64,000 bases of DNA. Source: Pseudomonadota bacterium. Lineage in GTDB: Bacteria; Pseudomonadota; Alphaproteobacteria; JBCCHK01. This document shows positions 1 to 64,000 of this stretch, piece after piece. Position 1 is the first letter of the stretch; every line of letters starts with the position of its first letter. Under the pieces are notes generated by a model. That model did not search any database. It saw only the letters and a list, made by a program, of their open reading frames with translations, and was not told the DNA's origin. The stretch spans positions 6,698 through 70,697 of the forward strand of contig JBCCHK010000008.1 of assembly GCA_039028835.1 (NCBI GenBank), in the 5' to 3' direction. Position numbers and translations under genes: made by a program.

Positions 1-3
1 CTG

Positions 4-933
4 GTGGTGGATATTGCCCCGGCGGTGGAAGACCAAAAAACATCCTCACCAGCGCCCGTGTCGCTTCCCGCTGTTGTGCCGCCCCCGCCGCCCCTGCTAC
101 CAGCCAAAACGGCGCCGCCTGTTGTGCCGCCCCTCTCATCTGCACCGGCCGCATCGTCCGACGCAGGTCCAACGCCGTTACGGCCACCGCGCTTTGCACC
201 TGGGCCATCCGCCCCACAATCTCCGGCATGGCAAGAGCCGGTATGGCAAGAGCGGGTCCTGGTGGTGATCGATGCGGGGCACGGCGGGCGCGATCCTGGT
301 GCGCAAGGGTTTGACGGTAGCCAAGAAAAAGATATTGTCCTGGCGGCGACCAAGATTATCAGCGAGGTTATGACCGCATCGGGTCGCTATGAGGTTGTCC
401 TTACCCGCGAGTCGGATCGCTATATTGGCCTGCGCGAGCGGGTAGAAAAAGCGCGCAGTGCAGATGCAGATATTTTCATCTCCCTTCATGCGGATAGCCT
501 GCATGATAATTCTATCTACGGTGTTCATGTTTACACGCTGACGGATGAGGCGGGTGATGAAGAAGCGCAACAACTGCTTGGCCAGGAAGACACGCAAAAT
601 GTCATGGCCGATGAGGCGTTGGAGAACAATGATCCGATGCTTGCGTGGATTTTGCTGGACTTAACCCAACGGGCGACCATGCACGACAGCCGCCGCTTGG
701 CCTATCATATTGTGCGGCAATTACAAGAGCGCGTGCCGATGACGCGCAATGCCCACCGCCATGCCGGATTTATGGTCTTACGTGCGGTGGACGTCCCTTC
801 TGTGTTGATCGAGCTTGGTTTTCTATCCAATCCGCGTGACGTTAGGGCCCTCAATGATCCGGCTTATATTTCGCGTATAGCGCAAGGATTGGTGCAAGCA
901 TTAGACCAGTACGTCCAAGAAACCAACGGATAA
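4..933 (+). CDS. amiC: N-acetylmuramoyl-L-alanine amidase (Amidase_3, AmiC-like). The 5' end is truncated by the window edge and there is a Pro-rich N-terminal linker.
   Basis: The 'VVIDAGHGGRDPGA' amidase_3 signature and 'LHADS' are present. The ORF runs off the window start. Confidence 0.8.
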   Translation: MVDIAPAVEDQKTSSPAPVSLPAVVPPPPPLLPAKTAPPVVPPLSSAPAASSDAGPTPLRPPRFAPGPSAPQSPAWQEPVWQERVLVVIDAGHGGRDPGAQGFDGSQEKDIVLAATKIISEVMTASGRYEVVLTRESDRYIGLRERVEKARSADADIFISLHADSLHDNSIYGVHVYTLTDEAGDEEAQQLLGQEDTQNVMADEALENNDPMLAWILLDLTQRATMHDSRRLAYHIVRQLQERVPMTRNAHRHAGFMVLRAVDVPSVLIELGFLSNPRDVRALNDPAYISRIAQGLVQALDQYVQETNG

Positions 934-947
934 TCGGGTTTCGCAGT

Positions 948-1892
948 CTATTTTTGCTTATGGGCAAGAGGATGATGGGTTTGCACCAGAGACATCATGT
1001 CAGCCTGTTGCACGTGAGTATAGATTTGCGTGGTGGCAATATCAGCATGCCCCAGCATCATCTGCACCGAGCGTAAGTCCGCGCCACCCTCAAGCAGGTG
1101 CGTGGCGAAGGTGTGGCGCAGGGTATGGGGCGAGACCTGCTGCGGGTCAATCGCCGCACGCAGGCATAGATTTTTAAGCATCTGGGCGAAGTGTTGGCGT
1201 GTTAGATGTCCTTGCCGGGCCGCGCGCGAGGGAAAAAGAAAAGGGTTTTCTATATCTTGAGTCTCAGTGGATCGGTATGCCAGATAGGTCTTTAACGCCT
1301 GCGTGCACGAAGGGGCGAGCGGCACCATGCGGGTACGTCCGCCCTTGCCGGTAATCGTCAACCATGGGTCTTTGCCTTGGCTGATGGCGCTCATCGGTAG
1401 GCTCACGAGCTCACTGATGCGCAGGCCCGTACTATAGAGAATCTCTAAAAAGACGACCATTCGTGCTCCTGGTGCTCCCTCCATTTGATAGGCGCAGTCC
1501 AGTAGCGCGGTGACTTGCTCTAGGGATAAAACCTTTGGCAAGCTACGCGGGATTTTTGGGCTGGCCAGGCGTTCGGTGGGATTGTCCGAGCGCAACCGTT
1601 CGGCCAGGGCAAAACTATAAAAACCGCGCAAGGTTGAGCGCATGCGCGAGTGTGAGCGCGGCGAGTCCTCGCGCATGGCAAGAAAAGTGTGGAGATCATC
1701 GGCCTTAACGCCGAGTATATCCTGCGGCGCGAGCCAAACCGCAAGGGCACGCAGATCACTAAAATAAGCCGCGCAGGTATTCATCGACACCCCACGCTCG
1801 GCCACCAAGGCTTCTAGAAAATGTTCGATAGACCGTAGCGAGGCGGCAGGAATCGCCTTAGAAATCGCTTTGGGGCGGGCATGGTTTTTCAT
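948..1892 (-). CDS. xerD: Tyrosine site-specific recombinase XerD.
   Basis: The C-terminal 'LRHTFATHLLEGGADLRSVQMMLGHADIATTQIYTHV' catalytic box (R..HxxR..Y) is closer to XerD than XerC. It sits in a housekeeping context, not a mobile-element context. Confidence 0.75.
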   Translation of the reverse strand: MKNHARPKAISKAIPAASLRSIEHFLEALVAERGVSMNTCAAYFSDLRALAVWLAPQDILGVKADDLHTFLAMREDSPRSHSRMRSTLRGFYSFALAERLRSDNPTERLASPKIPRSLPKVLSLEQVTALLDCAYQMEGAPGARMVVFLEILYSTGLRISELVSLPMSAISQGKDPWLTITGKGGRTRMVPLAPSCTQALKTYLAYRSTETQDIENPFLFPSRAARQGHLTRQHFAQMLKNLCLRAAIDPQQVSPHTLRHTFATHLLEGGADLRSVQMMLGHADIATTQIYTHVQQADMMSLVQTHHPLAHKQK

Positions 1893-1904
1893 GGATTTTA
1901 TATA

Positions 1905-2636
1905 TCACGAATCCGCCCGATATGCCACGAGCTCGAGCAGTTGGCTACAGATTTTACCGTATGCAGGATCATGCCGGACCTGATCGGTACGTTCGGCAGG
2001 CAGATCGATGGTTTGAGCACGGTAGATTGTGCCTGGTTTCGGTGTCATGACAAGGGTACGGGTCGATAAAAACCCGGCTTCAAAAGGGCTATGCGTCACC
2101 ATCAGAGCGGTAAAGTTTTGCGCGCGCCAGAGATCATGCACCAAGGTTTGCAAACTAAGGCGGGTAATCTCATCCATGTGGGCAAAGGGCTCGTCCATCA
2201 GCAAGAGAGTCGGCCGTGTGACCAACGCGCGGGCAAGAGCCACGCGCATGCTCATACCGCCGGACAGCTGTGCAGGCTTGCTGTGATGACTATCGGGCAA
2301 TCGCACGGCCGCAAGCATCTCATCGATCACCGGACGCGCTTGGCTGCGCGATTGTCCCGCAAGGCGTAAGGGCAGATAGACGTTATCGAAAACATCGGCC
2401 CAGGGCATCAGGCTGGGGGACTGAAACACCATCGCGATGTTCTCGGTGCGGCGGTCGATCTGGCCGGTGGTCGGTCGCTCTAAGCCTGCAAGAAGGCGCA
2501 GCAACGTAGATTTGCCACACCCCGATTGGCCAAGGAGGCAGACAAACTCGCCTGCTTGGATGCGAAACGAGACATCACGCAAGGCCTGCCCCGTATGCGG
2601 ATAGCGATGCGTGAGGGTCTCACAAGAAAGCATCAT
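1905..2636 (-). CDS. ABC transporter ATP-binding protein of the nitrate/sulfonate/taurine (NitT/TauT) family.
   Basis: Walker A 'GQSGCGKST', the 'LSGGM' signature and Walker B 'LLLMDEPF' are present. Confidence 0.8.
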   Translation of the reverse strand: MMLSCETLTHRYPHTGQALRDVSFRIQAGEFVCLLGQSGCGKSTLLRLLAGLERPTTGQIDRRTENIAMVFQSPSLMPWADVFDNVYLPLRLAGQSRSQARPVIDEMLAAVRLPDSHHSKPAQLSGGMSMRVALARALVTRPTLLLMDEPFAHMDEITRLSLQTLVHDLWRAQNFTALMVTHSPFEAGFLSTRTLVMTPKPGTIYRAQTIDLPAERTDQVRHDPAYGKICSQLLELVAYRADS

Positions 2637-3454
2637 CCGCGCGGCGCGGTAGAATGATGATGCGTGGCATGATTGTGTTCGCTGTCTTGTACGCCGTCTT
2701 GTACGTTATCTTGCGCGCTTTCATGCCAGCCTTGTAACAATCTACGCGAGAGAACAGCAAGGATCAGATGAAACGCAATACCAGTCGCAGCGATCAGCAA
2801 TAAACTCACCCCCATCGCAGGGATATCGAGCCGATAGCTGGACTCCACCATCAAAAACGCAAGGCCAAAGCCGCCCCCGCCCGCAACCATCTCGGCAACC
2901 ACGGCGCCGATCAGGCTCAGCCCACCAGCGATGCGAACGCCGGTCATGGCATGGGGCAGGCTGGCGGGGCCACGCAGCAGGATCATGCGCTGGCGCAGGG
3001 TGGCGTGATAGAGCGTGAAAACATCCTCAAGGTTGCGATCAGCACTGCGCAAGCCCACCAGGGTATTAGCAAGGATGGGAAAAAACGCAACGATCCAAGC
3101 GCACAGGGTTTGCGCAACAAGCGGCGAGTCGACATAGATTAAAATGAGCGGCGCAATGGCCACCACCGGGGTGACCTGCAAGGTAACGGCATAGGGATAG
3201 ATTAAGTGCTCCAAGGTGCGCGAGAGACTCATCAGCAATGCGGCGCTGCTCCCCAATATGATCGCGGCGAGAAGGGCGAGCAAAGCGACACTGACGGTGG
3301 TGAGCCAGGCGCGGGCCCAAAGCGCGGGGTTTTCTATAAAACGCGCAAGAATATCACCAGGCGAGGGTAGAATATAGCTGGGGGTATTGGCCGCCCCGTA
3401 CTGCCATACCCCAAGTAAAACCAAGCCGCCTAAGACAGGGATGATCCGGCGCAT
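2633..3454 (-). CDS. ABC transporter permease (SsuC/TauC-like, BPD_transp_1).
   Basis: It is a polytopic hydrophobic protein that is translationally coupled to the ATPase. The start is probably the internal Met ('MRRIIPV'), because the long ORF overlaps the upstream SBP gene. Confidence 0.7.
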   Translation of the reverse strand: MRRIIPVLGGLVLLGVWQYGAANTPSYILPSPGDILARFIENPALWARAWLTTVSVALLALLAAIILGSSAALLMSLSRTLEHLIYPYAVTLQVTPVVAIAPLILIYVDSPLVAQTLCAWIVAFFPILANTLVGLRSADRNLEDVFTLYHATLRQRMILLRGPASLPHAMTGVRIAGGLSLIGAVVAEMVAGGGGFGLAFLMVESSYRLDIPAMGVSLLLIAATGIAFHLILAVLSRRLLQGWHESAQDNVQDGVQDSEHNHATHHHSTAPRG

Positions 3455-3464
3455 CAGGCGTTGG

Positions 3465-4463
3465 CTAAAGCCCACGGCCTTGATTGACAAACCGGGTCGT
3501 AAAGGCCTTGCTGACATCCAAGCCATCGGGCAAGGCGCCAGTTTTCACAATCAGCGCAAGGTGGTCTTGCCATTTTTCTTGAGTCATGGCGCCAATCCCC
3601 AAACGCTTGGCATCGCCCGATTGGATGATGCCATGCTCGATCATCGATCGATGGGAGTGTGTAAGGTGATCGGCGGTCATTTTTGGGTTTTCTTGTAAGA
3701 TAAGGTCATGGGCGGGGCTCGGGTCATCGTGCAAATAAGCATGCCAGCCATCAATCGATGCCTGGACGAACCGCTCGATAAGATCGGGGTCTTGTGCGAT
3801 CTTCGCGCGGGTGGTCTCAATGGTTGTCGCATAACCGGGCAGACCATGATCGGCGAGCAGAAAAACGGTTGCTTGTCGTCCAGTTTGTTGCTCAAAAGTG
3901 TAGGGTTCAGAAGTAAGATAGCCTTGCTGGGCATCGGCCTCGCGCGCAAGCAAAGGGGCCATGCTAAAGGTATAGGGACGAATATCTTCATCCTGCAGGT
4001 TATAGTTTTTCTGTAGCCAGGGCCAGAAAGTCACACGGCCAATTTGCGAGATCAAAATCGGCTTACCGCGCAGGTCTTGCAATGTTTTGATGCCGGCATC
4101 GGGATGAGCCATAATGATCTGTGGGTCTTTTTGAAAAAAGGCGGCAACAGTCACCAGCGGCGCATCTTGCCCGAGCGCGTTAAGGGCCGTGCCACTCCCC
4201 CCCATGCGCACGTCAAGCTTGCCGGCCAAAAGAGCCTGGGCGTGATAGGTGCGCGGGCCACCAGGGATGATCGATACCTCAAGCCCAGCGTCGCGATAAA
4301 GCCCTAACGCCAAGGCTTGATAGTGGCCGCCGTGTTCGGCCTGGGGATACCAGTTGGTGGCAAAGCGCACCGGCGTTGCCGCGCGCGCAATAAAGGGCGC
4401 TGCTATCATGCTGGTGGTGGCTATAGAAAACGTGCGCCGAGAGATGGCCATAGAGAGAGTCAT
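3465..4463 (-). CDS. ABC transporter periplasmic substrate-binding protein (NMT1/THI5-like) with a Tat-like signal.
   Basis: The N-terminal 'SRRTFSIATTSMIAAPFIARA' twin-arginine signal is present. It lies in an operon with the permease and ATPase. Confidence 0.7.
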   Translation of the reverse strand: MTLSMAISRRTFSIATTSMIAAPFIARAATPVRFATNWYPQAEHGGHYQALALGLYRDAGLEVSIIPGGPRTYHAQALLAGKLDVRMGGSGTALNALGQDAPLVTVAAFFQKDPQIIMAHPDAGIKTLQDLRGKPILISQIGRVTFWPWLQKNYNLQDEDIRPYTFSMAPLLAREADAQQGYLTSEPYTFEQQTGRQATVFLLADHGLPGYATTIETTRAKIAQDPDLIERFVQASIDGWHAYLHDDPSPAHDLILQENPKMTADHLTHSHRSMIEHGIIQSGDAKRLGIGAMTQEKWQDHLALIVKTGALPDGLDVSKAFTTRFVNQGRGL

Positions 4464-4590
4464 ATAGAAAATAAAAGCGATCTAGAAAACATATATGGGT
4501 TTCTTCGTATCGCACCTATCGCTTTTTTGTCCATCGTATTAAGGCCATAAGCACTATGACCAGAACCGTTATGCAAACAAACAGTCCGGG

Positions 4591-5427
4591 CTAACGACGA
4601 TTCGATACGTGTGAAAGCTGGGCTCCGATCCAAGCTAAAAACAAGGATATAAAAACCAGCCCCAAAGCGTACAAGATCTCATCGTTGTGCGCAATCCCCC
4701 AGAGCCACTGACCAAGGCCCGCGTGACTGATGGTGAACGTGCGACGGGCAAAATGAGTGATCCGGTCATCCTCATCGGTTGTCCAGGCATTGACAGTATA
4801 AACCCCGGGCCGGATCGAAGGCGGCAGGGTGACATCATAACGAAAGAGACGATTGCCGATAAAAGATACAGCTTGGGGATGAACGGCATAGAGCCCGGTC
4901 GCATTTTTTTCTTCCAGCAGGGCATCGACGAAGGGATCGACCCACTGGGGGTTGTCTTGGGTGCGCTCGATTTGCAGGCGCAGCGCATTTTCCCACGGTA
5001 GGGGTAAGATCACCTGATCCTGCGCGGCGGATCCAGGTCCCGAATCATCGCCCGCCATGCCGTCAGCCCGCAGATAAAATGAAGGAATACCGGGCAAGTG
5101 AACCTCATCGTAGGCGATCCATAGGTTTTTGACGGCACGGGCGCGCCGGATATTGACGTCGTGATTTTCGCCGGTGATCTCGATCCACAAGTGTTGCTGG
5201 GGCGCTTCGATGGCCCCGAAGATGACCATCTGGCGATCTTCTTTAAGCTGGAGCAAGCGCAAGCGCACGCTGTCGCGACTCACATCCAGATAAAAAGGTT
5301 CATGAGGGCCAGGCTCCTGCGCTTTGGCCTGGGGTGCGAGGAGTAGCGTGAAGACAAGGCAGGCACGCAGGCATAGATTAAGCGCCATCCCCCAGCGCGC
5401 GATGGATCGGGACAAGCATCGACTCAT
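4591..5427 (-). CDS. Hypothetical exported protein with a C-terminal transmembrane anchor. It is a conserved alphaproteobacterial partner of DUF81/TauE permeases (TIGR02186-like, called from memory).
   Basis: The signal peptide is 'MSRCLSRSIARWGMALNLCLRACLVFTLLLAPQAKA' and the C-terminal TM is 'ILYALGLVFISLFLAWIGAQL'. Its start overlaps the TauE stop by 4 nt (ATGA). No known catalytic motif was found. Confidence 0.5.
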   Translation of the reverse strand: MSRCLSRSIARWGMALNLCLRACLVFTLLLAPQAKAQEPGPHEPFYLDVSRDSVRLRLLQLKEDRQMVIFGAIEAPQQHLWIEITGENHDVNIRRARAVKNLWIAYDEVHLPGIPSFYLRADGMAGDDSGPGSAAQDQVILPLPWENALRLQIERTQDNPQWVDPFVDALLEEKNATGLYAVHPQAVSFIGNRLFRYDVTLPPSIRPGVYTVNAWTTDEDDRITHFARRTFTISHAGLGQWLWGIAHNDEILYALGLVFISLFLAWIGAQLSHVSNRR

Positions 5428-6371
5428 GGCGTAAACCTTGCATCGGGGGTCACCCGAATATCGATGATGGTGTACAGCTGTTCGGGCGGGATAATCATAT
5501 CGAAGATCAGCCACGCGGCGGTGGACAGCACCACCAAAGCCAGGCTGGTGCGTGCCCACACAGGCGAGACAACTGAGGTGCAAGATGCGCCCAACAGCGC
5601 ACCAAACACGCCGCCACAGATCAAGGTGATGGCCAGCACGGCATCCACCGACTGGGTCGCCAGGGCGTGGACCACGGTGGCAATGGCGCTGGCGATGGTG
5701 AGCTGCAACAGGGATGTGCCTGGCACCACCGACGGGCGCATACCGATGATGTAGATCATCGCCGGTACCAAAAGAAAGCCGCCGCCAATGCCCAGCACGG
5801 TGACCAGAATACCGCCCACCCCGCCGATAAACAGCGGCAACAGCGCGCTGGCATATAGGCCCGACTCAGCAAAGCGCATCTTAAAAGGCAGGTTGTGCAC
5901 AAAATAGTGCTGGTGGCGTTTCTTGCGCTTCTTGCGTCGGGTCCAGCTCACCGAGCTTTCCAAAAGCATACTCGAGCCAATGGTGGTTAACAGCAAAACG
6001 TAAGAGATGATGATGACAATGTTGAGCTGGCCGGTGCGTTGTAGCATTTGAAAAATCACGATGCCGATCATCGTGCCGACCAGGCTGCCGATGCTCATGA
6101 CCAGACCGATTTTGAAGTCCACCGAATGGCGGCGAATGTGCGAGAGCAAGCCGGCAAAGGACGAGGCGACCATATGGTTGGCCTGGGTGCCGATGGCAAA
6201 GGGCGGCGGGACGCCAAACAAAATCAACAGCGGCGTCATCAAAAAGCCGCCGCCAATACCAAACAAGCCAGACATGAAGCCAATCCCTAAACCGAGGAGC
6301 ATCATGATCTCGACGCGAATTGTCGTCTCGGCGATGGGTAGGTAGAGTTCCATGACTTGAGGCTTAAGCAC
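5424..6371 (-). CDS. Sulfite exporter TauE/SafE (TSUP, DUF81) family membrane protein.
   Basis: It has two 4-TM repeats rich in Gly ('GIGGGFLMTPLL', 'GIGGGFLLVPAMI') joined by a basic loop 'RRKKRKKRHQH'. Confidence 0.75.
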   Translation of the reverse strand: MLKPQVMELYLPIAETTIRVEIMMLLGLGIGFMSGLFGIGGGFLMTPLLILFGVPPPFAIGTQANHMVASSFAGLLSHIRRHSVDFKIGLVMSIGSLVGTMIGIVIFQMLQRTGQLNIVIIISYVLLLTTIGSSMLLESSVSWTRRKKRKKRHQHYFVHNLPFKMRFAESGLYASALLPLFIGGVGGILVTVLGIGGGFLLVPAMIYIIGMRPSVVPGTSLLQLTIASAIATVVHALATQSVDAVLAITLICGGVFGALLGASCTSVVSPVWARTSLALVVLSTAAWLIFDMIIPPEQLYTIIDIRVTPDARFTP

Positions 6372-6505
6372 GCACGGGGCGGCGGGGAATGGCGACCTAT
6401 GCTAGGTTTTCTAACTCATTCGGCGAATCTGAGCAATAGCCCCCAGGGTGGTCGCGAGATATCCAATAGCCACCGGCGGCGACCCACGCTATAAGATAAG
6501 ACGTT

Positions 6506-7906
6506 ATGGCAAACAAATCTCCCTCATCGATCAGCGGTTTTGTGGAATGGTCCCCAGGCCAAAAGGTCGTCGAAGCGCAGATGATCGCGCGGATGCGTGA
6601 GCTCTTTGGTTTGTTTGGCTTTGCGGAGCTAGAAACCAGCGCAGTGGAGCGGCTCGAGACTCTCTGCGCGAAGGGGGTTGCCCAGCACGAGATATACGCC
6701 CTGCAGCGTTTGGCGCGGGAGGATGAATCGGGCAAAGGCGGGAAAAGGGGCGAGACGCCGCCGCCGAGTTTGGGGTTGCATTTTGATCTGACGGTACCGC
6801 TGGCCCGTTACGTTGCCCAGCACAAGGATCGCCTGCCTTTTCCCTTTCGTCGCTATCAGATGCAAAAGGTCTGGCGGGGCGAGCGTCCGCAAGCGGGCCG
6901 TTTTCGCGAGTTTTATCAGTGTGATGCCGATATTATCGATCTAACGCGCCTGTCGCTGGTGCATGACGCGGATATCCTCGTGCTCGCCTCGCGCGTGCTT
7001 GCCGGATTGGACGTGGGTGATTTTACCATCCGGATCAATCATCGCCGGGTGCTGGAAGGGTTGATTCTCGCCCACGGCTATGCGTCCGCACAGGTCCCGC
7101 GCGTCATGCAGAGTCTGGATCGGCTGGACAAGGTCGGCACAGCGCGGGTCGCAGCAGATTTGGCCGATATCGCCAAGGCGGCTGATGGGCAGAGGTTACT
7201 CGCGACCGTGACTGCGCCTCGGCCCCTTGCTGCCCTGGATCACCTGGATCAGAGATCAGAGCCAGTAGCCTTGCCTGACAATACCCCTTTGACCACCGGT
7301 CTTGCCCAGTTGCGTGAACTTTTAGACCTGGTGGTTGCTCTGGGCGGGGAGCCGAGCCATTTTCAGGTGGATTTATCCATCGCCCGGGGGCTCGCCTACT
7401 ATACCGGCATGGTTTTTGAAACATCGTTGGCGGATTTTCCCGATTTAGGGAGCGTGTGCTCGGGCGGACGGTATGATGAGCTCGGCGGCCAGTTTGGCGG
7501 CGTATCCCTGCCGGGGGTGGGCATGTCGCTGGGGCTCAGTCGCTTGCTTGATGGCGTCTTTCGCCAGCGCGCGGCGCAGGATTTTCCAGGCGCGGCAGTC
7601 CTGGTGGTTGCGCTAGGGGCTGACCAGCGACCGGCGGCTCTGGCGGCGTTGAACCACTTGCGCCGTAGCGGGGTGGCGGCGGTCTACGACCCGGACGATC
7701 ACAAAAAGCCAGCGGATAAGCTCCGGCGAGCGGTACGCGGCGGTCATCGCCTGATCGCCTTGATCGGCGAACAAGAAGCCCAAGACCGGACGGTGAGCCT
7801 CAAGCGACTGTCCGACGGCTACCAGATCAAAGTGCCGGTCGATGCCCTTGCCGATCACGCCCAAGCACTGTTGCGCGAGTCATCCTCTCCTTCAAGAGGC
7901 TCATAA
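6506..7906 (+). CDS. hisS: Histidine--tRNA ligase.
   Basis: The class II aaRS motifs 'FREFYQCDADII' and 'GGRYDELGG' are present, together with a C-terminal anticodon-binding domain. The 466-aa length excludes HisZ. Confidence 0.8.
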   Translation: MANKSPSSISGFVEWSPGQKVVEAQMIARMRELFGLFGFAELETSAVERLETLCAKGVAQHEIYALQRLAREDESGKGGKRGETPPPSLGLHFDLTVPLARYVAQHKDRLPFPFRRYQMQKVWRGERPQAGRFREFYQCDADIIDLTRLSLVHDADILVLASRVLAGLDVGDFTIRINHRRVLEGLILAHGYASAQVPRVMQSLDRLDKVGTARVAADLADIAKAADGQRLLATVTAPRPLAALDHLDQRSEPVALPDNTPLTTGLAQLRELLDLVVALGGEPSHFQVDLSIARGLAYYTGMVFETSLADFPDLGSVCSGGRYDELGGQFGGVSLPGVGMSLGLSRLLDGVFRQRAAQDFPGAAVLVVALGADQRPAALAALNHLRRSGVAAVYDPDDHKKPADKLRRAVRGGHRLIALIGEQEAQDRTVSLKRLSDGYQIKVPVDALADHAQALLRESSSPSRGS

Positions 7907-7986
7907 ATTGGCATAAAACTTGCTCGGTATCATAACGGATCGGGGAAAATCCCTCTCTGGCCCTAACAACCCGTCGAACAAAAAGG

Positions 7987-9651
7987 TTGATGATGCGTGT
8001 CCCGAGCCTAGATTTGCATAACTATTTGCAGACTCGCACGACTGACTTGCGTGTCTCCCAGGTGGATGTCACCCGTCAGATCGCGTCTGCCAAGAAAAGC
8101 AAAACCGCAGGCGGTCTGGGGTTAGATGCGCAGTTTGCCCTGGGCCTGCGCCGCCAAGTCTCCACCCTAGACGCCTACGAGCGGGTGTCCACCAATGCCC
8201 TGCAGCGCCTTAAAACCGTCTCCATGTCCCTGCAGGCGATCAGCAACAACCTGCGCTCGGACGATGGTTTAAGTGAAGGACTGTTGGATCGCATGCGCGC
8301 AGGCAATGGCGAGGTCGACCGCCTCAATGGCTTAAATCGCCAGGCAGAAAATGACCTGAACGTCTACACCGGTCGCCTGAACAGCAATCACAGCGGGGTT
8401 TTCCTGTTTGGCGGGCAAAAAACCGATACCCCGCCCGTTGCTTACGCCAATGAGATTTTAGAAGGAACCGACACCCAGATCGGCCTACGCGAAGCGATCC
8501 GCCGGCGGGAATTGGCCGATGGTATCTCCGGGCTGGGGCGTCTTACCTTGACGGATATTCCAGACCTGGTCCCAGGCGCAACCGCCAATGCCGTGCCCGC
8601 AGAAACCGCTACATCCTTTACCCTGAGCGATATCCAAGGCCGCAATTCTGATCGGCCCATACCGCAAAACTTTGGCTTTCAAATCACCGCCATCGGCGGC
8701 GGCATGGCAAATAACGGGGTGGCCAGGCTAACCGAGGCTGATCCACAAAACGGCATCAACGCCGCCATCAGGATCGATACAGACCCGCCAGGGCCGTTGA
8801 ATTATCTCAATGGAGTCTCCCAACACCCCAGCACCATAAGCGTTGGGCAAACCTTACGAATCACCCTGCGCTTGCCCGATGGCACCGATAAGATCATCCA
8901 GCTTACCGCGCGGGCGGCGGGAGTCCCTGCCCAGGGCGAGGATACCTTTGAAGTGAGCGCCAGCGATCACATCGCCAATGCCCGCAACCTGCATAAAGCC
9001 TTGAATGATGCGTTCACCCGAGAAGCCGGGCGAAGCCTGAAGGCGGCCTCCAATCACCAAGCCTCGGTGGATATGTTTGCCTTCCCGTCGCGGGTGGTGG
9101 CTGATCCACAGATTTACCCTGATCCTGAGCTGATCGATCATCACGATGCCCGTTTTGATCTCGTGTCCTGGTATCGCGGTGAGCGCGCCAGCGAGGTGGA
9201 AGGACCCTTTGCGGCCCGTCCCTGGAACAGCGGTGAGGTGACCTACGGCGTCCGAGCCGATCAGCCAGACATTGCCTCGGTCCTGCGGATGACGAGCCTG
9301 ATGGCCGCGGTACAAACCCCGCCCGAGCAGGACCTGCGCGGCGAATCTCACCCCTATTATCTGCTCTTAGCGAAGCAAAACGACGGCGCGGGCGAAAGTG
9401 CCCCCATCGCCGAATCTCAGACAAATTTTCATCAACTGGAAGGACGGATCGGTCTGCAACAGCAACTCCTGCAAGAGGCCAAAGACCGAGCAAAAACCCT
9501 CAAAGATCTGTCCCAAACCCAGCTTAACGATGTCGAAGGCGCTGATATGGCCAAGGTTTCTTCCCTGGCTACCCAGTTGGATGTCGATATCAAAATCCTC
9601 AATCAGCTAACCGTGCGCTTGTTGCAAAACTCGCTGGTTAACCTGCTTTGA
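7987..9651 (+). CDS. Flagellin-domain protein (flagellin or hook-associated FlgL-like).
   Basis: The N-terminal flagellin-like helix is 'LQRLKTVSMSLQAISNNL'. The C-terminal flagellin_C-like helix is 'VSSLATQLDVDIKILNQLTVRLLQNSLVNLL'. Between them is a long variable central region. Confidence 0.6.
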   Translation: MMMRVPSLDLHNYLQTRTTDLRVSQVDVTRQIASAKKSKTAGGLGLDAQFALGLRRQVSTLDAYERVSTNALQRLKTVSMSLQAISNNLRSDDGLSEGLLDRMRAGNGEVDRLNGLNRQAENDLNVYTGRLNSNHSGVFLFGGQKTDTPPVAYANEILEGTDTQIGLREAIRRRELADGISGLGRLTLTDIPDLVPGATANAVPAETATSFTLSDIQGRNSDRPIPQNFGFQITAIGGGMANNGVARLTEADPQNGINAAIRIDTDPPGPLNYLNGVSQHPSTISVGQTLRITLRLPDGTDKIIQLTARAAGVPAQGEDTFEVSASDHIANARNLHKALNDAFTREAGRSLKAASNHQASVDMFAFPSRVVADPQIYPDPELIDHHDARFDLVSWYRGERASEVEGPFAARPWNSGEVTYGVRADQPDIASVLRMTSLMAAVQTPPEQDLRGESHPYYLLLAKQNDGAGESAPIAESQTNFHQLEGRIGLQQQLLQEAKDRAKTLKDLSQTQLNDVEGADMAKVSSLATQLDVDIKILNQLTVRLLQNSLVNLL

Positions 9652-9682
9652 TCGTATCTTTAACTGTTAGGGAGTCATCGAT

Positions 9683-10183
9683 ATGAGCTCTAATCTTGGC
9701 AATCAGCACAATCAAGGGTATACTCCCACCAAGGAAGATGCCGCAGTGACTGTCACGCAATACAAGACCGCTGTCTTTAACAACCAGGACCCTCTGGTCG
9801 TCGAGCAACAAGCCCTCAAGTGGGTGAACGACAAGCTCGGCATGGCGAAAGGGGCTGGGGCGAACAGCATCCAGATGATTACAGCCCTGCACGAAAATCG
9901 TGAGCTGTGGCTGTGCCTCATGCATGATGTGGCCAGTGATGACAATGGCCTGTCTAAAGAGCTGAAGGCAAACATTGCCTCTCTGGCTTTGTGGGTCTAC
10001 CAGCACAGTGCCCGCGTTTTAGACGATGAGGCGGATGTGGAAGACCTGATTCACGTCAACAGCCTTATTGCTGAAGGTCTGCGCCAGGCCATGGAAAATC
10101 GTGCTGCGCAAGCCCCTGGGGCCAGCAAAGCCGCCCAAGGAGATCCCTCAGCGACACCTGGGCGGATCAGTTCCGAAGTTTAA
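9683..10183 (+). CDS. flaF: Flagellar biosynthesis regulator FlaF.
   Basis: The 'NRELWLCLMHDVASDDNGLSKELKANIASLALWVYQHSARVL' block matches the FlaF family pattern and lies immediately downstream of a flagellin-like gene. No flbT partner is present. Confidence 0.6.
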   Translation: MSSNLGNQHNQGYTPTKEDAAVTVTQYKTAVFNNQDPLVVEQQALKWVNDKLGMAKGAGANSIQMITALHENRELWLCLMHDVASDDNGLSKELKANIASLALWVYQHSARVLDDEADVEDLIHVNSLIAEGLRQAMENRAAQAPGASKAAQGDPSATPGRISSEV

Positions 10184-10198
10184 CGACCTTTTGACGCT

Positions 10199-11194
10199 CT
10201 AGGCGCGGCGATCAGAGATTTGTCGCGCCAAGTCCGCCAGAAGATCGATAACCTCGGGCCGGGAGGTTTTTATCAGCGGCAGGCTCTCGATGGCTTTTTG
10301 GCTATATTCTTGTGCAAGGGCGCGGGTGTGCTCCAGGCCCTCATACTTTACGATCAATTCCTGGGCGCGGGGCAAGTCCCGGCGATTGCCCTTGCCTAAC
10401 GCCTTCTGCCAGAAGGCTTTTTCCGTTGCCGTGCCATTCTGATAGGCCAAAATGAGTGGCAAGGTCGGTTTGCCACTCAATAGGTCATGCCCTGTGGGTT
10501 TCCCCAAGGTCTGCACATCCGAATCATAATCCAAGGCATCGTCCGTCAATTGAAAAGCCATCCCGATATTCATCCCAAAAATACCGGCGGCCTCACAGGA
10601 CGCCTGGGGGGCGTCGGTGACCATCGCGCCCACAGCGCAGGCCGACTCAAACAGCACGGCTGTTTTTGAGCGGATGACCTCTAAATAACGCTCCTGGGTG
10701 AGGGCCGCGTCACCGCTGTGAATCATCTGGGTGACCTCACCGGCAGAGATGATCGCTGCCGTGCCCGAAAGCACCTCTAGAATACGGATATCGTCACTGC
10801 GCACCATCATTTGAAAGGCGCGGGCAAAGAAATAATCTCCCACCAGGACGCTCACTTGATTGCCAAAAATCATATGGGCACTCGTGCGCCCCCGCCGGGA
10901 CGGACTTTCGTCGATCACGTCGTCATGGAGCAAGGTGGCCGTATGAATTGCCTCAACCGCGGCGGCAAGCTCGATGTGATGGCCCCGTGGGTTGCGGGTG
11001 CCGGTGCACGCCGCAAACGCCAAGGTTAACAGTGGGCGAATCCGCTTGCCCCCAGCGGTAAAAATATAGGTGATAAGTTTGGGAATCAGAGCAATATCGC
11101 TCGCGGCCATGTCTTTGATGTGGCCATCCACCTGGGCAAGGTCATCGGCCAGCAAGGCGGTCAGGCGATCGATCGGGGCGGGTTCTTTCATCAA
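10199..11194 (-). CDS. ispB: Polyprenyl diphosphate synthase (octaprenyl diphosphate synthase-like).
   Basis: The first DDxxD motif 'LLHDDVIDES' and the second DD motif 'FQLTDDALD' identify the trans-IPPS fold. Confidence 0.8.
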   Translation of the reverse strand: MMKEPAPIDRLTALLADDLAQVDGHIKDMAASDIALIPKLITYIFTAGGKRIRPLLTLAFAACTGTRNPRGHHIELAAAVEAIHTATLLHDDVIDESPSRRGRTSAHMIFGNQVSVLVGDYFFARAFQMMVRSDDIRILEVLSGTAAIISAGEVTQMIHSGDAALTQERYLEVIRSKTAVLFESACAVGAMVTDAPQASCEAAGIFGMNIGMAFQLTDDALDYDSDVQTLGKPTGHDLLSGKPTLPLILAYQNGTATEKAFWQKALGKGNRRDLPRAQELIVKYEGLEHTRALAQEYSQKAIESLPLIKTSRPEVIDLLADLARQISDRRA

Positions 11195-11259
11195 GGTAGT
11201 CCGTTATACTAATCCATTGTTTGCGGGCAACTTTTTCTGCCCCTATAGTGTAGGCTAAG

Positions 11260-12645
11260 GTGTTGGTCGCGCGATGTCCTATGCGCTCGCGAGCCTTATT
11301 GACCTGTGACCCATGCGAGCTAAGTTTTTTTATGAAACAAAACCTCATAAGACGATGTTTGAGCCGATTTTATGGCACTGTCATAGTTCTGGCGATAGGG
11401 ACTTTGGTCTCATTGGTCAGTGCGGCGCAAAACAATGGCTCAAGCAATGCCCCAGCCAGCGCTCAAGACCTGCAGGGCATTGCCGCCATTGTTGGGGACG
11501 ATCTTATCACAATGGCGGATGTTCGTCGTCGCATGCAACTTGTGGCCACCACGTCCAACCTTAATCTGAGCCAAGAGCAGCTTAGGGGGTTTGCCCTTCA
11601 AACCACGCGTGAGCTGATCGATGAGCGCTTACAAACCAAGGCCGCTGATGATGTAGAGATCGACTTGCAGGAAGATTTTGTGAATGAGGCACTCGATACG
11701 GTTGCCCAACGCAACGGCTATCAGGGTGCTGCAGAACTGGCCCAAGTCTTACAAGCGGGCGGATCGGATATCGATGAGCTACGGGCACGGTTGCAAGTCG
11801 AAATTCGCTGGGTTGATGCCGTCAAACGGCGCTGGCAGGGGCAGGTTTTTATCAGCGAAGCCGCCATCGATGAGGAACTGGCTTCCCTCGAGCGCCTCAA
11901 GGGGGAGCGGGAATATCTGCTCAGTGAGTTATTTTTACCGGTCACTGCCGGGGATAATGAGGTATCTGTGCAACAGTTTGCCTATGACCTTCGCGCCCAA
12001 ATCAACAGCGAGCAGGATTTTGCACGCCTGGCGGCGCAGTTTTCTGCCGGGATCAACCAAACCGGTGATCTGGGCTGGGTGCGAGAGGGCTCGCTCTCCA
12101 GTATTCGTCAAGCCGCCCTTAAGGCTATGAGTGTGGGCGATGTGGTTGGCCCCATCCGTGTGCCGGAGGGGTACATTTTGCTGAACTTGCGCGCACAACG
12201 TTTGATTGGTGAAGCCTCGCCTTTGGATACAAGTGTATTATTGGCACGGCTGATGATCGGGGCGGGCGACCCGCGCGAGCCGGCGCGGTTGTTTGGTTCG
12301 ATACTCGCGCAAGCGGGGGGATGCGACCAACTTGCGGGATTGGCGGTGCAAAACAATCTGCCTGCCCAGGATATCATTCTTGGTCGGGGCCGTCTGGGCG
12401 ACTTGCCGCCAGACTATATCAATGCGGTGGCTGAGCTTGCTTTGGGGGAAGCCACCGAGATTATCGACTTTGGCGACATGACGGGTATTTTGATCGTTTG
12501 TGATCGGCAAGAGGCGCCGCCGCCATCCCCGCCCACACGCGATCAAGTGCGTTTCCAGCTTGAGAGTATGGCCTTTGATCTTGTCGCGCGGCGCTGGCTG
12601 GATGACTTACGCCGCGATACCTATGTAGAGATCCGCATTCAGTGA
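11260..12645 (+). CDS. surA: Periplasmic chaperone / peptidyl-prolyl isomerase SurA.
   Basis: A signal peptide, a SurA N-domain and a parvulin region are present. It heads the canonical surA-pdxA-rsmA cluster. The true start is probably an internal Met (~11333). Confidence 0.7.
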   Translation: MLVARCPMRSRALLTCDPCELSFFMKQNLIRRCLSRFYGTVIVLAIGTLVSLVSAAQNNGSSNAPASAQDLQGIAAIVGDDLITMADVRRRMQLVATTSNLNLSQEQLRGFALQTTRELIDERLQTKAADDVEIDLQEDFVNEALDTVAQRNGYQGAAELAQVLQAGGSDIDELRARLQVEIRWVDAVKRRWQGQVFISEAAIDEELASLERLKGEREYLLSELFLPVTAGDNEVSVQQFAYDLRAQINSEQDFARLAAQFSAGINQTGDLGWVREGSLSSIRQAALKAMSVGDVVGPIRVPEGYILLNLRAQRLIGEASPLDTSVLLARLMIGAGDPREPARLFGSILAQAGGCDQLAGLAVQNNLPAQDIILGRGRLGDLPPDYINAVAELALGEATEIIDFGDMTGILIVCDRQEAPPPSPPTRDQVRFQLESMAFDLVARRWLDDLRRDTYVEIRIQ

Positions 12646-13628
12646 CCGCCTTGTCTGCGCGTCTCCCGATTGCGCTCACGATGGGCGAGCCTTCGGGCAT
12701 CGGGCCCGATCTTATCTTATTAAGTTGGCGTGCGTTAAAAGCACCTTTTCTATGTGTTGGTGATCCGGCGGTACTCATTGAACGGTCAAAACTTTTATCC
12801 TGTCCGTTGCCTTCCATTGAGATTATAGAAAATCCGTCCCAAGCCGAGGCGTTATTTGGTAAGGCAATTCCTGTGACTCCTATACCGTTGCCGGGGAAAG
12901 TGCGTGCGGGTGTACCAAATATAGAAAACACCGCAGCAGTCATTGAGAGTTTGAAGAAAGCAGCGCAATGGGCCTGTGCAAGGCAAGTGCGCGCGCTAGT
13001 GACCGCACCAATCTTAAAGGCTGCGCTACGTGAGGGGGGCTTTGCTTTTGCCGGTCATACGGACTTTCTTGCTGCCCAGGCGGGAGGATGCAATCCGGTG
13101 ATGATCTTATATGCGCAGGATCTATGTGTTGTGCCGGCAACCATTCATCTGCCCCTTGCCGAGGTCCCTTCAGCGCTGAGTGTTCCGCTCTTGCTTGAGA
13201 CATTTTGTGCCACCGATCAGTTTTTGCGTGAGAGACTCGCGATCACCACCCCGCAGATTGCCGTGTGCGGCCTCAATCCTCACGCCGGAGAGGACGGTTG
13301 GCTTGGTCGAGAAGAGCAAGAGATTATCATTCCCGCGATCAAGGCCGCGCGTCATAAAGGCGTTTCGCTTTCTCAGCCTTTGGCTGCCGATGGGATCTTT
13401 GCCAGCAACCCGCACCAATGGGATGCCATTATCGGGATGTATCACGATCAAGTCCTTGCGCCGTTTAAGGCGTTGGCGTTCGATCAGGGGGTCAATATCA
13501 CGGCTAACTTGCCTTTCGTGCGCACCAGCCCTGATCATGGTACAGCTCTTTCACTGGCGGGCACTCAAAACATCGATCTCCGGAGTTTCCTTGCGGCCTT
13601 TGCCCTTGCGGATCGGCTTTCGGCGTGA
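12642..13628 (+). CDS. pdxA: 4-hydroxythreonine-4-phosphate dehydrogenase.
   Basis: The motifs 'MGEPSGIGPDL', 'GHTDFLA' and 'NPHAGE' are present. It overlaps surA by 4 nt. Confidence 0.85.
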   Translation: MTALSARLPIALTMGEPSGIGPDLILLSWRALKAPFLCVGDPAVLIERSKLLSCPLPSIEIIENPSQAEALFGKAIPVTPIPLPGKVRAGVPNIENTAAVIESLKKAAQWACARQVRALVTAPILKAALREGGFAFAGHTDFLAAQAGGCNPVMILYAQDLCVVPATIHLPLAEVPSALSVPLLLETFCATDQFLRERLAITTPQIAVCGLNPHAGEDGWLGREEQEIIIPAIKAARHKGVSLSQPLAADGIFASNPHQWDAIIGMYHDQVLAPFKALAFDQGVNITANLPFVRTSPDHGTALSLAGTQNIDLRSFLAAFALADRLSA

Positions 13629-14407
13629 TCCCGCGGGCCTACAAGTCTTATGGGCAGCATTTTTTGCTCAATCCGGTCATCTGTCGCGAGATTGTTGCCG
13701 GGGCAGGTGACCTTAGTAAGGCTTGGGTTGTGGAGGTGGGGCCAGGGCCGGGCACTCTCACCCAATGCTTGATCGACAGCGATGCACGCAAGATTATTGC
13801 GATTGAAAAAGATGGTCGATTTATAGAAAATATAAGAAGCCTGGATCAAGAGAAGCTCGAGGTCATTCATGAGGATGCGCTTGTATGGTTACGGACGTGG
13901 CAAGACCCGTGTCCTCATCGTCCTTTAGTTATGATTGCGAATCTTCCTTATAACATTTCTACCCCCTTACTCATCACATGTTTACGCAGAGGATTATTTG
14001 ATCGTCTGATTATCACCGTGCAAAAAGAGGTTGCAGACCGTCTCATCGCCAAGGTGGGCTCACGCAATTATTCACGATTATCAGTCATGGCCCAGTGGCG
14101 TGCGCAGGTGCAAAGGTTTCGAGTTTTACAGCCCGGTGCTTTTACACCGCCACCCAAAGTCCGTAGCGCGGTCGTGCGCATGGATGTTGCCAGAGCCGAT
14201 CCGTTGTGGGCGACGATGGAAATGGTGGTGGCGGCCGGATTTTCTCAGCGGCGTAAGACCCTGCGCGCCTCGTTGCGTCGCCTGGATCCGGACGGGGCGC
14301 ATCTCTCAGCGGCGAAGATTGATCCTGGATTGCGGGCGCAAAATCTCACGCCGGCGCAATTTTATGCGCTTGCCCGTCGCTTCGCCAAAACGGCATTACC
14401 AAAATAG
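13625..14407 (+). CDS. rsmA: 16S rRNA (adenine1518/1519-N6)-dimethyltransferase RsmA/KsgA.
   Basis: The motifs 'GQHFLLNP', 'VVEVGPGPGTLT' and 'ANLPYNISTP' are present. Confidence 0.85.
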   Translation: MIPRAYKSYGQHFLLNPVICREIVAGAGDLSKAWVVEVGPGPGTLTQCLIDSDARKIIAIEKDGRFIENIRSLDQEKLEVIHEDALVWLRTWQDPCPHRPLVMIANLPYNISTPLLITCLRRGLFDRLIITVQKEVADRLIAKVGSRNYSRLSVMAQWRAQVQRFRVLQPGAFTPPPKVRSAVVRMDVARADPLWATMEMVVAAGFSQRRKTLRASLRRLDPDGAHLSAAKIDPGLRAQNLTPAQFYALARRFAKTALPK

Positions 14408-14415
14408 ATTTTTAT

Positions 14416-15246
14416 CTATCCCGTAGGGGGCGTGTATTCGATAAATTCGCTGATCGGCAGGATGGTAATATTTTGCTGGGGCAAATTATCTATCCACGCT
14501 GCCAGTGTGGGAAGAATCTGTGGTGAGACATTGATATGCACAATGCCGCCACGGTTTCTATGAATCTCACGGCTTAGGCTGTTAAGAAATAGTTCAAAAT
14601 CCTGCGTGGATGGCCCCCACCAATAAGACCAGGTTATCCGTGTTGAATCGGTCGTCATTGTAATCAGTCTTGTCCCATCGATGATCGTTACAGATTCATC
14701 TGCAAAATAATCGACAACCTTTTCTATAATGGGGGAGTTTTTCTCAAAGTTCGCAATTCCGCCGCCCGGTACAGTCATCACAACCCCATTAATCATATTC
14801 TTTAATTTTAAGATCGGTTGGGCAAAAGAAAGATTCTCATTTTCTGTCAAGGTTGGCGAAAGGGCCATCGGTCCCGGATCATTGATGGGATATGTGGTGG
14901 ACTGCACGGGCAGCTCGATCAAGGTCTCACGTTGCAAGTTTCTATTGCGCGATAACCACCGTTCCAGATCGCTGGTATAAGGAGAAAAAACCAAGGTGAC
15001 CGAGGTCGGGAGCCCCTCGATCGTGGCGCGCATCACATCACGCGCAAGGCCGATGGGGCCAATCAGCAAGGCAATGGGGAGCATCCCATCGCTGGTTTGG
15101 ATATCGAGCTGCTCGGAAAACCTTTGGGCGCGCTCTTCACTCGGTTCGGTTTGGAACCCTAGCCACAAGGTGATCCCAATCCCAAGCGTAATCACGAGCG
15201 CAACAACGCAAATCAGAGCAACGACGTACAGCTTGAGGCGGATCAT
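14416..15246 (-). CDS. Divergent polysaccharide deacetylase family protein (YibQ-like).
   Basis: It is an N-terminal TM protein sitting immediately downstream of ctpA and envC, as E. coli yibQ does. Confidence 0.5.
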   Translation of the reverse strand: MIRLKLYVVALICVVALVITLGIGITLWLGFQTEPSEERAQRFSEQLDIQTSDGMLPIALLIGPIGLARDVMRATIEGLPTSVTLVFSPYTSDLERWLSRNRNLQRETLIELPVQSTTYPINDPGPMALSPTLTENENLSFAQPILKLKNMINGVVMTVPGGGIANFEKNSPIIEKVVDYFADESVTIIDGTRLITMTTDSTRITWSYWWGPSTQDFELFLNSLSREIHRNRGGIVHINVSPQILPTLAAWIDNLPQQNITILPISEFIEYTPPTG

Positions 15247-16652
15247 TACGGGGCGGCAGATAAGATGGCGTTGCTTTGCAAGATCTGTAGGGCAATTTTG
15301 AGTTGATAGTCGGTCTGGGGGTCGTAGATATTATCCAACGCACGTAGGGCACTGTTTTGTGGCAGTGCATTGTTGTCTTGGGAAGAATCCTCTTGAGAGT
15401 CCTTATCCTCAGACGTGCTTGGTTCGTCTTGTGTCTCATCTCGGGCGGACTCGTCGCGCTCATCACCTCGTTCTTGGCTCAGCGCACCGGTCAGGTCCGC
15501 CTCACGCAGATCGCTATGCTCATCTTCCACCAAGGTGGCCTCTTGAATTTCAATATCAGGGCTCACCCCCAAGGCTTGAATCGACCGCCCCGAAGGCGTG
15601 TAGTAACGTGCCGAGGTCAGTTTGATCGCGTGAGAGGGCGGCAGATCAAAGAGCGATTGCACCGAGCCCTTGCCGAAACTCCGGGTGCCCAAGATCAGTG
15701 CTCGTTGATGGTCTTGCAAGGCGCCGGCGACAATTTCCGAAGCTGATGCGGAACCGGCATTGATAATGATCACCAGCGGCAGACCATCGGTCATATCGCC
15801 GCGGGTTGCGTTATAGCGCTTGCCACTGCGGCGGTCACGAATAGACACAATCTCCCCTCGGCTTAAAAAGGTATCGCTGACACTGATGGCTTGTTCGAGC
15901 AAGCCGCCGGGGTTGTTGCGTAAATCGATCACCAGGCCAACGAGCGGCGGTTGATCGTTTGTGGTTTCACGCAGGCTTTTAATGGCATCGTGCAAACCGA
16001 CGGTGGTTTGGCCGGTAAAGTTACTGATGCGGATAATGCCGACCCCATCGATCCGCTGAAACCAAACAGAGGGCAAGGTGATGCTCTCGCGAACCAGGGT
16101 GACCTCAAAGGGTGCCCCCCCATCGCGCGCGATGGAGATCGTGATCGATGTGCCGACCTCGCCGCGGAGCAAACTGACAGCTTGTGATAAGCTCATGTCT
16201 TCAAAAGACACGTCATCGCCCGCTAAGATGACGTCTCCCGGTTGTAGGCCTGCGCGAAACGCTGGGGTGCCATCGATGGGCGAGACCACCACCAGCTCGC
16301 GATCGCGATAAGATAGCTCTAGGCCGATGCCGCCGAATGTGCCGCGATTAATCGTGGTGATGTCTTCCATTTCCTCCTTATCGAGCAAGGCTGAATGGGG
16401 ATCGAGCGAACTGAGCATGCCCTCAATGGCGGCATCGATGAGTTTTTCTTCATCAGGGGCTTCTACATAACGCTCCCGCACGTTTTCCAGCACTCGGACA
16501 AACAGATCGAGTTTTTCATAGATGGCATCGTCTTTTTCGCTGTCCGTTTGGCCATAGACGGCTCCCGTCATAAGCAAGGCAAGCGCGCATAAAGCTCCTA
16601 TAAGCGTGCGAGGCAGGGGCATCGAAGAAAACAAAGAGGACGATAAAAACAT
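15246..16652 (-). CDS. ctpA: Carboxyl-terminal processing protease (S41).
   Basis: A PDZ domain and the S41 core 'LVIDLRNNPGG' are present, with a signal peptide and an acidic C-terminal extension. Confidence 0.8.
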   Translation of the reverse strand: MFLSSSLFSSMPLPRTLIGALCALALLMTGAVYGQTDSEKDDAIYEKLDLFVRVLENVRERYVEAPDEEKLIDAAIEGMLSSLDPHSALLDKEEMEDITTINRGTFGGIGLELSYRDRELVVVSPIDGTPAFRAGLQPGDVILAGDDVSFEDMSLSQAVSLLRGEVGTSITISIARDGGAPFEVTLVRESITLPSVWFQRIDGVGIIRISNFTGQTTVGLHDAIKSLRETTNDQPPLVGLVIDLRNNPGGLLEQAISVSDTFLSRGEIVSIRDRRSGKRYNATRGDMTDGLPLVIIINAGSASASEIVAGALQDHQRALILGTRSFGKGSVQSLFDLPPSHAIKLTSARYYTPSGRSIQALGVSPDIEIQEATLVEDEHSDLREADLTGALSQERGDERDESARDETQDEPSTSEDKDSQEDSSQDNNALPQNSALRALDNIYDPQTDYQLKIALQILQSNAILSAAP

Positions 16653-16661
16653 CTGTTGGCC

Positions 16662-17543
16662 TTAGGTCTGGGGGCGAGCCAACACAAAAGTCGGTGCCGA
16701 AAGGGGGTCTATGGGCATGCCATGTTCACGGAGTTCAAAGTATACACTGGTCACAGGTGCAGAGGTCATGAGCGATGATCGGCGTGCTTGGGGACTTGCC
16801 TGGGCCACCACGGCCCCTTGCTCGAATTCCTGGCCGATTTCTGCCGCGACGTCGTCCACTCCCACGAACAGGGAATGATAGCCGTCAGGGTGCTCAATAA
16901 TCAAGGTGCGACCATAGCGGTCGATCTCGCCGACGAACTCGACAATACCCGGTAGGGGAGAGCGAATGCCCTCACCGGGGGTAGCGGTAAAGATAATCCC
17001 TAAGGACGAAGTACCGTTTGGTAACGCCTCGCCAAAGCGCACGATCATGTCTCCTTTAAGGGGCATTTGGATTTCGATTTGCTCAGCGGCGGGAGAAGGC
17101 AAGCGGGTGGGCTTAGGTAAACTCGCCAGACGTTTTTGCGCTTGGTTACGCAAGGCCAACAGCGCTTGAAGGCGCACGACCGACTCATGCAAATCCTGCC
17201 GATTGATCGGCGAGAGCGCCAGATGGTGCATGAGCGCATGGTAGCTGGCTTCCCGCTGTGGCTGCGGTGCGCGCAATAAACGCAGGATCAGGGACTGGTC
17301 GTCTTGGGTGGTGGTATAGGCAAGGGCGCCGCGTCGCCGTTTTTGGTGATCGTCGATACTCGCGATGCTTTGTTTGCGCTGGACATCCAGGGCGGCGATG
17401 TCTTGCTGCAGGGTTTCGATATAGGCCCGGAGCTCCTGTGCGGCCTGTTGCGGGCCTGGCTCCTGTGCAACCAACGCGCGGAACGGCATCACGCCTGTCA
17501 AGGTAGCGGCAATAAGCGTAGCGATCATAAAATCTCGGGGCAT
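16662..17543 (-). CDS. M23/LytM-domain murein hydrolase activator (EnvC-like).
   Basis: A coiled-coil N-region is followed by a C-terminal LytM domain ('HSLFVGVDD', 'YFELREHGMPIDP'). The start is shortened to an internal Met to avoid overlap with gpmI. Confidence 0.65.
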   Translation of the reverse strand: MPRDFMIATLIAATLTGVMPFRALVAQEPGPQQAAQELRAYIETLQQDIAALDVQRKQSIASIDDHQKRRRGALAYTTTQDDQSLILRLLRAPQPQREASYHALMHHLALSPINRQDLHESVVRLQALLALRNQAQKRLASLPKPTRLPSPAAEQIEIQMPLKGDMIVRFGEALPNGTSSLGIIFTATPGEGIRSPLPGIVEFVGEIDRYGRTLIIEHPDGYHSLFVGVDDVAAEIGQEFEQGAVVAQASPQARRSSLMTSAPVTSVYFELREHGMPIDPLSAPTFVLARPQT

Positions 17544-17569
17544 CGTTATACAAATCGTTATACAAAAGG

Positions 17570-19099
17570 TTAAGGCGATATCAAGGATTGCCCAGTCATA
17601 GGAGCGCTGACCGGTAGGTTCATCATGCCAAGCAACGTCGGCGCGAGATCGGCCAGGCGGCCATCGCGCAGGCGGGCCTCGGGGCGGCCGGCTAAAATGA
17701 TTGGCACCGGGTTTGTGGTGTGGGTTGTGTGGGGCTTGCCGTCCTCGTCTTCCATGCATTCGCAATTGCCATGATCGGCGGTGACGATCATCTGGCCGCC
17801 CTGTTGCTCCAGAGCCTTCCACAACCGTCCCAGACACCGATCCACTGTTTCGCAGGCGGTGATTGCAGACTTGAGATCGCCGGTGTGGCCAACCATGTCC
17901 GGGTTGGCGTAGTTCACCACCAGCAAGTCCGGGGGGTCGTTGTTAAGGCGCGCGATGAGTTTATCGGTGAGGGGCACGGCAGACATATCCGGGGCCTGGT
18001 CGTAGGTGGCAACCTTGGGGGAGGGGATGAAAATCCGATCTTCCCGGGCGAAGGGTTCTTCCCGTCCCCCGTTTAAGAAGTAGGTCACGTGGGGATACTT
18101 TTCGGTTTCGGCAGCGCGCACCTGACTGAGCCCGGCTTTGGCGACGAGCTCGCCGAGCACACCCGTGAGATTCTGCGCGGCAAACAGCACCTGAAGCGGG
18201 AGGGATAGGCCGTAGTCAGTCATGGTCACAGCCAGGCCAAGCCGGGGGGCATCATCGATGGCAAACGCGTTAAACTTTGGATCGAGCAAGGCGGTGAGGA
18301 TTTGCCGCACCCGGTCTGCGCGGAAATTGCCACAAAGCACGCCCTCGCCTTTTTGCATGCCTTGGTAGTTCCCGATCACCGTGGGTTTGATGTGCTCATC
18401 GCTTAGGCCCATCTCGTAACCTTGGCTGAGGGCAGCCTCGGCCGTCTCGGCGGGTACGATCGTTTGACCGTCGCAGGCGCGCTTGCCTTGGGTTAAAGCG
18501 CGCCAGGCCAGAGCTGTACGATCCCAGCGTCGATCCCGATCCATGGCATAAAACCGCCCGATGACGGTGGCGATGGTGATCTTGGGGTCATCGGCGCAGA
18601 GCTGGATAAAGGGTTTTATGTCTTGCGCCGCCATGCTCGGCGGGCGATCCCGCCCATCGCTCCATAGGTGCAGGAAAACCCGGCATCCCTTGACCGCCAG
18701 AGCCTTGGCCAGCGCGATGAGGTGATCACTGTGGGCATGAACGCCGCCAGTGGAGGCGAGTCCCATCAGATGACAGACCCCGGCCTTAGCCAGGCGGGCT
18801 AAGAGCAGGTGATCGGCGAGGGTGCCGTCGGTCACTGCGGTGCTGATCCGTGGCAAGTCTTGCATCACCACCCGTCCGGCGCCGATGTTCAGGTGGCCAA
18901 CCTCGGAGTTGCCAAACTGACCCGCGGGGAGTCCCACGTCTTCACCGTGGGTCGTTAACAGGGCATGGGGACAGGTGTGCCAGAGGTGATCCATCGTTGG
19001 GGTGCGGGCAAGCAAAGGCGCGTTGCCGCGATGGTCTTTGCGGTAACCCCAGCCATCGAGAATACATAAGGTCACAGAAGAGGCGGGAGAGGACGGCAT
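17570..19099 (-). CDS. gpmI: 2,3-bisphosphoglycerate-independent phosphoglycerate mutase.
   Basis: The N-terminus 'VTLCILDGWG' and the metalloenzyme-domain motifs 'GNSEVGHLNIGAGR' and 'TADHGN' are present. Confidence 0.85.
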   Translation of the reverse strand: MPSSPASSVTLCILDGWGYRKDHRGNAPLLARTPTMDHLWHTCPHALLTTHGEDVGLPAGQFGNSEVGHLNIGAGRVVMQDLPRISTAVTDGTLADHLLLARLAKAGVCHLMGLASTGGVHAHSDHLIALAKALAVKGCRVFLHLWSDGRDRPPSMAAQDIKPFIQLCADDPKITIATVIGRFYAMDRDRRWDRTALAWRALTQGKRACDGQTIVPAETAEAALSQGYEMGLSDEHIKPTVIGNYQGMQKGEGVLCGNFRADRVRQILTALLDPKFNAFAIDDAPRLGLAVTMTDYGLSLPLQVLFAAQNLTGVLGELVAKAGLSQVRAAETEKYPHVTYFLNGGREEPFAREDRIFIPSPKVATYDQAPDMSAVPLTDKLIARLNNDPPDLLVVNYANPDMVGHTGDLKSAITACETVDRCLGRLWKALEQQGGQMIVTADHGNCECMEDEDGKPHTTHTTNPVPIILAGRPEARLRDGRLADLAPTLLGMMNLPVSAPMTGQSLISP

Positions 19100-19186
19100 T
19101 GACCTGCAAGGTAAAACTTAATTATTAAGAGATGACAAGTAAGTATTTTCAATTTTGGCGCGATTCGGTACACTGTTGACGACATT

Positions 19187-19212
19187 GTTGTAAGTCACCG
19201 TTGTAAGTCACC
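19187..19212. repeat. 13-bp perfect tandem direct repeat ×2 (ttgtaagtcaccg) in the gpmI / Sel1-gene divergent intergenic region.
   Basis: Read directly from 'gacattgttgtaagtcaccgttgtaagtcaccgctc'. Confidence 0.85.
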
Positions 19213-19354
19213 GCTCAAGGGAATCATACCAGGAAAACGTCCCCGCGCATCCCCAAACGAGAAACCAGCGTCATAGTCGTGACGCAGTTATCCCAAATGT
19301 TTGCTTTGGCCCTACCCCTGGAAGGCCCCTTCACCGCACGATACCATAAGGCGT

Positions 19355-20623
19355 ATGAAAGATAAGCGTGAACAAGGATTTGGCTCTGTTGACCCCATCG
19401 AGGATGACTTTGACCTCTTTGGTGAGGAAACGGTGGCCATCAGCGGGTCCGTGCCGCGAGAGGAGCAGGCGGGCAAGTCTTCTAAGCGAGGGTTGTTCTT
19501 AGCCCTCGGCGGCGTCGTGCTGGGAGTGTTGATCCTGGGAGGTGGGTTTTTTGCCTATCAGCAGCTGAGTGCGCGCTGGGCACTCCAGGCTGAACTCCAG
19601 GCTATTGCTGAGCAAGCTGCCACAGGTGGGGGCACGACAGTTGTGTCTCAAGCAGACACCCAAGCGCAAGGCGGTCAGGACGCGGGACAAACTGGACAAG
19701 CCGTGCAAGATGGCTCTTCCTTGCGCGCCATCGTTGAGGCCCCTCCCGCGCAATGGGACGCGCCAGGAGAAAGCCAAAGCGGGGAAGTGGTTGCGGCGGT
19801 GTCCAGCCAGCCTCAGGTGACTGTAACCGGTCAAGGCGAGGTCTCCTCGGCTGTGATTACGGTGACCAACCAGCGGGATAACGACCGGGAGACCCGGCTC
19901 CGACAAGCGGCGGACACCGGCGAGCCAGAGGCCATGTTTGCGCTGGCGCAATACTATGACCAGGCGGCGCGCCCGGACTATGCCCGCGCCGCCCAATGGT
20001 ATCGCCGCGCGGGCGAGGCGGGGATCCCGGCGGCGGATTACCGTTTGGGGGAGATGCTACGGGAAGGGCGCGGGGTGGCGCGCAGTGATTCCGATGCTTT
20101 TGATGCGTTCTTGCGCGCCGGTCAGAGCGGCCACGATCAAGCGCAACTGGAGGTCGGGCGTGCCTATCGTCGCGGCTTCGGGGTGGATGCGGATCCGGTT
20201 CTGGCCGCGAACTGGTTTCAAATCGCACTGGGCAACGGCATGACCGATGCAGCGTTAGAGCTTGGCAAACTGTTTGAGGAAGGAGTCGGCGAGGGGGCGG
20301 ACTATGATGCAGCCTTGGGCTGGTACCAGTACGCCGCCCGTAGCGGCGTGATCGGTGCCCAGGCCGAGGCGGACCGGCTGGTGGCCCAGCAAGGTGCTCT
20401 GCCCCGCGAGGCCGAGCGTCCCCTCTCGGCGCAGGAGATTGCCGAGGTGCAGGCATTGCTCAATCAGCTGGGCTTTACGGCCGGCCCTGCCGATGGCCAG
20501 CCTGGCCCGCGTACCCGCCAGGCGATCAACGCCTTTAGTCAATCGCGCGGGGACGCGACCCAGGTGATCGACCGGAGCCTGTTGCGGAGTCTGCGCGCGG
20601 CGGCGCGCGAGGCAGCTTCCTAG
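19355..20623 (+). CDS. Membrane-anchored Sel1-repeat protein with a C-terminal peptidoglycan-binding domain.
   Basis: One TM helix is 'GLFLALGGVVLGVLILGGGFFAY'. There are repeated Sel1 units ('AAQWYRRAGEAG', 'ANWFQIALGNG', 'GWYQYAARSG') and a C-terminal PG_binding_1-like segment 'LNQLGFTAGPADGQPGPRTRQAINAFS'. Confidence 0.6.
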   Translation: MKDKREQGFGSVDPIEDDFDLFGEETVAISGSVPREEQAGKSSKRGLFLALGGVVLGVLILGGGFFAYQQLSARWALQAELQAIAEQAATGGGTTVVSQADTQAQGGQDAGQTGQAVQDGSSLRAIVEAPPAQWDAPGESQSGEVVAAVSSQPQVTVTGQGEVSSAVITVTNQRDNDRETRLRQAADTGEPEAMFALAQYYDQAARPDYARAAQWYRRAGEAGIPAADYRLGEMLREGRGVARSDSDAFDAFLRAGQSGHDQAQLEVGRAYRRGFGVDADPVLAANWFQIALGNGMTDAALELGKLFEEGVGEGADYDAALGWYQYAARSGVIGAQAEADRLVAQQGALPREAERPLSAQEIAEVQALLNQLGFTAGPADGQPGPRTRQAINAFSQSRGDATQVIDRSLLRSLRAAAREAAS

Positions 20624-20698
20624 CCTTAGTCCTGATCTCGCCCTTGATCTCGCCTCCTCCCTGAGCGGGTTCTCGATCCCCTTAATCTTCTTGATCCT

Positions 20699-20803
20699 CT
20701 TGATGAACTGGGGGACTATGGGGCGCGTGGGCCTGTAGTTCAGCGGTAGAACCCGCCGCTCATAACGGTGTTGTCGCAGGTTCGAATCCTGCCGGGCCCA
20801 CCA
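20699..20803 (+). repeat. Left copy of an ~105-bp imperfect direct repeat (tRNA-Met plus ~30 bp of leader). It brackets the nar island.
   Basis: 'tcttgatgaactgggggactatggggcgcgtgg...ttcgaatcctgccgggccc' is ~88% identical to the segment at 32710-32814. Confidence 0.7.
20729..20803 (+). tRNA. tRNA-Met (anticodon CAT), elongator type.
   Basis: A manually folded cloverleaf fits: acceptor GGGCCTG/CGGGCCC, U8A9, D-arm GTTC-AGCGGTA-GAAC, anticodon loop CTCATAA, T-arm GCAGG-TTCGAAT-CCTGC, discriminator A and encoded CCA. The paired 1:72 position argues against an initiator. Confidence 0.8.
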
Positions 20804-20822
20804 TGAAGCTTTTCAAAGAAGG

Positions 20823-20852
20823 TTTGTGCCTTAAAGTCCGCCATTCTCTGGC
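20823..20852 (+). terminator. Rho-independent terminator downstream of tRNA-Met.
   Basis: The hairpin CCGCCAttctcTGGCGG is followed by GGCTGTTTT. Confidence 0.5.
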
Positions 20853-21208
20853 GGGGCTGTTTTGTCGTTGACGGGTTTGCCCGGCAGAATCTAGCTATTT
20901 CTACGAATTTCATGATGATCTGGTGCCCATGCCGTTAAACGGCCCTCCCGCCAGGTTTATTCCTTTGCTGAAGTTGCGGCATTCATGGGGTGGCAGGTTG
21001 AGCGGATCATGATCTGCTGTCTGCGGTTTTAGCGTTATTGCACCTTTGTATGATCGGCGGATTGTGCAAGGAATAGAAAAGATATGATTTGAATAGTTTG
21101 TCGTAATTTTTATCGTATGTACAACGATACACGGTGTTGCCTAATCGATTATTATTTTATTGATATTTCTCCGTTCGTCTTTTCTATCTGCTCTATGTAT
21201 GCTGATTT

Positions 21209-22015
21209 TTAATAACGGATGCCTGCATGCGTAGGGCAGTGCGGGCAATCTTCCTTTGTTGCCAGGGTGCATTCATGCGCCGTATCCAAGTCGCAGAAAT
21301 GACAGAGCGCATAAGCGTCTTTCAAGCGAATTTTTTCACCTTTAATATCAATCCCCATTTTCTTGATTTGCGAAAGTGCACGGGAAAACGTTTCCGGGGT
21401 CATGCCCAGGTGATTGGCAATCGTTGATTTCTTAAATGGTAGCTCAAACTCCATGGTGTCTGAGTTTTGGGTGTCTGAGTTTTGGGTGTCTGAGTTTTGT
21501 TCCATGTGCTTTTGCAAGAAATAATATCCCACCCGTTGAACCGGTGATTTGATGGCCATGGCATCGATTTGGTGCATCGCGGTTTTATAGTGGTGTGTCA
21601 CAATTTTGAGCAGATTAGTCGCGAATTGATGATCTTGCAAAACGAATCTTTTAATAAACCCTCCTGGAATGAGCATGAGCTGGGCATCATCAACGACCTG
21701 AACCGCAATGGGTGACGGGCCACGCATAAAGAGCACAGCTTCCATACAAACCTCTCCTTGTCCAAGCATACGTATGGTGGCCTCACCACCATCTCTATTG
21801 GCTCTCAGCGTTCTTAACCGCCCTTCAACAATAAAATAGACATGCGTGGGTTGATCGCCTTGTTGTACGAGAAGGTGTCCGGCTTTGTAGTCCTGAAGGG
21901 TAGAGCTTTCCAGTATCTGCTGCAGAGCTTTCTCACTCAATCCTGTGAACAATTGAGGCTTTTTGCTGAGCTCAGCAAAGTTCCGAGGTTTCGCTATCGT
22001 GCTGTTTTTAATCAT
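21209..22015 (-). CDS. Crp/Fnr-family transcriptional regulator with a C-terminal cysteine cluster (NarR/Fnr-like).
   Basis: A cNMP-binding β-roll ('YFIVEGRLRT', 'GQGEVCMEAV') and an HTH ('KSTIANHLGMTPETFSRALSQ') are present. There are no N-terminal Cys residues. The C-terminal tail 'CHFCDLDTAHECTLATKEDCPHCP' has five Cys. A QNSDT tandem repeat sits in the linker. Confidence 0.75.
   Translation of the reverse strand: MIKNSTIAKPRNFAELSKKPQLFTGLSEKALQQILESSTLQDYKAGHLLVQQGDQPTHVYFIVEGRLRTLRANRDGGEATIRMLGQGEVCMEAVLFMRGPSPIAVQVVDDAQLMLIPGGFIKRFVLQDHQFATNLLKIVTHHYKTAMHQIDAMAIKSPVQRVGYYFLQKHMEQNSDTQNSDTQNSDTMEFELPFKKSTIANHLGMTPETFSRALSQIKKMGIDIKGEKIRLKDAYALCHFCDLDTAHECTLATKEDCPHCPTHAGIRY
21456..21500 (-). 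repeat. Perfect 15-bp tandem repeat ×3 (gtgtctgagttttgg) inside the Crp/Fnr gene. It encodes (QNSDT)3 in frame.
   Basis: Read directly: units at 21456-21470, 21471-21485 and 21486-21500, the last with one mismatch. Confidence 0.9.
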
Positions 22016-22063
22016 AGTTTATTGATTGCGCCACAAAAAAGATTCTTCTTAATTTGCATCAAC

Positions 22064-22077
22064 TTGATTTGAATCAA
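22064..22077. promoter_or_regulatory. Consensus FNR/Anr box TTGAT-N4-ATCAA in the divergent fnr-like/narK promoter.
   Basis: 'TTGATTTGAATCAA' is an exact match to the E. coli FNR consensus half-sites. It lies ~95 bp upstream of the narK start codon. Confidence 0.6.
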
Positions 22078-22145
22078 TTTCAACGTGCTCCAATCATGCC
22101 AAAAAACCTGTAATGATCAAGAAATAAGACGTATTTACAGGTCTT

Positions 22146-25094
22146 ATGCAAACAGGAGAGAGCAATGCCATGGTCACAAAGTCAGAACAAACACGGGCTC
22201 TGAGTTTAAGCACCTTTGCCTTTACCGCATGTTTTGCTGTTTGGACTATTTTTTCCATTATCGGCATTCAGATTAAGAGCGATTTGGGCCTCAATGATAC
22301 GCAGTTTGGCCTATTAGTCGCGACCCCGGTTCTCACGGGATCTTTAAGCCGTCTGCTTTTAGGGATTTGGGCAGACCAGTATGGCGGGCGCATTGTTTTT
22401 ACGCTGACAATGCTTGCCTCAGCATTATCGACGTGGCTTTTGTCCTCTGCCAACACTTACGAGATATTCTTGGTTGGCGCTTTGGGCGTTGGTTTGGCTG
22501 GCGGCGGGTTTGCCGTCGGCGTGGCCTATGTATCGCAATGGTATACGAAGGAAAAGCAAGGCACGGCCCTGGGGATTTTTGGTGTTGGTAATGTCGGGGC
22601 AGCCTTTACTAATTTTGGCGCGCCGTTTTTGTTAATCGCTTTAGGATGGGAAGGTACGGCCAGAGTCTACGCCATCATGCTTGCGATTGTTGCTCTCTTT
22701 TTCTTTGTCCTTACCAAGGATGATCCCAAGCTGGCGGTGCGCAAGAAAAATAAAGAAAAACCGCGCTCTGTTCTAGCGCAAATGGAGCCTTTGAAAAAAC
22801 TACAGGTCTGGCGGTTCTCGCTCTATTACTTTTTTGTTTTCGGGGCTTTTGTAGCGTTAGCGTTGTGGTTGCCGCGCTATTATGTCGGTGTTTATGGTCT
22901 GGATATTAAAATGGCCGGTATGTTGGCAGCCGCTTATGCGTTGCCGGGTTCGATTTTCCGAGCTCTGGGTGGATGGATGTCGGATCGCTACGGTGCACGG
23001 GCGGTCATGTATTGGACATTTATAGCTTGTGTGTTGGTTTGTTTTTTTCTTTCTTATCCCTATACGACCTATATCGTGCAAGGAGTTGAAGGGCCGATCC
23101 AGTTTGAGTTTGGCGTCAATCTGCCGACCTTTGTCGCGCTGACGGTTATTCTTGGTTTCTTTATGTCCTTGGGTAAAGCTGCGGTTTATAAGCATATTCC
23201 GGTTTACTACCCAGAGCATGTGGGTGCTGTCGGCGGGGTTGTCGGTTTGGTTGGTGGCTTGGGTGGCTTCTTCTTGCCGATTGTCTTTGGCTTTATGAAT
23301 GATGTGATTGGTGTCTGGACGAGCTGTTTTATGATGCTCTTCGGTATTACGGCATTTGCCCTTTTGTGGATGCATGCATCGATCCTGTTTATGGAAGGCA
23401 CAATCGAGAAACCGAAGTTCTTGCCGGAGCTTAAACTTTCTAAAGCAAAAGAAATAGAAAGTGTTGACAAAGCCACTGAGTTTAAGAATCAAGGGCTGGA
23501 AGACTGGAACCCTGAAAATGAAGAACAGTGGGCGCGTTGGGGTAAGAATGTTGCGTATCGCAATCTCTGGATCTCTATTCCTTCGTTGCTGTGTGGTTTT
23601 GCGGTCTGGCTTTATTGGGGCATCATCACGGTACAGATGCTTAATCTGGGTTTCCCGTTTGCCAAGGCCGATCTCTTCTCACTGATGGCAATCGCGGGCC
23701 TTTCAGGCGCGACATTACGTATCCCTTCGACCTTCTTTATTCGATTGGCGGGCGGGCGCAATACAATTTTTATGACGACGGCGCTATTGATTGTGCCAGC
23801 ACTGGGCGCGGGAATTGCGTTACAAGATCCAAACACACCGCTTTGGATATTCCAGGTATTAGCGCTGCTTTCTGGATTTGGCGGTGGTAACTTTGCATCT
23901 TCTATGTCCAATATCAGCTTTTTCTTTCCGAAGAAAAAGCAAGGTTTGGCATTAGGTCTCAATGCAGGCTTGGGCAACTTTGGTGTCACCACGATGCAGA
24001 TTTTGATCCCGTTGGTGATGACATTCGGTGTTTTTGGTGGCGCACCGATGGTGCTAGAAAGTACAAGCGGTACGCTAATTGGCAAGATTTCTGCCGGCAC
24101 CGATACTTATATTCACAATGCCGGTTTTGTTTGGTTGGTTTTCTTGATCCCCCTTTCTATCGCGGCATGGCTTGGGATGGATAATATCAAGGCCAAACAC
24201 GTGTCGCCGGGACTGGGCGCGCCGCCAATGGCATTTTTCCAGATTGGTGTCATGTTGCTCATCGGCTTAGGTGTTGGCGCCGCCGGGTTGTGGTTAATGT
24301 TGCCAGAAAGTGCCAATGGCTCTGGTTTTGATGTGAGCAAATATATTGTTCTGCCCTTGGTAATTGCCGCGACCGTGATGATACTCAAGATGTTACCAGG
24401 TGACATTGGTAGCAGCCTGAAACGTCAGTATCAAATTTTTAAGCATCCGCATACATGGGTGATGACCGTAATCTATACCATGACTTTCGGTTCCTTCATC
24501 GGGTTTGCTGCATCCTTTCCATTGGCGATCAAAGTGGTGTTTGGTTTCCAGCATGTTGCTGGCCCGGATGGCGTTGTAACCCATGATCTGGCTAACCCAA
24601 ACGGACCAAGTGCTTTGATGTTTGCCTGGATGGGGCCATTTATCGGCGCGTTGATTCGTCCTGTGGGTGGCTGGATTTCTGATCGGATGGGTGGGGCCCT
24701 GGTAACGCAGCTTTGCTCGATCGTGATGGTCGGTTCTACGCTGGGTGCTGCGTATTACATGAAACTTGCTTACGCTTCCGCCACGCCGGAAATCTATTTT
24801 TTGCCGTTCTTGGTGTTATTCCTTTTGCTTTTCACAGCAACCGGGATTGGCAACGGGTCCACGTTTCGCACCATCGCAATCGTGTTTAACAAGGAGCAGA
24901 CTGGCCCGGTACTTGGCTGGACCTCTGCGGTGGCTGCTTATGGTGCCTTCATTATTCCAAAAGTGTTGGGTGAGCAAATCAAGCTCACCACACCGGAAAT
25001 GGCGCTCTATGGCTTTGCAGCTTTCTATGCTCTTTGCGTGATTTTGAATTGGTTTGTTTATCTGCGCCCTGGTGCGAAACACAAAAACCCTTAA
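22146..25094 (+). CDS. narK: Fused two-domain nitrate/nitrite transporter NarK1-NarK2 (tandem MFS).
   Basis: It is 982 aa with about 24 TM segments in two MFS halves. An RBS-supported start is likely at 22170 (aggaga-N9-ATG). It lies immediately upstream of narG. Confidence 0.8.
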   Translation: MQTGESNAMVTKSEQTRALSLSTFAFTACFAVWTIFSIIGIQIKSDLGLNDTQFGLLVATPVLTGSLSRLLLGIWADQYGGRIVFTLTMLASALSTWLLSSANTYEIFLVGALGVGLAGGGFAVGVAYVSQWYTKEKQGTALGIFGVGNVGAAFTNFGAPFLLIALGWEGTARVYAIMLAIVALFFFVLTKDDPKLAVRKKNKEKPRSVLAQMEPLKKLQVWRFSLYYFFVFGAFVALALWLPRYYVGVYGLDIKMAGMLAAAYALPGSIFRALGGWMSDRYGARAVMYWTFIACVLVCFFLSYPYTTYIVQGVEGPIQFEFGVNLPTFVALTVILGFFMSLGKAAVYKHIPVYYPEHVGAVGGVVGLVGGLGGFFLPIVFGFMNDVIGVWTSCFMMLFGITAFALLWMHASILFMEGTIEKPKFLPELKLSKAKEIESVDKATEFKNQGLEDWNPENEEQWARWGKNVAYRNLWISIPSLLCGFAVWLYWGIITVQMLNLGFPFAKADLFSLMAIAGLSGATLRIPSTFFIRLAGGRNTIFMTTALLIVPALGAGIALQDPNTPLWIFQVLALLSGFGGGNFASSMSNISFFFPKKKQGLALGLNAGLGNFGVTTMQILIPLVMTFGVFGGAPMVLESTSGTLIGKISAGTDTYIHNAGFVWLVFLIPLSIAAWLGMDNIKAKHVSPGLGAPPMAFFQIGVMLLIGLGVGAAGLWLMLPESANGSGFDVSKYIVLPLVIAATVMILKMLPGDIGSSLKRQYQIFKHPHTWVMTVIYTMTFGSFIGFAASFPLAIKVVFGFQHVAGPDGVVTHDLANPNGPSALMFAWMGPFIGALIRPVGGWISDRMGGALVTQLCSIVMVGSTLGAAYYMKLAYASATPEIYFLPFLVLFLLLFTATGIGNGSTFRTIAIVFNKEQTGPVLGWTSAVAAYGAFIIPKVLGEQIKLTTPEMALYGFAAFYALCVILNWFVYLRPGAKHKNP

Positions 25095-25108
25095 GAGGAT
25101 ATAAAAAG

Positions 25109-28100
25109 ATGAGCTATTTCATCGACCGTATTTCATACTTTGCTCAAAGCCGTGAAAAGTTTTCTGATGGCCATGGCGTCACCACACAAGAAAACCGAGT
25201 TTGGGAAGAGGCGTACCGTGGTCGCTGGGCGCATGACAAAATTGTGCGCTCTACCCATGGCGTGAACTGTACAGGCTCTTGCTCTTGGAAAATCTATGTC
25301 AAAAACGGATTAATTACGTGGGAAACGCAGCAAACAGATTATCCGCGAACACGTCCCGGTTTGCCAAACCATGAGCCACGGGGCTGTTCACGTGGGGCAA
25401 GCTATAGTTGGTATATCTATGCTGCTAATCGCCTGAAATATCCGTTGATCCGCAAGCGTCTTTTGAAGATGTGGCGGCGCATGAAAGCGCAGCATGGCGA
25501 TCCTGTAGAGACATGGAAAGCCATTCAAGCCGATCCGATTTTGCGCACTGAATATCAAAAACTTCGTGGGCGGGGCGGATTTGTTCGTGCTGAGTGGGAT
25601 GAGGTGAACGAAATCATTGCAGCGTCCAACATTCACACAATTAAGGAGCATGGGCCGGATCGTGTTATCGGATTTTCCCCCATTCCGGCCATGTCGATGG
25701 TGTCGTATGCGGCTGGCTCGCGCTACCTTTCGTTGATTGGTGGTGTATGTATGAGTTTTTATGACTGGTACTGCGATTTGCCGCCAGCCTCGCCGATGAC
25801 ATGGGGTGAACAAACCGACGTTCCGGAAAGCGCAGATTGGTATAACTCAGGCTTTATTATGATGTGGGGCTCTAACGTTCCGCAAACAAGAACGCCTGAT
25901 GCACACTTTATGACTGAGGCGCGCTATAAGGGGACGCAAGTGGTCACAATCACGCCGGATTATTCGGAAGCCTCTAAGTTTGGCGATATCTGGCTCAACC
26001 CGAAACAGGGTACGGATGCGGCCGTTGGCATGGCGATGGGGCATGTGATTCTCAAAGAGTTCCACCTTGAAAATACGTCTGAATATTTTGACGACTATAC
26101 CCGTCAATACTCCGATTTCCCCTTCCTTGTGAAACTAGAGAAACGCGACGGGCGTTATGTGCCGGGTCGTATGGTGCGCGCTTCTGATTTTGAGGGCGCT
26201 TTGGGGCAAAAAAACAACCCTCAATGGAAAACGGTTTGCCTGGATGAAAAAACAGGCACTCTCGTTGTTCCCACCGGTTCCATCGGTTTTCGCTGGGGTG
26301 AAGATGAGAAGAAAACCGGGCAATGGAACATTGCGCCCCTCGATTCCAAAACCAAGAAAGAGATTCGTCCGCAAAAGACTTTGCTCGGCTCTCATGATGA
26401 AGTTCTCACTGTGGGCTTCCCATACTTTGCCAACGCTGAGCATGAGCATGGTTATTTTGCAGGTAATCAACAAGATGAGATTTTAGATCGTCATCTGCCC
26501 GTCAAGTATCTGGAGATTAATGGCGAGAATGTACCAGTTGTGACGGTCTTTGATCTGGTTTGTGCGAATTACGGTATCGCTCGTGAGGGGCTTGGTGGCG
26601 ATAATGTGGCCTCACGCTACGATGAGAACGTGCCGTATACGCCGAAATGGCAGGAACGGATCACCGGTGTTCCCGCGGATAACATTACCTACGTCGCGCG
26701 TGCCTTTGCTGATAATGCGGATAAGACCAAAGGTAAATCGATGATTATCATCGGCGCGGCGATGAATCACTGGTATCACATGGATATGAATTATCGAGCA
26801 TGCATCAACATGCTCGTATTCTGTGGCTGTGTTGGTCAATCGGGCGGTGGTTGGTCGCATTACGTAGGGCAGGAAAAACTGCGACCACAGACCGGATGGC
26901 TGCCGCTTGCGTTCGCGCTGGACTGGAACCGTCCACCGCGCCAGCAAAACTCAACCTCGTTCTTTTATGCGCATACAGATCAGTGGCGTTATGAAACGTT
27001 GGGCGTGGATGAGATTTTGTCGCCGACAGCAGACAGATCGCGCTGGCAAGGTTCGCTGATTGATTGCAATATCCGCGCCGAGCGTATGGGTTGGTTGCCC
27101 TCCGCACCACAGCTGGAGGAAAACCCGATTGGGCTTGTCAAGAAGGCTGGCAAGAAAAATCCAGTCGAGTATGTCACAGAGCGTCTCTCCCGTGGCGATT
27201 TGCGCATGTCCTGCGAGGATCCAGATCATCCAGCAAACTGGCCGCGTAATTTATTTGTCTGGCGTTCGAACCTCTTGGGTTCTTCGGGTAAAGGGCATGA
27301 GTATTTCCTCAAGCATTTTCTAGGGACACAGCACGGTGTGCAGGGCAAGGACCTCGGTGAAGAAGGAAAAAGCGCGTCCAGGGATGTCGTCTGGCATGAT
27401 AAAGCGCCGGAGGGAAAACTTGATCTGGTGGTCACCCTCGACTTTCGGATGTCTACGACATGTATGTATTCTGATATCGTTCTACCGACGGCGAGTTGGT
27501 ATGAGAAGAATGATCTCAATACCTCGGACATGCACCCTTTTATTCACCCGCTGTCTAAGGCCATTGACCCAGTATGGCAGAGCCGCAGTGACTGGGATAT
27601 TTACAAAGGATTAGCAAAGAAGTTCTCCGAGCTTGCACCAGGTCATCTGGGGATCGAAAAAGAAATCGTCCTCACGCCCATCCAGCATGATACACCGGGC
27701 GAACTTGCGCAAAACGATGTGAAAGAGTGGCGTAAAGGGCAGTGCGATCTTGTGCCCGGCGTAACCGCGCCTGCCATGAAAGTGGTGGAGCGAGATTATC
27801 CGGCAACGTATGAGCGTTTTACCTCTCTTGGCCCGCTCATGGAAACGTTGGGTAATGGCGGTAAGGGCATTGGTTGGAATACCAGCCAGGAGGTGGCTTT
27901 CCTGAAAGCTCTGAATGGTGAAAATAGACAAAATTGCGCAAACATCCAAAGTGATATTGATGCTTGCGAAACGGTGATGACCTTAGCGCCGGAAACCAAT
28001 GGTGATGTGGCTGTCAAGGCGTGGGAGGCTTTGGGTAAAATTACGGGCCGTGACCATACCCATTTGGCGCTGCCGAAAAAAGAAGAAAAAATCCGCTTCC

Positions 28101-28849
28101 ACGACATTCAGGCGCAACCGCGTAAAATTATCTCATCACCCACATGGAGTGGGCTGGAATCCGAGCACGTTTGTTATAATGCAGGTTATACCAACGTGCA
28201 CGAATATATCCCTTGGCGCACACTGACCGGGCGACAACAGCTTTACCAGGATCACCCGTGGATGCTGGATTTTGGCGAGGGACTGGTTTCCTATAAACCG
28301 CCGATCAATACGGCAACGATCCACACCATGCTCGAAAAGCATGGTGGTGAGGATACCCCGCATGTGACGCTCAACTTTATTACACCGCACCAGAAATGGG
28401 GTATTCACTCGACCTATTCTGACAATTTACACATGCTCACGCTTTCCCGTGGCGGGCCAATTGTTTGGATGAGTGAAAACGATGCTAAAAAAGTAGCGAT
28501 CAAAGATAATGACTGGGTTGAAGTCTTCAATACCAATGGGGCCATTACCGCGCGGGCAGTGGTATCTCAACGTGTCAATGACGGGATGCTGCTCATGTAT
28601 CACGCACAGGAAAAAATCGTCAATACACCGGGCAGTAAAATCACCAACGCCCGTGGCGGCATTCATAACTCTGTGACACGGGCAACGGTTAAGCCGACTC
28701 ATATGATCGGGGCGTATGCACAACAATCATACGGCTTTAACTATTATGGCACAGTGGGATCAAACCGTGATGAGTTCGTGATTGTACGCAAGATTGAAGA
28801 TCAGGATATCGACTGGATGGAAGAACCATTAAAGGCGGTAGAACAATGA
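25109..28849 (+). CDS. narG: Respiratory nitrate reductase alpha subunit.
   Basis: The N-terminal FeS0 motif 'HGVNCTGSCSWKIY' (H-x3-C-x3-C) is present, and the ~1246-aa size fits. The start was moved to 'MSYFIDR' with the RBS aagagga. Confidence 0.9.
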   Translation: MSYFIDRISYFAQSREKFSDGHGVTTQENRVWEEAYRGRWAHDKIVRSTHGVNCTGSCSWKIYVKNGLITWETQQTDYPRTRPGLPNHEPRGCSRGASYSWYIYAANRLKYPLIRKRLLKMWRRMKAQHGDPVETWKAIQADPILRTEYQKLRGRGGFVRAEWDEVNEIIAASNIHTIKEHGPDRVIGFSPIPAMSMVSYAAGSRYLSLIGGVCMSFYDWYCDLPPASPMTWGEQTDVPESADWYNSGFIMMWGSNVPQTRTPDAHFMTEARYKGTQVVTITPDYSEASKFGDIWLNPKQGTDAAVGMAMGHVILKEFHLENTSEYFDDYTRQYSDFPFLVKLEKRDGRYVPGRMVRASDFEGALGQKNNPQWKTVCLDEKTGTLVVPTGSIGFRWGEDEKKTGQWNIAPLDSKTKKEIRPQKTLLGSHDEVLTVGFPYFANAEHEHGYFAGNQQDEILDRHLPVKYLEINGENVPVVTVFDLVCANYGIAREGLGGDNVASRYDENVPYTPKWQERITGVPADNITYVARAFADNADKTKGKSMIIIGAAMNHWYHMDMNYRACINMLVFCGCVGQSGGGWSHYVGQEKLRPQTGWLPLAFALDWNRPPRQQNSTSFFYAHTDQWRYETLGVDEILSPTADRSRWQGSLIDCNIRAERMGWLPSAPQLEENPIGLVKKAGKKNPVEYVTERLSRGDLRMSCEDPDHPANWPRNLFVWRSNLLGSSGKGHEYFLKHFLGTQHGVQGKDLGEEGKSASRDVVWHDKAPEGKLDLVVTLDFRMSTTCMYSDIVLPTASWYEKNDLNTSDMHPFIHPLSKAIDPVWQSRSDWDIYKGLAKKFSELAPGHLGIEKEIVLTPIQHDTPGELAQNDVKEWRKGQCDLVPGVTAPAMKVVERDYPATYERFTSLGPLMETLGNGGKGIGWNTSQEVAFLKALNGENRQNCANIQSDIDACETVMTLAPETNGDVAVKAWEALGKITGRDHTHLALPKKEEKIRFHDIQAQPRKIISSPTWSGLESEHVCYNAGYTNVHEYIPWRTLTGRQQLYQDHPWMLDFGEGLVSYKPPINTATIHTMLEKHGGEDTPHVTLNFITPHQKWGIHSTYSDNLHMLTLSRGGPIVWMSENDAKKVAIKDNDWVEVFNTNGAITARAVVSQRVNDGMLLMYHAQEKIVNTPGSKITNARGGIHNSVTRATVKPTHMIGAYAQQSYGFNYYGTVGSNRDEFVIVRKIEDQDIDWMEEPLKAVEQ

Positions 28850-30453
28850 AAATACGTGCGCAAATAGGCATGGTGCTTAATCTCGATAAATGTATTGGGT
28901 GTCACACCTGCTCAGTCACTTGTAAGAATGTCTGGACGTCTCGCGAGGGCATGGAATATGCCTGGTTCAATAATGTTGAAACCAAGCCTGGTGTTGGCTT
29001 TCCTAAGCAATGGGAGAATCAGGAACAATGGCATGGCGGGTGGCACCGCACAAAGAGTGGAAAAATCCATCCCAAACAAGGGGGACGCTGGCGCATTTTG
29101 GCGAAGATTTTTGGCAATCCAGATATGCCAGAAATTGATGATTATTACGAGCCGTTTACTTTCGATTATGACCATCTTCAAAACGCCCCTGAGTCAAAAA
29201 ATATGCCAACGGCACGGCCACGATCCTTAGTGTCCGGGCAGCGCATGGAGAAGATTGAATGGGGGCCAAATTGGGAGGAAATTTTAGGCACTGAGTTTGA
29301 ACACCGGCGCAAGGATTATAATTTTAAGAATATGGAAGAGCAGATGTATGGAGAGTTTGAAAACACCTTCATGATGTATCTTCCGCGCTTGTGTGAACAT
29401 TGTCTGAATCCAACCTGTGTGGCGTCCTGTCCATCGGGCTCTATTTATAAACGTGAAGAAGATGGTGTGGTTCTGGTCGATCAGGATAAATGTCGCGGCT
29501 GGCGCATGTGCGTATCGGGCTGTCCGTATAAGAAGATTTATTATAACTGGAAATCCGGTAAGGCAGAAAAGTGCACGTTATGCTATCCGCGTCTTGAAAA
29601 CGGAGAGCCAACGGTATGTTCAGAGACCTGTGTCGGGCGCATTCGATATCTGGGTGTGATTTTATACGATGCAGACCGTATCGAGCAGGCCGCAAGCGTT
29701 GCCAATGAGGAGGATCTTTATCAGGCACAGTGCAACATCTTCCTTGATCCCCATGATGCAAAGGTCATAGCCCAGGCACGAAAAGACGGCATTCCTGGGA
29801 ACTGGATTGAGGGGGCGCAAACCTCACCAGTGTACAAAATGGCGATAGACTGGAAAGTAGCCTTCCCGTTGCATCCTGAATATAGAACTTTACCGATGGT
29901 TTGGTATGTTCCGCCGCTGTCTCCCGTGCAAAATGCAATCCAAACAGGAAAACTACCGACAAAAGGCATTTTGCCTGATGTGGATAAAATGCGCATTCCG
30001 GTGAAATATTTGGCCAATATGCTCACCGGCGGCAAGGAAGAACCGGTTGTTTTGGCTCTTAAACGCTTGATGGCGATGCGTCATTTTATGCGAGGCGAGT
30101 TGACCCAGGGCAAGGCCGATCCGAAGGTATTACAAGAGGTCGGCCTTACTGCGTCTTTGGTGAAGGATATGTACAAAACGATGGCACTTGCTAACTATGA
30201 AGATCGCTACGTGATACCGACCGGTCACCGTGAGGAAACGCTGGATGCTTACGGCGAAAGCGGTGCTTGCGGCTTTAGCTTCGGCAATGGTTGTGCTTTG
30301 CATTCCCATAGTGATGTTGATCTCTTTGAAAATCCAATGAACTGGCGCGGTCGTAGTGCTTCTGGCAAAGACAACCGTGTGAATACATTGTTCACCCAAG
30401 GAAAAACAAGCACATCAGGCGGCTGCGGTAGCGGCGGCTGTGGTTGTAATTAG
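28846..30453 (+). CDS. narH: Respiratory nitrate reductase beta subunit.
   Basis: The N-terminus 'MKIRAQIGMVLNLDKCIGCHTCSVTCKNVW' is near-identical to the enterobacterial NarH start. Multiple Cys ferredoxin clusters are present. There is an unusual Cys/Gly-rich C-terminal extension. Confidence 0.9.
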   Translation: MKIRAQIGMVLNLDKCIGCHTCSVTCKNVWTSREGMEYAWFNNVETKPGVGFPKQWENQEQWHGGWHRTKSGKIHPKQGGRWRILAKIFGNPDMPEIDDYYEPFTFDYDHLQNAPESKNMPTARPRSLVSGQRMEKIEWGPNWEEILGTEFEHRRKDYNFKNMEEQMYGEFENTFMMYLPRLCEHCLNPTCVASCPSGSIYKREEDGVVLVDQDKCRGWRMCVSGCPYKKIYYNWKSGKAEKCTLCYPRLENGEPTVCSETCVGRIRYLGVILYDADRIEQAASVANEEDLYQAQCNIFLDPHDAKVIAQARKDGIPGNWIEGAQTSPVYKMAIDWKVAFPLHPEYRTLPMVWYVPPLSPVQNAIQTGKLPTKGILPDVDKMRIPVKYLANMLTGGKEEPVVLALKRLMAMRHFMRGELTQGKADPKVLQEVGLTASLVKDMYKTMALANYEDRYVIPTGHREETLDAYGESGACGFSFGNGCALHSHSDVDLFENPMNWRGRSASGKDNRVNTLFTQGKTSTSGGCGSGGCGCN

Positions 30454-30464
30454 GGAATAGGACA

Positions 30465-31172
30465 ATGAAGACATTAAAAGTTTTGGGCGTTCTGCTGACG
30501 TATCCCTCGGCCGATTTGATGAAAGCTTTACCGGAGTTGCAGAAAATCCTGAAAAAAGAAAAATGGTTGTCAGAAAAATCGTTAAAAACGCTTGGCCATT
30601 TGATGGATTGGATGAGTGCGCAGGACTTGCTAGATTTACAAGAAGAGTTTGTTGCGCTGTTTGATCGTACGCCGTCGCTTTGTTTACATTTGTTTGAGCA
30701 TGTCCATGGCGACTCGCGTGATCGCGGGCAGGCTCTGGCTGATCTCTCAGAGATTTATAAAGACGCAGGTCTGCTTATTAATACTGAAGAAATGCCTGAT
30801 TTTCTGCCGCTGTTTTTAGAGTATCTTTCTGTGATTGATGCGCAAGAGTCACGCCAGAACTTGGGAGAGATTGCCAATGTTCTGGGTGTTTTAGCCAGGC
30901 GTTTGAACAGTAGGCGCTCACCTTATGCTTGTGTGTTTGAAGGGCTCATTGAGGCGGCGGCCCGTAAGCCTGATAAAAAGGCTGTTGAAGCGGCCCTTAA
31001 AGATGCGACCGGTAAGGCAGGGACGTTTGAGGAGCTGGATCAATCATGGGAAGAGCAGAACGCTTTCGAGAACTCCTTACAAACCATAGAGCAGAATATG
31101 AGCGGCGGTTGTCCAAAGGCCGAGGCCATGTTGGCGCAGATGAACCTACCAAAAGAAAACGAGGAGGTATAG
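30465..31172 (+). CDS. narJ: Nitrate reductase molybdenum cofactor assembly chaperone.
   Basis: Its position between narH and narI, its size and the TorD-like N-terminus support the call. Confidence 0.8.
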   Translation: MKTLKVLGVLLTYPSADLMKALPELQKILKKEKWLSEKSLKTLGHLMDWMSAQDLLDLQEEFVALFDRTPSLCLHLFEHVHGDSRDRGQALADLSEIYKDAGLLINTEEMPDFLPLFLEYLSVIDAQESRQNLGEIANVLGVLARRLNSRRSPYACVFEGLIEAAARKPDKKAVEAALKDATGKAGTFEELDQSWEEQNAFENSLQTIEQNMSGGCPKAEAMLAQMNLPKENEEV

Positions 31173-31176
31173 AGCT

Positions 31177-31851
31177 GTGGATTTCTTTTTATTTCAGATT
31201 TTCCCTTATATTGCGATCGCTGTTTTTGCGTTGGGGAGCATTCTGCGGTTTGACCGTGATCCTTATTCGTGGCGCTCAAAATCTAGCCAGCTTCTAAGAC
31301 GAAAACAATTCATTGTTGGTAGTATTCTGTTTCATTGCGGGATTATCACGATTTTGCTCGGGCATATTGTGGGGCTACTAACCCCGATTGCGGTGTTTGA
31401 TGCTGTGGGCATTTCCCATGGTGTAAAGCAGATTTTGGCGATGACGGCTGGCGGGATTGCGGGAGTATTTTGCTTTATCGGGCTGGTTATGTTGCTTCAT
31501 CGTCGTTTGGTTGATCCGCGTATTCGTGCGACCAGTTCTTTTTCGGATATTGCTGTATTGGTTTTGCTTTTGGCGCAGCTTTGTCTGGGGATGTATACGA
31601 TTACGGAATCGATGAAGCATTTAGACGGGCATGAAATGGTTAAGTTCATGGAATGGGCCCAGCATATCGCAACACTCCGTGGTGGGGCTCATCATTATGT
31701 TTCTGATGTGGCGTGGGTATTCAAAGTGCACCTGGTGCTGGGGATGTTTATTCTCTTTGTCTGGCCCTTCACAAGGCTTGTACATGTGTTCAGTGCACCG
31801 GTCGGATTTGTGTTCCGGCCTTATCAAATTGTTCGTAAAAGGGAGATTTAG
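31177..31851 (+). CDS. narI: Respiratory nitrate reductase gamma subunit (cytochrome b).
   Basis: It is 224 aa with five TM helices carrying the conserved His ligands. Confidence 0.85.
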   Translation: MDFFLFQIFPYIAIAVFALGSILRFDRDPYSWRSKSSQLLRRKQFIVGSILFHCGIITILLGHIVGLLTPIAVFDAVGISHGVKQILAMTAGGIAGVFCFIGLVMLLHRRLVDPRIRATSSFSDIAVLVLLLAQLCLGMYTITESMKHLDGHEMVKFMEWAQHIATLRGGAHHYVSDVAWVFKVHLVLGMFILFVWPFTRLVHVFSAPVGFVFRPYQIVRKREI

Positions 31852-31854
31852 GAG

Positions 31855-32616
31855 ATGGTTGCTGCGCCCAGTATTAGCGTAAATGGTATCAAAATTACAC
31901 CTCAGCAAATTAATGCGGAGGCGCAATATCATCCGGCTGAAAGTTTTTTTAGTGCCCAATATGAAGCCACGCAGGCTTTGGTCGTACGGGAGCTTTTAAT
32001 CCAGCGGGCGGTTGATTTGGGGCTTTGTCAACACGACGCAGGGATCAAAAATCCGGATGACGTTTTGGTAGCATTGTTTGAAAAAGAAATAGTGCTTCCT
32101 GAAGCAGATGAGCAAACATGCCGGCGTTTTTATGAGCAGAATAAAAAGCGATTTTTTACTGCACCCTTATTCGAAGCAGCGCACATCTTATACCCAGCCC
32201 CGCCGGGGGATAAGCAGGCCCGCGACGCTGCCTTAGAAAAAGCACAAAAAGCGTTGGTGCGGATTATGCAAAAGCCAGAGTGTTTTAAGACAATTGCGAG
32301 AACAGAGTCGGCGTGTTCATCTGCCAAAATGGGCGGGCATCTTGGGCAGATCACCAAAGGGCAGACGGCGCCCGCTTTCGAGGCAGCATTGCTTGATATG
32401 CAAGAGGGGGATCTTTCCGAACAGCCCCTAGCCAGTGAGTTTGGCTATCATTTGATTAAGGTTCATAAACGTCTTGAAGGCAAACAATTGCCTTTTGGTG
32501 CCGTGCATGAATGGATTGTCGATTATCTGCAGCAGCAAAGCTGGCAGAGGGCTTTTCGTCAGTATGTTCAGCTTTTGGCAGGACAGGCCAAGGTAAGCGG
32601 ATTCCAGCCAGGCTGA
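31855..32616 (+). CDS. PpiC-type (parvulin) peptidyl-prolyl cis-trans isomerase, nar-associated.
   Basis: A parvulin domain ('SAKMGGHLGQITKGQTAPAFEAA', 'FGYHLIKV') is present. From memory, this is the same position as the PpiC-type gene after narI in Pseudomonas nar clusters. Confidence 0.65.
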   Translation: MVAAPSISVNGIKITPQQINAEAQYHPAESFFSAQYEATQALVVRELLIQRAVDLGLCQHDAGIKNPDDVLVALFEKEIVLPEADEQTCRRFYEQNKKRFFTAPLFEAAHILYPAPPGDKQARDAALEKAQKALVRIMQKPECFKTIARTESACSSAKMGGHLGQITKGQTAPAFEAALLDMQEGDLSEQPLASEFGYHLIKVHKRLEGKQLPFGAVHEWIVDYLQQQSWQRAFRQYVQLLAGQAKVSGFQPG

Positions 32617-32709
32617 CAGTCCGCTTGTACAGTAATACTTGCACGATGTGATCGCCGCTTTTTGAGCAGGGTTTCCTACGTGGGGATTTTCTGGCCTTGT
32701 ACCTGATTC

Positions 32710-32814
32710 TCTTAATGAACAGGGGAACGATGGGGCGCGTGGCCTTGTGGTTCAGCGGTAGACCCCGCCGCTCATAACGGTGTTGTCGTAGGTTCGAATC
32801 CTGCCGGGCCACCC
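32710..32814 (+). repeat. Right copy of the ~105-bp direct repeat (tRNA-Met-like plus leader) bracketing the nar island.
   Basis: It aligns to 20699-20803. Confidence 0.7.
32741..32814 (+). tRNA. tRNA-Met(CAT)-like sequence, probably a degenerate copy or pseudo-tRNA.
   Basis: It is ~90% identical to the tRNA at 20729-20803 and has the same CAT anticodon loop. However, the acceptor stem (GGCCTTG vs CGGGCCA) has a G1:A72 and a C3:C70 mismatch, the D-stem has a mismatch, and there is no encoded CCA. Confidence 0.45.
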
Positions 32815-33109
32815 GTGTGCTACCACCCGCAAAAAATCACAAAAAATCATAAAAAAAGACGCAAAAACGGCCAAAATCCCGCAAATACTGTGAATGGCGC
32901 GTTGGTAGGGGCGCGGGTCGGTGTATACTGGCACCGGAAGGTCCTTATGGTCGTTTTTTCTCGAAAAGCCTTCACAAAAACCGTTCAAGAAAAAATGGCG
33001 ATAACGACGGAGAATCAGCCGATAATCCGATCCTCATGCGGCTTGACCTTCCTCGCCGCGCACCTCGCCCTTGCTTCATCCCAAAACGATGCGGGTTTCC
33101 TGCCCATGA

Positions 33110-35617
<2,508 letters not shown>

Positions 35618-35621
35618 AGGC

Positions 35622-36881
35622 GTGGACGTCGTTCGCATAATCCCTGCGCCATCGCCCCTTTGTGGGACGTTGACTCTGCCCGGCAGTAAATCGATCACCA
35701 ATCGGGCGTTATTGTTAGCCGCCCTCGCACCGGGGTCAAAACCGGTGCGCCTATCAGGCATGCTCGAAAGCGACGATACCCGCCACATGGTCAAGGCTTT
35801 ACGCGCCTGGGGGGTGCAGATCACGCAAGGCTCCAGCAACGACGAGGTTAAACTGGTCTCGCCGCCCACATTCCAGCCGCCCCCCGCGCCGATCGACGTG
35901 GGCAATGCAGGCACCGCCATGCGCTTTCTTACCGCCGCTGCCGCTCTTGTGCCTGGGGTTATCACCCTGACGGGCGATCGCTATATGCGCCGCCGTCCGA
36001 TCGGCGCGCTGGCTGAGGCTCTTGCTCAATGGGGTATCAAAACCCGCACCGAAGACGGTTGTCCGCCGATCACCATCGACGGTTCCGGCACGCTTGCATC
36101 TGCATCGATCACGGTGCAGGCAGATCTCTCCAGCCAATTTGTCTCGGCCCTCTTGATGGTCGCGCCTCGTGCGGAAGGGCCGGTCGATATCCTCGTACCC
36201 GCCGATATTCCCGCCCAGGGATACGTGGATTTAACCGTCCAGATGATGGCCGCCTTTGGCGTTGCGCCCGTTCGCACTGAGAGCGGTTATCGCGTCCAGG
36301 GGCGCTACCACGCGCCTGAGTCCTACGCGATTGAGCCTGATGCGTCGACGGCGACCTATTTTTGGGCGGCGCAAGCTCTCACCAAAGGACACATTACCCT
36401 ATCCGGCAAAGGCGCCACAATGGGCGATCTGCAACCTGATGCCGCCAGTCGCGCCTTGATCGAGCGGTTCCCGGATTTTCCTGAGCGCATCGACGGCGCA
36501 CAGATGCAGGATGCCGTGCCGACCCTGGCGGTTATGGCGGCCTTTGTGCCGCGGCCTGTGCGTTTTGTTGGGATTAGCAACTTGCGGGTTAAGGAATGTG
36601 ATCGCATTGCGGTGCTGCGTCGGGAGCTCCAGCGAGTCCAGCCCGATCTCGCCCATGAGGAGGGCGACGCGCTTGTCATCAAAGGCGATCCTCATCTTGC
36701 CCCGCACGCGCCTGAGACGATGATCGATCCCGAAGGGGACCATCGTATGGCCATGGCTCTTGCGCTCTTGGGCTTGCGCTGTGAGGGAATCACCATCACC
36801 GAGCCCGATTGTGTCAGCAAGACCTTTCCTGGCTATTGGCAGGCTCTGGCTCAAGTGGGCGCGAGACTCCAGCGTGGTTAG
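35622..36881 (+). CDS. aroA: 3-phosphoshikimate 1-carboxyvinyltransferase (EPSP synthase).
   Basis: The motif 'LPGSKSITNRALLLAALA' is present. The start is set to the in-frame GTG just after the gyrB stop. Confidence 0.8.
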   Translation: MDVVRIIPAPSPLCGTLTLPGSKSITNRALLLAALAPGSKPVRLSGMLESDDTRHMVKALRAWGVQITQGSSNDEVKLVSPPTFQPPPAPIDVGNAGTAMRFLTAAAALVPGVITLTGDRYMRRRPIGALAEALAQWGIKTRTEDGCPPITIDGSGTLASASITVQADLSSQFVSALLMVAPRAEGPVDILVPADIPAQGYVDLTVQMMAAFGVAPVRTESGYRVQGRYHAPESYAIEPDASTATYFWAAQALTKGHITLSGKGATMGDLQPDAASRALIERFPDFPERIDGAQMQDAVPTLAVMAAFVPRPVRFVGISNLRVKECDRIAVLRRELQRVQPDLAHEEGDALVIKGDPHLAPHAPETMIDPEGDHRMAMALALLGLRCEGITITEPDCVSKTFPGYWQALAQVGARLQRG

Positions 36882-36927
36882 GCACGAACCTTCGCAGGTC
36901 GCTTTGTTATGGTGTAGGATCAAGAGC

Positions 36928-38592
36928 ATGAGATACTTTGTTTTGTTCAGTATGCTGTGCACTTGGGCAGTCTTGATGCCCACCTCGGCGAGCGCATCGC
37001 GTGCCGATTATGCCTTTATGGCGGGGAGTTTTGCCGTCGTCCGAGGCGATGATCGCCGGGCCTATGATCTGCTTCGAGATATCGATGAAGATATCATCCG
37101 CGCCCAGCCCTTGCTTGCCCGGCGTGCCTTGCAAGCCATGGTGCGCTATGGCGATATGGCGGCGGCGACCCGCTTGGGCGACCACTTGTGGCGCGAAGAG
37201 CAGATCCAGAGTGATCTCTTTTTGCTCCACATCGCGCGCCGTCTCAGTCAAGGTGATGACCTTGATCCCTGGCCATCGGCTGTCAGCACCGATTCTCACC
37301 TGTGGCAAATTATCGCTGCCTGGCACGCTTTGGAGCGTGAGGATACAGCCACGGCCATGGCTTTTGCTGATCGTGCGGGGGATAGCTTTTTTGCCCTTGC
37401 GCACCGGGTGATGATCGCCAGCATGGCCGAGCAACCGGTCCCGCAAGCGTTTATCGATACCCTGGTGGATGAGGCCATTAATGTTGATGAGCAGTATCTG
37501 CCCTTGGTGGTTGCTGCGATGATCCAGCACGGGCAGACTGACCGAGCGCGAGAAACAATCCGCCGGGTTCGTGAAGCCTTTGCCCCCTATTCCTGGCAAT
37601 ACAAGATGGCGCATTTTCTATCTGACTCTCTGGAGCAGCGAGATAGTATAAGTTTTTTGATCGACAACCCACGTCAAGGGCTTGCCCATGCTCTTGCCCA
37701 AGGGGCATCCTTGTGGCGGTCAGTGGGACAATCTCCGCGCGCTTTGCTCGCCGCGCGGGTAGCTAGCTATCTCGCCCCCAACACGCCGCACCATATCTAT
37801 ATCACCGGCCAAACCCTTGCAGACTTGGGAAGCTATCACCTGGCGGTCGATGCGTTTTCTTCCCTAGAGCGGGCAAGTTTTCAGTTTCTACCCTCGCGCT
37901 TTGACCTGATCGATGTCTTGCTCACCACGGATCGTGATGATGATGCGATGCGAATCATCGACGGCTTGCTCAATGACGAACCTGATCCCTATACCTTATG
38001 GCAGATTGCGAACGCTTTGGCTGTGCATGGCGAAGACAAACAGGCATTAGAGCTGTACGACAGGGCACAAGAGATGCAGGATGATATTACCGATAATTGG
38101 TCTTTTCTATACTATCGCGGGGCAACCTTGCATCGGCTTGATATGTGGGATCGTGCGCTACAGGATTTTTCTGCCGCGGTCAAACTCAATCAAAATGATG
38201 CGGAACTGCTTAACTATGTGGGCTATTCCTTGCTCGAGCGGCTCATTGAAATAGAGCTCGGCGGTGATTTGGTCAAGCGCGCGTTTGAGCTTGCGCCAGA
38301 GGACCCTTTTATCGCCGATAGTGTCGGCTGGTATTATTATCTCACCGAGCAATACGATAAGGCCATCGAGTATATCGAGTTTTCTGTCACCCAGCTGCCC
38401 TATGACCCGACGGTCAATGACCATTTGGGCGATGCCTACTGGCGGGCCGGGCGGGTGCGTGAAGCGGCCTATCAATGGCAACGGGCGATCAATAATTCCG
38501 ATGATCCTGCCTTCATCGAAACGGTGATAGAAAAACTGGATGAGGGTTTGGGCGCGCATATTATCTTCTCCACCGAAAGCCAAGAGATTTAA
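36928..38592 (+). CDS. Secreted tetratricopeptide-repeat protein.
   Basis: The signal peptide is 'MRYFVLFSMLCTWAVLMPTSASA'. TPR-like repeats are present toward the C-terminus. Confidence 0.6.
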   Translation: MRYFVLFSMLCTWAVLMPTSASASRADYAFMAGSFAVVRGDDRRAYDLLRDIDEDIIRAQPLLARRALQAMVRYGDMAAATRLGDHLWREEQIQSDLFLLHIARRLSQGDDLDPWPSAVSTDSHLWQIIAAWHALEREDTATAMAFADRAGDSFFALAHRVMIASMAEQPVPQAFIDTLVDEAINVDEQYLPLVVAAMIQHGQTDRARETIRRVREAFAPYSWQYKMAHFLSDSLEQRDSISFLIDNPRQGLAHALAQGASLWRSVGQSPRALLAARVASYLAPNTPHHIYITGQTLADLGSYHLAVDAFSSLERASFQFLPSRFDLIDVLLTTDRDDDAMRIIDGLLNDEPDPYTLWQIANALAVHGEDKQALELYDRAQEMQDDITDNWSFLYYRGATLHRLDMWDRALQDFSAAVKLNQNDAELLNYVGYSLLERLIEIELGGDLVKRAFELAPEDPFIADSVGWYYYLTEQYDKAIEYIEFSVTQLPYDPTVNDHLGDAYWRAGRVREAAYQWQRAINNSDDPAFIETVIEKLDEGLGAHIIFSTESQEI

Positions 38593-38597
38593 TCATA

Positions 38598-39527
38598 TTG
38601 AGGTCTATGCCGCCGCCTTTTAAGACCTGTCCGGCTAAAATTAACCTGTGTTTGCATGTTCGGGGACGACGGGATGATGGCTATCATGATTTATGCTCGC
38701 TCACTGCTTTTGCCCGGTTTGGCGACGCCCTCGCGCTTGAGATCACGCCTGCCCAGACCTGGTCCGCAGACTTGCAGATCATGGCATCAGACGATTCACA
38801 AGCAGACCCACAAGACTGGACCGCTCTTCCCATAGATGACAGAAACCTTGCCCTGAAGGCCGCGCGATTGTTTGGTGAGACCTTTGCACTGAGCGGGCGG
38901 GTGCGGATCACCTTGCACAAACAGATTCCTCTCGGGGCAGGTTTGGGCGGCGGTTCGGCTGATGCCGCGGGGGTGCTCCGTGCGCTGAGTGCGGCGTTTA
39001 CCGGGCGGCGGCTTCCAACAGGCGCGATCGCCGGGATCGGCGCCGATGTGCCCGTGTGCATGACGCCCGCCACGCAGTGGCTGACGGGCAAAGGCGAGCA
39101 CAGTCGCCCGGGACCGGTGCTTAGGGGTACGCCGCTGGTGCTGGCGTACCCGAGGATATCGCTGGCCACCGGAAAAGTGTTTGCCGCCCTGGACAAAAAG
39201 CAGCCGGCTTCGCCGCAGGCAAGGCAAGTAGGGCCGTTGGTGGATCGGTGCGGGTGCGATGACCTACCCGATCATCCCGCGCCTGAGCATTTGGCCAAGG
39301 CCTTAGGACGTTGCGGCAATGATCTGCAAACCTCGGCTAGTGCGTTATGTCCAGACATCGAACGGTTGCGCGAGGACGTTCGACGCCAGGCGGGGTGTTT
39401 GCTTGCCCGCATGACCGGGAGCGGGTCAGCGTGTTTTGGGATTTTTACGGATCAGGCGCAGGCGGATCGAGCGATGAATGTCTTGCGCAAAGATGGTTGG
39501 TGGGCGATATCGACCGCGCTACTTTAA
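38598..39527 (+). CDS. ispE: 4-diphosphocytidyl-2-C-methyl-D-erythritol kinase.
   Basis: 'KINLCLHVRGRRDDGYH' and the GHMP kinase motif 'PLGAGLGGGSADAA' are present. Confidence 0.85.
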   Translation: MRSMPPPFKTCPAKINLCLHVRGRRDDGYHDLCSLTAFARFGDALALEITPAQTWSADLQIMASDDSQADPQDWTALPIDDRNLALKAARLFGETFALSGRVRITLHKQIPLGAGLGGGSADAAGVLRALSAAFTGRRLPTGAIAGIGADVPVCMTPATQWLTGKGEHSRPGPVLRGTPLVLAYPRISLATGKVFAALDKKQPASPQARQVGPLVDRCGCDDLPDHPAPEHLAKALGRCGNDLQTSASALCPDIERLREDVRRQAGCLLARMTGSGSACFGIFTDQAQADRAMNVLRKDGWWAISTALL

Positions 39528-39536
39528 CAGTATATG

Positions 39537-40793
39537 TTACTGATTCATTTTCTCAAAGAAGCTGGCGTTGGAGGGTGCGCCGCGCAGTTTTTCTAGCAAA
39601 AACTCCATCGCTTCGGTCACGCCCATGGGCATCAATATCCGGCGTAGCACCCACATCTTCGTCAGGGTCGCACGATCCACCAGCAGCTCTTCCTTGCGGG
39701 TACCGGACTTGCCGATATCGATGGCCGGGAAGACCCGTTTATCGGCCAGTTTGCGGTCGAGCACAATCTCAGAGTTACCCGTGCCCTTAAACTCTTCGAA
39801 GATGACTTCGTCCATGCGGCTGCCGGTGTCAATTAGCGCGGTGGCGATGATCGTGAGTGAGCCCCCTTCTTCTATATTCCGCGCGGCACCGAAAAAGCGC
39901 TTAGGCCGTTGTAAGGCATTGGCGTCTACCCCGCCGGTGAGCACCTTCCCAGAAGAGGGCACGACGGTGTTATAGGCGCGTGCCAAGCGGGTGATTGAAT
40001 CGAGCAAGATCACCACGTCGCGCTTGTGTTCGACCAAACGCTTGGCTCGAGAGATGACGATTTCTGCGATCTGTACGTGGCGGGTTGCGGGCTCATCAAA
40101 GGTCGAGGCAATCACATCGCCCTTGACCGAACGCTCCATATCGGTGACCTCTTCGGGACGTTCATCGATCAGCAGAACGATCAGATGCGCGTCCGGATGA
40201 TTGCTTTCAATCGAGTGGGCAATTTTTTGCAACATGACCGTTTTCCCTGTACGCGGTGGGGCGACGATCAGGGCGCGCTGACCTTTGCCGAGCGGGGAAA
40301 CCAGATCGATCACCCGCGCCAGCAGCTGGCCTTTGCTTTCTTCCTTGCTTTCCATCTGCAGGGATTGATCAGGATAGAGCGGCGTGCAGTTATCAAAATG
40401 TAGGCGATGACGGGCGGACTCGACCTCATCCTTGTTGATAGACTCGATTTTATAAAGGGCAAAATACCGTTCATTGTCTTTGGGGGCGTGAATTTGGCCG
40501 TCGACCAGATCCCCAGTGCGTAGGCCATAGCGTCGTACTTGGGTCGGCGAGACGTATATATCATCGGGGCCAGGTAGGTAATTTGAATCGCTTGAGCGTA
40601 AAAAGCCAAAGCCATCGGAGAGAACCTCGATGACGCCTGAGCCAAAGATGGGCACATCTTGCCATGCCAATTGCTTGAGTACGGCAAAGACAATGTCTTG
40701 CTTGCGCAGTGTGTGGGCGTTGTCGATTTCCAGCTCTTGTGCGAGTTCCATAAGCTGGGCAGGGGGTTTTGCTTTTAACTCTTCAAGGTGCAT
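39537..40793 (-). CDS. rho: Transcription termination factor Rho.
   Basis: A Rho N-terminal/CSD domain and RecA-like ATPase are present ('[15 protein letters not shown]', '[15 protein letters not shown]'). Confidence 0.9.
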
Positions 40794-41164
40794 AACCTAA
40801 TCCGTTGTTGCAGGAGAATGGAGCGAGATAAGGGGTAGAAAAAGAAAGTCGAGGATCGGCCGAAAGTTCGTAAAGTGACGATAGTAAAGGCGTTAGAGAT
40901 TCAAAAGAAAGGGACGCCACGAAGCGCAGGGGAGAGGAGCTTGAACAAGGGCGGGCAGACCCGACGACGTGATCGGAAAGCCGTCAACATCGCATCACTG
41001 ACATCGCATCATAATGCGTAAGCGTGACAAATAAGCGTGAGAAACAAGCGTAGCAAGGAGGTGTGTTTGGAAATACCGGCAAGCAACGCGGCAAGGTCAC
41101 CTCTTAGGGTGGTCTTTGCCGACTGATTTGTCAAGTGGTAAAATCTATCTTGTTATTCAAGCAG

Positions 41165-41830
41165 TTACGAGTACACATCATAGATGGAAAAGAGCGAAGG
41201 CGCGAGCTCTGGTGCGGGCCGCAGGTCAATCAGGGTGATTTGGGTCGTCTGCTGGTGGGCGTCGACGATGGTCCAACCCTCCAAGGTAAGGTCGTCGTCA
41301 GCCTGGCGAAAGCTGAGTGTCACATAGCCTTGCTCGGGTGCGGTGGTGGAGATAAAGGTGGCAGCGAGGGAGTCTTGGGTGATGGATTTTTCTACCATGG
41401 CGAAGTCTTGCCCGAGCACGTCGGGGTTTGAGATGAGCGGATAGGCCAAGGTGTCAGCCAGATCGATAATCGTGCGGCTTTCAAGGGAGCGATCAAAAAA
41501 GGCAAGGACGTGACCGTTGGCGATAATCAAGTTGGGATTGGGCGGGTGGTAGTCCATGCGCAAAAAACCGCCCCGCTGGAGAAAGAAATTCCCTTGCGCG
41601 AGGGGCTCGCCTGGGGCGATTTGAATAAAGCCTGCTTGTAGGCTGTCTACCGCGCTTAGGTAGGTTTGGATGCGCGCAAGCACCTGCGCGTCGGTTTGGT
41701 TCTCGTTTGCTTGGGCTTGCCCCGCTGCGCCGATGGCAAACCCCAGGTAAAGGGCGAGCGCGAAGAGCGTTACGGTTTTCAGCGTATTTCTTAAAGGCGC
41801 AACAAGAAGGGCAAGGCAAGTTAAGGTCAT
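41165..41830 (-). CDS. lolA: Outer-membrane lipoprotein carrier protein LolA family.
   Basis: The signal peptide and the overall LolA-like composition support the call. The start is trimmed to the internal Met. Confidence 0.55.
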   Translation of the reverse strand: MTLTCLALLVAPLRNTLKTVTLFALALYLGFAIGAAGQAQANENQTDAQVLARIQTYLSAVDSLQAGFIQIAPGEPLAQGNFFLQRGGFLRMDYHPPNPNLIIANGHVLAFFDRSLESRTIIDLADTLAYPLISNPDVLGQDFAMVEKSITQDSLAATFISTTAPEQGYVTLSFRQADDDLTLEGWTIVDAHQQTTQITLIDLRPAPELAPSLFSIYDVYS

Positions 41831-42539
41831 TAGCGCGTGGGTATGATGATAAGGGGTCTTTAGGATGCGATAAGGCGGGCGTTTGGGCAAGGGGGTCGCA
41901 AGGGGGTCGTAAGAGGGTTTGGATAAGAGGGTTTGATGATCGTAGGCGGCGTGCTGAGGCGTTATAATTTTATAAAAAGAATAAAATAAAGAATAATCAA
42001 GGAGTTAAAAATTCATGTTTTTATTGACAAATGAGAAATTTTAATTCATTATAACAAAATAATGATGCCAAGATAAACCTACTTATCTCAAGATAAAAGG
42101 TCATCCTCGCATCAGCCGGCCCCACCTCGCCAGTCCCGGTTTGTACATTCATAACAATGTATGGCTCTGTTTTTCATATTGCTGATCGATCCCTTTTCAT
42201 ATCCTTTAGGGATCGATGAGCAAAACAAAGGGAGCAAACAAGGGCGATGTCATCTTAGGGCCGGTAGCCTCCTACTCTTTACAGTCTACCTAGACGTTTG
42301 ATGGCTTGTTTGTCGTGCCTTCGTGCACGACGAGCACCGTAAGAAGTGCGTAAGCGTTTCTTACATCTAATGAGCAACGAATAGACCTTAGGCGCTGGTG
42401 TGCCGGTTTTTTGTTCCGTGGCGAGCGTAATCTTATCAGTCATTTTCTTAAGGTGATGACGCTAGCACCACCAACAGAAAAAAGGTACCCCTCTCGCTTA
42501 AGGTCTATTCATCCAACAAAATAGAAAAAGGTTGTATGA

Positions 42540-43397
42540 ATGAGTACACAAATCAACAAATGGTTCATCGAAGAGTTTCAAACAGATGTCCATGCCGCTT
42601 ATCAACAGCAAGGGGCGCGTCTGCGTCATACCGTGAGAACAAAAAATAATGTCCGCGGCGAAAAAACACACTTCAACACAGCAGGTATCGTCGGTGTTGG
42701 CGATAAAGCACGCGGCGGTAACGTCCCCATTATCACCGGCGGCCGAGGCCGAGTCGAGTGCACCCTGATTTCAAAATATGGCGGCGACTATGTGGAAGAT
42801 ATCGATGAGCTGAAAACCAATATCGATGAAAAACAAGTCATCGCCATGTCTTTTGCTTGGGCGCATGGTCGCCATACGGACAATTTGATTATCGAGGCGA
42901 TCACCCAAGACACCAATACGCACCGGGTCAACGATGCAAACATCGCCACAGGCCTTAAGTCTGCCCATGTTCAAGAGGCGCTGGAAAAACTCAACCAAGC
43001 TGATGTGCCGGATGACGGCGCGCGCACGGCACTTGTCACGCCCCATGCGTGGGAAGAGCTTTTGGCTATCGATGCCTTTGCCAAGGCGGATTATATCGGC
43101 AAGGAGTCCTTGCCGTGGCTTGGTGGCTCGGAAGCCAAACGGTGGCGCAACTGTCTGTGGATGATGCATACCGGTTTGCCGATCAATACGGAAAACAAAG
43201 TCGCAAGCTGTGTGATTTTTCACAAAACTGCGGTCGGTCATGCGATTGGCAAGGAACTGGAAGCACAATGGTCTTGGGAAAATACAAAATCCGCATGGTT
43301 TTTGAATACCCGCATGTTGCAAGGGGCCTGTCTGATCGATCCTAAAGGTGTGGTGAAGATCCATGTCAAAAACAATCAACCCATCAGCACCTCATAA
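42540..43397 (+). CDS. Phage major capsid protein (T7 gp10-like).
   Basis: The C-terminal blocks 'VIFHKTAVGHAIGKEL' and 'MLQGACLIDPKGVVKIHV' parallel T7 gp10 'LFMHRSAVGTVKLRDL' and 'AMGHGGLRPEAAGAVVFKV', as recalled from memory. Confidence 0.6.
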   Translation: MSTQINKWFIEEFQTDVHAAYQQQGARLRHTVRTKNNVRGEKTHFNTAGIVGVGDKARGGNVPIITGGRGRVECTLISKYGGDYVEDIDELKTNIDEKQVIAMSFAWAHGRHTDNLIIEAITQDTNTHRVNDANIATGLKSAHVQEALEKLNQADVPDDGARTALVTPHAWEELLAIDAFAKADYIGKESLPWLGGSEAKRWRNCLWMMHTGLPINTENKVASCVIFHKTAVGHAIGKELEAQWSWENTKSAWFLNTRMLQGACLIDPKGVVKIHVKNNQPISTS

Positions 43398-43421
43398 CGA
43401 TCTATAGAAAGGACCTAATCA

Positions 43422-43667
43422 ATGGCTTTTAGTAAAAAAAATCTCGCGGCCATCGCGTACGCAGATGGACAAACCACTTGGCAATACAAAACCGATGATG
43501 ACGCAAATGCGATCCAGGGAAAAGGTTATTTTAATGATGCCTCCCATATGCTCAAGGAAAAGGATTTCATCCTTATCTCCTATAACGGCGGGTTTGCGAT
43601 TTATCAAGTCAAGACCAGCACCGGCGGTGCTGTGACGTTGGAAACGGCCAAGATCACGTCCGAATAG
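43422..43667 (+). CDS. Small phage protein (possible capsid decoration or minor capsid).
   Basis: It is 81 aa and sits in the gp10B-equivalent position. It has no motifs. Confidence 0.35.
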   Translation: MAFSKKNLAAIAYADGQTTWQYKTDDDANAIQGKGYFNDASHMLKEKDFILISYNGGFAIYQVKTSTGGAVTLETAKITSE

Positions 43668-43755
43668 CACATACAAAAACACAAAGGGGGAGGGAGAATC
43701 GGGTCTTTATCTCCTTACCTGATATCTTCCTCCCCCGACGTGCCCACCGGAGTCG

Positions 43756-44331
43756 ATGACAATGAATCCCTATCAACTATGCTCGCGCGCCTTGATTAAA
43801 ATCGGCGCCAACCCAATTCACAGTTTTCAAGAAGGCACAGCCGAATCAGACGTGGCGGGTCTTCTTTATGATATGACTCGCGATGGGTTGTTGTCCATGC
43901 ATCCGTGGTCTTTTGCCACGGCCCATAAATCTTTGCCGCGCCTACAAGCGCCACCCCTTGCCGATTACAGCTATGCCTATCAACTTCCTGTTGATTTTTT
44001 GCGTGCCCTTTCGGTGGGGAATCACGATCTGAACACGGCGCAAAGGGGTGATTACCGTATCCATCAAAACCTGATCCATACGGACCTCACACAAGTCATG
44101 CTCAGTTATATTTTTAGGCCGTCTGAGGATTCATTACCGCCTTTTTTTCTGGGAGCGCTTATCACGCGCCTCGCGGCGGAGTTTTGCTTGCCAATCACCG
44201 AAAATACGTCGCGCGCCAAAGAGCTTTACAGACTCGCCCAAGACGAGCTGCGCCTTGCTAAGGGAATCGATAGCCAACAGCAAATCCCGCGTCAGCTTAG
44301 TGACTTTACCCTCATTAACGTACGAGGATAG
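43756..44331 (+). CDS. Phage tail tubular protein A (T7 gp11-like).
   Basis: It is 191 aa against 196 aa for T7 gp11. The N-terminal pattern 'ALIKIGANPIHSFQEGTAESDVAGLL...HPWSF' matches T7 '[28 protein letters not shown]...RGWTF'. Confidence 0.6.
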   Translation: MTMNPYQLCSRALIKIGANPIHSFQEGTAESDVAGLLYDMTRDGLLSMHPWSFATAHKSLPRLQAPPLADYSYAYQLPVDFLRALSVGNHDLNTAQRGDYRIHQNLIHTDLTQVMLSYIFRPSEDSLPPFFLGALITRLAAEFCLPITENTSRAKELYRLAQDELRLAKGIDSQQQIPRQLSDFTLINVRG

Positions 44332-44336
44332 CCATC

Positions 44337-46067
44337 ATGGGTCGTGCCCCCGTACAACAATTCAGTTTCACCTCAGGTATGTTGGATGACTCGCTGGAGG
44401 CTCGCTCTGATCTTGCGTCGTACTACAGCGGTGGGCGTGAAATCCTTAACATGCTGATCTTACCCCAAGGAGGACTTTATACCCGTAGCGGTCTTGCCTT
44501 CATCAGCGAGCAACCCGAAGCCTTTGCGGGTGCTCGGCTCGCACGTTTTGAGTTTTCACCAGCGCAGCGATATTTGCATGTATTTACTCATAGAAAACTT
44601 CATGTTTATTACCAAGATAAACCCGTTGCGACTATCGCCACACCCTGGACAACGCAGCAATTAGCGCAGATAGATTGGGCACAGTCACTCGATACGATGA
44701 TTGTCGTGCATCCCGATGTGCCACCCCAGAAAATTATGCGCGCCGGCGCGCATAACAGCTGGTCTTGTGGGCCGCTTACCCTTAAAAACGTTCCTAAGCA
44801 TACGTTTGCTGGCACGCGCAAAGAAGCGGCGTGGTCTGATGCGCGAGGTTGGCCCCGCAGCGTGTGCCTTTATCAGGGGCGGATGTATTTTGGTGGATCA
44901 AAAGGTCGTCCGCAAACCATCTGGGGTTCCAGTTCTAATCATTTTTTTGATTTTAGGGTCACGAGCGGCCAGCCATTGGATGATGACTCGGTGGAGATGA
45001 CATTGGATAGCGATCAGATTGCTACCTTTGAGCAACTCTATCCTCGCGCCGGGTTGCTTGCGTTTACGACTAGCGGCTTGTTTTTCCAAAAAGAAAGTCC
45101 AGTCACGCCAAAAAACTTTATTTTTAGCCGGCACGTCAATTTGCCAGCCGCAAGGATTAAACCCGTCGAGTTAGAAGGGGAGATCCTGTTCGTCCGTCGC
45201 GGCGAGGACGGCCACCATCAATCGGTTCATGAACTGGTATTTGATGAGGGTCGGCAGATTTACACAACCCAGGACATTGCGCTGCTTTCATCAAGGCTCA
45301 TGCGCGCGCCGATCCGTATGGCGGCCCGTTATGGTGATGAATCACAGTCCAATCATCATCTTTATATCGTGAATGGGCGCGATGGTACGCTCGCTGTTTT
45401 TAATTCACGGCGCAAACAAAACGTCAGCGGCTGGAGCTTGCTCCAGACTGCAGGAAAATTCAAAGATATCGCTGTGCTCGGAACGCATGTCTACTTTCTT
45501 GTCGAGCGCACAATTAATAATAAACGCAAGGTTTTTATAGAAAAAATGGATCCTGAACATAGATTGGATTTCTCAATACGGCAAACATCTAAAACAGCAA
45601 AGACTGACTGGTCTGGATTATCTCATCTTTCTGGCATGACAGTTCATGTTATGGGCAATGGGGTCGATATGGGGGTTCAATCTGTTGAAGATGGGCAAAT
45701 ACGAACGCCCCATCCTGTCAATGATATGCAGGCCGGTTTGGCCTTTGATTGGGCGGTGGAGACCATGCCGCTTGCGGCCAAACTTGCTGATGGCTCTCTT
45801 GTCGCGGCGCGTCACCGCATCGTGCAAGCAGGCATTTATGTGCAAGACACGATTACGCTTAAGGTCAATGGCCGGGCGGTATCGTTTGCACGACTCGATA
45901 AACCAGGGATATTGGATGCACCACCAACGCCTTTTACGGGATTAAAAACCGTTCGGTTTTTTGGCTGGTCAGGCGGGGCTCACTCGCGGGGCGGCGGTAC
46001 GGTGCGATTAACAGGAACATCAACGGGACCGGCAACGATCCTATCTATAACAGCGGAGGTATCCTAA
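44337..46067 (+). CDS. Phage tail tubular protein B-like (gp12 position).
   Basis: It is a large protein immediately after gp11-like and translationally coupled to it. The call rests on synteny only. Confidence 0.45.
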   Translation: MGRAPVQQFSFTSGMLDDSLEARSDLASYYSGGREILNMLILPQGGLYTRSGLAFISEQPEAFAGARLARFEFSPAQRYLHVFTHRKLHVYYQDKPVATIATPWTTQQLAQIDWAQSLDTMIVVHPDVPPQKIMRAGAHNSWSCGPLTLKNVPKHTFAGTRKEAAWSDARGWPRSVCLYQGRMYFGGSKGRPQTIWGSSSNHFFDFRVTSGQPLDDDSVEMTLDSDQIATFEQLYPRAGLLAFTTSGLFFQKESPVTPKNFIFSRHVNLPAARIKPVELEGEILFVRRGEDGHHQSVHELVFDEGRQIYTTQDIALLSSRLMRAPIRMAARYGDESQSNHHLYIVNGRDGTLAVFNSRRKQNVSGWSLLQTAGKFKDIAVLGTHVYFLVERTINNKRKVFIEKMDPEHRLDFSIRQTSKTAKTDWSGLSHLSGMTVHVMGNGVDMGVQSVEDGQIRTPHPVNDMQAGLAFDWAVETMPLAAKLADGSLVAARHRIVQAGIYVQDTITLKVNGRAVSFARLDKPGILDAPPTPFTGLKTVRFFGWSGGAHSRGGGTVRLTGTSTGPATILSITAEVS

Positions 46068-46069
46068 TC

Positions 46070-46465
46070 ATGGGTGGAAGTTTTATCTATAAGGCCCTTC
46101 CCTTGGCCCTTGGCGCAAGCCAACAAAACCAAGCAATACGGGCGCAAGAGCAGCAAGCACGTTTGCAAGCATCCCAGCGCCAGCTGACGCTCGCGCAACG
46201 TAAACAAGAACAGCAGCGTAAATTGCGTGAGTCTCTAGCTACACAAAACAATCGGTATGCGGCCATGGGCGTAAGCCGAAGAAGTGGCTCGGCGCACCGC
46301 CTTGCACGCGCAACGCAAAGCGACTCCCATCGCGCGCTTGGCCTGCTCACGCAAAAAGGCGAGAACGAAGATACTCGCCATCGCCTTACCTTACAAGGAC
46401 TCAAACACAAGCGACATTCTTTGTATAGAAAATCTATGTTTGATCTTCTCAAAAGAGAGCGCTAA
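46070..46465 (+). CDS. Phage hypothetical protein with a Gln/Arg-rich coiled N-terminus.
   Basis: Its position after the tail tubular genes is the only support, and it has no motifs. Confidence 0.35.
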   Translation: MGGSFIYKALPLALGASQQNQAIRAQEQQARLQASQRQLTLAQRKQEQQRKLRESLATQNNRYAAMGVSRRSGSAHRLARATQSDSHRALGLLTQKGENEDTRHRLTLQGLKHKRHSLYRKSMFDLLKRER

Positions 46466-46474
46466 CGGCCTACG

Positions 46475-46681
46475 ATGAATAAAATACGCAAAACCTATGA
46501 AGAAGGCTTACAAGAAGGACGAATTGAAGCCATGAAAAGTACCCTTGACCGGCACGATCTTCGCCTAACCGATCATGCGCGACGTCTGCAAATCCTAGAA
46601 CGGCTGTTTTGGGCATGCGTTGGGATTGTCGCCTTTGTGCAGGTCTGGCCAGACCTGCAACGTTTTCTTTTAGGTGATTGA
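46475..46681 (+). CDS. Small phage membrane protein (holin or antiholin candidate).
   Basis: A coiled N-terminus is followed by a single C-terminal TM 'LFWACVGIVAFVQVW'. It overlaps the endolysin start. Confidence 0.35.
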   Translation: MNKIRKTYEEGLQEGRIEAMKSTLDRHDLRLTDHARRLQILERLFWACVGIVAFVQVWPDLQRFLLGD

Positions 46682-47241
46682 CAATGAGCATAGAAAAAAG
46701 GCCACAAATAAACACAGAAACGATGATTGATGATGTGATCTCCCGTGAGGGCGGTTTCGTCAATCATCCTGATGATCGGGGCGGGGCGACAAACTATGGT
46801 ATTACCCAGGCAACTCTCTCGGCTTGGCTTGGCCGGCGTGCGCGGCTCGCCGAAGTACAGAATCTTGATATCGATACTGCACGGGCGATTTATGCGAGGC
46901 GATATCTGTCAGCGCCGCGCATCGATACGCTCACTCAAAGGATTGTGCCCTTTGTTTTTGATACGGCGGTATTGCATGGTCCGCGCAGTGCGATCCGGCT
47001 TCTTCAGCGGGTGCTGAACCGGGCAGGATTTGGCAAGGTTTGTGTCGATGGCGTGATCGGCCCGCAAACCCGCAAGGCTTGCGAGGCCGCCGATCGTGTG
47101 ATGGGCCCTTACCTGCTTGATGCGTTGTGTGAGCAGCGCCGGGCAATCTATCACCGCATTGTTGCGAGAAATCCTTCACAAAAGGTTTTTCTTCGTGGCT
47201 GGCTTAACAGACTTAAACATTTTAAGGATGAAACATCATGA
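46678..47241 (+). CDS. Endolysin of the GH108 family with a C-terminal PG_binding_3 domain.
   Basis: 'VISREGGFVNHPDDRGGATNYGITQATL' is the GH108 N-terminal signature with its catalytic Glu. 'VDGVIGPQT' is peptidoglycan-binding-like. Confidence 0.75.
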   Translation: MTMSIEKRPQINTETMIDDVISREGGFVNHPDDRGGATNYGITQATLSAWLGRRARLAEVQNLDIDTARAIYARRYLSAPRIDTLTQRIVPFVFDTAVLHGPRSAIRLLQRVLNRAGFGKVCVDGVIGPQTRKACEAADRVMGPYLLDALCEQRRAIYHRIVARNPSQKVFLRGWLNRLKHFKDETS

Positions 47242-47831
47242 ATCTACTTGCAGGACTACAAGGACTTCTCACCGGCGGCAAGTTCGCCCTCCCTGAGATT
47301 GCCAAGATCATCAAACCGCTCGCTGGTGATCGCGGCCAACGCGATCAAGCGGCGCATCAAGAAAATATCGCAACCTATGACCAATTCAAAGCGGAGTTTC
47401 AAAACAGCGGGATGACCTGGTTTGATCGTGTCGTTAATGGTTTTAATCGCTTGCCGCGGCCGGTTATTGTAAGTTTGGTTATTCTATATTTTATTCTGTC
47501 TTTTGTGGATCCGTTGCTGTTTCAACAGATCAACAATGGATTGGATAGCGTGCCTGATAATATGTGGATTATCGCGGGCGGGATTATCAGCTTTTATTTT
47601 GTCGTGCGTGAGATTAACCACAAGCGCATGTCGCAATCAGCCAAAGAGTTTGACCAGCGCATGGCGCGCCATGATGCGCTGCAAGAGCGGCGCCAAAACC
47701 GGCAACGCCAAGCACAAGAGATACATCAAGAGGGCGCGCAATTTGATCCGGCGCAAACCGATCATGACTTTGCCAATGAGCAAGCAAACCACGGGCAAGA
47801 ATCGCAGCCAGACGAGCCACGCGCGGGCTAG
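47238..47831 (+). CDS. Phage holin (3TM/GTA-holin-like membrane protein).
   Basis: The TM helices are 'RPVIVSLVILYFILSFV' and 'MWIIAGGIISFYFVV', followed by a charged C-terminal tail. It is coupled to the endolysin. Confidence 0.5.
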   Translation: MNLLAGLQGLLTGGKFALPEIAKIIKPLAGDRGQRDQAAHQENIATYDQFKAEFQNSGMTWFDRVVNGFNRLPRPVIVSLVILYFILSFVDPLLFQQINNGLDSVPDNMWIIAGGIISFYFVVREINHKRMSQSAKEFDQRMARHDALQERRQNRQRQAQEIHQEGAQFDPAQTDHDFANEQANHGQESQPDEPRAG

Positions 47832-48721
47832 CCCATAGGCTTGGCACGCATTTTTGTGCGCTTGCCTAGCACGTGGGCGACTTGCGCTATTGCGGGCGAG
47901 TCGAAGGATAAGAGAGACAAGACAGACTGGTCATAGTGACTAAATGCGGTGGCTTCTTCACAAGAGCAGCCAAACCATACCGGTTGGCGGTGGATCGTTG
48001 TCTCCATGTGGGCGCGTGGTTGGTTGGTGGTCGCGGCCGCAAGGGAGAGGGCTGGCGGTGTTTCGTGCTTGTTCTTCCCTTGGCGAGTATAGACGAGTCC
48101 TTGTTGTTGGGCTGCACGACTGGACTTCGCCCAGGTTATTTTTTTATGCTGGCAGTGGATCAGCACGCACGTTCGGCTGGTATGCTCAATCCAGCGCAGG
48201 GCCATGGCAACCAGTGATACGCCATAGTGATCGGCGCAGGCGCTCAAGTCTTCAAGGTCAATATGCTCATTAGCGGGTAGCGTAGAGCGCAGGTCATCGA
48301 TGGGCATGAGCAAAGCCGAGGCGAAGTTGTTGGCCTGATGTTCTACTTGCGAATAGGTGGCCCAGGTAAAATCCTCATCGCGGCAATGTAACCCTTTGGG
48401 ATAGGTGGCGCGGTGCATGAGGTAATGGCCGAACTCGTGGGCGAGGGTGAAGCGGATGCGCCCTTGGGATTTGATATCGTGGTTATAGATAATGCCCCAT
48501 CCTTTCTCGCCGCGCGGATCAGGGATGAGCCCGCCATCAAAGCCGGGCAAGGATGCCCCTTTGATCATGGTGATGGCATCAGTGGGGTATTTAAGAGCAG
48601 TATAGGATTTTGCAAGACGTGCGACGTTAACGGGAAACCTATTCTCGCCGGTGGTGCGTTTGTGGGCAAGCGAGATGATGCTTGCCCACCTGTGTGGCGG
48701 ATGGGAGGCCGGTTGCGTCAT
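47828..48721 (-). CDS. ImmA/IrrE-family metallopeptidase (DUF955) with an extended Cys-containing C-terminus.
   Basis: The HEXXH motif 'LAHEFGHYLMH' is present. It lies downstream of an XRE regulator on the same strand. Confidence 0.75.
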   Translation of the reverse strand: MTQPASHPPHRWASIISLAHKRTTGENRFPVNVARLAKSYTALKYPTDAITMIKGASLPGFDGGLIPDPRGEKGWGIIYNHDIKSQGRIRFTLAHEFGHYLMHRATYPKGLHCRDEDFTWATYSQVEHQANNFASALLMPIDDLRSTLPANEHIDLEDLSACADHYGVSLVAMALRWIEHTSRTCVLIHCQHKKITWAKSSRAAQQQGLVYTRQGKNKHETPPALSLAAATTNQPRAHMETTIHRQPVWFGCSCEEATAFSHYDQSVLSLLSFDSPAIAQVAHVLGKRTKMRAKPMG

Positions 48722-48744
48722 GGTGTTGTTGTTGACCGAAGTTA

Positions 48745-49152
48745 CTACCAGAGTTCCGCAATTTTACGGATTTTCTTTTTCACATCGGGTGAGAGTTTAC
48801 GATATTTGCGAAAGAACATTTGATCGACCGCATCGGCTTCCTTGATTTTATCTTCGTCATCGAGAAGATAGTTAATTGTGACGCCAAGGGCAGCGGCAAT
48901 TTTCAAGAGTTTGTCTGCGGACGGGTGTGGGAGGTTATTGTTTTCTATTTCCCAAATGTGGCTTTTGCTGGAGTCCGTCAAGTTGGCAAGGGTGTCCAGG
49001 GTGAAGCTCTTTTCTTTGCGCAGCTTGTAGATTTTATCGCCGAGGGTCTCTCTTCCTCTGCTGATGATGCGCTTGGCGGGTGGCCGCCCGCGCGGGCGCT
49101 TGGGTTTGCTTGGTTTTAGTATGGGCTTGAGTCTTGTGGCTGCTTTGGGCAT
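48745..49152 (-). CDS. XRE-family HTH transcriptional regulator (phage repressor-like) with an N-terminal AT-hook-like basic segment.
   Basis: The HTH is 'FTLDTLANLTDSSKSHIWEIENNNLPHPSADKLLKIAAALGVTINYLL'. The N-terminus carries 'KPKRPRGRPPAKR'. The start is trimmed to an internal Met. Confidence 0.7.
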   Translation of the reverse strand: MPKAATRLKPILKPSKPKRPRGRPPAKRIISRGRETLGDKIYKLRKEKSFTLDTLANLTDSSKSHIWEIENNNLPHPSADKLLKIAAALGVTINYLLDDEDKIKEADAVDQMFFRKYRKLSPDVKKKIRKIAELW

Positions 49153-49718
49153 GAGTATCTCCTCGTCATCATGGGTCAAGGCTACGTTACTGGCTTTTGA
49201 TAAAGGCGCATACCTCAAGGGGGCTTTCCAGAGGCTTACCTATTCACTTTACATAAATCAAAATACCCGATGAACGCAAGGGTTTTCTTTTGATTTTTGC
49301 GATTTTCGTCCATTTTATCACGCATTTTTTCATTATTTTTTCCAAAAGATGAAAATAATTTTATATTTTAAACAATACACCTATGGCTCGGGCATGTAAG
49401 GCCTTTATTTCGACTCCCTTCCCGTCATTCCTGCGTAGGCCGGAATCCAGGAGATGGTGCAACCCACACGATATCTGCAAAGACATGCGCGTCGATGTTA
49501 GCAAGCGCCAATGGATCATGAACCCTTGGTCAAGGCCGGTCTTGGCCAGACGGGCAGGATTCCGTGTTGTATCTGTGCTTGTGGTCACCCACGTGAGGTC
49601 CCGAGTAAGCACCGTGGTTGTTGCTAAGGCCGCGCCTTGCCGGTCTCTTGCGCTACCTCCCTAATCGATCTTTAATGGAAGGCTGATAGCTCACCTTTTC
49701 CACAACCCTGAGGCTTTT

Positions 49719-50870
49719 ATGCAAGCCCTTGAGATTAAAGACCTTTATCGCCAGGCGCGGCGGCGGGTACCGCGCATGTTTTTTGACTATGCGGATTCCG
49801 GGTCGTGGCGCGAGGCCACCTATGCCGCGAATGAGCGAGACCTACAAGATATTCTTTTTCGTCAGCGGGTTGCGGTTGATATCGAGGAGCGAACAACGAG
49901 CGGCACGATGGTCGGGCAATCGGTGCGGATGCCGGTGGCTCTCTCGCCGGTTGGCATGTGCGGCATGCAGTATGCGGATGGGGAGATTCACGCGGCGAAG
50001 GCGGCGCAAGACTTTGGGGTGCCCTTTTGTTTATCGACGATGAGTATTTGTTCGATCGAGGATGTCGCGGATCACACGGATACGCCTTTTTGGTTTCAGC
50101 TGTATGTGATGCGGGATCGGGACTTTGCCGCAAGTCTGATTGCCCGGGCACGTAGGGCGGCGTGTTCGGCCTTGGTTCTCACGTTGGATTTACAGGTCTT
50201 AGGCCAGCGGCATAGGGACTTGCGCAATGGGCTTGCGGCGCCGCCAAAGCTTAACCTCAATACTCTTTCCCAGCTGGCGTCCTGTCCGATGTGGTGTTGG
50301 CGGATGCTGAGGACCTCGCGGCGGTCGTTTGGCAACATCGTCGGTCATGCCAAGGGGGTCACGAACTTGAGTTCCTTAGCCGCTTGGACGCACGAGCAGT
50401 TTGACCCCACCCTTTCGTGGGAGGATGTAGGCTGGATTCGTGGGCAGTGGGAAGGTCCGTTGATTCTTAAGGGGATCATGGATCCAGAAGACGCCCGCGC
50501 GGCGGTGGCGGCGGGGGCAGATGCAATCATTGTCTCTAACCATGGTGGTCGTCAGCTTGATGGGGCGCCTTCATCTATTGCGGCGTTGAGTGAGATTGTG
50601 GCGGCGGTCGGCAATCAGATCGAGGTGCATGTCGATGGTGGTATTCGTAGTGGGCAGGATGTGTTGCGCGCCTTATGCCTGGGGGCGAGGGGTTGTTATA
50701 TCGGTCGCGCGTATCTCTATGGGCTGGGGGCAGGCGGTGAGATGGGCGTGACACGCGCGCTGGAGATTATAGAAAACGAGCTCTCGATCACCTTAGGTTT
50801 GTGTGGCGAGCGGGATATCAACACTGTGGGTCGCCATAACTTGGCCTACGTACCAGCCTTTATGGGCTAG
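49719..50870 (+). CDS. lldD: FMN-dependent alpha-hydroxy acid dehydrogenase (L-lactate dehydrogenase LldD-like).
   Basis: 'SNHGGRQLDG' and a TIM-barrel FMN-binding region are present. The GC content is host-like. Confidence 0.75.
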   Translation: MQALEIKDLYRQARRRVPRMFFDYADSGSWREATYAANERDLQDILFRQRVAVDIEERTTSGTMVGQSVRMPVALSPVGMCGMQYADGEIHAAKAAQDFGVPFCLSTMSICSIEDVADHTDTPFWFQLYVMRDRDFAASLIARARRAACSALVLTLDLQVLGQRHRDLRNGLAAPPKLNLNTLSQLASCPMWCWRMLRTSRRSFGNIVGHAKGVTNLSSLAAWTHEQFDPTLSWEDVGWIRGQWEGPLILKGIMDPEDARAAVAAGADAIIVSNHGGRQLDGAPSSIAALSEIVAAVGNQIEVHVDGGIRSGQDVLRALCLGARGCYIGRAYLYGLGAGGEMGVTRALEIIENELSITLGLCGERDINTVGRHNLAYVPAFMG

Positions 50871-51129
50871 GGTTTTTCTATTCTCTACCAAGGGAATCGC
50901 GCCGTGGTTAACCTGTGGTTAGTATGGGCCACGTGCGGCGGATCACAAGGTTGCAGGGTATATGTTGTCAAAGGCCATATACCGCAAAGGGTGTTATCAC
51001 AAAGAGCGTTACTGTATCTCCCCGTCGATAGGGTGGGAATACCCGTTTTAGGACCCCAAAGACCAGCCTAAGAGCCGATATCGGTGTGGGCTGTCGCGCA
51101 TTATATTTCCATTAAAATAAAAATAATAG

Positions 51130-51165
51130 TTGACAAATGGTAAATACTGCGGTATAGCATGAACA
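51130..51165 (+). promoter_or_regulatory. Sigma70-like promoter element TTGACA-N17-TATAGC.
   Basis: The hexamers and their spacing were read directly from 'agTTGACAaatggtaaatactgcggTATAGCatg'. Its orientation is antisense to the downstream minus-strand membrane gene, so its function is uncertain. Confidence 0.3.
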
Positions 51166-51235
51166 TAATGTCTTTTTTATTGAATAATAATGCGAAAAAG
51201 CCAAGGTTCTGCTTGGGGGTGGTTTTCTTTGCTAC

Positions 51236-52105
51236 CTACAGCCCCCATAGGCGGGCACTCCTGAGGCATTGCAAGCCACAAAGGCCGAAGATGAGAGCGC
51301 TGAACACTGTCCAATCGACCTCGAAGAAAAAACGCTCAAAGCGAACATCGGGAATAGGAGCACTGCCGAATATTGCTACCAGAAACTCGCTGAAGAAGAG
51401 GAAAGAAAGTAAGGCCGTGATAATCAGTAAGGGGCGTGCAAACCTTGGTGTGGGAACGAGAAAGGTTATACAAGTCATGCAAGCGAGCATAAGAACGAAC
51501 CAAATCAAAAACGCATCCGAAACTTGTAAGACAAAAAAAGAAAACGCAACCAAACCAAAAAAAGTCAGATACAAGATTTTTACGACGCGACCAGAGTCAC
51601 CACCAGGTGAGAGACCGATCCAGCTTCTCCGTTGTAGGCCGTTATACCCGCGCATATTCATGCGATCCAGTCGTCTCATGGCCTGTGCGCGGGAATTATC
51701 ATCAGAAATAAACTTGGAAAGGTATTCCCGCCAGATGAGCACAACGATGAATATGAGCGGAAAACCGATTGTTTGTAATTTTAATCCACGGTCGTACGTC
51801 TCACCCATCTGCGATACAGACCAAGCGAGCCCCGCCACGGCGAGCAAGGTTGTGGCTTTATTCAGCCAAGGCTTAAAGGTCGGCACAGGGTAAAAGGACC
51901 AGAATGCGATGCCGCTCCAAATGAAGAAGATCATCATGACCAAGAAAAGCCATCTCGTCAGTTCGATCGTTGGGGCTAGGGTCATGTGGGAAACCGCGAG
52001 GATCACAAGGGCGAAGACAGCCCAGTACAGGATCAAGCCCGCCCAGCGACGGCCAGGATTCTTGATTTTAGGGCGTTCTAGTTTCTTAGGGCGCTCTAGT
52101 TTCAC
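51236..52105 (-). CDS. Hypothetical polytopic membrane protein (~8 TM). The N-terminus may be shorter.
   Basis: Strongly hydrophobic TM segments are present throughout. It lies in a low-GC segment divergent from the 781-aa ORF. The annotated N-terminus 'KLERPKKLERPK' derives from a 17-bp tandem DNA repeat and may be upstream regulatory DNA. Confidence 0.45.
   Translation of the reverse strand: MKLERPKKLERPKIKNPGRRWAGLILYWAVFALVILAVSHMTLAPTIELTRWLFLVMMIFFIWSGIAFWSFYPVPTFKPWLNKATTLLAVAGLAWSVSQMGETYDRGLKLQTIGFPLIFIVVLIWREYLSKFISDDNSRAQAMRRLDRMNMRGYNGLQRRSWIGLSPGGDSGRVVKILYLTFFGLVAFSFFVLQVSDAFLIWFVLMLACMTCITFLVPTPRFARPLLIITALLSFLFFSEFLVAIFGSAPIPDVRFERFFFEVDWTVFSALIFGLCGLQCLRSARLWGL
52066..52099. 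repeat. 17-bp tandem direct repeat ×2 (tagggcgYtctagtttc) in the divergent intergenic region or the N-terminus of the membrane gene.
   Basis: Read directly from 'cttagggcgttctagtttcttagggcgctctagtttc'. Confidence 0.8.
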
Positions 52106-52167
52106 GACATAACCTTTTATTTTTTTTAACTACTTTATCAAAAAAATTTAACTTTAGGAGTTTTATC

Positions 52168-54513
52168 ATGGCCTATTCACAGTTTCAAAGCGGCGAGAAA
52201 AAGGTCGACTTAGAAAACGATATCGGGGCTAAGGTTCTGGAGGAGGTGGCATGGGCTCTAGTGAGTGGTGTAGAAGCTGCTGCCAAGGATGTCGTCGGTG
52301 AAAAAGGCGAATTCATCGATGGTGGTCCTAAAACACGCGCTGGTAAAATTGCCAGTCAGATCACGCGATACGGCATTTTCTTTGCATCATTCTTCACGGG
52401 TGTGGGGGCTGTCGCAAGAGTTATGCAGGGTGCGCGATTGGCCCGTGCGTTACACGGTACACGATTAGCGGGTGCGGTGCCTAAGATCCAGACTGCGGGA
52501 CGCGCTATCGAGAAGGAACGAGCTTTTATCGCCGCTGATGCCACTGATTTTCTTACGCGTGAGGAACCCTATGACACCAGTGAAAGGGTTATGAGCATAA
52601 CAAGAGGTCTTAATGTCAATCGCTTCGGCGATAATATCCTCAAGCACGCAGATAAAGACTCGCTCGTCAGAAAATTACTGGAAAATGAAGAAGTTCAAAA
52701 GACTGTTAAGTCTGCGGATATCATCTTGGGAAGCACTGTTATAGAAAATATCGCTGAAATAATAGCCGGGGATGACATCCCCCCCAGGGATGTAACCAAC
52801 GTTATCATTAACGTAACAGCACAAAGTTTTGATAAGAATATCAGGCAAGCGATCAAAGAAGGAAAGATCGAAGAGCCCGTCGACAATCTCTCACGATTGT
52901 CCGGTCTTTCCCCGGAGGAGCTGATGGACCTGCACGAAGGAAAAACAGACCCCGTCCAGATTGTTGCCATCAATGAAGCCCTGACCCTCGGCCCAAAAGC
53001 CTATACCACCATCGCCGAGGTCACAAAATCAGCCGGCCCCCTCGGCCAGCTTCAGGCATACAACACCCACAGCACCTTTACCCTGATGCAAGGCATCGCC
53101 AGAAAAGAACCCAAGCAAATCAATCAAGCAATGCAAAACCTTGACCGAACATCCCAAGCCCAGCAAGCCATCGGCTTGACCACAGACAAAAACAAGCAAC
53201 GCGAGATTGTCTTTGCGTGCCTTGGTGATGAGGGAGTCGATATGACCTATCACCTGGTGCAATCAGCGAGCAAAATCGCACAAGAAAAACCTGACAGATT
53301 CGGGGAGTTCATCCATGATGCCAACAGGTCGATAGATACCGAAGAACTTGGCAACGTCCATAAAGGATACCTCACTGATGATCCTTATGACCGCTTTGAG
53401 GACTATCGATCCTTACGCGAAAGGCAGAATAAATTCGATCCGGAACAAGGTACGCCTCTTCAGATCAATGATGTGCCAGAAAATCTCATTCCCGTTAAAA
53501 TGAAACGCGCACAGCAAGCCCAAGAAAACGCACAAGAAAGCGCACAGAAAAACACGCCAGCAGGGCAACAACAAAACCAATCACAACCAGCCAAAAACCA
53601 GCAACAAGCCCAAGCCCAGCGCTCCGCACCCAACGCGGGGGCAAAGCCTGGCCAGCAGTATTCAGCCGCCGATCAGCGGCTCATCGCCCTTGCCCAAGTC
53701 ATCGCCCAAGCGAAGGCCCAGCAGCAACAAAACCAAGCCCAAGCGCAACCCCAGACAGACACAAAACCCAATCCACAGCGCATCGGCCAGGCTGCCGCCC
53801 GACACCTCGCAGAGCTTGAGCAGGCCGCCGCGCAAAGGCGCCAAGCCCGCGCCAAAATCGCCGAACGACATGATGCTCAGACCATGGCCAAAGAAACAGA
53901 ACTCATCAAAGCCATCACAGAAGGTCAGCGCAGAGCCGACGCCCAGGCAAGAGCCGCCCAAGCCCAACAGCAACAAGCCAACGAGGCGCAAGCAACGCAA
54001 CCTTTCGAAGAGGAACAAGCCCAAGAGCGATACCCCGCCGGATCACGATACCGCCCCGCGCCACGTTCAAAGACCTTAGGCGGCGGTAACGTCCAAGCGG
54101 GCCGCAACCGCGGACGCAACCTGATGGCGTCGGTCGGAGGCTCCTCCTCTTCCTCTACAGCATCAAGCCGCCCCCAACGCCCGGCCAGCCAGCAACAGAA
54201 TGACAACCGTGATGATAACCGTTCGGACAGCACACGTTACGTCCAAAACAGGCGTAAGGCCAATTCCAATGCGCCCTATCATCCGCTTTACAATCCCTAC
54301 CGGCGGGAGCCTTCCCGTTCGGGCGGCGATACCCAAAACAGGCCCTCCCGCACCCCATCGCGGCGGCGCGGGCTTAGCGGTTATGAACGATATCGCGATC
54401 ATATCAGTGACCGAAGCCCTTCGAGTCCGTCAAATAAAGCAAATAAGTCAAGTCGCTCGCGTTCCCGCAGCACCTACTCGGGCTATGGGCGGTTTGGAGG
54501 ATCCGGACGGTAA
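52168..54513 (+). CDS. Large hypothetical protein (781 aa). It has a globular N-terminal ~450 aa, a Gln/Ala-rich coiled region and an Arg/Ser/Gly-rich basic disordered C-terminus.
   Basis: A strong RBS (taggag-N7-ATG) precedes it. No signal peptide is present. The low-complexity central region is 'AQAQQQQNQAQAQPQ...' and the C-terminus is 'SRSRSRSTYSGYGRFGGSGR'. It has no recognisable catalytic motif. Confidence 0.55.
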   Translation: MAYSQFQSGEKKVDLENDIGAKVLEEVAWALVSGVEAAAKDVVGEKGEFIDGGPKTRAGKIASQITRYGIFFASFFTGVGAVARVMQGARLARALHGTRLAGAVPKIQTAGRAIEKERAFIAADATDFLTREEPYDTSERVMSITRGLNVNRFGDNILKHADKDSLVRKLLENEEVQKTVKSADIILGSTVIENIAEIIAGDDIPPRDVTNVIINVTAQSFDKNIRQAIKEGKIEEPVDNLSRLSGLSPEELMDLHEGKTDPVQIVAINEALTLGPKAYTTIAEVTKSAGPLGQLQAYNTHSTFTLMQGIARKEPKQINQAMQNLDRTSQAQQAIGLTTDKNKQREIVFACLGDEGVDMTYHLVQSASKIAQEKPDRFGEFIHDANRSIDTEELGNVHKGYLTDDPYDRFEDYRSLRERQNKFDPEQGTPLQINDVPENLIPVKMKRAQQAQENAQESAQKNTPAGQQQNQSQPAKNQQQAQAQRSAPNAGAKPGQQYSAADQRLIALAQVIAQAKAQQQQNQAQAQPQTDTKPNPQRIGQAAARHLAELEQAAAQRRQARAKIAERHDAQTMAKETELIKAITEGQRRADAQARAAQAQQQQANEAQATQPFEEEQAQERYPAGSRYRPAPRSKTLGGGNVQAGRNRGRNLMASVGGSSSSSTASSRPQRPASQQQNDNRDDNRSDSTRYVQNRRKANSNAPYHPLYNPYRREPSRSGGDTQNRPSRTPSRRRGLSGYERYRDHISDRSPSSPSNKANKSSRSRSRSTYSGYGRFGGSGR

Positions 54514-54653
54514 CCCGCTACCGTCACAACCGCTATCCCCGCCCCGTCGCCCAAGCGGGTGCCTATCACGATACGCCCATCGCTAGGCGGACAGGGATTT
54601 TCGCGCTATCATCACCCGTCTTTTAATATGACGGCTTTGATGATGGCGATGAT

Positions 54654-55997
54654 GTGATGTCCTCCCCCCACCCTCCTGTGGCTCTGTTTGATCTGGCGCA
54701 CCTGGCCCCGGATCAACGGGCGGCCTTACTCGTCCGCGCCGAAGATGACCTGACCGACTTCATAGAAAAAGTCCAGCCGATCATCGATGCCGTACGGACC
54801 CAAGGCGATGCGGCCCTGATCCGTTTTGCCCAAGCGTTTGACGGTGCAAGCCTCACGCACCTCGCTGTCACGCCCGAGGAACGCAAAGCCGCCCGCGCGG
54901 CCCTAGAGCCGGCGATGATCGAGACCCTCACCTATGCGGCTGAGAACATTCGCCGCTTTCATCAGGCGCAAATGCCGGCCCCCCAGTGGACGATCGACAT
55001 CCGCCCCGGGGCGCAGGTCGGGGAGCGAGTCACCCCCATCGACCGGGTTGCGCTCTATGTCCCGCGCGGCAAGGGGGCTTTTCCTTCGGTGACCTTGATG
55101 GCGGCAATTCCGGCGGTGGTCGCCGGGGTGCCAGAGCCGATCCTCTTGACCCCGCCAGGACCAGACGGCCAGGTCGATGCCGCCACACTCATCGCGGCCG
55201 AGCTCGCGGGGGTGCGCGATATCTATAAGGTCGGTGGCGCCGCCGCTGTGGCCGCTGCGGCGTTCGGCACCGACACGATTGCCCGATGCGATAAAATCGA
55301 AGGCCCCGGCAGCCCGTGGTTTGCTGCCGCGCGGCGGGTGCTTGCGGATACCATTGCCTCGCGCCTGCCCGCCGGGCCAAGCGAAAGCATCATTTTTGCT
55401 GATGAAACCGCCGATCCCCACACTGCCGCCCTGGATACCTTGATAGAATCCGAACACGGTCCCGATAGTTCTGTTTTTCTATTAACCACGAGTCCCGATC
55501 TTGCTCACCAGGTGCGCGAGATCATCCCAAGCCTATGGGAGTCTCTCTCGCCTGAACGGGCTAGGTTTTCTGCTACGGTACTCAGCGGTATTGACCAAGG
55601 GAGTCCCGGCGGGATTATTCTTGCCCCGAACGCAAGGGCCGCTTACGGTTTTATCAACGACTACGCCCCTGAGCACCTGCAGATCCTCTCACACAATCCC
55701 GATACACATCTGCCCTTTGTTCGTCACGCGGGCGAGATTTTATTGGGGATGTATACCGCCGGCTCTATTGCAAACTATCTGCTGGGGCCGAACTGTGTGT
55801 TGCCCACCGCTGGTGCGGCCCGGGTGCATGGGCCGCTCGGGGTGCGGGACTTTCTTAAAACCACCTCAATCGGACGGCTTGACCGAACCGGCTATCAGGC
55901 CATGGCGCCCCATACCCATCGTTTTGCCACGTACGAGGGGTTTGATGCTCACGCCAACGCCGTCTCGAGCTTCAGAAACCTCCCCGATGATCCCTAA
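54654..55997 (+). CDS. hisD: Histidinol dehydrogenase.
   Basis: 'AGPSESIIFADETADPHTAALDTLIESEHG' and the Zn/NAD-binding regions are present. Confidence 0.8.
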   Translation: MMSSPHPPVALFDLAHLAPDQRAALLVRAEDDLTDFIEKVQPIIDAVRTQGDAALIRFAQAFDGASLTHLAVTPEERKAARAALEPAMIETLTYAAENIRRFHQAQMPAPQWTIDIRPGAQVGERVTPIDRVALYVPRGKGAFPSVTLMAAIPAVVAGVPEPILLTPPGPDGQVDAATLIAAELAGVRDIYKVGGAAAVAAAAFGTDTIARCDKIEGPGSPWFAAARRVLADTIASRLPAGPSESIIFADETADPHTAALDTLIESEHGPDSSVFLLTTSPDLAHQVREIIPSLWESLSPERARFSATVLSGIDQGSPGGIILAPNARAAYGFINDYAPEHLQILSHNPDTHLPFVRHAGEILLGMYTAGSIANYLLGPNCVLPTAGAARVHGPLGVRDFLKTTSIGRLDRTGYQAMAPHTHRFATYEGFDAHANAVSSFRNLPDDP

Positions 55998-56023
55998 GGA
56001 CAACAACGTAAGGATACGCCGTC

Positions 56024-57514
56024 GTGCAAGAAAGTTATATCGCGATCGATCAGGGCACCACCAGCTCCCGCGCCATTGCCTTTGACCGTGCGGGCAACCC
56101 CATCGGCCAAGCCCAGCAAGAGTTCAAGCAACACTATCCGGATTCGGGCTGGGTTGAGCACGACCCGCAAGACCTGTGGAGCACGACCAAAGACACCGCC
56201 AACCAGGTCATCGCCCAAGCCAAGACCGCCGGCAAACCCGCCAAGGCTGTCGGGATTACCAATCAGCGGGAAACCACGATCATCTGGGATAGAAAAACCG
56301 GCAAGCCTATTTATAACGCGATTGTTTGGCAAGACCGACGTACCGTGGATATGTGCCGAGATCTCCTTAAGACGGGAATCGAGGATACCGTCGCCGAAAA
56401 AGCAGGCTTGGTTGTCGATCCTTACTTTAGCGCATCTAAAATCGCCTGGATTTTGGATCACGTAGACGGTGCGCGTGCGCGGGCGGAGGCCGGTAAACTC
56501 GCCTTTGGTACGGTCGATACCTTTTTAATCTGGCATCTCACCGGCGGCAAAGTCCACGCCACCGACGCCACCAATGCGTGCCGGACGAGTCTTTATAACC
56601 TGCGGACAAACCAGTGGGATGAGGACCTGCTGAAAATCTTTCGCGTGCCTGCGGCCATCTTGCCTGAGATTCGTGATAGCGCGGCAGACTTTGGCGAAAC
56701 TGATGCGCTGGATCAAAAACTACCCATCCGCGCCGTGCTCGGCGACCAGCAAGCTGCCGCCGTCGGCCAGGCCTGCTTCACCCCGGGGAGTATTAAATCC
56801 ACCTATGGCACCGGCTGCTTTGTCATTCTTAATACGGGCGATCGTCCTGTGTTCTCTCAGCATCGTTTGCTCACTACAGTGGGGTATCGGGTGGTTGGGA
56901 AAACCAGCTATGCGCTTGAGGGCTCTATTTTTATCGCTGGCGCAGTCATGCAGTGGCTTCGCGATGAGCTCAAGATGATAGAAAACACGGCCGCTTCGGG
57001 CCGCATGGCCGAGCAAAGTGCGCGCAAGGGTGATGGCGGTGTCTATCTTGTGCCTGCGTTCACGGGCCTGGGTGCGCCCTATTGGGATGCCGATGCGCGT
57101 GGCGCGATGTTTGGCTTGACTCGCAATACCGGGCCAGCAGATTTTGTGCGCGCAGGATTGGAATCGGTTGTCTATCAAACCCGTGATCTGTTTGCTGCCA
57201 TGACCCAAGATGGCATCAGGCCTACGGCTGTGCGCGTCGATGGCGGTATGACTCTTAACAATTGGTTTTTGCAGTTTTTAACCGACATTCTTAGAATAGA
57301 GGTCCATCGCCCGAAGGTCACAGAGACCACCGCCCTGGGGGTGGCGATGCTGGCCGCGGTAGAAATCGGCGACCTCAGCGGCTTTGATGACATGACCCGC
57401 CTGTGGCAGGCGGATCGGCATTTTACCCCGGCCATGGCCGCGTCTGAACGCGCACGTCGTTTGGCCGGATGGGATCAGGCGATTGCCCGTACGCGCATGC
57501 GTCTAGGTGCGTAG
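56024..57514 (+). CDS. glpK: Glycerol kinase.
   Basis: The N-terminus 'YIAIDQGTTSSRAIAFD' and the FGGY family motifs are present. Confidence 0.9.
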   Translation: MQESYIAIDQGTTSSRAIAFDRAGNPIGQAQQEFKQHYPDSGWVEHDPQDLWSTTKDTANQVIAQAKTAGKPAKAVGITNQRETTIIWDRKTGKPIYNAIVWQDRRTVDMCRDLLKTGIEDTVAEKAGLVVDPYFSASKIAWILDHVDGARARAEAGKLAFGTVDTFLIWHLTGGKVHATDATNACRTSLYNLRTNQWDEDLLKIFRVPAAILPEIRDSAADFGETDALDQKLPIRAVLGDQQAAAVGQACFTPGSIKSTYGTGCFVILNTGDRPVFSQHRLLTTVGYRVVGKTSYALEGSIFIAGAVMQWLRDELKMIENTAASGRMAEQSARKGDGGVYLVPAFTGLGAPYWDADARGAMFGLTRNTGPADFVRAGLESVVYQTRDLFAAMTQDGIRPTAVRVDGGMTLNNWFLQFLTDILRIEVHRPKVTETTALGVAMLAAVEIGDLSGFDDMTRLWQADRHFTPAMAASERARRLAGWDQAIARTRMRLGA

Positions 57515-59048
57515 GCGAAGAATGATGAGCGGCGGCAATCATCTTTTCGATGCGCTGTTCGCACCGCATGTAGCCAGCACGCGCCTTTTTATCGATCAAA
57601 GTATCGATCAAGGGGAAGGTCTTACCTATCAAGATTTTCTATCTTTAAGCACGCGGTATGCGGCGTCTTTGCGCCAGCGCGGGATCACCCCTGGCGATCG
57701 GGTGGCCGTGCAGGCAAAAAAAAGCCTTGCGGTCTTGGCCGTGTATGCCGCTTGTGTGCAAACAGGGGCCATCTTCTTGCCGCTCAATACGGCCTATACC
57801 CCGGCTGAGATGAGTTATTTCTTGCAAGACTCTGGGGCGGCTTTGCTGATCTGTGATCCGGCGGCATACCAAAACCTTGCCCCTATAGCGCGGATCACTC
57901 AGACAAAAATCGTAACGATAGGTGAGGGGGGTGATTTCGTTCCCATTGCGAGCCCAACCTCGCCCGTCGTCCCCCGCAGCGGCGATGATCTGGCGGCCCT
58001 TTTATATACGTCCGGCACCACAGGCCGTGCCAAGGGTGCAATGCTCACGCACGAGAACCTTTTATCCAATGCCCGAGCTCTTGTCCGAGCATGGGATTTT
58101 AGCGCAGATGATATTTTGCTTCATGCGTTGCCGATTTTTCACACCCACGGCTTGTTTGTGGCGGTGAATACTTGCCTTTTGACAGGTTGCTCGATGATTT
58201 TTCATGCCTCTTTCGATACCGATCAGGTTTTGCAGGACCTGCCGCGTGCGAGCGTCATGATGGGGGTGCCGACCTTTTACACCCGCTTGCTGGACTCGGG
58301 CCGTTTGCCTTCTTTGGCGATGCCCTCGATGCGCCTTTTTATCTCTGGCAGTGCACCGCTTTTAGCGCAGACTCACCGCGCCTTTCACGCGCAAACCGGC
58401 CATCAGATTTTGGAGCGATACGGCATGACCGAAACGGGGATGCTCACCTCCAATCCTTACCATGGTATGCGTAAGCCCGGTGCGGTCGGGCCACCCCTTG
58501 CGGGTGTCGACGTGCAGATCAGCGACTGCGAGACGAACGTGCCGCTCGGGACTGGCAGTATTGGCATGATTAAGGTGCGTGGCGCGGGCATGTTCGTGGG
58601 CTATTGGGGTATGCCAGAGAAAACAAAGCAGGACTTCGATGAGGCTGGGTTTTTTATCACCGGTGATCTGGGTCTGATCGATAATCAGGGATACGTGCAG
58701 ATCACAGGTCGCGCGAAAGATGTGATTATTTCTGGCGGCTATAATATCTACCCCAAAGAAATCGAGCAGGTGCTGGATGCCTTGCCAAACGTGCGTGAGT
58801 CAGCGATCTTTGGCGCCCCCCATAAAGATTTCGGTGAAGCGGTGGTGGCTGTCATCGTGCTGCATGATCCGGACTCGTATGATCCTGATACCGATAGGCA
58901 AAATGATATTCTCAGCCAGATTAAAGATAGCCTCGCATCTTTCAAAAGGCCGCGGCAGATTTATTTTACAGAAAACTTACCCCGCAACGCTATGGGCAAG
59001 GTGCAAAAGCATCTACTGCGCAAAACCTATCACCATGCCTTTTCGTAA
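57507..59048 (+). CDS. matB: Malonyl-CoA synthetase (AMP-dependent ligase, MatB-like).
   Basis: 'NHLFDA', 'PGDRVAVQ', 'LPLNTAYT' and the AMP-binding motif 'YTSGTTGRAKG' resemble Rhizobium MatB. Confidence 0.7.
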   Translation: MRRRRMMSGGNHLFDALFAPHVASTRLFIDQSIDQGEGLTYQDFLSLSTRYAASLRQRGITPGDRVAVQAKKSLAVLAVYAACVQTGAIFLPLNTAYTPAEMSYFLQDSGAALLICDPAAYQNLAPIARITQTKIVTIGEGGDFVPIASPTSPVVPRSGDDLAALLYTSGTTGRAKGAMLTHENLLSNARALVRAWDFSADDILLHALPIFHTHGLFVAVNTCLLTGCSMIFHASFDTDQVLQDLPRASVMMGVPTFYTRLLDSGRLPSLAMPSMRLFISGSAPLLAQTHRAFHAQTGHQILERYGMTETGMLTSNPYHGMRKPGAVGPPLAGVDVQISDCETNVPLGTGSIGMIKVRGAGMFVGYWGMPEKTKQDFDEAGFFITGDLGLIDNQGYVQITGRAKDVIISGGYNIYPKEIEQVLDALPNVRESAIFGAPHKDFGEAVVAVIVLHDPDSYDPDTDRQNDILSQIKDSLASFKRPRQIYFTENLPRNAMGKVQKHLLRKTYHHAFS

Positions 59049-59078
59049 TTTTCTATTTCAATAACCTAAAGGCGTCCC

Positions 59079-59879
59079 ATGTTCGATGTCACCGATATTC
59101 TCATCCTTGCCTGTGCGGCCTGCATGGCAGGTTTTACCGCCGGGCTGCTGGGTGTGGGTGGCGGTATGGTCATGGTGCCGACTCTCTTGTTGTTTCATCA
59201 ATCGCTCGGGTTTGCGCCGGATTATATTGTGCACACGGCCTTTGCCACGTCCTTGGCAACGGTGGTGCCGATTTCTATCACCTCAGCACTCTCTCATTAT
59301 CGCCGCGGCAATCTGGATCTTGCAATCTGGCGGCGATGGGTCGTTTTTGTGGGGCTTGGCGGCATTGTTGGCGGGTTGATCGTGCGTTGGTTTGAAAGCC
59401 GCACGCTGGAGGTCATGTTTGCCTGTCTTGCCTTGTTGGTGGCGGCTAATCTTTTGCGTTTAAGGCCTGTGATTATCTGGTCTTCGCCGCCGCGCGGACT
59501 GATCTGGCAAGGCGCATTGCCAAGTTTATTTGGTTGTTTGGGCGCGATGTTTGGTATCGGCGGCGGGACATTTAACGTGCCCTATCTGTCTGCTATGTCG
59601 GTTCCGATTCATCGAGCTATTGGGACAGCGGCGGGCTTGGGCTTAGGCTTGGCTGTGCCGGGCGTGATCGGTTTTGCCCTTGGCGAATTCACCACCCCGG
59701 ACCTGCCAGCAGGGCAAATTGGATTCATCAGCTTGCTTGGGGTGGCAGTTATGGCGCCACTGGCGGTGCTCGTAACGCCGCTGGGGGCGAGATTAAACTC
59801 GATGATTCCCGCACGGCCTTTGCGCGTCATTTTTGCCGTCTATATCAGTATCGTTGCCTTGCGGTTGCTTTTTTTCTAA
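59079..59879 (+). CDS. TSUP/TauE-SafE family membrane transporter.
   Basis: It is a DUF81 4+4 TM repeat protein with 'GVGGGMVMVPTLL' and 'GIGGGTFNVPYL'. Confidence 0.7.
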   Translation: MFDVTDILILACAACMAGFTAGLLGVGGGMVMVPTLLLFHQSLGFAPDYIVHTAFATSLATVVPISITSALSHYRRGNLDLAIWRRWVVFVGLGGIVGGLIVRWFESRTLEVMFACLALLVAANLLRLRPVIIWSSPPRGLIWQGALPSLFGCLGAMFGIGGGTFNVPYLSAMSVPIHRAIGTAAGLGLGLAVPGVIGFALGEFTTPDLPAGQIGFISLLGVAVMAPLAVLVTPLGARLNSMIPARPLRVIFAVYISIVALRLLFF

Positions 59880-60360
59880 TCGTCGTTTTGTTATCTTTAC
59901 CTACATGAGAAAGAGGCAGGGCGGTGGTGTATTTGATTTCCTCCATGGCAAAGAACGAGGACACGTTAGAGATCGGGACTTGGGCGATCAGCCGTTTGTA
60001 AAAATCGTCATAGGCACGGATGCTGGGCACAACCACCCGCATGAGGTAATCGATATCCCCGCCCAGGCGATATAGCTCCACCACTTCGGGCATGTCCATC
60101 GCAATGGTGGCAAACTTTTCTAGCCATTCGGCATTGTGTTGATCGGTCTTGATGGTCACAAAAATCACCGTATCAGCCTGGATTTTTTTTGCATTTAACA
60201 AAGCCACACAACGGTCAATCACGCCTGTTTGCTCTAGCTTTTTAACGCGCCGCCAGCACGGCGTGTGAGACAGCCCGACGCGCTTGGCGATTTGCTGGGT
60301 CGTGACCGTACAGTCCTTTTGTAAAATTTCTAAAATAGCCTTGTCGATGGCATCAAGCAT
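59845..60360 (-). CDS. lrp: Lrp/AsnC family transcriptional regulator.
   Basis: The N-terminal HTH is 'ILEILQKDCTVTTQQIAKRVGLSHTPCWRRVKKLEQTGVI', followed by a RAM domain. Confidence 0.8.
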   Translation of the reverse strand: MLDAIDKAILEILQKDCTVTTQQIAKRVGLSHTPCWRRVKKLEQTGVIDRCVALLNAKKIQADTVIFVTIKTDQHNAEWLEKFATIAMDMPEVVELYRLGGDIDYLMRVVVPSIRAYDDFYKRLIAQVPISNVSSFFAMEEIKYTTALPLSHVGKDNKTTIRKKATARQRY

Positions 60361-60508
60361 GAAACGCCTCTGTCGGGAAAGTGAAAAAGAAAGCCTAAAG
60401 AGAGATCAACACGATACTCCGATCCACAGCTATTGACTAGCAACGCATATTCCGGCATAAAACCCTGGTCGTTGCCCGCTAAGGGGTAAGGCCAGTAGGA
60501 GTTGCACG

Positions 60509-60634
60509 ATGAAGGTCGTATCTTCGCTCAAAAGTCTTAAATCACGCCACCGGGAATGCCGGGTGGTGCGCCGTCGCGGTCGCGTTTACGTGATTAACAA
60601 AAAGAACCCGCGCTTTAAGGCCCGCCAGGGCTAA
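60509..60634 (+). CDS. rpmJ: 50S ribosomal protein L36. It is absent from the supplied ORF track because it is only 41 aa.
   Basis: The translation is '[41 protein letters not shown]', with the RBS ggag upstream. Confidence 0.85.
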
Positions 60635-60642
60635 TCCTGTCT

Positions 60643-61257
60643 ATGTCCCCGGATTGGGGCTTTGATGATCGGACCTCACGCCAGACCGGGCGTGCGGTGA
60701 TCGGCGTCGATGAAGTCGGGCGCGGTCCTTTGTTTGGCCCTGTGGTGGCCGCTGCTGTTCAGATTCCCCACGCCGCTCGCCCCGCCCTTGCAGGCTTGGG
60801 GATCGATGATTCCAAAAGAGTCTCCCCAGCGCGGCGCACGCGCATTTTCAGAGCATTGCTCGACCATGCTCACATCGGCATTGGCGCGGCCTGCGCGGGC
60901 GAGATCGATGCGGTGGGGATTGGGGTCGCAACGATGCTGGCGATGAAACGTGCCCTTAGGGCCTTTGCCGATGAGGCCGGGGTGGCCCTGATCGACGGGC
61001 GTTTTTGTCCACCAGGTTTGCGCCAACCAAGCCAAGCGGTGATCGGTGGGGATCGCCAAAGCATGGCGATTGCGTCCGCCTCGATCATCGCCAAAGTTGC
61101 GCGAGACCGTTCTTTAGGCAACTTTGCGCGGTTTTGGCCGGACTATAGCCTGCAACAAAACAAAGGCTATCCGACCGCCGCTCATCGGCAAGCGCTCAAG
61201 GTGTTTGGTCTTACGCCCGCCCACCGGCGCAGTTTTCGGTGCGGTATCTCGGCCTAG
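60643..61257 (+). CDS. rnhB: Ribonuclease HII.
   Basis: 'VIGVDEVGRGPLFGPVVAAAV' carries the catalytic D-E motif. Confidence 0.85.
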   Translation: MSPDWGFDDRTSRQTGRAVIGVDEVGRGPLFGPVVAAAVQIPHAARPALAGLGIDDSKRVSPARRTRIFRALLDHAHIGIGAACAGEIDAVGIGVATMLAMKRALRAFADEAGVALIDGRFCPPGLRQPSQAVIGGDRQSMAIASASIIAKVARDRSLGNFARFWPDYSLQQNKGYPTAAHRQALKVFGLTPAHRRSFRCGISA

Positions 61258-62366
61258 CTTTCTGTGAGCTTAACGACGTCATGCACATCGCTTTCCGAGC
61301 GGCCCGCGCCGGTGATGCGAATGAACTGCGCTCGCGCGGGCAAGTCGGCCAGGTGCGCACACCCCAGATAGCCCATGGTGGCCTGAAGCCCACCGGTAAA
61401 ACGAGCGAAGGCATCGGCGGCGGGGCCAATGGCGCGTACGAGGCTTTCGACTCCTTCACTGGTGAGTTTGCGTTGGCTGGGGTCTTGGAAATAACGATCC
61501 GCCGAGCCTTCTTTCATCGCCGCATGGGAGCCCATGCCGCGATAGTAACGATAGGCGACGCCATTGTGGATCTCTTGCCGGCCAGGGGCTTCATCGCAAG
61601 CGGCAAAGATCGAGCCGAGCATGACCGCATGGGCCCCGGCCGCGAGGGCCTTGGCCGCATCGCCGGGCTGGTGGATGCCACCATCGGCGATGACCGTGAC
61701 CGGATGATCCTTGGCGTAAGCCATGACCTCCATAATGGCGGACAACTGGGGAACGCCGACCCCGGTAATGGTTCGAGTGGTGCAGATCGAGCCGGGCCCC
61801 ACACCGACCTTGATGCATTGTGCGCCCGCCTCGATGAGGTCCGCCGCCGCTTGGGCGGTGACGATGTTACCGGCACCCAGGGGAATGTTTGGATGAGCGG
61901 CGCACAATGCGCGAACGGTCTCAAGGACGCTGGCACTGTGACCGTGGGCGGTGTCGACGATCAGCATGTCGACCTGCGCGCGCGCTAGGGCGTTCGCCCG
62001 CTCGCGCGCTTGCGCTCCGACACCGACAGCCGCGGCAACACACAGCCGTCCCGTCGAATCGCAGCAGCCGCCCTTCGCGGGTGGCTCGGCGGTTTTGACC
62101 TGCTGGACTTCGTCGGCCTGTTGCGTAGCGGTCATGTTGCGGTGAATCACCCCCAGCCCGCCAGATCGGGCGAGCGCAATGGCTAGCGGGGCGGTGGTCA
62201 CCGTATCCATCGCCGCCGATAAAAAAGGCGCAGAGAGAACAAGCTGGGGGGTTAGGCGTGTGGTCGTGTCGGCCTGGGCGGGCACCACCGTTGAGTGCTG
62301 GGGCACCAACAACACATCATCAAAGGTCAAATAAAACGGGAAAGAATCAACCATCGCCTCATCCAT
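61254..62366 (-). CDS. IMP dehydrogenase/GMP reductase family protein lacking CBS domains.
   Basis: The N-terminus '[10 protein letters not shown]', the catalytic loop '[11 protein letters not shown]' and 'IADGGI' are present. The length suggests no CBS pair. The start is trimmed to an internal Met. Confidence 0.7.
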
Positions 62367-62487
62367 CGGATTGATACTTGGTATACTTGTTATCCTTGGG
62401 ACGTGATACCCTTGCGCATCGTCTATCCACACAGAACTTTTCTTCGCTCTTGCTCTCTGGTCAAAACGGGGCAAGGACACTGCCGTT

Positions 62488-63453
62488 ATGAGCCATTCTT
62501 CAGCAAACCCGCAATTAAACCCTTTGGCTGACCCGCAAGATGCGGCCATCATCATCGAGGGATTGCAAAAGACCTATGCGGGTGGCACCCATGCTGTTCG
62601 TGATGTGAGTTTGACTGTCGCGCGTGGATCGATTTTTGGTCTGTTGGGGCCGAACGGCGCGGGCAAATCGACGATCATCAACATTCTTGCGGGTACGGTG
62701 AAGAAGTCCGCCGGACAAGTCATCATCGACGGCTATGATATTGATCGTCATGGGTTGCTCGCGCGGCAGCGGATCGGGATTGTGCCCCAGGAAACCAATT
62801 TTGATCCGTTTTTTAGTCCCTTCGAGACACTAGAGACCCAAGCCGGATATTTTGGGGTGCGCAAGGCTGACCGGCGCACCCAAGAGCTGTTGGAGGTCAT
62901 GGGGCTGGGCGATAAGGTCCACGCCAACACCCGTGATTTATCAGGCGGGATGCGCCGCCGACTCATGGTGGCCAAGGCGCTCGTCCACGATCCGCCGATC
63001 TTGGTGCTAGACGAGCCTACTGCAGGCGTCGATGTAGAGTTACGCAATAAACTTTGGGCGTATGTTTCTGAGTTGCGCAACAAAGGAGTCACGATCATTC
63101 TGACGACTCATTATCTGTATGAGTCCGAAAAGCTGTGCGATACCCTGGCCATTGTCAACAAGGGCACCATCATCGCACTGGATCAAAAAGATGCGTTGCT
63201 CGCCCGTTTGGGCACCAAGAAGATTACGGTGCAGCTGCGCGAGTCGATTACCGACTTGCCCGAAGGATTGGCAGAGATCGGCGGGGCTATCGATGACGAG
63301 GGACAGGTTGTGGTGACCTACGGGCGAGAAGGCGAGGGCCAGATCGAAACCGTCTTGGCGAAAATTCAATCCGCAGGCCTTGCGATCACCGACATTAAAA
63401 CCAGTCAAACCTCACTCGAGGACATATTTGTCGAGCTCACCGGCGAACAATAG
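62488..63453 (+). CDS. ABC transporter ATP-binding protein (ABC-2 exporter type).
   Basis: Walker A 'GPNGAGKST', signature 'LSGGMRRRL' and Walker B 'ILVLDEPTAGVD' are present. Confidence 0.8.
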   Translation: MSHSSANPQLNPLADPQDAAIIIEGLQKTYAGGTHAVRDVSLTVARGSIFGLLGPNGAGKSTIINILAGTVKKSAGQVIIDGYDIDRHGLLARQRIGIVPQETNFDPFFSPFETLETQAGYFGVRKADRRTQELLEVMGLGDKVHANTRDLSGGMRRRLMVAKALVHDPPILVLDEPTAGVDVELRNKLWAYVSELRNKGVTIILTTHYLYESEKLCDTLAIVNKGTIIALDQKDALLARLGTKKITVQLRESITDLPEGLAEIGGAIDDEGQVVVTYGREGEGQIETVLAKIQSAGLAITDIKTSQTSLEDIFVELTGEQ

Positions 63454-63483
63454 GAAACGATGTAGCTTTTAGTCTGCAGATCG

Positions 63484-63987
63484 CTAAAAACGGCCACAGT
63501 CGACCTTCATCATATCCCCGGTCACGGCAGAGGATAGATCACTGGCATAAAACAGAGCGGCGCGGGCGACTTCTTGAGGATTGACCCACCGCTTAAGGGC
63601 GGCAACATCTGTGTAGCTTTCTTTTTCAATCTCAGCTGCTGGTCGGCCTTCGGCCTTGGATCGCGTGTGTAAAATGCGATCCATATTCTCGCCTGAGACC
63701 GCGCCGGGAAGAAGGGCATTGACCCGCACCCCTTTAGGCCCAAGTTCTCGCGCCATGGTTTGGGTGATGCCAATTAAGGCAAACTTAGAGGCCACATACG
63801 CCGAGCGCATGGGATAGCCCACGATTCCCATCAAGGATGACATATTGATGATCGAGCCATGACCTTGCGCGGCCATGATCCGCGCCGCGTGTTGTAAGCC
63901 ATACATGCCGCCGATCACGTTGGTCTGCAAACAAGCGATCCACGCATCCATATCGACCTCAGCCACCGACGCGATGGGGCCTGGCAC
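63484..63987 (-). CDS. SDR family oxidoreductase (short-chain dehydrogenase). The N-terminus lies beyond the window edge.
   Basis: The catalytic 'YVASKFAL' (YxxxK) and 'LLPGAV' are present. Confidence 0.75.
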   Translation of the reverse strand: MPGPIASVAEVDMDAWIACLQTNVIGGMYGLQHAARIMAAQGHGSIINMSSLMGIVGYPMRSAYVASKFALIGITQTMARELGPKGVRVNALLPGAVSGENMDRILHTRSKAEGRPAAEIEKESYTDVAALKRWVNPQEVARAALFYASDLSSAVTGDMMKVDCGRF

Positions 63988-64000
63988 ACCGGCATTGTTC

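Follow-up and report, generated by a model that had tools for sequence, protein, structure and literature searches.

A probable alphaproteobacterial nitrate-respiration module between an intact tRNA(CAU) gene and an apparently decayed whole copy of it

The question raised by this locus is how a complete set of nitrate-respiration genes, lower in GC content than its surroundings, came to lie between two copies of a tRNA gene, and from what source. In the window (the whole stretch of 64,000 nucleotides that was analysed), the preferred reading, with a probability of roughly 0.7, is that an 11.9-kb module from lower-GC alphaproteobacteria resides in an alphaproteobacterial host genome of ~56% GC, between two whole tRNA units of which the distal one has decayed.

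The nitrate-respiration block at 20804-32739 has a GC content of 48.5%, compared with 56.9% on its left (1-20728) and 54.4% on its right (32815-64000), and its seven genes have GC3 values of 0.46-0.53 versus a mean of 0.62 for 33 other ORFs (Mann-Whitney p = 2e-5). In tetranucleotide signature the left flank is correlated with the right one (r = 0.94), but the island is correlated with the non-phage host flanks only at r = 0.75-0.82; it is closer to the related module of L082, a locus from the uncultured low-GC alphaproteobacteria (r = 0.92), and to non-homologous flanking DNA of L082 (r = 0.84). The GC and GC3 profiles along the window bear out the statement of the earlier note that the block is lower in GC than its surroundings, but the flanks that it placed at ~58-62% GC measure 54-57%, and hisS, which it took for the direct flank, is 13 kb away (6506-7906); the left neighbour is a TPR/Sel1-like ORF (19301-20623), followed by gpmI. 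On the right, the distal copy of the repeat adjoins gyrB. Another low-GC stretch, at 42-53 kb of the window, is phage-like.

The cargo of the island comprises a divergently transcribed Crp/Fnr-family regulator, a fused NarK1K2, NarGHJI and a PpiC-type isomerase, and a profile search assigned all seven ORFs to nar functions (NCBIfam equivalogs, bit scores judged against curated cut-offs). The genes from narK onwards are on the + strand. The nitrate/nitrite transporter (22170-25094; TIGR00886, 466 bits, cut-off 312) is 85% identical to that of L082, and is considered a NarK1-NarK2 fusion because it matches the family profile in two stretches. NarG, the catalytic molybdopterin subunit (25109-28849; TIGR01580, 2099 bits, cut-off 1084), has the FS0 motif (H-x3-C-x3-C) as HGVNCTGSC at residue 50. 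NarH, the iron-sulfur subunit (28846-30453; TIGR01660, 952 bits, cut-off 524; protein MEM7047217.1), can be aligned over its full length with E. coli NarH (1Q16_B), and its cysteine motifs are conserved. These are followed by the assembly chaperone NarJ (30465-31172; TIGR00684, 118 bits, cut-off 59), the membrane cytochrome b subunit NarI (31177-31851; TIGR00351, 263 bits, cut-off 106) and, as the last gene of the module, the PpiC-type peptidyl-prolyl isomerase (31855-32616), which has sub-threshold matches to NCBIfam PPIase and NifM models and, in the identical product of contig L001, matches to Pfam Rotamase families. The isomerase gene is found 3′ of narI in every relative examined (L082, L083, L084, L086 and L116, with a fragment in L117). 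Every ORF of the island is full length by comparison with its homologues, and the FS0 motif, the NarH cysteine motifs and the FNR boxes are all present.

The functions of the module proteins would follow from their family membership: the fused NarK1K2 is predicted to bring nitrate in and take nitrite out, NarGHI to couple quinol oxidation to nitrate reduction, and NarJ, probably together with the PpiC-type isomerase, to mature the enzyme. The molybdenum cofactor would have to be supplied by host genes beyond the island; moa, moe and mob genes were not encountered anywhere in the window.

The regulator gene (21209-22015, − strand), which contains a threefold 15-bp tandem repeat insertion, is divergent from narK. 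Its product has sub-threshold matches to the NCBIfam FtrB, FixK and FnrL models, and the identical product of contig L001 matches Pfam cNMP_binding and HTH_Crp_2; it is 82% identical to its L082 orthologue, with conservation of a C-terminal cysteine motif, CHFCDLDxAHEC...CPHC. A pattern search placed a pair of neighbouring FNR-type boxes, TTAATTTGCATCAA and TTGATTTGAATCAA (22049-22077), in the divergent promoter region; one of them is perfect, and the window as a whole has three matches, these two included, a count that is not above chance. The Fnr-like regulator probably senses oxygen via the C-terminal cysteine motif, and may bind the two predicted boxes between its own gene and narK to switch the operon on.

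The arrangement resembles the nar locus of Paracoccus (P. pantotrophus, P. denitrificans), which consists of narR, a fused narK and narGHJI: common to both are a divergent FNR-family regulator without an N-terminal cysteine cluster, a single narK with fused NarK1-like and NarK2-like halves upstream of narGHJI, and FNR-type boxes in the intergenic region. In contrast, the regulator of the island has a conserved C-terminal cysteine motif, recalling the C-terminal cluster of Bacillus Fnr, and matches the FtrB, FixK and FnrL models only below threshold; NarG copies on Paracoccus plasmids are only about 68% identical to that of the island. Pseudomonas aeruginosa has narK1K2GHJI followed by a PpiC-type isomerase gene, with separate NarK proteins and regulation by NarXL, Anr and Dnr. 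The gene order narK, narG, narH, narJ, narI, ppiC is the same, but in the island narK is a fusion and comes with a dedicated Fnr-like gene, and the identity of its NarG to those of beta- and gammaproteobacteria is about 68-71%.

On the left, the island adjoins an intact tRNA gene with the anticodon CAU and an encoded CCA (20729-20803, + strand), one of exactly two tRNA(CAT) genes called by ARAGORN in the window, the other being at 32740-32814 on the same strand. The intact gene scores 66.0 bits with the Rfam tRNA model (gathering score 29 bits), has no non-canonical pairs and agrees with the consensus of 28 metagenomic homologues. Its previous designation as tRNA-Met is right about the CAT anticodon called by ARAGORN, but the isotype is uncertain: the best full-length match in E. 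coli, a weak one (72% identity, E = 2), is a prophage tRNA-Ile(CAT), and this tRNA, Met by its anticodon, may be a lysidine-modified tRNA-Ile2. A G1-C72 pair and the absence of three G-C pairs in the anticodon stem, both found in the intact tRNA, are traits of non-initiators; therefore, it is not taken to be an initiator. The gene ends at 20803, and the GC drop and the foreign genes come next. GC falls from ~0.5 to 0.37 along the non-coding spacer that leads from the tRNA to the regulator gene (20804-21208), in which there is no ORF of at least 60 amino acids, no Pfam match of translated pieces and no homology to L082. A terminator-like hairpin with a T-run (20837-20865, + strand; terminator scan; 7-bp stem with five G-C pairs) follows the intact tRNA, outside the repeat.

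The imperfect direct repeat of tRNA plus leader that had been proposed to surround the block is real. By blastn, via the identical contig L001, 20692-20798 matches 32704-32810 over 107 bp with 90.65% identity (E = 1e-36), and the repeat unit is made up of a 37-bp 5′ leader and the tRNA gene; beyond it, local alignments are at shuffle level. The leader of the intact tRNA (20692-20728, + strand) aligns with the leader part of the right arm (32704-32740, + strand) with five mismatches in 37 shared bases, and the right arm continues into a full-length tRNA(CAU) copy (32741-32814, + strand) that scores 42.8 bits with Rfam. The mismatches are unevenly distributed, one in a 40-base core (anticodon arm through T arm) versus 13 elsewhere (binomial p about 0.04); they concentrate in the acceptor and D stems, and the distal 3′ end has three changes in ten bases.

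Because it holds the 5′ leader and the complete gene, with changes clustered in the acceptor and D stems, the repeat is tentatively read, at somewhat short of even odds, as a duplicated tRNA unit between whose copies the foreign DNA landed. The uneven spread of mismatches could instead mean a recombination core or gene conversion, and the repeat might, with a lesser likelihood, be a scar from an integrase or from recombination with an element-borne tRNA copy. In its specific form, such an explanation would have a tyrosine recombinase element enter the tRNA gene, leaving the repeat as attL and attR and later losing its integrase, or a circular element carrying a full copy of the lineage's tRNA region recombine homologously in the Campbell manner. 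The block does start immediately downstream of the intact tRNA gene, tRNA sequence is present in the direct repeat that bounds it, and the nearly invariant core resembles an att core. [quoted passage not shown] The tRNA islands and integrative elements treated there share with this locus a foreign composition, a site 3′ of a tRNA gene and a tRNA-bearing repeat at both ends, but they have a 3′ fragment where this locus has a full-length gene with a 37-bp leader, in copies that have diverged by 9%, and genes for an integrase, an excisionase or transfer were not detected here. An island without an integrase between a tRNA gene and its duplication has already been described: the photosynthesis gene cluster of Bradyrhizobium cosmicum, for which the tRNA and a tandem duplication served as hallmark and which island-prediction software missed (PMC7656271). 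Like the present module, it is a metabolic cluster between a tRNA and its duplicate, but that duplication is partial and comparable relatives exist, whereas here the copy is full length with its leader and the databases hold no close relatives of the host.

Several observations speak against an integrase-mediated or Campbell-type origin. An att scar needs neither the 5′ leader nor the 5′ half of the gene, yet the distal copy has both. A degenerate pattern of the leader had no match in JGI metagenome contigs, and the leader therefore appears lineage-specific, so that such an element would need to have captured it earlier from the same lineage. Under this model the functional end that the host gene originally had should survive at the distal 3′ end, but that is where the copy has changed most. 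The right end of the island shows neither a short att-like repeat of the tRNA 3′ terminus nor a separate 3′ fragment, and the tRNA core had no match in IMG/VR viral contigs. In agreement with the earlier note, neither integrase nor transposase was detected in the island ORFs, in the spacers (whose translations have no Pfam match at E <= 1) or in the other window ORFs scanned. The description of the locus as a classic tRNA-targeted island thus holds for its foreign composition, its position at the 3′ end of tRNA(CAU) and its direct repeat, but not for the shape of the repeat, a whole gene with leader, nor for any integrase remnant. The acquisition of a nar set beside a tRNA gene is a well-known type of event, unusual here only in that shape.

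The distal copy is likely a pseudogene and the proximal copy the working gene. It is called decayed because of an acceptor bulge, a D-stem mismatch, the lack of CCA and an Rfam score of 43 versus 66 bits: in the Infernal alignment its 3′ acceptor strand is one base short (7 versus 6), leaving U5 as an unpaired bulge, U11 faces C24 as a mismatch in the D stem, and the 3′ end is CCC instead of CCA. There is a small chance that it is neither scar nor pseudogene but a diverged paralogue that functions as a second tRNA gene. Both ARAGORN and Rfam call it, the latter above the gathering score, its anticodon and T arms are nearly unchanged, the replacement of G3-C70 by C3-G70 looks compensatory, and an encoded CCA is also absent from four of the 28 homologues. 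Against a second functional gene, in addition to the defects of the two stems, are the deficit of 23 bits relative to the intact copy, a minimum-energy fold that is not a cloverleaf, the failure of the terminator scan to find a terminator after the distal copy, and the absence of its acceptor- and D-stem variants from all 28 homologues, which lack its variant bases in general except for one shared C-to-T change.

A more speculative and quite improbable proposal is that the island moved without a dedicated recombinase, the leader-tRNA units serving as portable homology arms with which host RecA would insert a respiratory cassette at the tRNA locus and remove it again. The 40-base core of the pseudo-tRNA might then be a surviving recombination substrate, or else a processing or regulatory element for the downstream gyrB.

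Since the source is a MAG, and since many unrelated organisms share an identical tRNA core, a kind of sequence that gives rise to misjoins, a ~48% GC contig of another organism might have been spliced in at this point by the assembler, but such a chimera is very improbable. Over 20775-33294, a second, independent assembly (Logan, SRR22824298) agrees at 100% identity; this stretch takes in the island and the pseudo-tRNA in full, together with the final 29 bases of the intact tRNA on one side and the beginning of gyrB on the other. The right junction (ppiC, 87 bp, the leader copy, the pseudo-tRNA and gyrB) is thereby continuous; it lies in unique sequence, and its leader copy resembles the host's own leader alone. 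The left junction is not bridged by Logan contigs, which break at 20564 and 20775, so that 20565-20774 is bridged by the MAG contig only. The longest identical run between the tRNA copies, 25 bases, is shorter than the Logan assembly word (k = 31), and the shared tetranucleotide signature of the two flanks also argues against a chimera.

With regard to the source, GyrB, GpmI and NarG were searched in a database of 5.8 billion proteins. Apart from the host's own sequences, each of which matches only itself at 100%, no GyrB above 60% or GpmI above 58% identity was found there, whereas the best NarG matches are 82-89% identical. Each of the seven island proteins is 78-89% identical to its counterpart in L082, and nucleotide homology to L082, the best found (76.4%), extends exactly from 21225 to 32608. 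The carriers of the best matches are uncultured alphaproteobacterial MAGs of 37-48% GC, and the 90%-identity NarG cluster of the best match, from MAG GCA_021776025.1, also contains a Micavibrio MAG protein. Nar sequences of beta- and gammaproteobacteria and of cultured alphaproteobacteria are only 67-71% identical (67-70% for cultured alphaproteobacterial NarG). Because the nearest homologues are in low-GC alphaproteobacterial MAGs, the donor is considered alphaproteobacterial and not, as the earlier note implied, gammaproteobacterial; the N-terminus of NarH is indeed almost identical to that of E. coli, but its conservation is universal and uninformative about origin. Among sampled genomes, MAG GCA_021776025.1 carries the most closely related module; the actual donor is not among them.

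The module was very probably acquired horizontally, and the foreign nature of the block proposed earlier is upheld by its low GC and GC3, its tetranucleotide mismatch and the disparity between the Nar proteins and GyrB or GpmI. That it is instead a native cluster, inherited vertically and low in GC through local compositional heterogeneity, is scarcely credible: the host and the carriers of the nearest Nar homologues are all alphaproteobacteria, the nar genes are all intact with their own regulator, and the window holds the other low-GC stretch at 42-53 kb, but that stretch is itself phage-like, cultured alphaproteobacterial NarG is distant, the close Nar proteins belong to lineages whose GyrB can reach at most 60% identity to the host's, and nar GC tracks or slightly tops genome GC in six other genomes. 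In those six, which carry the nearest modules and have 37-48% GC, the module matches or exceeds its own flanks in GC, whereas here it is 6-8 points below.

The module occupies differing contexts in its relatives, apparently a sign of its mobility: in three it lies among moa/moe genes, in one beside an IS3 transposase and tRNA-Gln, and in one between addAB-like and M16 peptidase genes. Thermus thermophilus has a conjugative element for nitrate respiration, carried on a conjugative plasmid, and Thermus plasmids with NarG are among the NarG database matches. In both cases nar appears to move as a unit that is self-sufficient in transporter and regulator, but the Thermus element is plasmid-borne and conjugative, whereas the present module is chromosomal, compact and without transfer functions.

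The low-GC block between the two tRNA(CAU) copies (20804-32739, hereafter the island) was confirmed as it had been described in an earlier note, with a GC content of 0.485 versus 0.569 in the left flank and 0.544 in the right flank, and all of the genes attributed to it were found: a minus-strand Crp/Fnr regulator (21209-22015), a fused NarK1K2 (22170-25094), NarG (25109-28849), NarH (28846-30453), NarJ (30465-31172), NarI (31177-31851) and a PpiC-type isomerase (31855-32616), every ORF being full length relative to its homologues. The flanks, said to be hisS and gyrB, needed correction: gyrB does adjoin the island on the right, but the immediate left neighbours are a TPR/Sel1-like ORF and gpmI, with hisS 13 kb distant. 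GC3 is 0.46-0.53 in the seven island genes versus a mean of 0.62 in 33 other ORFs (Mann-Whitney p = 2e-5). The tetranucleotide signatures of the left and right flanks correlate with each other (r = 0.94), and the values for the island against the non-phage flanks of the host are only 0.75-0.82.

The host (the window's own lineage, outside the island) is an unsampled, deep-branching alphaproteobacterial lineage, because GyrB (33125-35617, right flank) and GpmI (17570-19099, left flank) lack close database matches: among 5.8 billion proteins, each matches itself at 100% and then nothing above 60% and 58%, respectively. The two self-matches lie on a single NCBI MAG contig (151,449 bp), which also encodes MEM7047217.1 to MEM7047222.1. 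A peptide-pattern scan of the genome collection with GyrB gave at least 600 matches, the best listed locus being 57% identical, and no relative was found; exact-sequence look-ups had neither the TPR-like ORF nor the NCBI GyrB on record. None of 40 gyrB loci from the genome-collection scan has a tRNA(CAT) gene upstream, and therefore synteny at such a distance is uninformative. NarG has database matches at 82-89% identity, and each of the seven island proteins shares 78-89% identity with its counterpart at one locus, the nar locus of the closest relative (L082, GCA_021776025.1); this holds even for the isomerase (78%), NarJ (80%) and the regulator (82%), which evolves fast. Homology to L082 at the nucleotide level (76.4%) spans exactly 21225-32608, from the regulator stop to the isomerase end, and the tetranucleotide correlation of the island is 0.92 with the L082 module and 0.84 with the non-homologous L082 flanks. 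Three independent lines, namely the isolation of the host proteins, the close matches of the island proteins and the composition, indicate that the block is foreign.

ARAGORN identified only two tRNA genes in the 64-kb window, both on the plus strand with a CAT anticodon (the proximal copy, 20729-20803, and the distal copy, 32740-32814) and both supported by Rfam (66.0 and 42.8 bits). They lie within a 107-bp direct repeat (20692-20798 and 32704-32810; 90.65% identity, E = 1e-36) made up of the tRNA gene and the 37 bp of leader 5′ to it; local alignments seeking a third, partial tRNA copy, or longer homology past the repeat, stayed at the level of shuffled sequence. The proximal copy is canonical, with an encoded CCA and no non-standard pairs, and is followed by a terminator-like hairpin (20837-20865). 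A tRNA-core scan of metagenomes yielded 28 loci with the same anticodon and T arms, from which the tRNA consensus was derived; the acceptor stem GGGCCYG is paired with CGGGCCC in all of them, none is syntenic with the window, and no obvious integrase was seen when the ORFs downstream were judged by eye. The leader had no matches in JGI metagenome contigs, nor the tRNA core in viral contigs. In the distal copy, the 5′ acceptor strand is altered at two positions, the 3′ acceptor strand lacks one base so that U5 has no partner, the D stem contains a U11-C24 mismatch and CCC replaces CCA at the 3′ end; these variants occur in 0/28 homologous loci except for one C-to-T change. Minimum-energy folding gives no cloverleaf for this copy, which is very probably a pseudogene.

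The anticodon is the sole basis for the 'Met' label of the proximal tRNA, which is not an initiator tRNA. In E. coli, the sequence that it matches best over its full length is a prophage tRNA labelled as specific for isoleucine with a CAT anticodon, and the proximal tRNA carries the pairs C4-G69 and C5-G68, which E. coli TilS recognises; because of this match and these pairs, it may be a lysidine-modified tRNA-Ile2.

The reported absence of an integrase was borne out: no integrase or transposase was detected among the seven island ORFs, all of which have nar functions, or among the other window ORFs scanned, and the 405-bp and 87-bp spacers, searched for remnants of such genes, contain no ORF of at least 60 aa and no translated piece with a Pfam match. 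The accompanying reading as a classic tRNA-targeted island is only partly supported: besides the gene's 5′ half, the distal copy has the lineage-specific leader, and no extra tRNA 3′ fragment was found where the island ends on the right. What survives of the proposed tRNA-targeted island is a foreign block at a tRNA gene, but the repeat is a whole-gene duplicate and not an att scar. The repeat mismatches number five in the 37 shared leader bases, four in tRNA bases 1-25, one in bases 26-65 and three in bases 66-75, an uneven spread (20692-20803 versus 32704-32815; binomial p about 0.04). The 40-base stretch that runs from the anticodon arm through the T arm holds a single mismatch, and the others fall in the leader, the acceptor stem and the D stem. 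A route in which foreign DNA would have landed between two pre-existing tandem tRNA units is slightly favoured by two features: the concentration of changes in the acceptor and D stems, and the distal 3′ end, where alteration is greatest although an att model would make this end the original functional one of the host gene. Slightly less favoured is creation of the repeat by recombination with an element bearing a full copy of the host tRNA region. Horizontal transfer of nar genes and integrase-less tRNA-linked islands are both well documented (PMC7656271, PMC9897764), and the acquired nar module at a tRNA gene is judged to be an instance of these known phenomena.

The block is probably not an artefact of assembly. 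A Logan contig of SRR22824298 (L001, 12,520 bp) is 100% identical to 20775-33294, a span that takes in the final 29 bases of the intact tRNA, all of the island, the pseudo-tRNA and the beginning of gyrB; the right junction lies in unique sequence, and the adjacent leader copy resembles only the host's own leader. On the left, 20565-20774 is bridged by the MAG contig alone, as the Logan contig of the left flank (L087, found via GpmI) ends at 20564. In this independent assembly, the end of L087 and the start of L001 are both near the intact tRNA. The start of L001 is the expected branch point of a k = 31 graph if another sequence in the sample shares the tRNA 3′ end and then diverges; such a sequence could be another tRNA copy or an island-free variant.

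Protein matches and composition together mark the donor as a lower-GC alphaproteobacterium. The named members of the NarG clade are MAGs of uncultured Alphaproteobacteria, Micavibrio, Sneathiella and Rhodospirillales. A search against plasmids found no close plasmid-borne NarG (maximum 70%); those of cultured alphaproteobacteria (Tistrella, Rhizobium, Paracoccus) are only 67-70% identical, no nearer than those of Shewanella or Variovorax. The six nearest modules are all in genomes of 37-48% GC, where the module matches or slightly surpasses its flanks in GC, unlike the window, where it is 6-8 points below. The NarH N-terminus, as noted earlier, barely differs from the E. coli one, but this iron-sulfur domain is equally conserved everywhere and does not indicate the gammaproteobacterial source implied for the island, which is rejected, the nearest matches being low-GC alphaproteobacterial MAGs (78-89%).

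Among the relatives, the module of L082 and of two other nar loci (L084, L086) lies among moeA, moaA, moaCB, moaD, moaE, mobA and nnrS; in L083, the next features after the narK-narGHJI-ppiC block are an IS3-family transposase and a tRNA-Gln gene (17769-18945); and in L116 (1-15707), this block lies between addAB-like and M16 peptidase genes, without the regulator or cofactor genes. Carriers of the closest modules are GCA_021776025.1, GCA_024275935.1 and GCA_053999695.1. Because the contexts of the module differ, the nar cassette relocates repeatedly. The unsampled host lineage probably gained anaerobic nitrate respiration via one compact, self-regulated cassette, and the same cassette circulates among low-GC alphaproteobacteria, including a Micavibrio MAG, in several genomic contexts. 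For annotation, a second gene called as 'tRNA-Met' can turn out to be a degenerate duplicate, and a low-GC block flanked by tRNA genes is not automatically an integrase-type island; neither warning changes the current understanding of nar mobility and tRNA-linked islands.

The gene order of the island is that of the Paracoccus-type locus (narR, fused narK, narGHJI) and of the Pseudomonas nar arrangement, in which a ppiC-type gene comes last. No cysteine cluster is present at the N-terminus of the regulator; its C-terminus carries a motif, CHFCDLDxAHEC...CPHC (21209-21300; pattern C-x2-C-x7-C ... C-x2-C), that is conserved in L082 and is reminiscent of the iron-sulfur site at the C-terminus of Bacillus Fnr rather than of that in E. 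coli Fnr. A perfect 15-bp tandem repeat (three units, 21455-21499) in the same gene encodes a 10-residue (NSDTQ)n insertion absent from the L082 orthologue. The 154-bp divergent promoter region contains two FNR-type boxes, one of them perfect, and the FS0 motif and NarH cysteine groups are intact. From family membership, NarK1K2 is predicted to exchange nitrate and nitrite, NarGHI to couple quinol oxidation to nitrate reduction, and NarJ and the isomerase to help enzyme assembly; the host would have to supply the molybdenum cofactor from genes beyond the window.

Between the pseudo-tRNA and a promoter-like site upstream of gyrB (32902-32929), A-tracts phased at about 10 bp (32826-32880; CAAAAAATCA CAAAAAATCA TAAAAAAAGA CGCAAAAACG GCCAAAATCC) may form intrinsically curved DNA at a supercoiling-sensitive promoter. 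A second stretch of low GC (42540-48721, about 0.50) resembles what remains of a phage or gene-transfer agent. Its products include a capsid protein (PF19821), a GTA-type 3TM holin, a GH108 lysozyme that has a peptidoglycan-binding domain, and an M78 peptidase encoded beside an HTH regulator; two ORFs (191 and 576 aa) have no Pfam match, and no integrase was seen in the stretch. Further downstream, a 781-aa ORF (52168-54513), also with no Pfam match, has a low-complexity C-terminal half rich in Q, A, S and R, which explains why AT skew spikes (0.47) at 53-54 kb.

What the first reader, a model, noticed from the sequence alone, without database searches (positions are those of the whole stretch)
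21209..22015. nar-linked Crp/Fnr regulator with a C-terminal Cys cluster instead of the proteobacterial N-terminal FNR cluster
The regulator divergent from narK has the cNMP-binding β-roll and HTH of FNR-family proteins. It lacks the N-terminal Cys-x2-Cys-x5-Cys of E. coli FNR. It also differs from the Cys-free NarR/NnrR/Dnr of alphaproteobacteria. Instead its tail 'CHFCDLDTAHECTLATKEDCPHCP' has five Cys (CxxC-x7-C-x7-CxxC). A C-terminal [4Fe-4S] ligation is known from Bacillus subtilis Fnr but is unusual in Proteobacteria. This may represent a distinct O2- or NO-sensing architecture in a NarR position.
Basis: partly seen in the sequence, partly recalled or inferred. Interest (0 to 1): 0.6.

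Follow-up and report, generated by a model that had tools for sequence, protein, structure and literature searches.

The report
Cysteine-tailed Fnr-type regulator of nitrate reductase
The gene next to this bacterium's nitrate-respiration operon encodes a switch protein of the well-known Crp/Fnr type that ends in a strictly conserved cysteine tail; the tail defines a large, apparently unstudied family in uncultured Alphaproteobacteria and probably holds a metal or iron-sulfur sensor at an unusual place in the protein.

Summary
ORF 21209-22015 (-) encodes a 268-aa Crp/Fnr regulator. It has no N-terminal Cys cluster, and its tail reads C238-x2-C241-x7-C249-x7-C257-x2-C260. It lies divergent from a fused narK followed by narGHJI and a PPIase.

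The tail is not chance. In 120 homologues (at least 53% identity) these Cys are kept in 119-120 sequences. In about 50 species-level MAG loci the gene sits in the same position. 47 of 50 regulator-narK spacers carry one perfect FNR box (TTGAT-N4-ATCAA).

The family-wide core is four Cys (C-x2-C-x7-C-x7-C). C260, C90 and H239 are additions of this clade. Over 100 relatives carry the same module fused to an N-terminal NIT (nitrate/nitrite-sensing) domain, and those I checked are also nar-linked. One relative sits beside nosRZD.

Cultured bacteria (Paracoccus, Tistrella) have the same cassette, but their NarR-position regulator has no such Cys tail and is only 20-26% identical.

Most likely this is a nar activator gated by a tail-bound Fe-S cluster, working like Bacillus Fnr but with a different motif. 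A Zn(Cys)4 site is a serious rival. No cofactor was shown. I rate it a new variant of a known kind, of moderate to high interest.

The parts
21209..22015 (-). Crp/Fnr-family regulator, 268 aa (identical to a deposited MAG protein, 'Pseudomonadota bacterium')
   Evidence: fold matches Crp/Fnr structures
21635..21895 (-). cNMP-binding-like beta-roll sensor domain (aa 41-127); contains clade-conserved C90 in 'GEVCMEAV'
   Evidence: C90 in 118/120 of the clade but hydrophobic in the wider family; AF2 pLDDT >90
21299..21535 (-). Crp-type winged HTH (aa 161-239) with FNR-type recognition helix P207-E-T-F-S-R212
   Evidence: E208, S211 and R212 invariant or near-invariant
21227..21304 (-). C-terminal Cys tail, aa 238-263: C238-H-F-C241-D-x-D-x-A-x2-C249-x7-C257-x2-C260-P-x-H263
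   Evidence: four-Cys core with fixed 7/7 spacing in 95 of 114 motif-bearing cluster representatives; AF2 pLDDT 85 for aa 231-250 and 66-69 for aa 251-268
21455..21499 (-). perfect 15-bp x3 in-frame tandem repeat (QNSDT x3), a 10-aa insertion relative to 258-aa homologues, in a surface loop of the DNA-binding domain
   Evidence: alignment gap in all homologues; lowest-confidence loop of the DNA-binding domain in both models (178-184 <50; blocks 171-190 at 75 and 66)
22064..22077 (.). perfect FNR/Anr box TTGATTTGAATCAA; centre is 95.5 bp upstream of the probable narK ATG (22166) and 55.5 bp upstream of the regulator ATG
   Evidence: the only perfect box in the 64-kb window; conserved in 47/50 related spacers; median 99.5 bp from narK ATG
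22049..22062 (.). second, 1-mismatch box TTAATTTGCATCAA, produced by a 15-bp tandem duplication of the box region (22048-22077)
   Evidence: related loci have a single box
22146..25094 (+). fused NarK-NarK nitrate/nitrite transporter (982-aa ORF; the start is more likely ATG 22166, preceded by AGGAGA)
25034..28849 (+). narG (ORF as listed; the HMM match begins at residue 27, so the true start is probably near 25112)
   Evidence: TIGR01580, 2099 bits
28846..30453 (+). narH
30465..31172 (+). narJ
31177..31851 (+). narI
31855..32616 (+). PPIC-type peptidyl-prolyl isomerase, last gene of the cassette (as in Paracoccus and Tistrella)
20692..20805 (+). left copy of a 114-nt direct repeat containing tRNA-Met(CAT) 20729-20803; left border of the low-GC nar island
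32704..32817 (+). right copy (89% identical) containing tRNA-Met(CAT) 32740-32814; right border of the island

Best explanation
The ORF encodes a member of an apparently uncharacterised Crp/Fnr subfamily. The subfamily is defined by a C-terminal extension directly after the winged HTH, with the core C-x2-C-x7-C-x7-C; this clade adds C260, H239, H263 and C90. The proposed mechanism has three steps. (1) The protein acts as a homodimeric activator that binds the conserved TTGAT-N4-ATCAA box about 95-100 bp upstream of narK through its FNR-type E--SR recognition helix. In this way it switches on narK-narGHJI, and in relatives probably also neighbouring anaerobic operons. (2) Each monomer's four core Cys ligate one O2- or NO-labile Fe-S cluster, most simply [4Fe-4S], next to the DNA-binding domain. 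(3) Cluster integrity sets the DNA-binding or activation competence of that domain, as in Bacillus subtilis Fnr. It does not act through the N-terminal, dimerisation-controlling cluster of E. coli FNR. What is shown: domain architecture, Cys conservation, synteny, box conservation, recognition-helix conservation, NIT fusions. What is inferred: DNA binding at that box, any metal at all, Fe-S rather than Zn, O2/NO as the signal, activation rather than repression.
For: Cys conservation: C241, C249 and C257 in 120/120, C238 and C260 in 119/120. The four-Cys core with exact 7/7 spacing occurs in 95 of 114 motif-bearing 50%-identity representatives and in 109/109 NIT fusions. Synteny: divergent from narK-narGHJI in essentially every related locus that has upstream flank, about 50 species-level MAGs. 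Target site: exactly one perfect FNR box in 47/50 spacers, with 1 mismatch in the other 3, at a constrained distance from narK. It is the only perfect box in the 64-kb window. Recognition helix E208/S211/R212 is invariant or near-invariant. Relatives sit among other O2-independent functions (moeA, ubiT/U/V, nrdD/G), each preceded by a perfect box. A 38%-identical four-Cys member sits next to nosR-nosZ-nosD. NIT-domain fusions supply a separate nitrate sensor on the same polypeptide, which implies the Crp/Cys4 module contributes something other than nitrate sensing. Precedent: Bacillus Fnr holds an O2-labile [4Fe-4S] on a C-terminal Cys extension (PMC3520743; PMC12937710). AF2 with a diverse MSA (pTM 0.83) models aa 231-250 at pLDDT 85, so the tail is not simply disordered. 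One CxxC plus two single Cys is not the paired-knuckle pattern usual for zinc ribbons (own knowledge).
Against: No cofactor can be shown in silico. Within this clade the pattern CxxC...CxxC-P-x-H also fits a zinc site. The only hit of a tail profile to a solved structure is a zinc B-box knuckle, and it is not significant (E=1.3). Paracoccus and Tistrella have the same FNR box at the same place, and Paracoccus co-regulates nar with FnrP (an FNR orthologue) and NarR (PMC4771820). So the box here could belong to a separate canonical FNR that I could not look for in these MAGs. No sigma70-like promoter was found, so the box's register relative to a transcription start is unknown.
Confidence: 0.5

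Rival explanations
1. The tail is a Zn(Cys)4 site, either purely structural or a thiol/zinc redox switch. The regulator plays the NarR role (nitrate/nitrite-dependent co-activator), while a separate canonical FNR-type protein encoded elsewhere in the genome senses O2 and uses the FNR box.
For: The clade pattern C-x2-C ... C-x2-C-P-x-H resembles paired zinc knuckles. The tail profile's only PDB hit is the MID1 B-box1 zinc finger 'LCQFCDQDPA' (E=1.3). The cassette and box position match Paracoccus and Tistrella, and Paracoccus co-regulates nar with FnrP and NarR (PMC4771820). The closest curated family is FtrB, and S. granuli 'ftrB' is described as NarR-like.
Against: The second CxxC is not conserved outside this clade; the universal set is one CxxC plus two single Cys. 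In the NIT fusions nitrate sensing is already provided by NIT. The NarR-position proteins of cultured species do without any such Cys tail. The PDB hit is not significant.
Confidence: 0.3
2. The tail binds an Fe-S cluster, but the physiological signal is NO or nitrosative stress arising from nitrate/nitrite reduction rather than O2, as in NsrR or Wbl-type sensing.
For: The family is linked to N-oxide respiration only: nar and nosRZD. One NIT-fusion locus includes ScdA/hemerythrin Fe-S repair genes preceded by a box. Fe-S regulators commonly react with NO; FnrP does (PMC4771820).
Against: Boxes also precede nrdDG and ubiTUV, functions needed for anoxia in general rather than for NO stress. Nothing in the sequence discriminates NO from O2.
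Confidence: 0.15
3. The Cys-rich tail is a chance or lineage-specific, functionally irrelevant, disordered extension.
For: The first AF2 model gave pLDDT 57-66 for the tail.
Against: Cys conservation is near-absolute over 120 homologues and over more than 100 relatives at 27-38% identity, with fixed spacing. The second model gave pLDDT 85 for aa 231-250.
Confidence: 0.02

Closest known systems
Bacillus subtilis / B. cereus Fnr (C-terminal [4Fe-4S] Crp/Fnr regulators)
   Same: Crp/Fnr fold. No N-terminal cluster. A Cys-rich extension directly after the DNA-binding domain. Genetically tied to narK/narGHJI. Expected to work without relying on an N-terminal dimerisation switch.
   Different: The motif differs. 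Bacillus has four Cys with three acting as ligands (C-x2-C-x4-C) plus Asp141 (PMC3520743). Here there are four to five Cys spaced 2/7/7/2, so no non-Cys ligand is needed. The phylum differs (Alphaproteobacteria MAGs versus Firmicutes). No biochemical data exist here.
Paracoccus NarR and NarR-position regulators (P. aminovorans JCM7685_RS18360, Tistrella mobilis TMO_RS23000)
   Same: Identical cassette: regulator divergent from fused narK, then narGHJI and a PPIase. A perfect FNR box lies about 85-95 bp upstream of narK. E--SR recognition helix.
   Different: Only 20% and 26% identity. Neither has the Cys-rich tail: Paracoccus has none and Tistrella has a single Cys. NarR is described as a nitrate/nitrite-responsive, cluster-free regulator (PMC4771820).
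E. coli FNR / FnrP / FnrN / ANR
   Same: Superfamily, E--SR helix, TTGAT-N4-ATCAA target type, control of anaerobic respiration.
   Different: The N-terminal C-x2-C-x5-C plus central Cys is absent. NCBIfam Fnr scores 32 bits against a cut-off of 228, and FnrL 41 against 300.
FtrB (NCBIfam PRK09392) and Ruegeria pomeroyi SPOA0323 (PDB 3fx3/3h3z)
   Same: Best curated-family and best solved-structure matches (117 bits; E 1.7e-20).
   Different: Below the family cut-off (211 bits). 24-26% identity. The solved protein has no Cys tail (alignment).
NIT-domain one-component regulators (e.g. NasR-type NIT-ANTAR)
   Same: Relatives of this protein carry an N-terminal NIT nitrate/nitrite-sensing domain.
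   Different: The output here is a Crp/Fnr HTH with a Cys4 tail. I found no paper describing this fusion. The window protein itself lacks NIT.

Membership tests
Crp/Fnr superfamily | N-terminal cNMP-binding-like beta-roll, long dimerisation helix, C-terminal Crp-type winged HTH | tested here: met
   Pfam PF00027 and PF13545 above cut-offs. AF2 model pTM 0.83 with helix 129-155. Foldseek top hits are all Crp/Fnr structures.
FNR proper (E. coli FNR, FnrP, FnrN, ANR) | N-terminal Cys cluster (C-x2-C-x5-C) plus a central Cys ligating [4Fe-4S] | tested here: not met
   No Cys before residue 90. 0/120 homologues have 3 or more Cys in the first 35 aa. NCBIfam Fnr and FnrL score far below cut-off.
FNR proper (E. 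coli FNR, FnrP, FnrN, ANR) | E--SR recognition helix and a TTGAT-N4-ATCAA target | tested here: met
   P-E-T-F-S-R is invariant or near-invariant. A perfect box is present in the window and in 47/50 related spacers. Actual binding is not testable here.
Bacillus-type Fnr | C-terminal extension bearing the cluster ligands | tested here: met
   The Cys tail starts 1-2 residues after the last element of the HTH domain.
Bacillus-type Fnr | Ligand set C-x2-C-x4-C plus Asp141 | tested here: not met
   Spacing here is 2/7/7(/2) with four invariant Cys. Bacillus motif taken from PMC3520743.
Bacillus-type Fnr | Binds an O2-labile [4Fe-4S] cluster required for DNA binding | not testable with these tools
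   Needs anaerobic biochemistry.
NarR (Paracoccus) | Encoded divergently from narK-narGHJI | tested here: met
   same cassette in P. aminovorans and T. mobilis.
NarR (Paracoccus) | Sequence orthology to NarR; no Cys cluster | tested here: not met
   20% identity to the P. aminovorans NarR-position protein and 26% to Tistrella's. Both lack the tail.
NarR (Paracoccus) | Activity responds to nitrate/nitrite | not testable with these tools
   The NIT fusions suggest nitrate sensing is supplied separately in relatives.
FtrB (NCBIfam PRK09392 / NF050815) | Score at or above the curated cut-off | tested here: not met
   117.4 bits against 211; 75.2 against 300.
Dnr/NnrR haem-based NO sensors | Haem binding in the sensor domain; control of nir/nor | not testable with these tools
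   DNR (3dkw) is a distant hit, E 6e-16. No nir or nor genes lie near any locus examined.
B-box / zinc-ribbon zinc fingers | Significant similarity to a zinc-finger profile or structure; two paired knuckles conserved | tested here: not met
   The only PDB hit has E=1.3. The second CxxC is conserved only within this clade.

The most novel reading that the evidence does not exclude
The Cys4 tail defines a new class of proteobacterial Fe-S oxygen (or NO) sensor carried on the DNA-binding domain of Crp/Fnr regulators and dedicated to denitrification modules. Its NIT-fused members would then be single-polypeptide AND-gates that integrate nitrate (NIT domain) and anoxia (Fe-S tail), jobs that E. coli splits between NarXL and FNR and that Paracoccus splits between NarR and FnrP. 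The window protein would be the NIT-less form, travelling with a horizontally acquired 12-kb nar island as its self-contained oxygen switch.
Probability: 0.35. Interest if true: 0.75.

Novelty: new variant of a known kind. Interest (0 to 1): 0.62.

Why it matters
Control of respiratory nitrate reduction by oxygen is textbook biology. It rests on two sensor designs: the N-terminal cluster of proteobacterial FNR and the C-terminal cluster of Bacillus Fnr. A third, sequence-distinct Cys4 design would broaden that picture. It is conserved across dozens of uncultured alphaproteobacterial species, including Micavibrio-like lineages usually regarded as aerobic predators, and it is always tied to nar (once to nos). 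It would also give a compact, transferable regulator-plus-operon module for nitrate respiration. The NIT fusions offer a directly testable case of nitrate and redox signals being combined in one transcription factor. If the tail binds zinc instead, the family is still a clean, unstudied NarR analogue that marks nar islands in metagenomes.

Tried and rejected
- Tail-only profile (A3) against all PDB sequences gave a single non-significant hit, so no solved analogue of the motif was found.
- Foldseek against the PDB gave only generic Crp/Fnr folds, none with a Cys tail.
- The afdb50 library, which might have named cultured carriers, was unavailable.
- tblastn against 72,556 plasmids found nothing above 28% identity to the regulator, so no cultured close relative was found there.
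- The sigma70 promoter and terminator scan of the spacer found nothing, so I could not fix the box at -41.5.
- I tested whether tRNA genes flank the nar cassette in relatives. They do not, in any of 35 loci, so the tRNA-Met bracket is specific to this genome.
- Key primary papers were not in the held library: Gruner 2011 on Asp141 and Wood 2001 on NarR. Their content is cited only through papers that were held.
- Seven literature searches found no description of this family or of NIT-Crp fusions.
- I rejected filing the protein as FNR, NarR, FtrB or Bacillus-type Fnr, because a defining feature failed in each case.
- Caveat: the broad-family Cys percentages come from sequences pre-selected for the motif. 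The unbiased figures are 114 of the top 150 representatives and the unselected sets.

Full report
**1. What is there**

The minus-strand ORF 21209-22015 encodes 268 aa. Pfam finds a cNMP-binding-type beta-roll (aa 41-127) and a Crp-type HTH (aa 161-239).

No curated NCBIfam model reaches its cut-off. The best is FtrB at 117 bits against 211. Fnr, FnrL, FixK and CRP score 30-46 bits. The best solved relatives are Ruegeria pomeroyi SPOA0323 (3fx3/3h3z, E 1.7e-20, no Cys tail) and P. aeruginosa DNR.

There is no Cys in the first 89 residues.

Across a 130-bp spacer lie a fused NarK-NarK transporter, then narG, narH, narJ, narI and a PPIC isomerase. The protein is 100% identical to a deposited MAG protein labelled 'Pseudomonadota bacterium'.

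**2. The tail is conserved, not chance**

A search of 5.8 billion proteins gave 264 hits at E < 1e-5. In the best 120 (53-89% identical), conservation is as follows:

- C241, C249 and C257: 120/120
- C238 and C260: 119/120
- F240 and D242: 119/120
- D244: 116/120
- H239: 108/120
- H263: 90/120
- C90, a sixth Cys in the beta-roll: 118/120

Cys make up 18% of tail residues against 0.75% elsewhere. No homologue has an FNR-like N-terminal Cys cluster.

**3. Wider family**

A profile search of 1.84 billion cluster representatives found 284 at E < 1e-30. Of the top 150, 114 end in C-x2-C-x(5-9)-C-x(4-11)-C, and 95 of those have exactly the 7/7 spacing.

In this wider set only four Cys (238, 241, 249, 257) are universal. 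Position 260 is usually Pro, Lys or Thr, position 90 is hydrophobic and position 239 is variable.

Forty-six of the top 150 representatives are 490-560 aa. All five full-length members tested carry a complete N-terminal NIT (nitrate/nitrite-sensing, PF08376) domain in front of the same Crp/Fnr-Cys4 module, and a shorter 415-aa one has a partial match. A dedicated search found more than 100 such fusions, and 109/109 have the motif.

More distant alphaproteobacterial Crp/Fnr proteins (27-29% identity) have a different tail of the type C-x2-C-x5-7-C. More than one kind of C-terminal Cys tail therefore exists in Proteobacteria.

**4. Genomic context**

A scan of one genome per species returned 79 loci. 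All hits of at least 43% identity are MAGs labelled Alphaproteobacteria, Micavibrio, Pseudobdellovibrionaceae or Rhodospirillales. NCBI files Micavibrio under Bdellovibrionota.

Wherever upstream sequence exists, the regulator is divergent from narK-narGHJI, often with the PPIase as well. This holds in about 50 loci.

Downstream, relatives carry moeA, ubiT/ubiU/ubiV and nrdD/nrdG, which are all functions for anoxic life.

NIT fusions are also nar-linked. P0350 is divergent from narK-narK-narGHJI. P0282 sits among nar, Moco-biosynthesis and ubiTUV genes. P0149 is not nar-linked.

A 38%-identical four-Cys member in a Pseudomonadales MAG lies directly upstream of nosR-nosZ-nosD.

**5. Target site**

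The window's only perfect TTGAT-N4-ATCAA is at 22064-22077, in the regulator-narK spacer.

In 50 related spacers, 47 have exactly one perfect box and 3 have a one-mismatch box. Where start codons could be assigned (23 loci), the box centre lies a median 99.5 bp (IQR 94-103) upstream of narK and 41.5 bp upstream of the regulator. The window values are 95.5 and 55.5 bp.

The recognition helix P-E-T-F-S-R keeps the FNR-type E--SR residues invariantly.

In L087 perfect boxes also precede narG, ubiT, nrdD and a porin-like gene.

No sigma70-like promoter was detected. That fits an activator-dependent promoter, but it leaves the register unknown.

**6. Comparison with real NarR-position genes**

Paracoccus aminovorans plasmid IV and Tistrella mobilis pTM2 carry the same cassette: regulator <-> fused narK - narGHJI - PPIase. 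They have a perfect FNR box 86-92 bp upstream of narK.

Their regulators are 20% and 26% identical to the window protein. Both have E--SR helices and end without a Cys cluster.

So 'NarR position' is right, but the protein is not a NarR orthologue by similarity, and it differs exactly at the tail. Since Paracoccus co-regulates nar with FnrP (an FNR orthologue) and NarR (PMC4771820), the shared box also keeps open that a separate FNR acts here.

**7. Structure**

AF2 with the 120 close homologues gave pLDDT 78 overall and 57-66 for the tail.

With a more diverse alignment (143 sequences including NIT fusions) it gave mean pLDDT 87.6 and pTM 0.83. Helices are predicted at 234-240, 243-248 and 250-253. 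pLDDT is 85 for aa 231-250 and 66-69 for aa 251-268.

The first three Cys therefore sit in a confidently placed element packed after the HTH, and the last two are less certain.

**8. Mechanism**

The most economical reading is an FNR-box-binding activator of nar whose activity is gated by a Cys4-ligated Fe-S cluster on the DNA-binding domain. It would work like Bacillus Fnr, where C-terminal Cys plus Asp141 hold an O2-labile [4Fe-4S] (PMC3520743). The ligand motif is different and the protein is not a member of that family.

The NIT fusions argue that the Crp/Cys4 module does not itself sense nitrate.

The main rival is a Zn(Cys)4 site, structural or redox-active, in a NarR-like co-activator. 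A weak and non-significant resemblance of the first knuckle to a B-box zinc finger and the clade's CxxC...CxxC-P-x-H pattern keep this alive.

I put Fe-S at about 0.5 for O2 sensing (plus about 0.15 for an NO-sensing variant), Zn at about 0.3, and an irrelevant tail at no more than 0.02.

**9. Novelty**

I found no paper on this family or on NIT-Crp fusions. A 2026 structural review still assigns C-terminal clusters to Gram-positive FNRs.

One paper mentions an 'ftrB' divergent from narU in Sphingopyxis granuli TFA, 'similar to NarR' (PMC7713065). Its sequence could not be checked, and it may be a cultured entry point.

My verdict is a new variant of a known kind.

Noticed in passing
window 20692-32817: The regulator-nar cassette is a low-GC island. 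GC is 0.45-0.52 inside against 0.55-0.63 in both flanks. It is bracketed by two same-strand tRNA-Met(CAT) genes that lie in a 114-nt direct repeat (89% identical, 12,012 bp apart). No integrase is visible inside. This looks like a horizontally acquired or recombination-inserted nar module carrying its own regulator.
   Followed up: partly
window 21455-21499: A perfect 15-bp x3 in-frame tandem repeat (GGTGTCTGAGTTTTG) inside the regulator gene encodes QNSDT x3. It adds 10 residues that are absent from all homologues, in a low-confidence surface loop of the DNA-binding domain. It is probably a recent slippage event.
   Followed up: partly
window 22048-22077: The FNR-box region is itself a 15-bp tandem duplication (86% identical). 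This gives a second, one-mismatch box next to the perfect one. Related loci have a single box, although Tistrella mobilis has two perfect boxes in its spacer.
   Followed up: partly
relatives P0142, P0146, P0157, P0161, P0173, P0271-P0379; loci L080, L084, L085: More than 100 proteins of about 510-530 aa fuse an N-terminal NIT nitrate/nitrite-sensing domain to the same Crp/Fnr-Cys4 module. They come from Sphingomonadales, Kordiimonadaceae, Emcibacteraceae and Rickettsiales-labelled MAGs, and two of the three whose context I examined lie in nar clusters. I found no literature on this architecture.
   Followed up: partly
L087 (boxes at 6898, 9943, 12056, 14661, 17605), L088, L086, L080: In relatives, perfect TTGAT-N4-ATCAA boxes precede narK, narG, ubiT-ubiU-ubiV (O2-independent ubiquinone synthesis), nrdD-nrdG and a porin-like gene. 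This is a compact FNR-box regulon for anoxic life clustered around the regulator.
   Followed up: partly
L055 9938-17037: A 38%-identical four-Cys-tail Crp/Fnr in a Pseudomonadales MAG sits directly upstream of nosR-nosZ-nosD. The family therefore extends from nitrate reductase to nitrous-oxide reductase clusters.
   Followed up: partly
L062, L064, L065, L076; P0203, P0224, P0233, P0239, P0244, P0257, P0262, P0263: More distant alphaproteobacterial Crp/Fnr proteins (27-29% identity) end in a different Cys tail (C-x2-C-x5-7-C..., for example YACQACSSFFPCKDDC). Its tighter, Bacillus-like spacing is closer to the Bacillus Fnr type. No nar genes lie within 10 kb of the four loci of this type that were scanned.
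   Followed up: no
window 22146-22171: The narK ORF as listed starts at ATG 22146, but a good Shine-Dalgarno sequence (AGGAGA, 22154-22159) precedes ATG 22166. tblastn alignments in other loci begin at query residues 2-14, which fits the later start.
   Followed up: partly
window 42540-46067: Phage-like ORFs lie among housekeeping genes: Phage_capsid_2 at 2.5e-59 and a weak, sub-threshold nozzle-protein match (E 4e-4, 19 bits against a cut-off of 27). This may be a prophage remnant or a gene-transfer-agent-like cluster.
   Followed up: no
window 19301-20623: A Sel1-repeat plus peptidoglycan-binding-domain protein lies next to the left tRNA-Met. A similar Sel1/PG_binding gene also lies near the regulator in L088. 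Its significance is unknown.
   Followed up: no

Follow-up and report, generated by a model that had tools for sequence, protein, structure and literature searches.

The gene of a transcription regulator that adjoins the nar genes contains three head-to-tail copies of a 15-bp unit, and the locus raises the question whether this repeat is a variable element that tunes the control of nitrate respiration, as the initial annotation had proposed, or a mutation private to one lineage. The repeat, its host protein, its relatives and its genomic surroundings were analyzed within a window of 64 kb, the term used here for the whole stretch of DNA under study. The coordinates of the features are collected in Table 1.

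The repeat array and its host regulator

TRF reports the array with a period of 15, 3.0 copies, 100% matches and a score of 90, the highest TRF score in the 64-kb window. With up to two mismatches allowed, the repeat unit GGTGTCTGAGTTTTG occurs at three adjacent sites against 0.07 expected from dinucleotide shuffles, and a pattern search found no further occurrence in the window even at two mismatches. On the coding (minus) strand the unit reads CAAAACTCAGACACC, three times in succession. The array starts exactly at codon 173 and is codon-aligned, with three QNSDT pentapeptides as residues 173-187. It is flanked by CTCCAT on the one side and TTCCAT on the other and does not extend beyond them in either direction. 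The chance of two more exact copies of a 15-mer is 4^-30 per position, and a chance origin of the array can be dismissed. The perfect, in-frame, threefold 15-bp repeat first described for this gene was thus recovered by TRF, pattern search and translation. It had been placed at 21456-21500 with a last copy that differed by 1 nt; this is correct in that phase, but these coordinates are one base out of phase, and a shift of one base makes every copy perfect. An overlapping 54-aa open reading frame (21400-21564, minus strand) was rejected as a gene, being the repeat in another frame inside a well-supported gene. Other, imperfect tandem repeats of the window lie at 53503-53768 (23-bp and 33-bp units, 81% identity) and at 52068-52103 (18 bp in two copies, 94%).

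Table 1. Features of the repeat-bearing regulator gene and its nar neighborhood (window coordinates)
Feature	Coordinates	Strand or location	Basis
Host gene, 268-aa CRP/FNR-family transcription regulator	21209-22015	minus	Pfam, Foldseek, identity to MEM7047214.1
C-terminal extension, C238 C241 C249 C257 C260, putative metal or Fe-S site	21236-21304	minus	invariant columns A1, A5
Helix-turn-helix, residues 196-219	21359-21430	minus	AF2 helices 196-202 and 207-219; invariant columns
Tandem array, 3 × 15 bp, QNSDT-QNSDT-QNSDT	21455-21499	minus	TRF, pattern search, translation, codon phase
Helix alphaD, residues 158-172, just N-terminal to the repeat	21500-21544	minus	AF2 model of P0002; window model
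One-mismatch FNR-like box TTAATTTGCATCAA	22049-22062		15 bp from the perfect box
Perfect FNR-type box TTGATTTGAATCAA (TTGAT-N4-ATCAA)	22064-22077	between regulator and narK	no second perfect match in the window
Likely target operon: narK-narK fusion	22146-25094	plus	Pfam
Likely target operon: narG	25034-28849	plus	Pfam
Likely target operon: narH	28846-30453	plus	Pfam
Likely target operon: narJ	30465-31172	plus	Pfam
Likely target operon: narI	31177-31851	plus	Pfam

The host protein is identical to MEM7047214.1 (P0001 below), which comes from a MAG of a Pseudomonadota bacterium. Its architecture is that of the CRP/FNR superfamily, with an N-terminal beta-roll of the cNMP-binding type (Pfam PF00027 cNMP_binding, residues 41-127, 60 bits against a cutoff of 27.5) and a C-terminal winged HTH of the Crp type (PF13545 HTH_Crp_2, residues 161-239, 45 bits against a cutoff of 27). 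The AlphaFold model has a pLDDT of 73, and its top Foldseek matches in the PDB are all CRP/FNR regulators at a probability of 1.00 (3fx3, T. thermophilus TAP, A. fischeri FNR, and DNR). The protein fits none of the curated subfamilies tested. Its scores for the two FtrB models were 117 bits for NF006901 (cutoff 211) and 75 bits for NF050815 (cutoff 300), and the NCBIfam model of Fnr (PRK11161) gave 32 bits with a cutoff of 228. The MAGs that contain members of its family carry the labels Micavibrio, Alphaproteobacteria or Pseudobdellovibrionaceae.

The family shares with E. coli FNR the fold, the E--SR recognition motif and an FNR-type box at the target promoter. The residues of this motif (E208, S211 and R212) are invariant in the family, stand opposite E209, S212 and R213 of FNR, and are kept in the repeat-bearing protein. 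In E. coli FNR, C20, C23, C29 and C122 ligate a [4Fe-4S] cluster. Unlike FNR, the host family is devoid of the N-terminal Cys cluster; the first Cys of the host protein is C90, and no N-terminal extension is present. Six Cys are invariant in the family, namely C90 (21746-21748) and five in a C-terminal C-x2-C-x7-C-x7-C-x2-C motif (residues 238-260), an extension that, judged from its sequence, looks like a metal or Fe-S sensing module. In this respect the family is similar to the Fnr of Bacillus, a regulator of nitrate respiration, which also combines a Cys-rich C-terminal extension with the lack of an N-terminal cluster and binds its [4Fe-4S] cluster at a C-terminal site through C227, C230, C235 and D141 (PMC3520743). 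The Cys of the two proteins align loosely, however; identity is 21%, the Cys spacing differs, and the cluster in the host family is putative.

The regulator gene is divergent from narK-narGHJI, and a PPIase gene follows narI. The same synteny of regulator and nar genes was found in the relatives L004 and L005. By family and by location, the earlier description of an Fnr-like regulator linked to nitrate respiration is borne out. In Paracoccus, narR reportedly adjoins narK and is divergently transcribed. The host resembles NarR by position and taxon, both being alphaproteobacterial CRP/FNR-family genes that adjoin, and diverge from, narK-narGHJI and whose products have no N-terminal FNR Cys cluster. 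NarR is described as an FNR-like regulator of narKGHJI without an Fe-S cluster (PMC8139620), whereas the host family has its six invariant Cys, a comparison made with the description of NarR. The two FNR-type boxes between regulator and narK are reported by TRF as a 15-bp repeat in two copies (22048-22077). In 67 of the 70 fetched loci a perfect box is present at 45-60 bp before the start codon of the regulator; it is therefore a feature of the family, arising from autoregulation or from control by another FNR-type protein. A scan for sigma-70 promoters between 20600 and 22400 returned zero sites.

Several further observations concern the neighborhood. In the 982-aa product of the narK ORF, two MFS halves are fused; an AGGAG motif resembling a Shine-Dalgarno sequence precedes the second ATG of this ORF (about 22170), and translation may thus begin 8 codons downstream of the mechanically assigned start. 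The mechanically assigned start of the narG ORF (25034) overlaps the end of narK. The block from the regulator through narK-narGHJI to the PPIase gene (~20729-32814) has a GC content of 47-51%, compared to 55-60% in its flanks. It is bracketed by two tRNA-Met genes on the same strand (20729-20803 and 32740-32814), which are ~92% identical, including ~35 bp upstream, and between which no integrase was found. The moeA gene adjoins the regulator in relatives and does not do so in the window. The block may be a nar island acquired horizontally.

Copy number in the assemblies and among relatives

The Logan contig L001 (SRR22824298) agrees with the window at 4241 of the 4241 overlapping bases. Logan contigs are assembled at k = 31, and the k-mer set was computed to be identical for all arrays of three or more copies at k=21 or k=31; the contig therefore establishes a number of at least three. 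For a number of exactly three the basis is the assembly from which the window was taken; it resolves this number if a k of at least 55 was used. L001 ends at window position 20775, within the tRNA-Met gene on the left, as would be expected if an assembly at k=31 broke off at a duplicated tRNA. That the copy number is an assembly artefact, the real array being longer than three units or heterogeneous and the assembler having returned the shortest path, is hardly credible. The Logan contig leaves room for it, giving one k-mer set for every such array, but at least three copies are certain, the array of 45 bp is below the standard short-read length, any assembler with a k of at least 55 tells three copies from two and from four, and the window is part of a 151-kb contig of the kind that is typical of multi-k assemblers.

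Among 5.8 billion protein clusters the identical protein was found once (P0001, a one-member cluster from one contig), and the next best match is only 86% identical. Most of the close homologues are 258 aa long, exactly 10 aa under the 268 of the host. Where the host has three pentapeptides, every homologue in a 43-sequence alignment has a single one, with the consensus QGSDN. Between alphaD and the PETFSR motif the spacing is the same in 119 of 119 non-self homologues, the host alone being longer by 10 residues, and the length of the loop is likewise constant in the 58 non-self loci among 59 found by pattern matching in GTDB genomes and JGI metagenomes. In all, ~180 relatives, down to ~50% identity, have one pentapeptide each at the repeat site. 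The alignment with the DNA of the nearest relative has a clean 30-nt gap between conserved flanks and a single unit, CAGGGCGCTGACAAT. This relative is 81.9% identical in nucleotides, with 97 synonymous codon differences and 43% of the third codon positions changed; compared to this third-position divergence, the identity of the three copies implies an origin well after the two species had separated. Perfect tandem repeats of 24 nt or more are absent from the 58 other family genes (0/58). GTDB genomes and JGI metagenomes, scanned with the protein as a guide, yielded other species only, the best at 82% identity, and the repeat-bearing lineage is represented by one genome from one sample. The array is a recent, derived and lineage-private triplication.

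The contingency repeats of Haemophilus, Neisseria and Campylobacter have units of 1-8 nt, usually in many copies, which are polymorphic between or within strains and which turn genes ON or OFF by shifting the reading frame or the promoter spacing. The array shares with them the form of a perfect head-to-tail coding repeat that could in principle change its length by slipped-strand mispairing. It differs from them in its 15-nt unit, its 3.0 copies, its permanent reading frame and the absence of observed polymorphism. The unit is a multiple of three and codon-aligned (15 nt, 5 codons), so that any gain or loss stays in frame and causes neither a frameshift nor ON/OFF switching. The proposal of a contingency-like, length-variable locus, in which expansion and contraction would make a population heterogeneous in its control of nitrate respiration, is accordingly very improbable. 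It does draw on the intrinsic proneness of a perfect tandem array to slippage, on at least two recent expansion events, and on the compatibility of the k=31 Logan contig with more than three copies in some cells. Nevertheless, there are three copies only, and the comparison of copy number across related genomes, offered at the outset as the way to check the proposal, revealed the ~180 relatives to be without a repeat and fixed at one unit and one loop length. No version of the host protein with 1, 2, 4, 5 or 6 copies was present among 15 billion proteins by exact look-up, and a 23-mer of flank and unit had no match in the JGI metagenomes; for the lineage itself these results concern one genome. 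To our knowledge, regulators are also not the usual hosts of contingency repeats, as judged by the loci of Haemophilus and Neisseria. A related idea, that of a hypermutable in-frame length switch in a loop equivalent to activating region 1 (AR1) of FNR, the RNA polymerase contact, which would grade nar activation across cells, is given equally little probability. If it were true, the transcription factor itself would carry a rheostat, as opposed to an ON/OFF contingency gene.

Position of the repeat loop and its possible effects

In the AF2 model of the single-copy homologue P0002, a helix (158-172) is followed by a turn (173-178) that contains the pentapeptide and by a strand (179-181) that leads into the HTH. 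In the model of the three-copy protein, the turn becomes a 15-residue loop, part of which is drawn as a continuation of alphaD; the pLDDT of residues 177-186 is below 50. The unit aligns opposite R184-G185-F186-S187-P188 of FNR (hhalign and MAFFT) and A156-M157-T158-H159-P160 of CRP (MAFFT). The hhalign comparison of the family profile with E. coli CRP covered the N-terminal domain only, and the CRP mapping rests on the MAFFT alignment of the C-terminal domains together with the hhalign result for FNR. Of the two E. coli sequences used, that of CRP is identical to PDB 1g6n, and the numbering of that of FNR reproduces the known C20, C23, C29, C122, E209 and R213.

According to these alignments and predicted structures, the repeat loop is equivalent in position to AR1 of FNR and CRP, and by analogy it may be equivalent in function. 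Like the AR1 loops of E. coli FNR (~181-191, including F186 and S187) and CRP (154-164), it is a surface turn between alphaD and the strand that precedes the HTH; unlike them, it has an unrelated sequence and a length tripled by a tandem repeat. A limited look at the CRP/FNR literature found no description of an AR1-position loop tripled in this manner. The location between dimerization helix and HTH given by the initial annotation is correct along the linear sequence, whereas in the fold the repeat is a turn inside the DNA-binding domain, after alphaD. The idea that it forms a linker setting the DNA-binding geometry was not supported, since the hinge that orients the DNA-binding domain (~153-158) lies upstream and is untouched, as is alphaD (158-172); the repeat replaces the turn from alphaD to the beta-strand.

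The mutation results in a 15-residue polar loop where all relatives have 5 residues, and leaves unchanged the sensor domain, the dimerization helix, the hinge, alphaD, the recognition helix with its E--SR motif and the C-terminal Cys motif. With the invariant residues, the nar operon and the FNR box all intact, the protein should still recognize the TTGAT-N4-ATCAA box. From the AR1 position of the loop, any functional effect would be expected on the contact with RNA polymerase, the strength of activation or the dynamics of the loop, rather than on DNA-binding geometry.

Polar insertions are in general well borne by surface turns. This argues against a mildly deleterious or inactivating mutation, in which the insert would disrupt a constrained turn, weaken the regulator and persist by drift or because nar control is dispensable. 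The length of the turn is strictly conserved, the near-invariant Gly at position 2 of the unit is Asn in all three copies, and model confidence is low across the insert, all of which would be in keeping with damage; the reading frame, the invariant residues, the FNR box and all genes of the nar operon are nevertheless intact, and such a loss is considered distinctly unlikely.

An adaptive retuning, in which a longer AR1-equivalent loop was selected for a changed contact with alphaCTD and thereby for a changed output of the nar and autoregulatory promoters, is unlikely as well. In its favor, the loop aligns with the AR1 core of FNR and CRP, where residues 154-164 of CRP constitute AR1 and contact alphaCTD (PMC12531629). 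F186 of FNR also contacts alphaCTD, and the single substitution F186I in this loop lowers activation 2-5 fold (PMC6343905). Further, since the loop does not vary in length elsewhere, altering it is likely to have consequences; two expansions in succession came to be the consensus, and a perfect FNR box is present in the divergent promoter region. On the other hand, E. coli CRP and FNR are the only proteins with documented AR1-type contacts, and a 2025 study reported the AR1 residues to be conserved only in the classes of these two proteins (PMC12531629). The sigma-70 consensus was not found at the promoter region, the single genome carries no signal of selection, and an insert that is polar, of low complexity and modelled with low confidence does not readily suggest a new interface.

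Origin and meaning of the triplication

The array probably represents a tolerated, near-neutral or mildly altering private mutation and not a programmed variable locus. A first duplication of 15 bp would have been followed by slipped-strand expansion from two to three copies. The slippage-prone origin suggested earlier is plausible in this regard, as the step from one to three copies takes at least two duplication events and has left no substitutions. Against this explanation, there is no microhomology at the unit junction (GAA/CAAAAC...CACC/ATG), and simple slippage does not, therefore, explain the first duplication. The direct repeats TCCAT in the flanks were rejected as its source, as they would predict a unit of 21 bp and not one of 15 bp. 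A literature search on in-frame duplications in bacterial regulators gave nothing relevant.

The strict length of the loop in ~180 relatives suggests a constraint, and an insert of 10 residues may thus not be neutral; likewise, that two expansions in succession reached the consensus sequence could be a sign of selection and not of drift. The presence of the repeat, its uniqueness, its young age and its place in the structure are shown by the analysis; slippage as its mechanism, a tolerated insert and an influence on activation are what we infer, and a tolerated loop expansion may be accompanied by a modest change of activation.

As such, the array is one more recent in-frame tandem duplication in a bacterial gene and matters little; what makes it of some interest is solely that it lies in the AR1-equivalent loop. 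[quoted passage not shown] The host family is perhaps the more interesting object, being an uncharacterized, nar-linked CRP/FNR clade of Micavibrio-like Alphaproteobacteria with an invariant C-terminal Cys motif.

Follow-up and report, generated by a model that had tools for sequence, protein, structure and literature searches.

The nearest cultured relatives of the locus described here are Pelagibacter, Methylophilales and Vibrio podophages of 32–35 kb. Several entries (EXVC031P and HTVC100P/203P of Pelagibacter, the 32-kb Vibrio podophages and the podovirus tail 8ck1) are near by sequence only. The nearest annotated cultured relative is the Methylophilales phage MEP301, a temperate podophage with a T7-type virion module, in which no RNA polymerase is annotated. 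In such temperate podophages, the capsid, a small protein, adaptor, nozzle and gp14-like genes follow one another, and the lysis genes end the late arm, as in the present locus. The portal (PF12236), Bbp19 and T7-type scaffold of MEP301-type podophages were found in sister loci. Ordinary prophages in bacterial chromosomes account for the close relatives, which were found at 27 loci of species-representative genomes, on more than 550 IMG/VR contigs and as a full prophage, L121, on a TARA scaffold. The closest are L121, the prophage L038 and the type C loci (OZ240684, OZ000551), with capsids 69–74% and nozzles 56–59% identical to those of the locus. The T7-like phages in the strict sense (Autographiviridae) are alike in having the adaptor (gp11) and nozzle (gp12) genes after the capsid gene. 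RcGTA (Rhodogtaviriformidae) particles are long-tailed and siphovirus-like. The RcGTA genes are spread over five loci (PMC9662315). In CapH/CapP-type pairs, the CapP-type peptidase cleaves CapH after DNA damage, and known pairs act on a divergently transcribed operon with which they share a promoter region (bioRxiv 10.1101/2022.04.27.489752).

The window is the whole stretch of DNA analysed, 64,000 nt of contig JBCCHK010000008.1 (GCA_039028835.1, an alphaproteobacterial MAG), and all coordinates are window positions. A phage-derived late-gene block of eight ORFs, from capsid to holin, was located at 42540–47831 on the plus strand, and an XRE/M78-peptidase pair at 47828–49218 on the minus strand is convergent with it (Table 1). 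Housekeeping genes flank the locus, with rho and lolA on the capsid side and an FMN-dependent dehydrogenase gene and hisD beyond the XRE/M78 pair. The original prediction had placed the capsid, tail tubular A/B, lysis genes and XRE/ImmA pair at or very near these positions, and the profile matches agreed. Its lower-GC block with AT-rich boundaries was also confirmed. The G+C content of the block is 0.507 versus 0.56–0.58 in the flanks, its GC3 is 0.49–0.55 versus 0.63–0.67 in host genes, and AT-rich stretches lie at about 41960–42090 and 49285–49380. The lolA/capsid junction is also spanned in a second assembly built from these reads (Logan), which rules out a misassembly of the MAG at this point.

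Table 1. Features of the late-gene block and its surroundings (window positions)
Feature	Position	Strand	Evidence or remark
Predicted sigma-70-like promoter, TTGACA-17-CATTAT	42024–42052	+	10/12 consensus matches
Conserved hairpin, stem AGCCGG/CCGGTT, loop CCCCACCTCGCCAGTC	42112–42143	+	5′ of capsid gene
Major capsid protein, 285 aa	42540–43397	+	PF19821 Phage_capsid_2, E 2.5e-59; phrog_3437, 8.8e-53
Conserved 81-aa protein, no function assigned	43422–43667	+	phrog_18004, 5.7e-12
Tail adaptor / tail tubular protein A (gp11 position)	43756–44331	+	phrog_394, 6.3e-46; phrog_9239
Tail nozzle / tail tubular protein B (gp12 position), 576 aa	44337–46067	+	phrog_376, 5.7e-117
gp14-like internal virion protein, short form, 131 aa	46070–46465	+	phrog_418, 1.4e-6
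68-aa protein, hydrophobic C-terminal stretch	46475–46681	+	By inspection; head of lysis cassette
Endolysin, GH108 muramidase + PG_binding_3	46678–47241	+	PF05838, 8.9e-25; PF09374, 3.6e-18; phrog_315, 1.1e-44
Holin, GTA_holin_3TM family	47238–47831	+	PF11351, 2.7e-17
CapP / ImmA / IrrE-type metallopeptidase (M78), 297 aa	47828–48721	-	PF06114, 1.5e-18
CapH / XRE-type HTH repressor	48745–49218	-	PF12844, 4.7e-12; PADLOC capH, 7.9e-27
FMN_dh gene	49719–50870		Divergent neighbour of XRE/M78 pair

The window capsid matched PDB entry 9eg4_A (2e-23) and was 74% identical to the capsid of the co-resident prophage L038. The 81-aa gene always lies between the capsid and adaptor genes in MEP301, L038, L121 and types A–C. 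The adaptor matched PDB 8ck1_E, "Connector protein" (1e-4), and its MEP301 counterpart, just upstream of the tubular protein B gene, is annotated as tail tubular protein A. The nozzle (MEM7047231 = AAF442_06235 in NCBI) matched PF25675 below threshold, and its family profile matched PDB 8ck1_A, "Tail Nozzle", at 1.8e-88. A tail of the T7 adaptor/nozzle type is supported by these matches. The podoviral structural homology expected earlier was thus recovered in profile searches (phrog_394, phrog_376 and the 8ck1 connector and nozzle). The gp14-like protein was alignable end to end with L9_133, L6_139 and MEP301 gp27, and the longer phage forms have an additional Gly/Ala-rich insert. It is followed directly, after 10 nt, by a three-gene lysis cassette, an example of the tight packing of the block. 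The 68-aa protein matched phrog_1193 weakly (0.0036) and is possibly XhlA-like; types A and C have a 60–68 aa ORF at the same position, ahead of the lysozyme and holin genes. The endolysin match to NF040573 was below the cut-off of that profile, and the holin has a long charged C-terminal tail.

The gene order of the block matches that of MEP301, L038 and L121. Compared with these three, everything left of the capsid is missing (TerS, TerL, two small pre-portal proteins, portal, Bbp19 and scaffold), as are the gp15/gp16 ejection proteins and the tail fibre. The cultured podophages have only 23–45% protein identity to the window and differ from it by the same losses of terminase, portal, scaffold, gp15/16 and fibre. 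L121, L038 and type C each form an uninterrupted, apparently complete locus that includes TerL, portal, scaffold and either gp15/16 or a fibre, whereas the window holds the right arm alone. Most of the longer non-nested window ORFs (≥120 aa; about 50) were scanned with Pfam, and the window was searched with phage proteins by tblastn. These ORFs included no gene for a portal, a terminase, a phage-type integrase or replication, and those outside the phage block were housekeeping genes only. The sole recombinase among them is XerC/D-like (948–1892, minus strand) and lies 40 kb from the block. Unlike Autographiviridae, the window had no phage single-subunit RNA polymerase in profile scans of its ORFs, and the portal, scaffold and gp14–16 core are not in one element. 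Only the gp14-like gene of that core is present in the window, and the portal and scaffold genes are on another contig (L037).

The block had been described as T7-like, a classically lytic type of which an integrated copy would be unusual. This description did not hold, given the PF19821 capsid, the ordinary prophages among the relatives and the lack of an annotated RNA polymerase in MEP301. Judged by sequence, the relatives of the block are temperate podophages of Alphaproteobacteria, a frequent kind of prophage, and the block does not come from the classic lytic T7 type.

The window element is best read as a cryptic prophage arm, that is, the stranded late arm of a temperate podophage, to which we give a probability of about 0.6. 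Structural genes stand among housekeeping genes, and terminase, portal, replication and integrase genes are absent from the element. As in other cryptic or defective prophages, a partial phage gene set with atypical G+C and no mobility genes is fixed in the chromosome. Portal, scaffold and terminase are not encoded in cis, so the block alone would be unable to build or fill capsids, and the view that it is incapable of making virions by itself is supported. The proposal of a defective phage remnant was sustained in this respect, and the full adjacent complement of portal, terminase and polymerase genes that would mark an intact phage was looked for in the window and not found. At most, the element would be a source of lysis functions or of spare structural proteins. 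The original prediction also raised a satellite (of the PICI or capsid-forming PICI kind) or a tailocin; either would suit the small size and the presence of structural genes only, but we consider this extremely unlikely. No integrase, replication or primase gene, small terminase or att repeats (flanking direct repeats) were found at the block, and its gene order equals the late arm of a full phage. It is not a tailocin, having a capsid gene and neither sheath nor tube genes.

The block differs from typical cryptic prophages in its unusually clean ORFs. All eight are full length against the profiles, and there are no pseudogenes or frameshifts in the 5.3 kb of late genes. Leave-one-out deviation at family-conserved sites of the capsid, tubular A and nozzle was 4.6/11.5/6.7% in the window and 3.4/10.3/8.5% in L038. 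The block ORFs are no more degenerate at these sites than those of the intact-looking L038, and the signs of decay expected of a cryptic prophage (pseudogenes, truncations, excess conserved-site deviation) were not seen in them. Such orderliness, with intact ORFs and tight packing, exceeds what random decay usually leaves and counts against a relic.

A second difference from typical cryptic prophages is the presence of a complementary arm at another place in the genome. The claim that portal and terminase are missing stood for the scanned ORFs of the window and failed for the genome, where both are present on two contigs of MAG AAF442. L037 (contig 149078), read as far as the scaffold gene, is a left arm with the order TerS–TerL–portal–Bbp19–scaffold. 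L038 (contig 194306) is an intact-looking related prophage, with capsid, nozzle and tubular A 58–74% identical to those of the window. No third nozzle gene was found in the MAG. The L037 TerL is 72% identical to that of L121, and the window capsid and nozzle are 72% and 59% identical to their L121 counterparts. The window block and the L037 arm both resemble L121 more than any other full prophage. Pairwise identities make the window nozzle, the window tubular A and the L037 portal the most divergent member, in each case, of the clade {L038, L5/L39, L121}; for the window capsid this holds less cleanly. One L121-like prophage may have been split by rearrangement or deletion into two arms; alternatively, two related prophages may have decayed in complementary ways. 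If the prophage-arm reading is true, the missing packaging half lies in L037. GC3 is 0.57–0.63 in L037 versus 0.49–0.55 in the window block, and this difference counts against a split prophage.

The complementary gene contents of the window and L037 and their common L121-like ancestry could also suit a two-locus, GTA-like or domesticated system, co-expressed and producing small podovirus-like particles that benefit the host. The intact ORFs of the block, its own promoter-like site and conserved hairpin, and the scattered loci of RcGTA would fit such a system. RcGTA is also alike in having phage structural genes at several loci without replication or integration genes, and a holin of the GTA_holin_3TM family; it is unlike in that its proteins are unrelated to those of the window, for which vertical inheritance, packaging and host regulation would all be hypothetical. 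Selection on distant relatives in other bacteria points the same way. Relatives beside glnA-glnB are syntenic in several Rhodospirillaceae and have no TerL, gp15/16, replication or integration genes; the dN/dS of their capsid, tubular A and portal is 0.14–0.15 versus 0.14 for glnA. In Minwuia, NRL2 and IMCC3096, the relatives are interleaved with host genes, and the dN/dS of capsid, 81-aa protein, tubular A and nozzle is 0.03–0.09 (0.03 for the 81-aa protein in type B relatives). The type A and B loci are passed on vertically and are kept by purifying selection. The five-gene core from capsid to gp14-like gene is the exact set retained in Minwuia-type genomes under strong purifying selection, so retention in the window could be selected too. 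However, the block shows no amelioration, its GC3 lying about 0.1 under that of host genes. Among the genomes compared, which included no close relative of the host and in which the best nozzle match was 59% identical, it has no close relative at the same site. Its nozzle groups with the full prophages L121 and L038 (56–59%) and not with the domesticated types (48–49%). No fibre or ejection proteins (gp15/16) were found at the window block or L037, and the surroundings of the type A and B clusters yielded no TerL, so that DNA packaging by these is itself hypothetical. We regard such a particle system as rather unlikely.

For the stranded late arm, the late operon may still be transcribable from the predicted promoter through the conserved 5′ hairpin, and this promoter-like site is likely the start of a capsid-to-holin transcript. 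Visual inspection of type A and B relatives showed similar TTGACA promoters 5′ of the hairpin. The hairpin motif is unique in the window (0/100 shuffles), and it was found in nearly all close relatives, before the capsid gene throughout the clade. The stem covariation score was 0.574 versus 0.169 in shuffles (0/500), the covariance model R1 scored the window hairpin at 26.7 bits, and no Rfam family matched it. The hairpin is common to the window, L121 and type C and is weak in L038, where the match has 8 mismatches. We also considered that the block might be a helper-dependent or interfering module, switched on when L038 or an infecting relative is active and complementing or poisoning its assembly through the capsid or tail proteins. 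An intact-looking relative resides in the same MAG, and a hairpin kept clade-wide upstream of the capsid could respond to a phage-encoded factor. This is improbable in view of the poor hairpin match of L038 and of its GC3, 0.76 versus 0.64 in host genes, so that L038 may have arrived very recently or been binned in error.

The peptidase matched PADLOC capP at 2.5e-58 over profile positions 16–242 of 242, a match that takes in the IrrE/CapP-like C-terminal region, and an alternative capH start at 49152 in the Logan gene call gives 135 aa. The full-length profile matches and the HTH-then-peptidase order are like those of CapH/CapP, ImmR/ImmA and DdrO/IrrE switches. The window pair differs from CapH/CapP switches in having no attached divergent immune operon or integrase. 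The original prediction had suggested that the pair represses the holin and endolysin genes and that DNA damage releases programmed autolysis. Damage-induced cleavage of CapH and a pair directly adjoining an intact lysis cassette would be compatible with this, but the arrangement makes it highly improbable. The pair is convergent with the phage genes, the capP and holin genes overlapping by 4 nt at 47828–47831. Its divergent neighbour is a metabolic gene, FMN_dh, and not an operon in the controlled position. The late operon has a single promoter-like site, which is 5–7 kb away, and the sequence shared by the two control regions is AT-rich and gives no clear indication either way. The GC3 of the pair differs from that of the block, capP (0.64) being host-like. 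Homologous prophage pairs flank an integrase, not lysis genes. The pair looks like an orphaned lysogeny switch rather than a lysis controller because, in related contigs, the order capH–capP–(small ORF)–serine integrase is seen near prophage ends. It may be the leftover DNA-damage switch of the lysogeny module of the prophage, with the integrase, normally the next gene, lost. The holin/capP junction fits a circular phage map, whereas a simple prophage map would not yield it without a further event (tandem lysogeny or a second element, for example); this counts against a simple prophage arm.

The genes named in the original prediction were borne out by the ORF listing and profile searches, and its observation of a phage-derived block was confirmed. 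The identities of the adaptor and nozzle are supported by their matches to the solved podovirus tail 8ck1. The G+C content of the block was 0.507, and its GC3 was 0.49–0.55 versus 0.63–0.67 in the surrounding genes. Among the ORFs scanned in the rest of the 64-kb window, none encoded a portal, a terminase, a replication protein or a phage-type integrase, and the sole recombinase was XerC/D-like and lay 40 kb from the block. The lolA|capsid junction was spanned by a separate Logan assembly built from the same reads. A search for direct and inverted repeats as att sites around the block returned only short, chance-level matches, and Rfam searches of 40.5–52.5 kb of the window and of the relatives gave nothing credible. 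A predicted protein with the Pfam domain 'Alph_Pro_TM' in the window points to an alphaproteobacterial host. Look-ups of exact protein matches for Rho and P0004 gave no hits. We consider that the block is probably a late arm orphaned from a temperate podophage, lying beside the relic of a lysogeny switch (probability about 0.6).

Features of the phage-derived block, its surroundings and the hairpins of related loci (window coordinates unless a locus is named)
Feature	Position	Strand	Evidence or remark
gyrB, EPSP-synthase-family gene, ispE, rho, lolA	left of block		housekeeping
Block, eight ORFs	42540-47831	+	ORF listing, profile searches
Major capsid protein	first gene of block	+	PF19821, 2.5e-59
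81-aa protein	after capsid gene	+	phrog_18004
Tail adaptor / tubular protein A		+	phrog_394, 6.3e-46; match to 8ck1 'Connector protein'
Nozzle / tubular protein B, 576 aa		+	phrog_376, 5.7e-117; 8ck1 'Tail Nozzle', 1.8e-88 (family profile)
gp14-like internal virion protein, 131 aa		+	phrog_418
68-aa protein, C-terminal stretch hydrophobic	between gp14-like and endolysin genes	+	
GH108 endolysin	after 68-aa protein gene	+	
GTA_holin_3TM holin	last gene of block	+	
M78 peptidase and XRE genes	47828-49218	-	convergent with holin gene, 4-nt overlap
FMN-dependent dehydrogenase gene, hisD	right of block		housekeeping
Hairpin, window	42112-42143		
Hairpin, L006 (type A locus)	8125-8158		
Hairpin, L121 (full prophage)	8034-8065		
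Hairpins, L004 (related locus), two copies	about 8004-8035 and 8046-8075		

Every ORF of the block was full length against its profile. The gp14-like protein is not truncated, since equally short forms occur in the annotated Methylophilales phage MEP301 and in two groups of relatives (types A and B). A leave-one-out test was performed on sites at least 90% conserved among the remaining family members. Deviation was seen at 4.6, 11.5 and 6.7% of these sites for the capsid, tubular A and nozzle of the window, compared with 3.4, 10.3 and 8.5% in L038, an intact-looking relative, and the test gave no sign of relaxed constraint in the three window genes. Either the deletions are recent or the block genes have been maintained. 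That its GC3 has not ameliorated speaks for a rather recent arrival of the block. The amino-acid identity of the block to its nearest homologue was 57–74%, so its dS would be saturated.

The nearest cultured phages were Pelagibacter, Methylophilales and Vibrio podophages of 32–35 kb, with protein identities of 23–45%. The gene order of MEP301 is terminase, portal, scaffold, capsid, small protein, tubular A and tubular B, followed by a 161-aa protein, large internal proteins, fibres, holin and endolysin, and no RNA polymerase is annotated in it. On the basis of this order and annotation, the earlier label 'T7-like' holds for the virion module, which is of T7 type, and fails for the phage itself, which was not a classic lytic T7-like phage. 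The closer relatives were all uncultured, with nozzle identities to the window of 45–59%, and many were located on chromosomal contigs of megabase size. Scanning species-representative genomes yielded 27 loci in Rhodospirillaceae, Oleispirillum, Minwuia, Kordiimonadales, Kiloniellales and Emcibacter, together with one distant Steroidobacteraceae locus, and more than 550 related contigs were found in IMG/VR. The closest nozzle (59% identity) came from a TARA scaffold, on which L121 forms a complete-looking prophage. The L121 genes are ordered TerS, TerL, 217-aa protein, portal, Bbp19, scaffold, capsid, 86-aa protein, tubular A, nozzle, gp14, gp15, gp16, fibre and lysis, and then host genes follow. 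Members of this clade are thus common as prophages, contrary to the earlier view that an integrated block is unusual. Among the phage collection, the best capsid match (45.5% identity) was MT838907.1 (H1), a 5-kb record titled 'Bacteriophage sp.' that has no annotation and comes from human faeces, which is an odd origin for something related to marine alphaproteobacterial prophages.

Accession numbers assigned three loci to one MAG, AAF442: the window block (MEM7047228-236, contig 151449), L038 (contig 194306) and L037 (contig 149078). In L038, TerS and TerL come first and internal proteins of 718 and 1271 aa last, with portal, scaffold, capsid and nozzle among the genes in between. L037 encodes TerS, a 540-aa protein, two small pre-portal proteins, portal, Bbp19 and scaffold, and was read to the scaffold gene, where the Logan contig ends. 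The 540-aa protein (L37_540) lacks a Pfam hit but is a TerL, as it shares 72% identity with the TerL of L121 and contains Walker A/B as well as nuclease motifs. The nozzle search gave just two nozzle genes in AAF442, so L037 has no nozzle of its own.

In pairwise identity matrices, the nozzle and tubular A of the window diverge most within the group of L038, type C and L121. The portal of L037 took the same outlying position, and the window capsid was less cleanly outlying (69–74% versus 73–79% among the other clade members). Judged from these identities, the window block and L037 are both L121-like. The pattern fits one L121-like prophage broken into two pieces; the two could also be separate relatives that decayed independently. 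GC3 differed modestly between the arms, being 0.49–0.55 in the window block versus 0.57–0.63 in L037. The GC3 of L038 was 0.76 versus 0.64 for the host genes of the window; L038 may be a very recent acquisition, or contig 194306 may be mis-binned. L38_464 was tried as an integrase and rejected, as it is unlike the serine recombinase described below and has a sliding-clamp-like motif by eye.

The regulator pair beside the block matched two PADLOC profiles: capP for the peptidase (2.5e-58, full length) and capH for the HTH protein (7.9e-27). In characterised systems, CapH is cleaved by CapP upon DNA damage, and the target operon is transcribed divergently from a promoter region that it has in common with the pair (bioRxiv 10.1101/2022.04.27.489752). 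The window differs in that the divergent neighbour is the metabolic dehydrogenase gene and the phage genes are convergent. A damage-inducible autolysis circuit had been proposed; with the lysis genes convergent with the pair, such a circuit would be possible only in trans, and it gained no positive support. A comparison of 49200-49720 with the regions upstream of the capsid and lysis genes for a candidate shared CapH operator gave AT-rich matches no more than slightly above shuffles.

Homologues of the pair reached approximately 45% identity at best and were scattered over phyla. Scanning viral contigs with the CapP protein alone gave nothing useful, and an alignment-based scan found the homologues, which are frequent in IMG/VR prophage contigs at 0.2–6 kb from the contig end. 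The order capH, capP, small ORF and 450–480-aa ORF was seen in about half of the 16 contigs inspected. In the one example tested (L140), the 450–480-aa ORF was a large serine recombinase (match to TP901-1 integrase, 3e-24). The simplest reading of these gene orders is that the window pair would be an orphaned lysogeny switch whose integrase was lost. The holin/capP junction agrees with the circular phage map, and something further must therefore have happened, for example tandem lysogeny or the arrival of a second element. The GC3 of the pair was host-like (0.58–0.64), which hints that its origin differs from that of the block. The start of the XRE/CapH gene (48745-49218) is ambiguous, with TTG at 49218 giving 157 aa and ATG at 49152 (Logan) giving 135 aa. 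At 49420-49450, the 500 bp that separate capH from the FMN dehydrogenase gene contain a REP-like palindrome, ATTCCTGCGTAGGCCGGAAT, which falls within a 93-aa ORF that is probably spurious.

Three further architectures (types A, B and C) were read from tblastn maps of the relatives. Type A comprises L006 (L006/L014), L013 (from Oleispirillum naphthae), L015-L018 and the partial contigs L012 and L020, and L023 is similar. It is a 16–18 kb podovirus-derived cluster, at about 800-16300 in locus coordinates, which encodes HTH, GcrA-like, fused pre-portal protein, portal, Bbp19, scaffold and two unknown genes, and further capsid, small protein, tubular A, nozzle, gp14-like, fibre, lysozyme and holin. 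None of the six TerL types tested was found in type A, and gp15 and full-length gp16 were absent; a C-terminal fragment of gp16 is kept in L013, L020 and L023. The cluster adjoins glnA-glnB in five Rhodospirillaceae genomes (L006, L013, L016, L017 and L018), and no glnA/glnB match was seen in the 21.9-kb L023 locus. The NG86 dN/dS of L006 versus L017 was 0.14–0.15 for capsid, tubular A and portal and 0.14 for glnA, and the core structural genes of type A ranged over 0.14–0.21, near the glnA value. Some copies showed decay, with the portal split in L017 and the lysozyme lost from L018. Two type A proteins encoded between the scaffold and capsid genes, L6_413 and L6_303, were weighed as possible hidden terminases and rejected, having neither a P-loop nor family hits.

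Type B was found in Minwuia spp., 'Rhizobiales' NRL2 and Kordiimonadales IMCC3096 (L009, L025+L040 at Minwuia CP180352 1637958-1674165, L028, L029, L031 and L032). Its five-gene core from capsid to gp14-like stands on its own, apart from a fibre-holin block and a 66–73-aa homologue of the small pre-portal protein. A lone portal gene, also apart from the core, was read only in Minwuia sp. CP180352 (L040). The separating genes are luciferase-like, metallophosphoesterase, RPE65 and DUF899 genes, and the order of fibre block, host-like genes and core is identical across the genera. For L028 versus L031, the gp14-like gene had a dN/dS of 0.11, and the values for capsid, 81-aa protein, tubular A and nozzle lay within 0.03–0.09; the interleaved host-like genes gave 0.03–0.11 at similar dS. 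Within 20–36 kb around each type A or B locus, no terminase, full-length gp15/gp16, phage replication gene or integrase was found. Two or more lineages of Alphaproteobacteria have retained the capsid-to-gp14 core under selection equal in strength to that on adjacent host genes. Both types A and B appear domesticated, and the type A element is possibly GTA-like.

Type C, from two 2.1-Mb MAGs, is prophage-like and contiguous, and it encodes TerL and a CI-like repressor; tandem pairs of DUF6973 and membrane-protein genes are inserted between its scaffold and capsid genes. At least six such pairs, with a polytopic membrane protein of approximately 390 aa, were seen at L039 12900-21788 and L005 1-7800 (OZ240684), and at L004 1-7800, and a 3' fragment of the scaffold is duplicated at L039 14889-14975. 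They may represent cassettes of the toxin/immunity kind.

The selected relatives in other lineages make it plausible, without demonstrating it, that the block and a complementary arm elsewhere in the genome act together as a GTA-like or otherwise domesticated system. There is precedent for a particle system over several loci, as that of RcGTA is spread across five (PMC9662315). However, the window block groups by pairwise identity with full prophages, apart from types A and B, and we regard joint action of the arms, the main alternative to our reading, as unlikely. The same low credence applies to a specific form of it, in which the block and AAF442_08090-08120 (TerS-TerL-portal-scaffold) would constitute a podovirus-derived multi-locus particle system, within an undescribed class of alphaproteobacterial domesticated short-tailed-phage clusters with a conserved RNA hairpin before the capsid gene. 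It is likewise doubtful that the glnA-side Rhodospirillaceae clusters and the Minwuia, NRL2 and IMCC3096 mosaics are the other members of such a class. As the orphaned arm that we favour, the block alone is an ordinary cryptic prophage arm, and its family context is less ordinary. Our literature searches found no description of podovirus-derived clusters such as types A and B. To our knowledge, and in these searches, the described gene transfer agents all derive from long-tailed phages. A short-tailed GTA, or another use of the capsid-plus-nozzle assembly, would be new if true. Cultured carriers are Oleispirillum naphthae Y-M2 and Kordiimonadales IMCC3096, and the block also occurs in a Minwuia thermotolerans genome.

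One or two copies of a hairpin were found 5' of the capsid gene in nearly every close relative. An outer stem of 5–8 bp is followed by a 5' loop strand that is conserved (C-M-Y-A-T-C), then by an inner stem that is short and variable, and lastly by a 3' strand, again conserved ((A)GAC). In type A, the sequence does not vary between genomes (100% identity over 48 nt), although dS is 0.3–0.8 in the flanking genes. Outer stem pairing was 87.7% on 22 elements, gathered through a filter demanding a stem of at least 5 bp, versus 64% in shuffles. The stem covariation score was 0.574 versus 0.169 in shuffles (0/500) and at most 0.17 in slid controls. The hairpin has no matching Rfam family. Its covariance model gave no match at E ≤ 0.1 in approximately 75 distant viral contigs (L059 was weak, at E 0.2), so the hairpin is specific to the close clade. 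With its covarying stem, it is a candidate for a new cis-regulatory RNA that would control late genes in these phages. The window copy has one inner-stem mismatch and lies approximately 60 nt downstream of a promoter-like site, TTGACA-17-CATTAT. Its distance to the capsid start is 425 nt versus 54–220 nt in most relatives. The spacer at 42144-42539 is approximately 300 nt longer than in relatives, holds 16-nt inverted repeats (42379-42394 and 42495-42510) and a 54-aa reverse ORF, and may be a small insertion.

A second low-G+C island (0.47–0.52) lies at 51159-54513. It encodes a 289-aa hydrophobic, apparently membrane protein (-) and a 781-aa protein (52168-54513) with a Q/A-rich middle and an R/S-rich tail, neither of which had a Pfam, PHROG or PADLOC match. 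The 781-aa protein was considered as the counterpart of L5_783, the gp15-like 783-aa protein after the holin in L005, and was rejected as the two have no BLASTP similarity. Two tRNA-Met genes (CAU anticodon) at 20729-20803 and 32740-32814 flank a cluster at 22146-32616, which contains a gene for a 982-aa MFS protein, narGHJI and a PPIase gene and has a G+C content of 0.47–0.48 in its 3' part.
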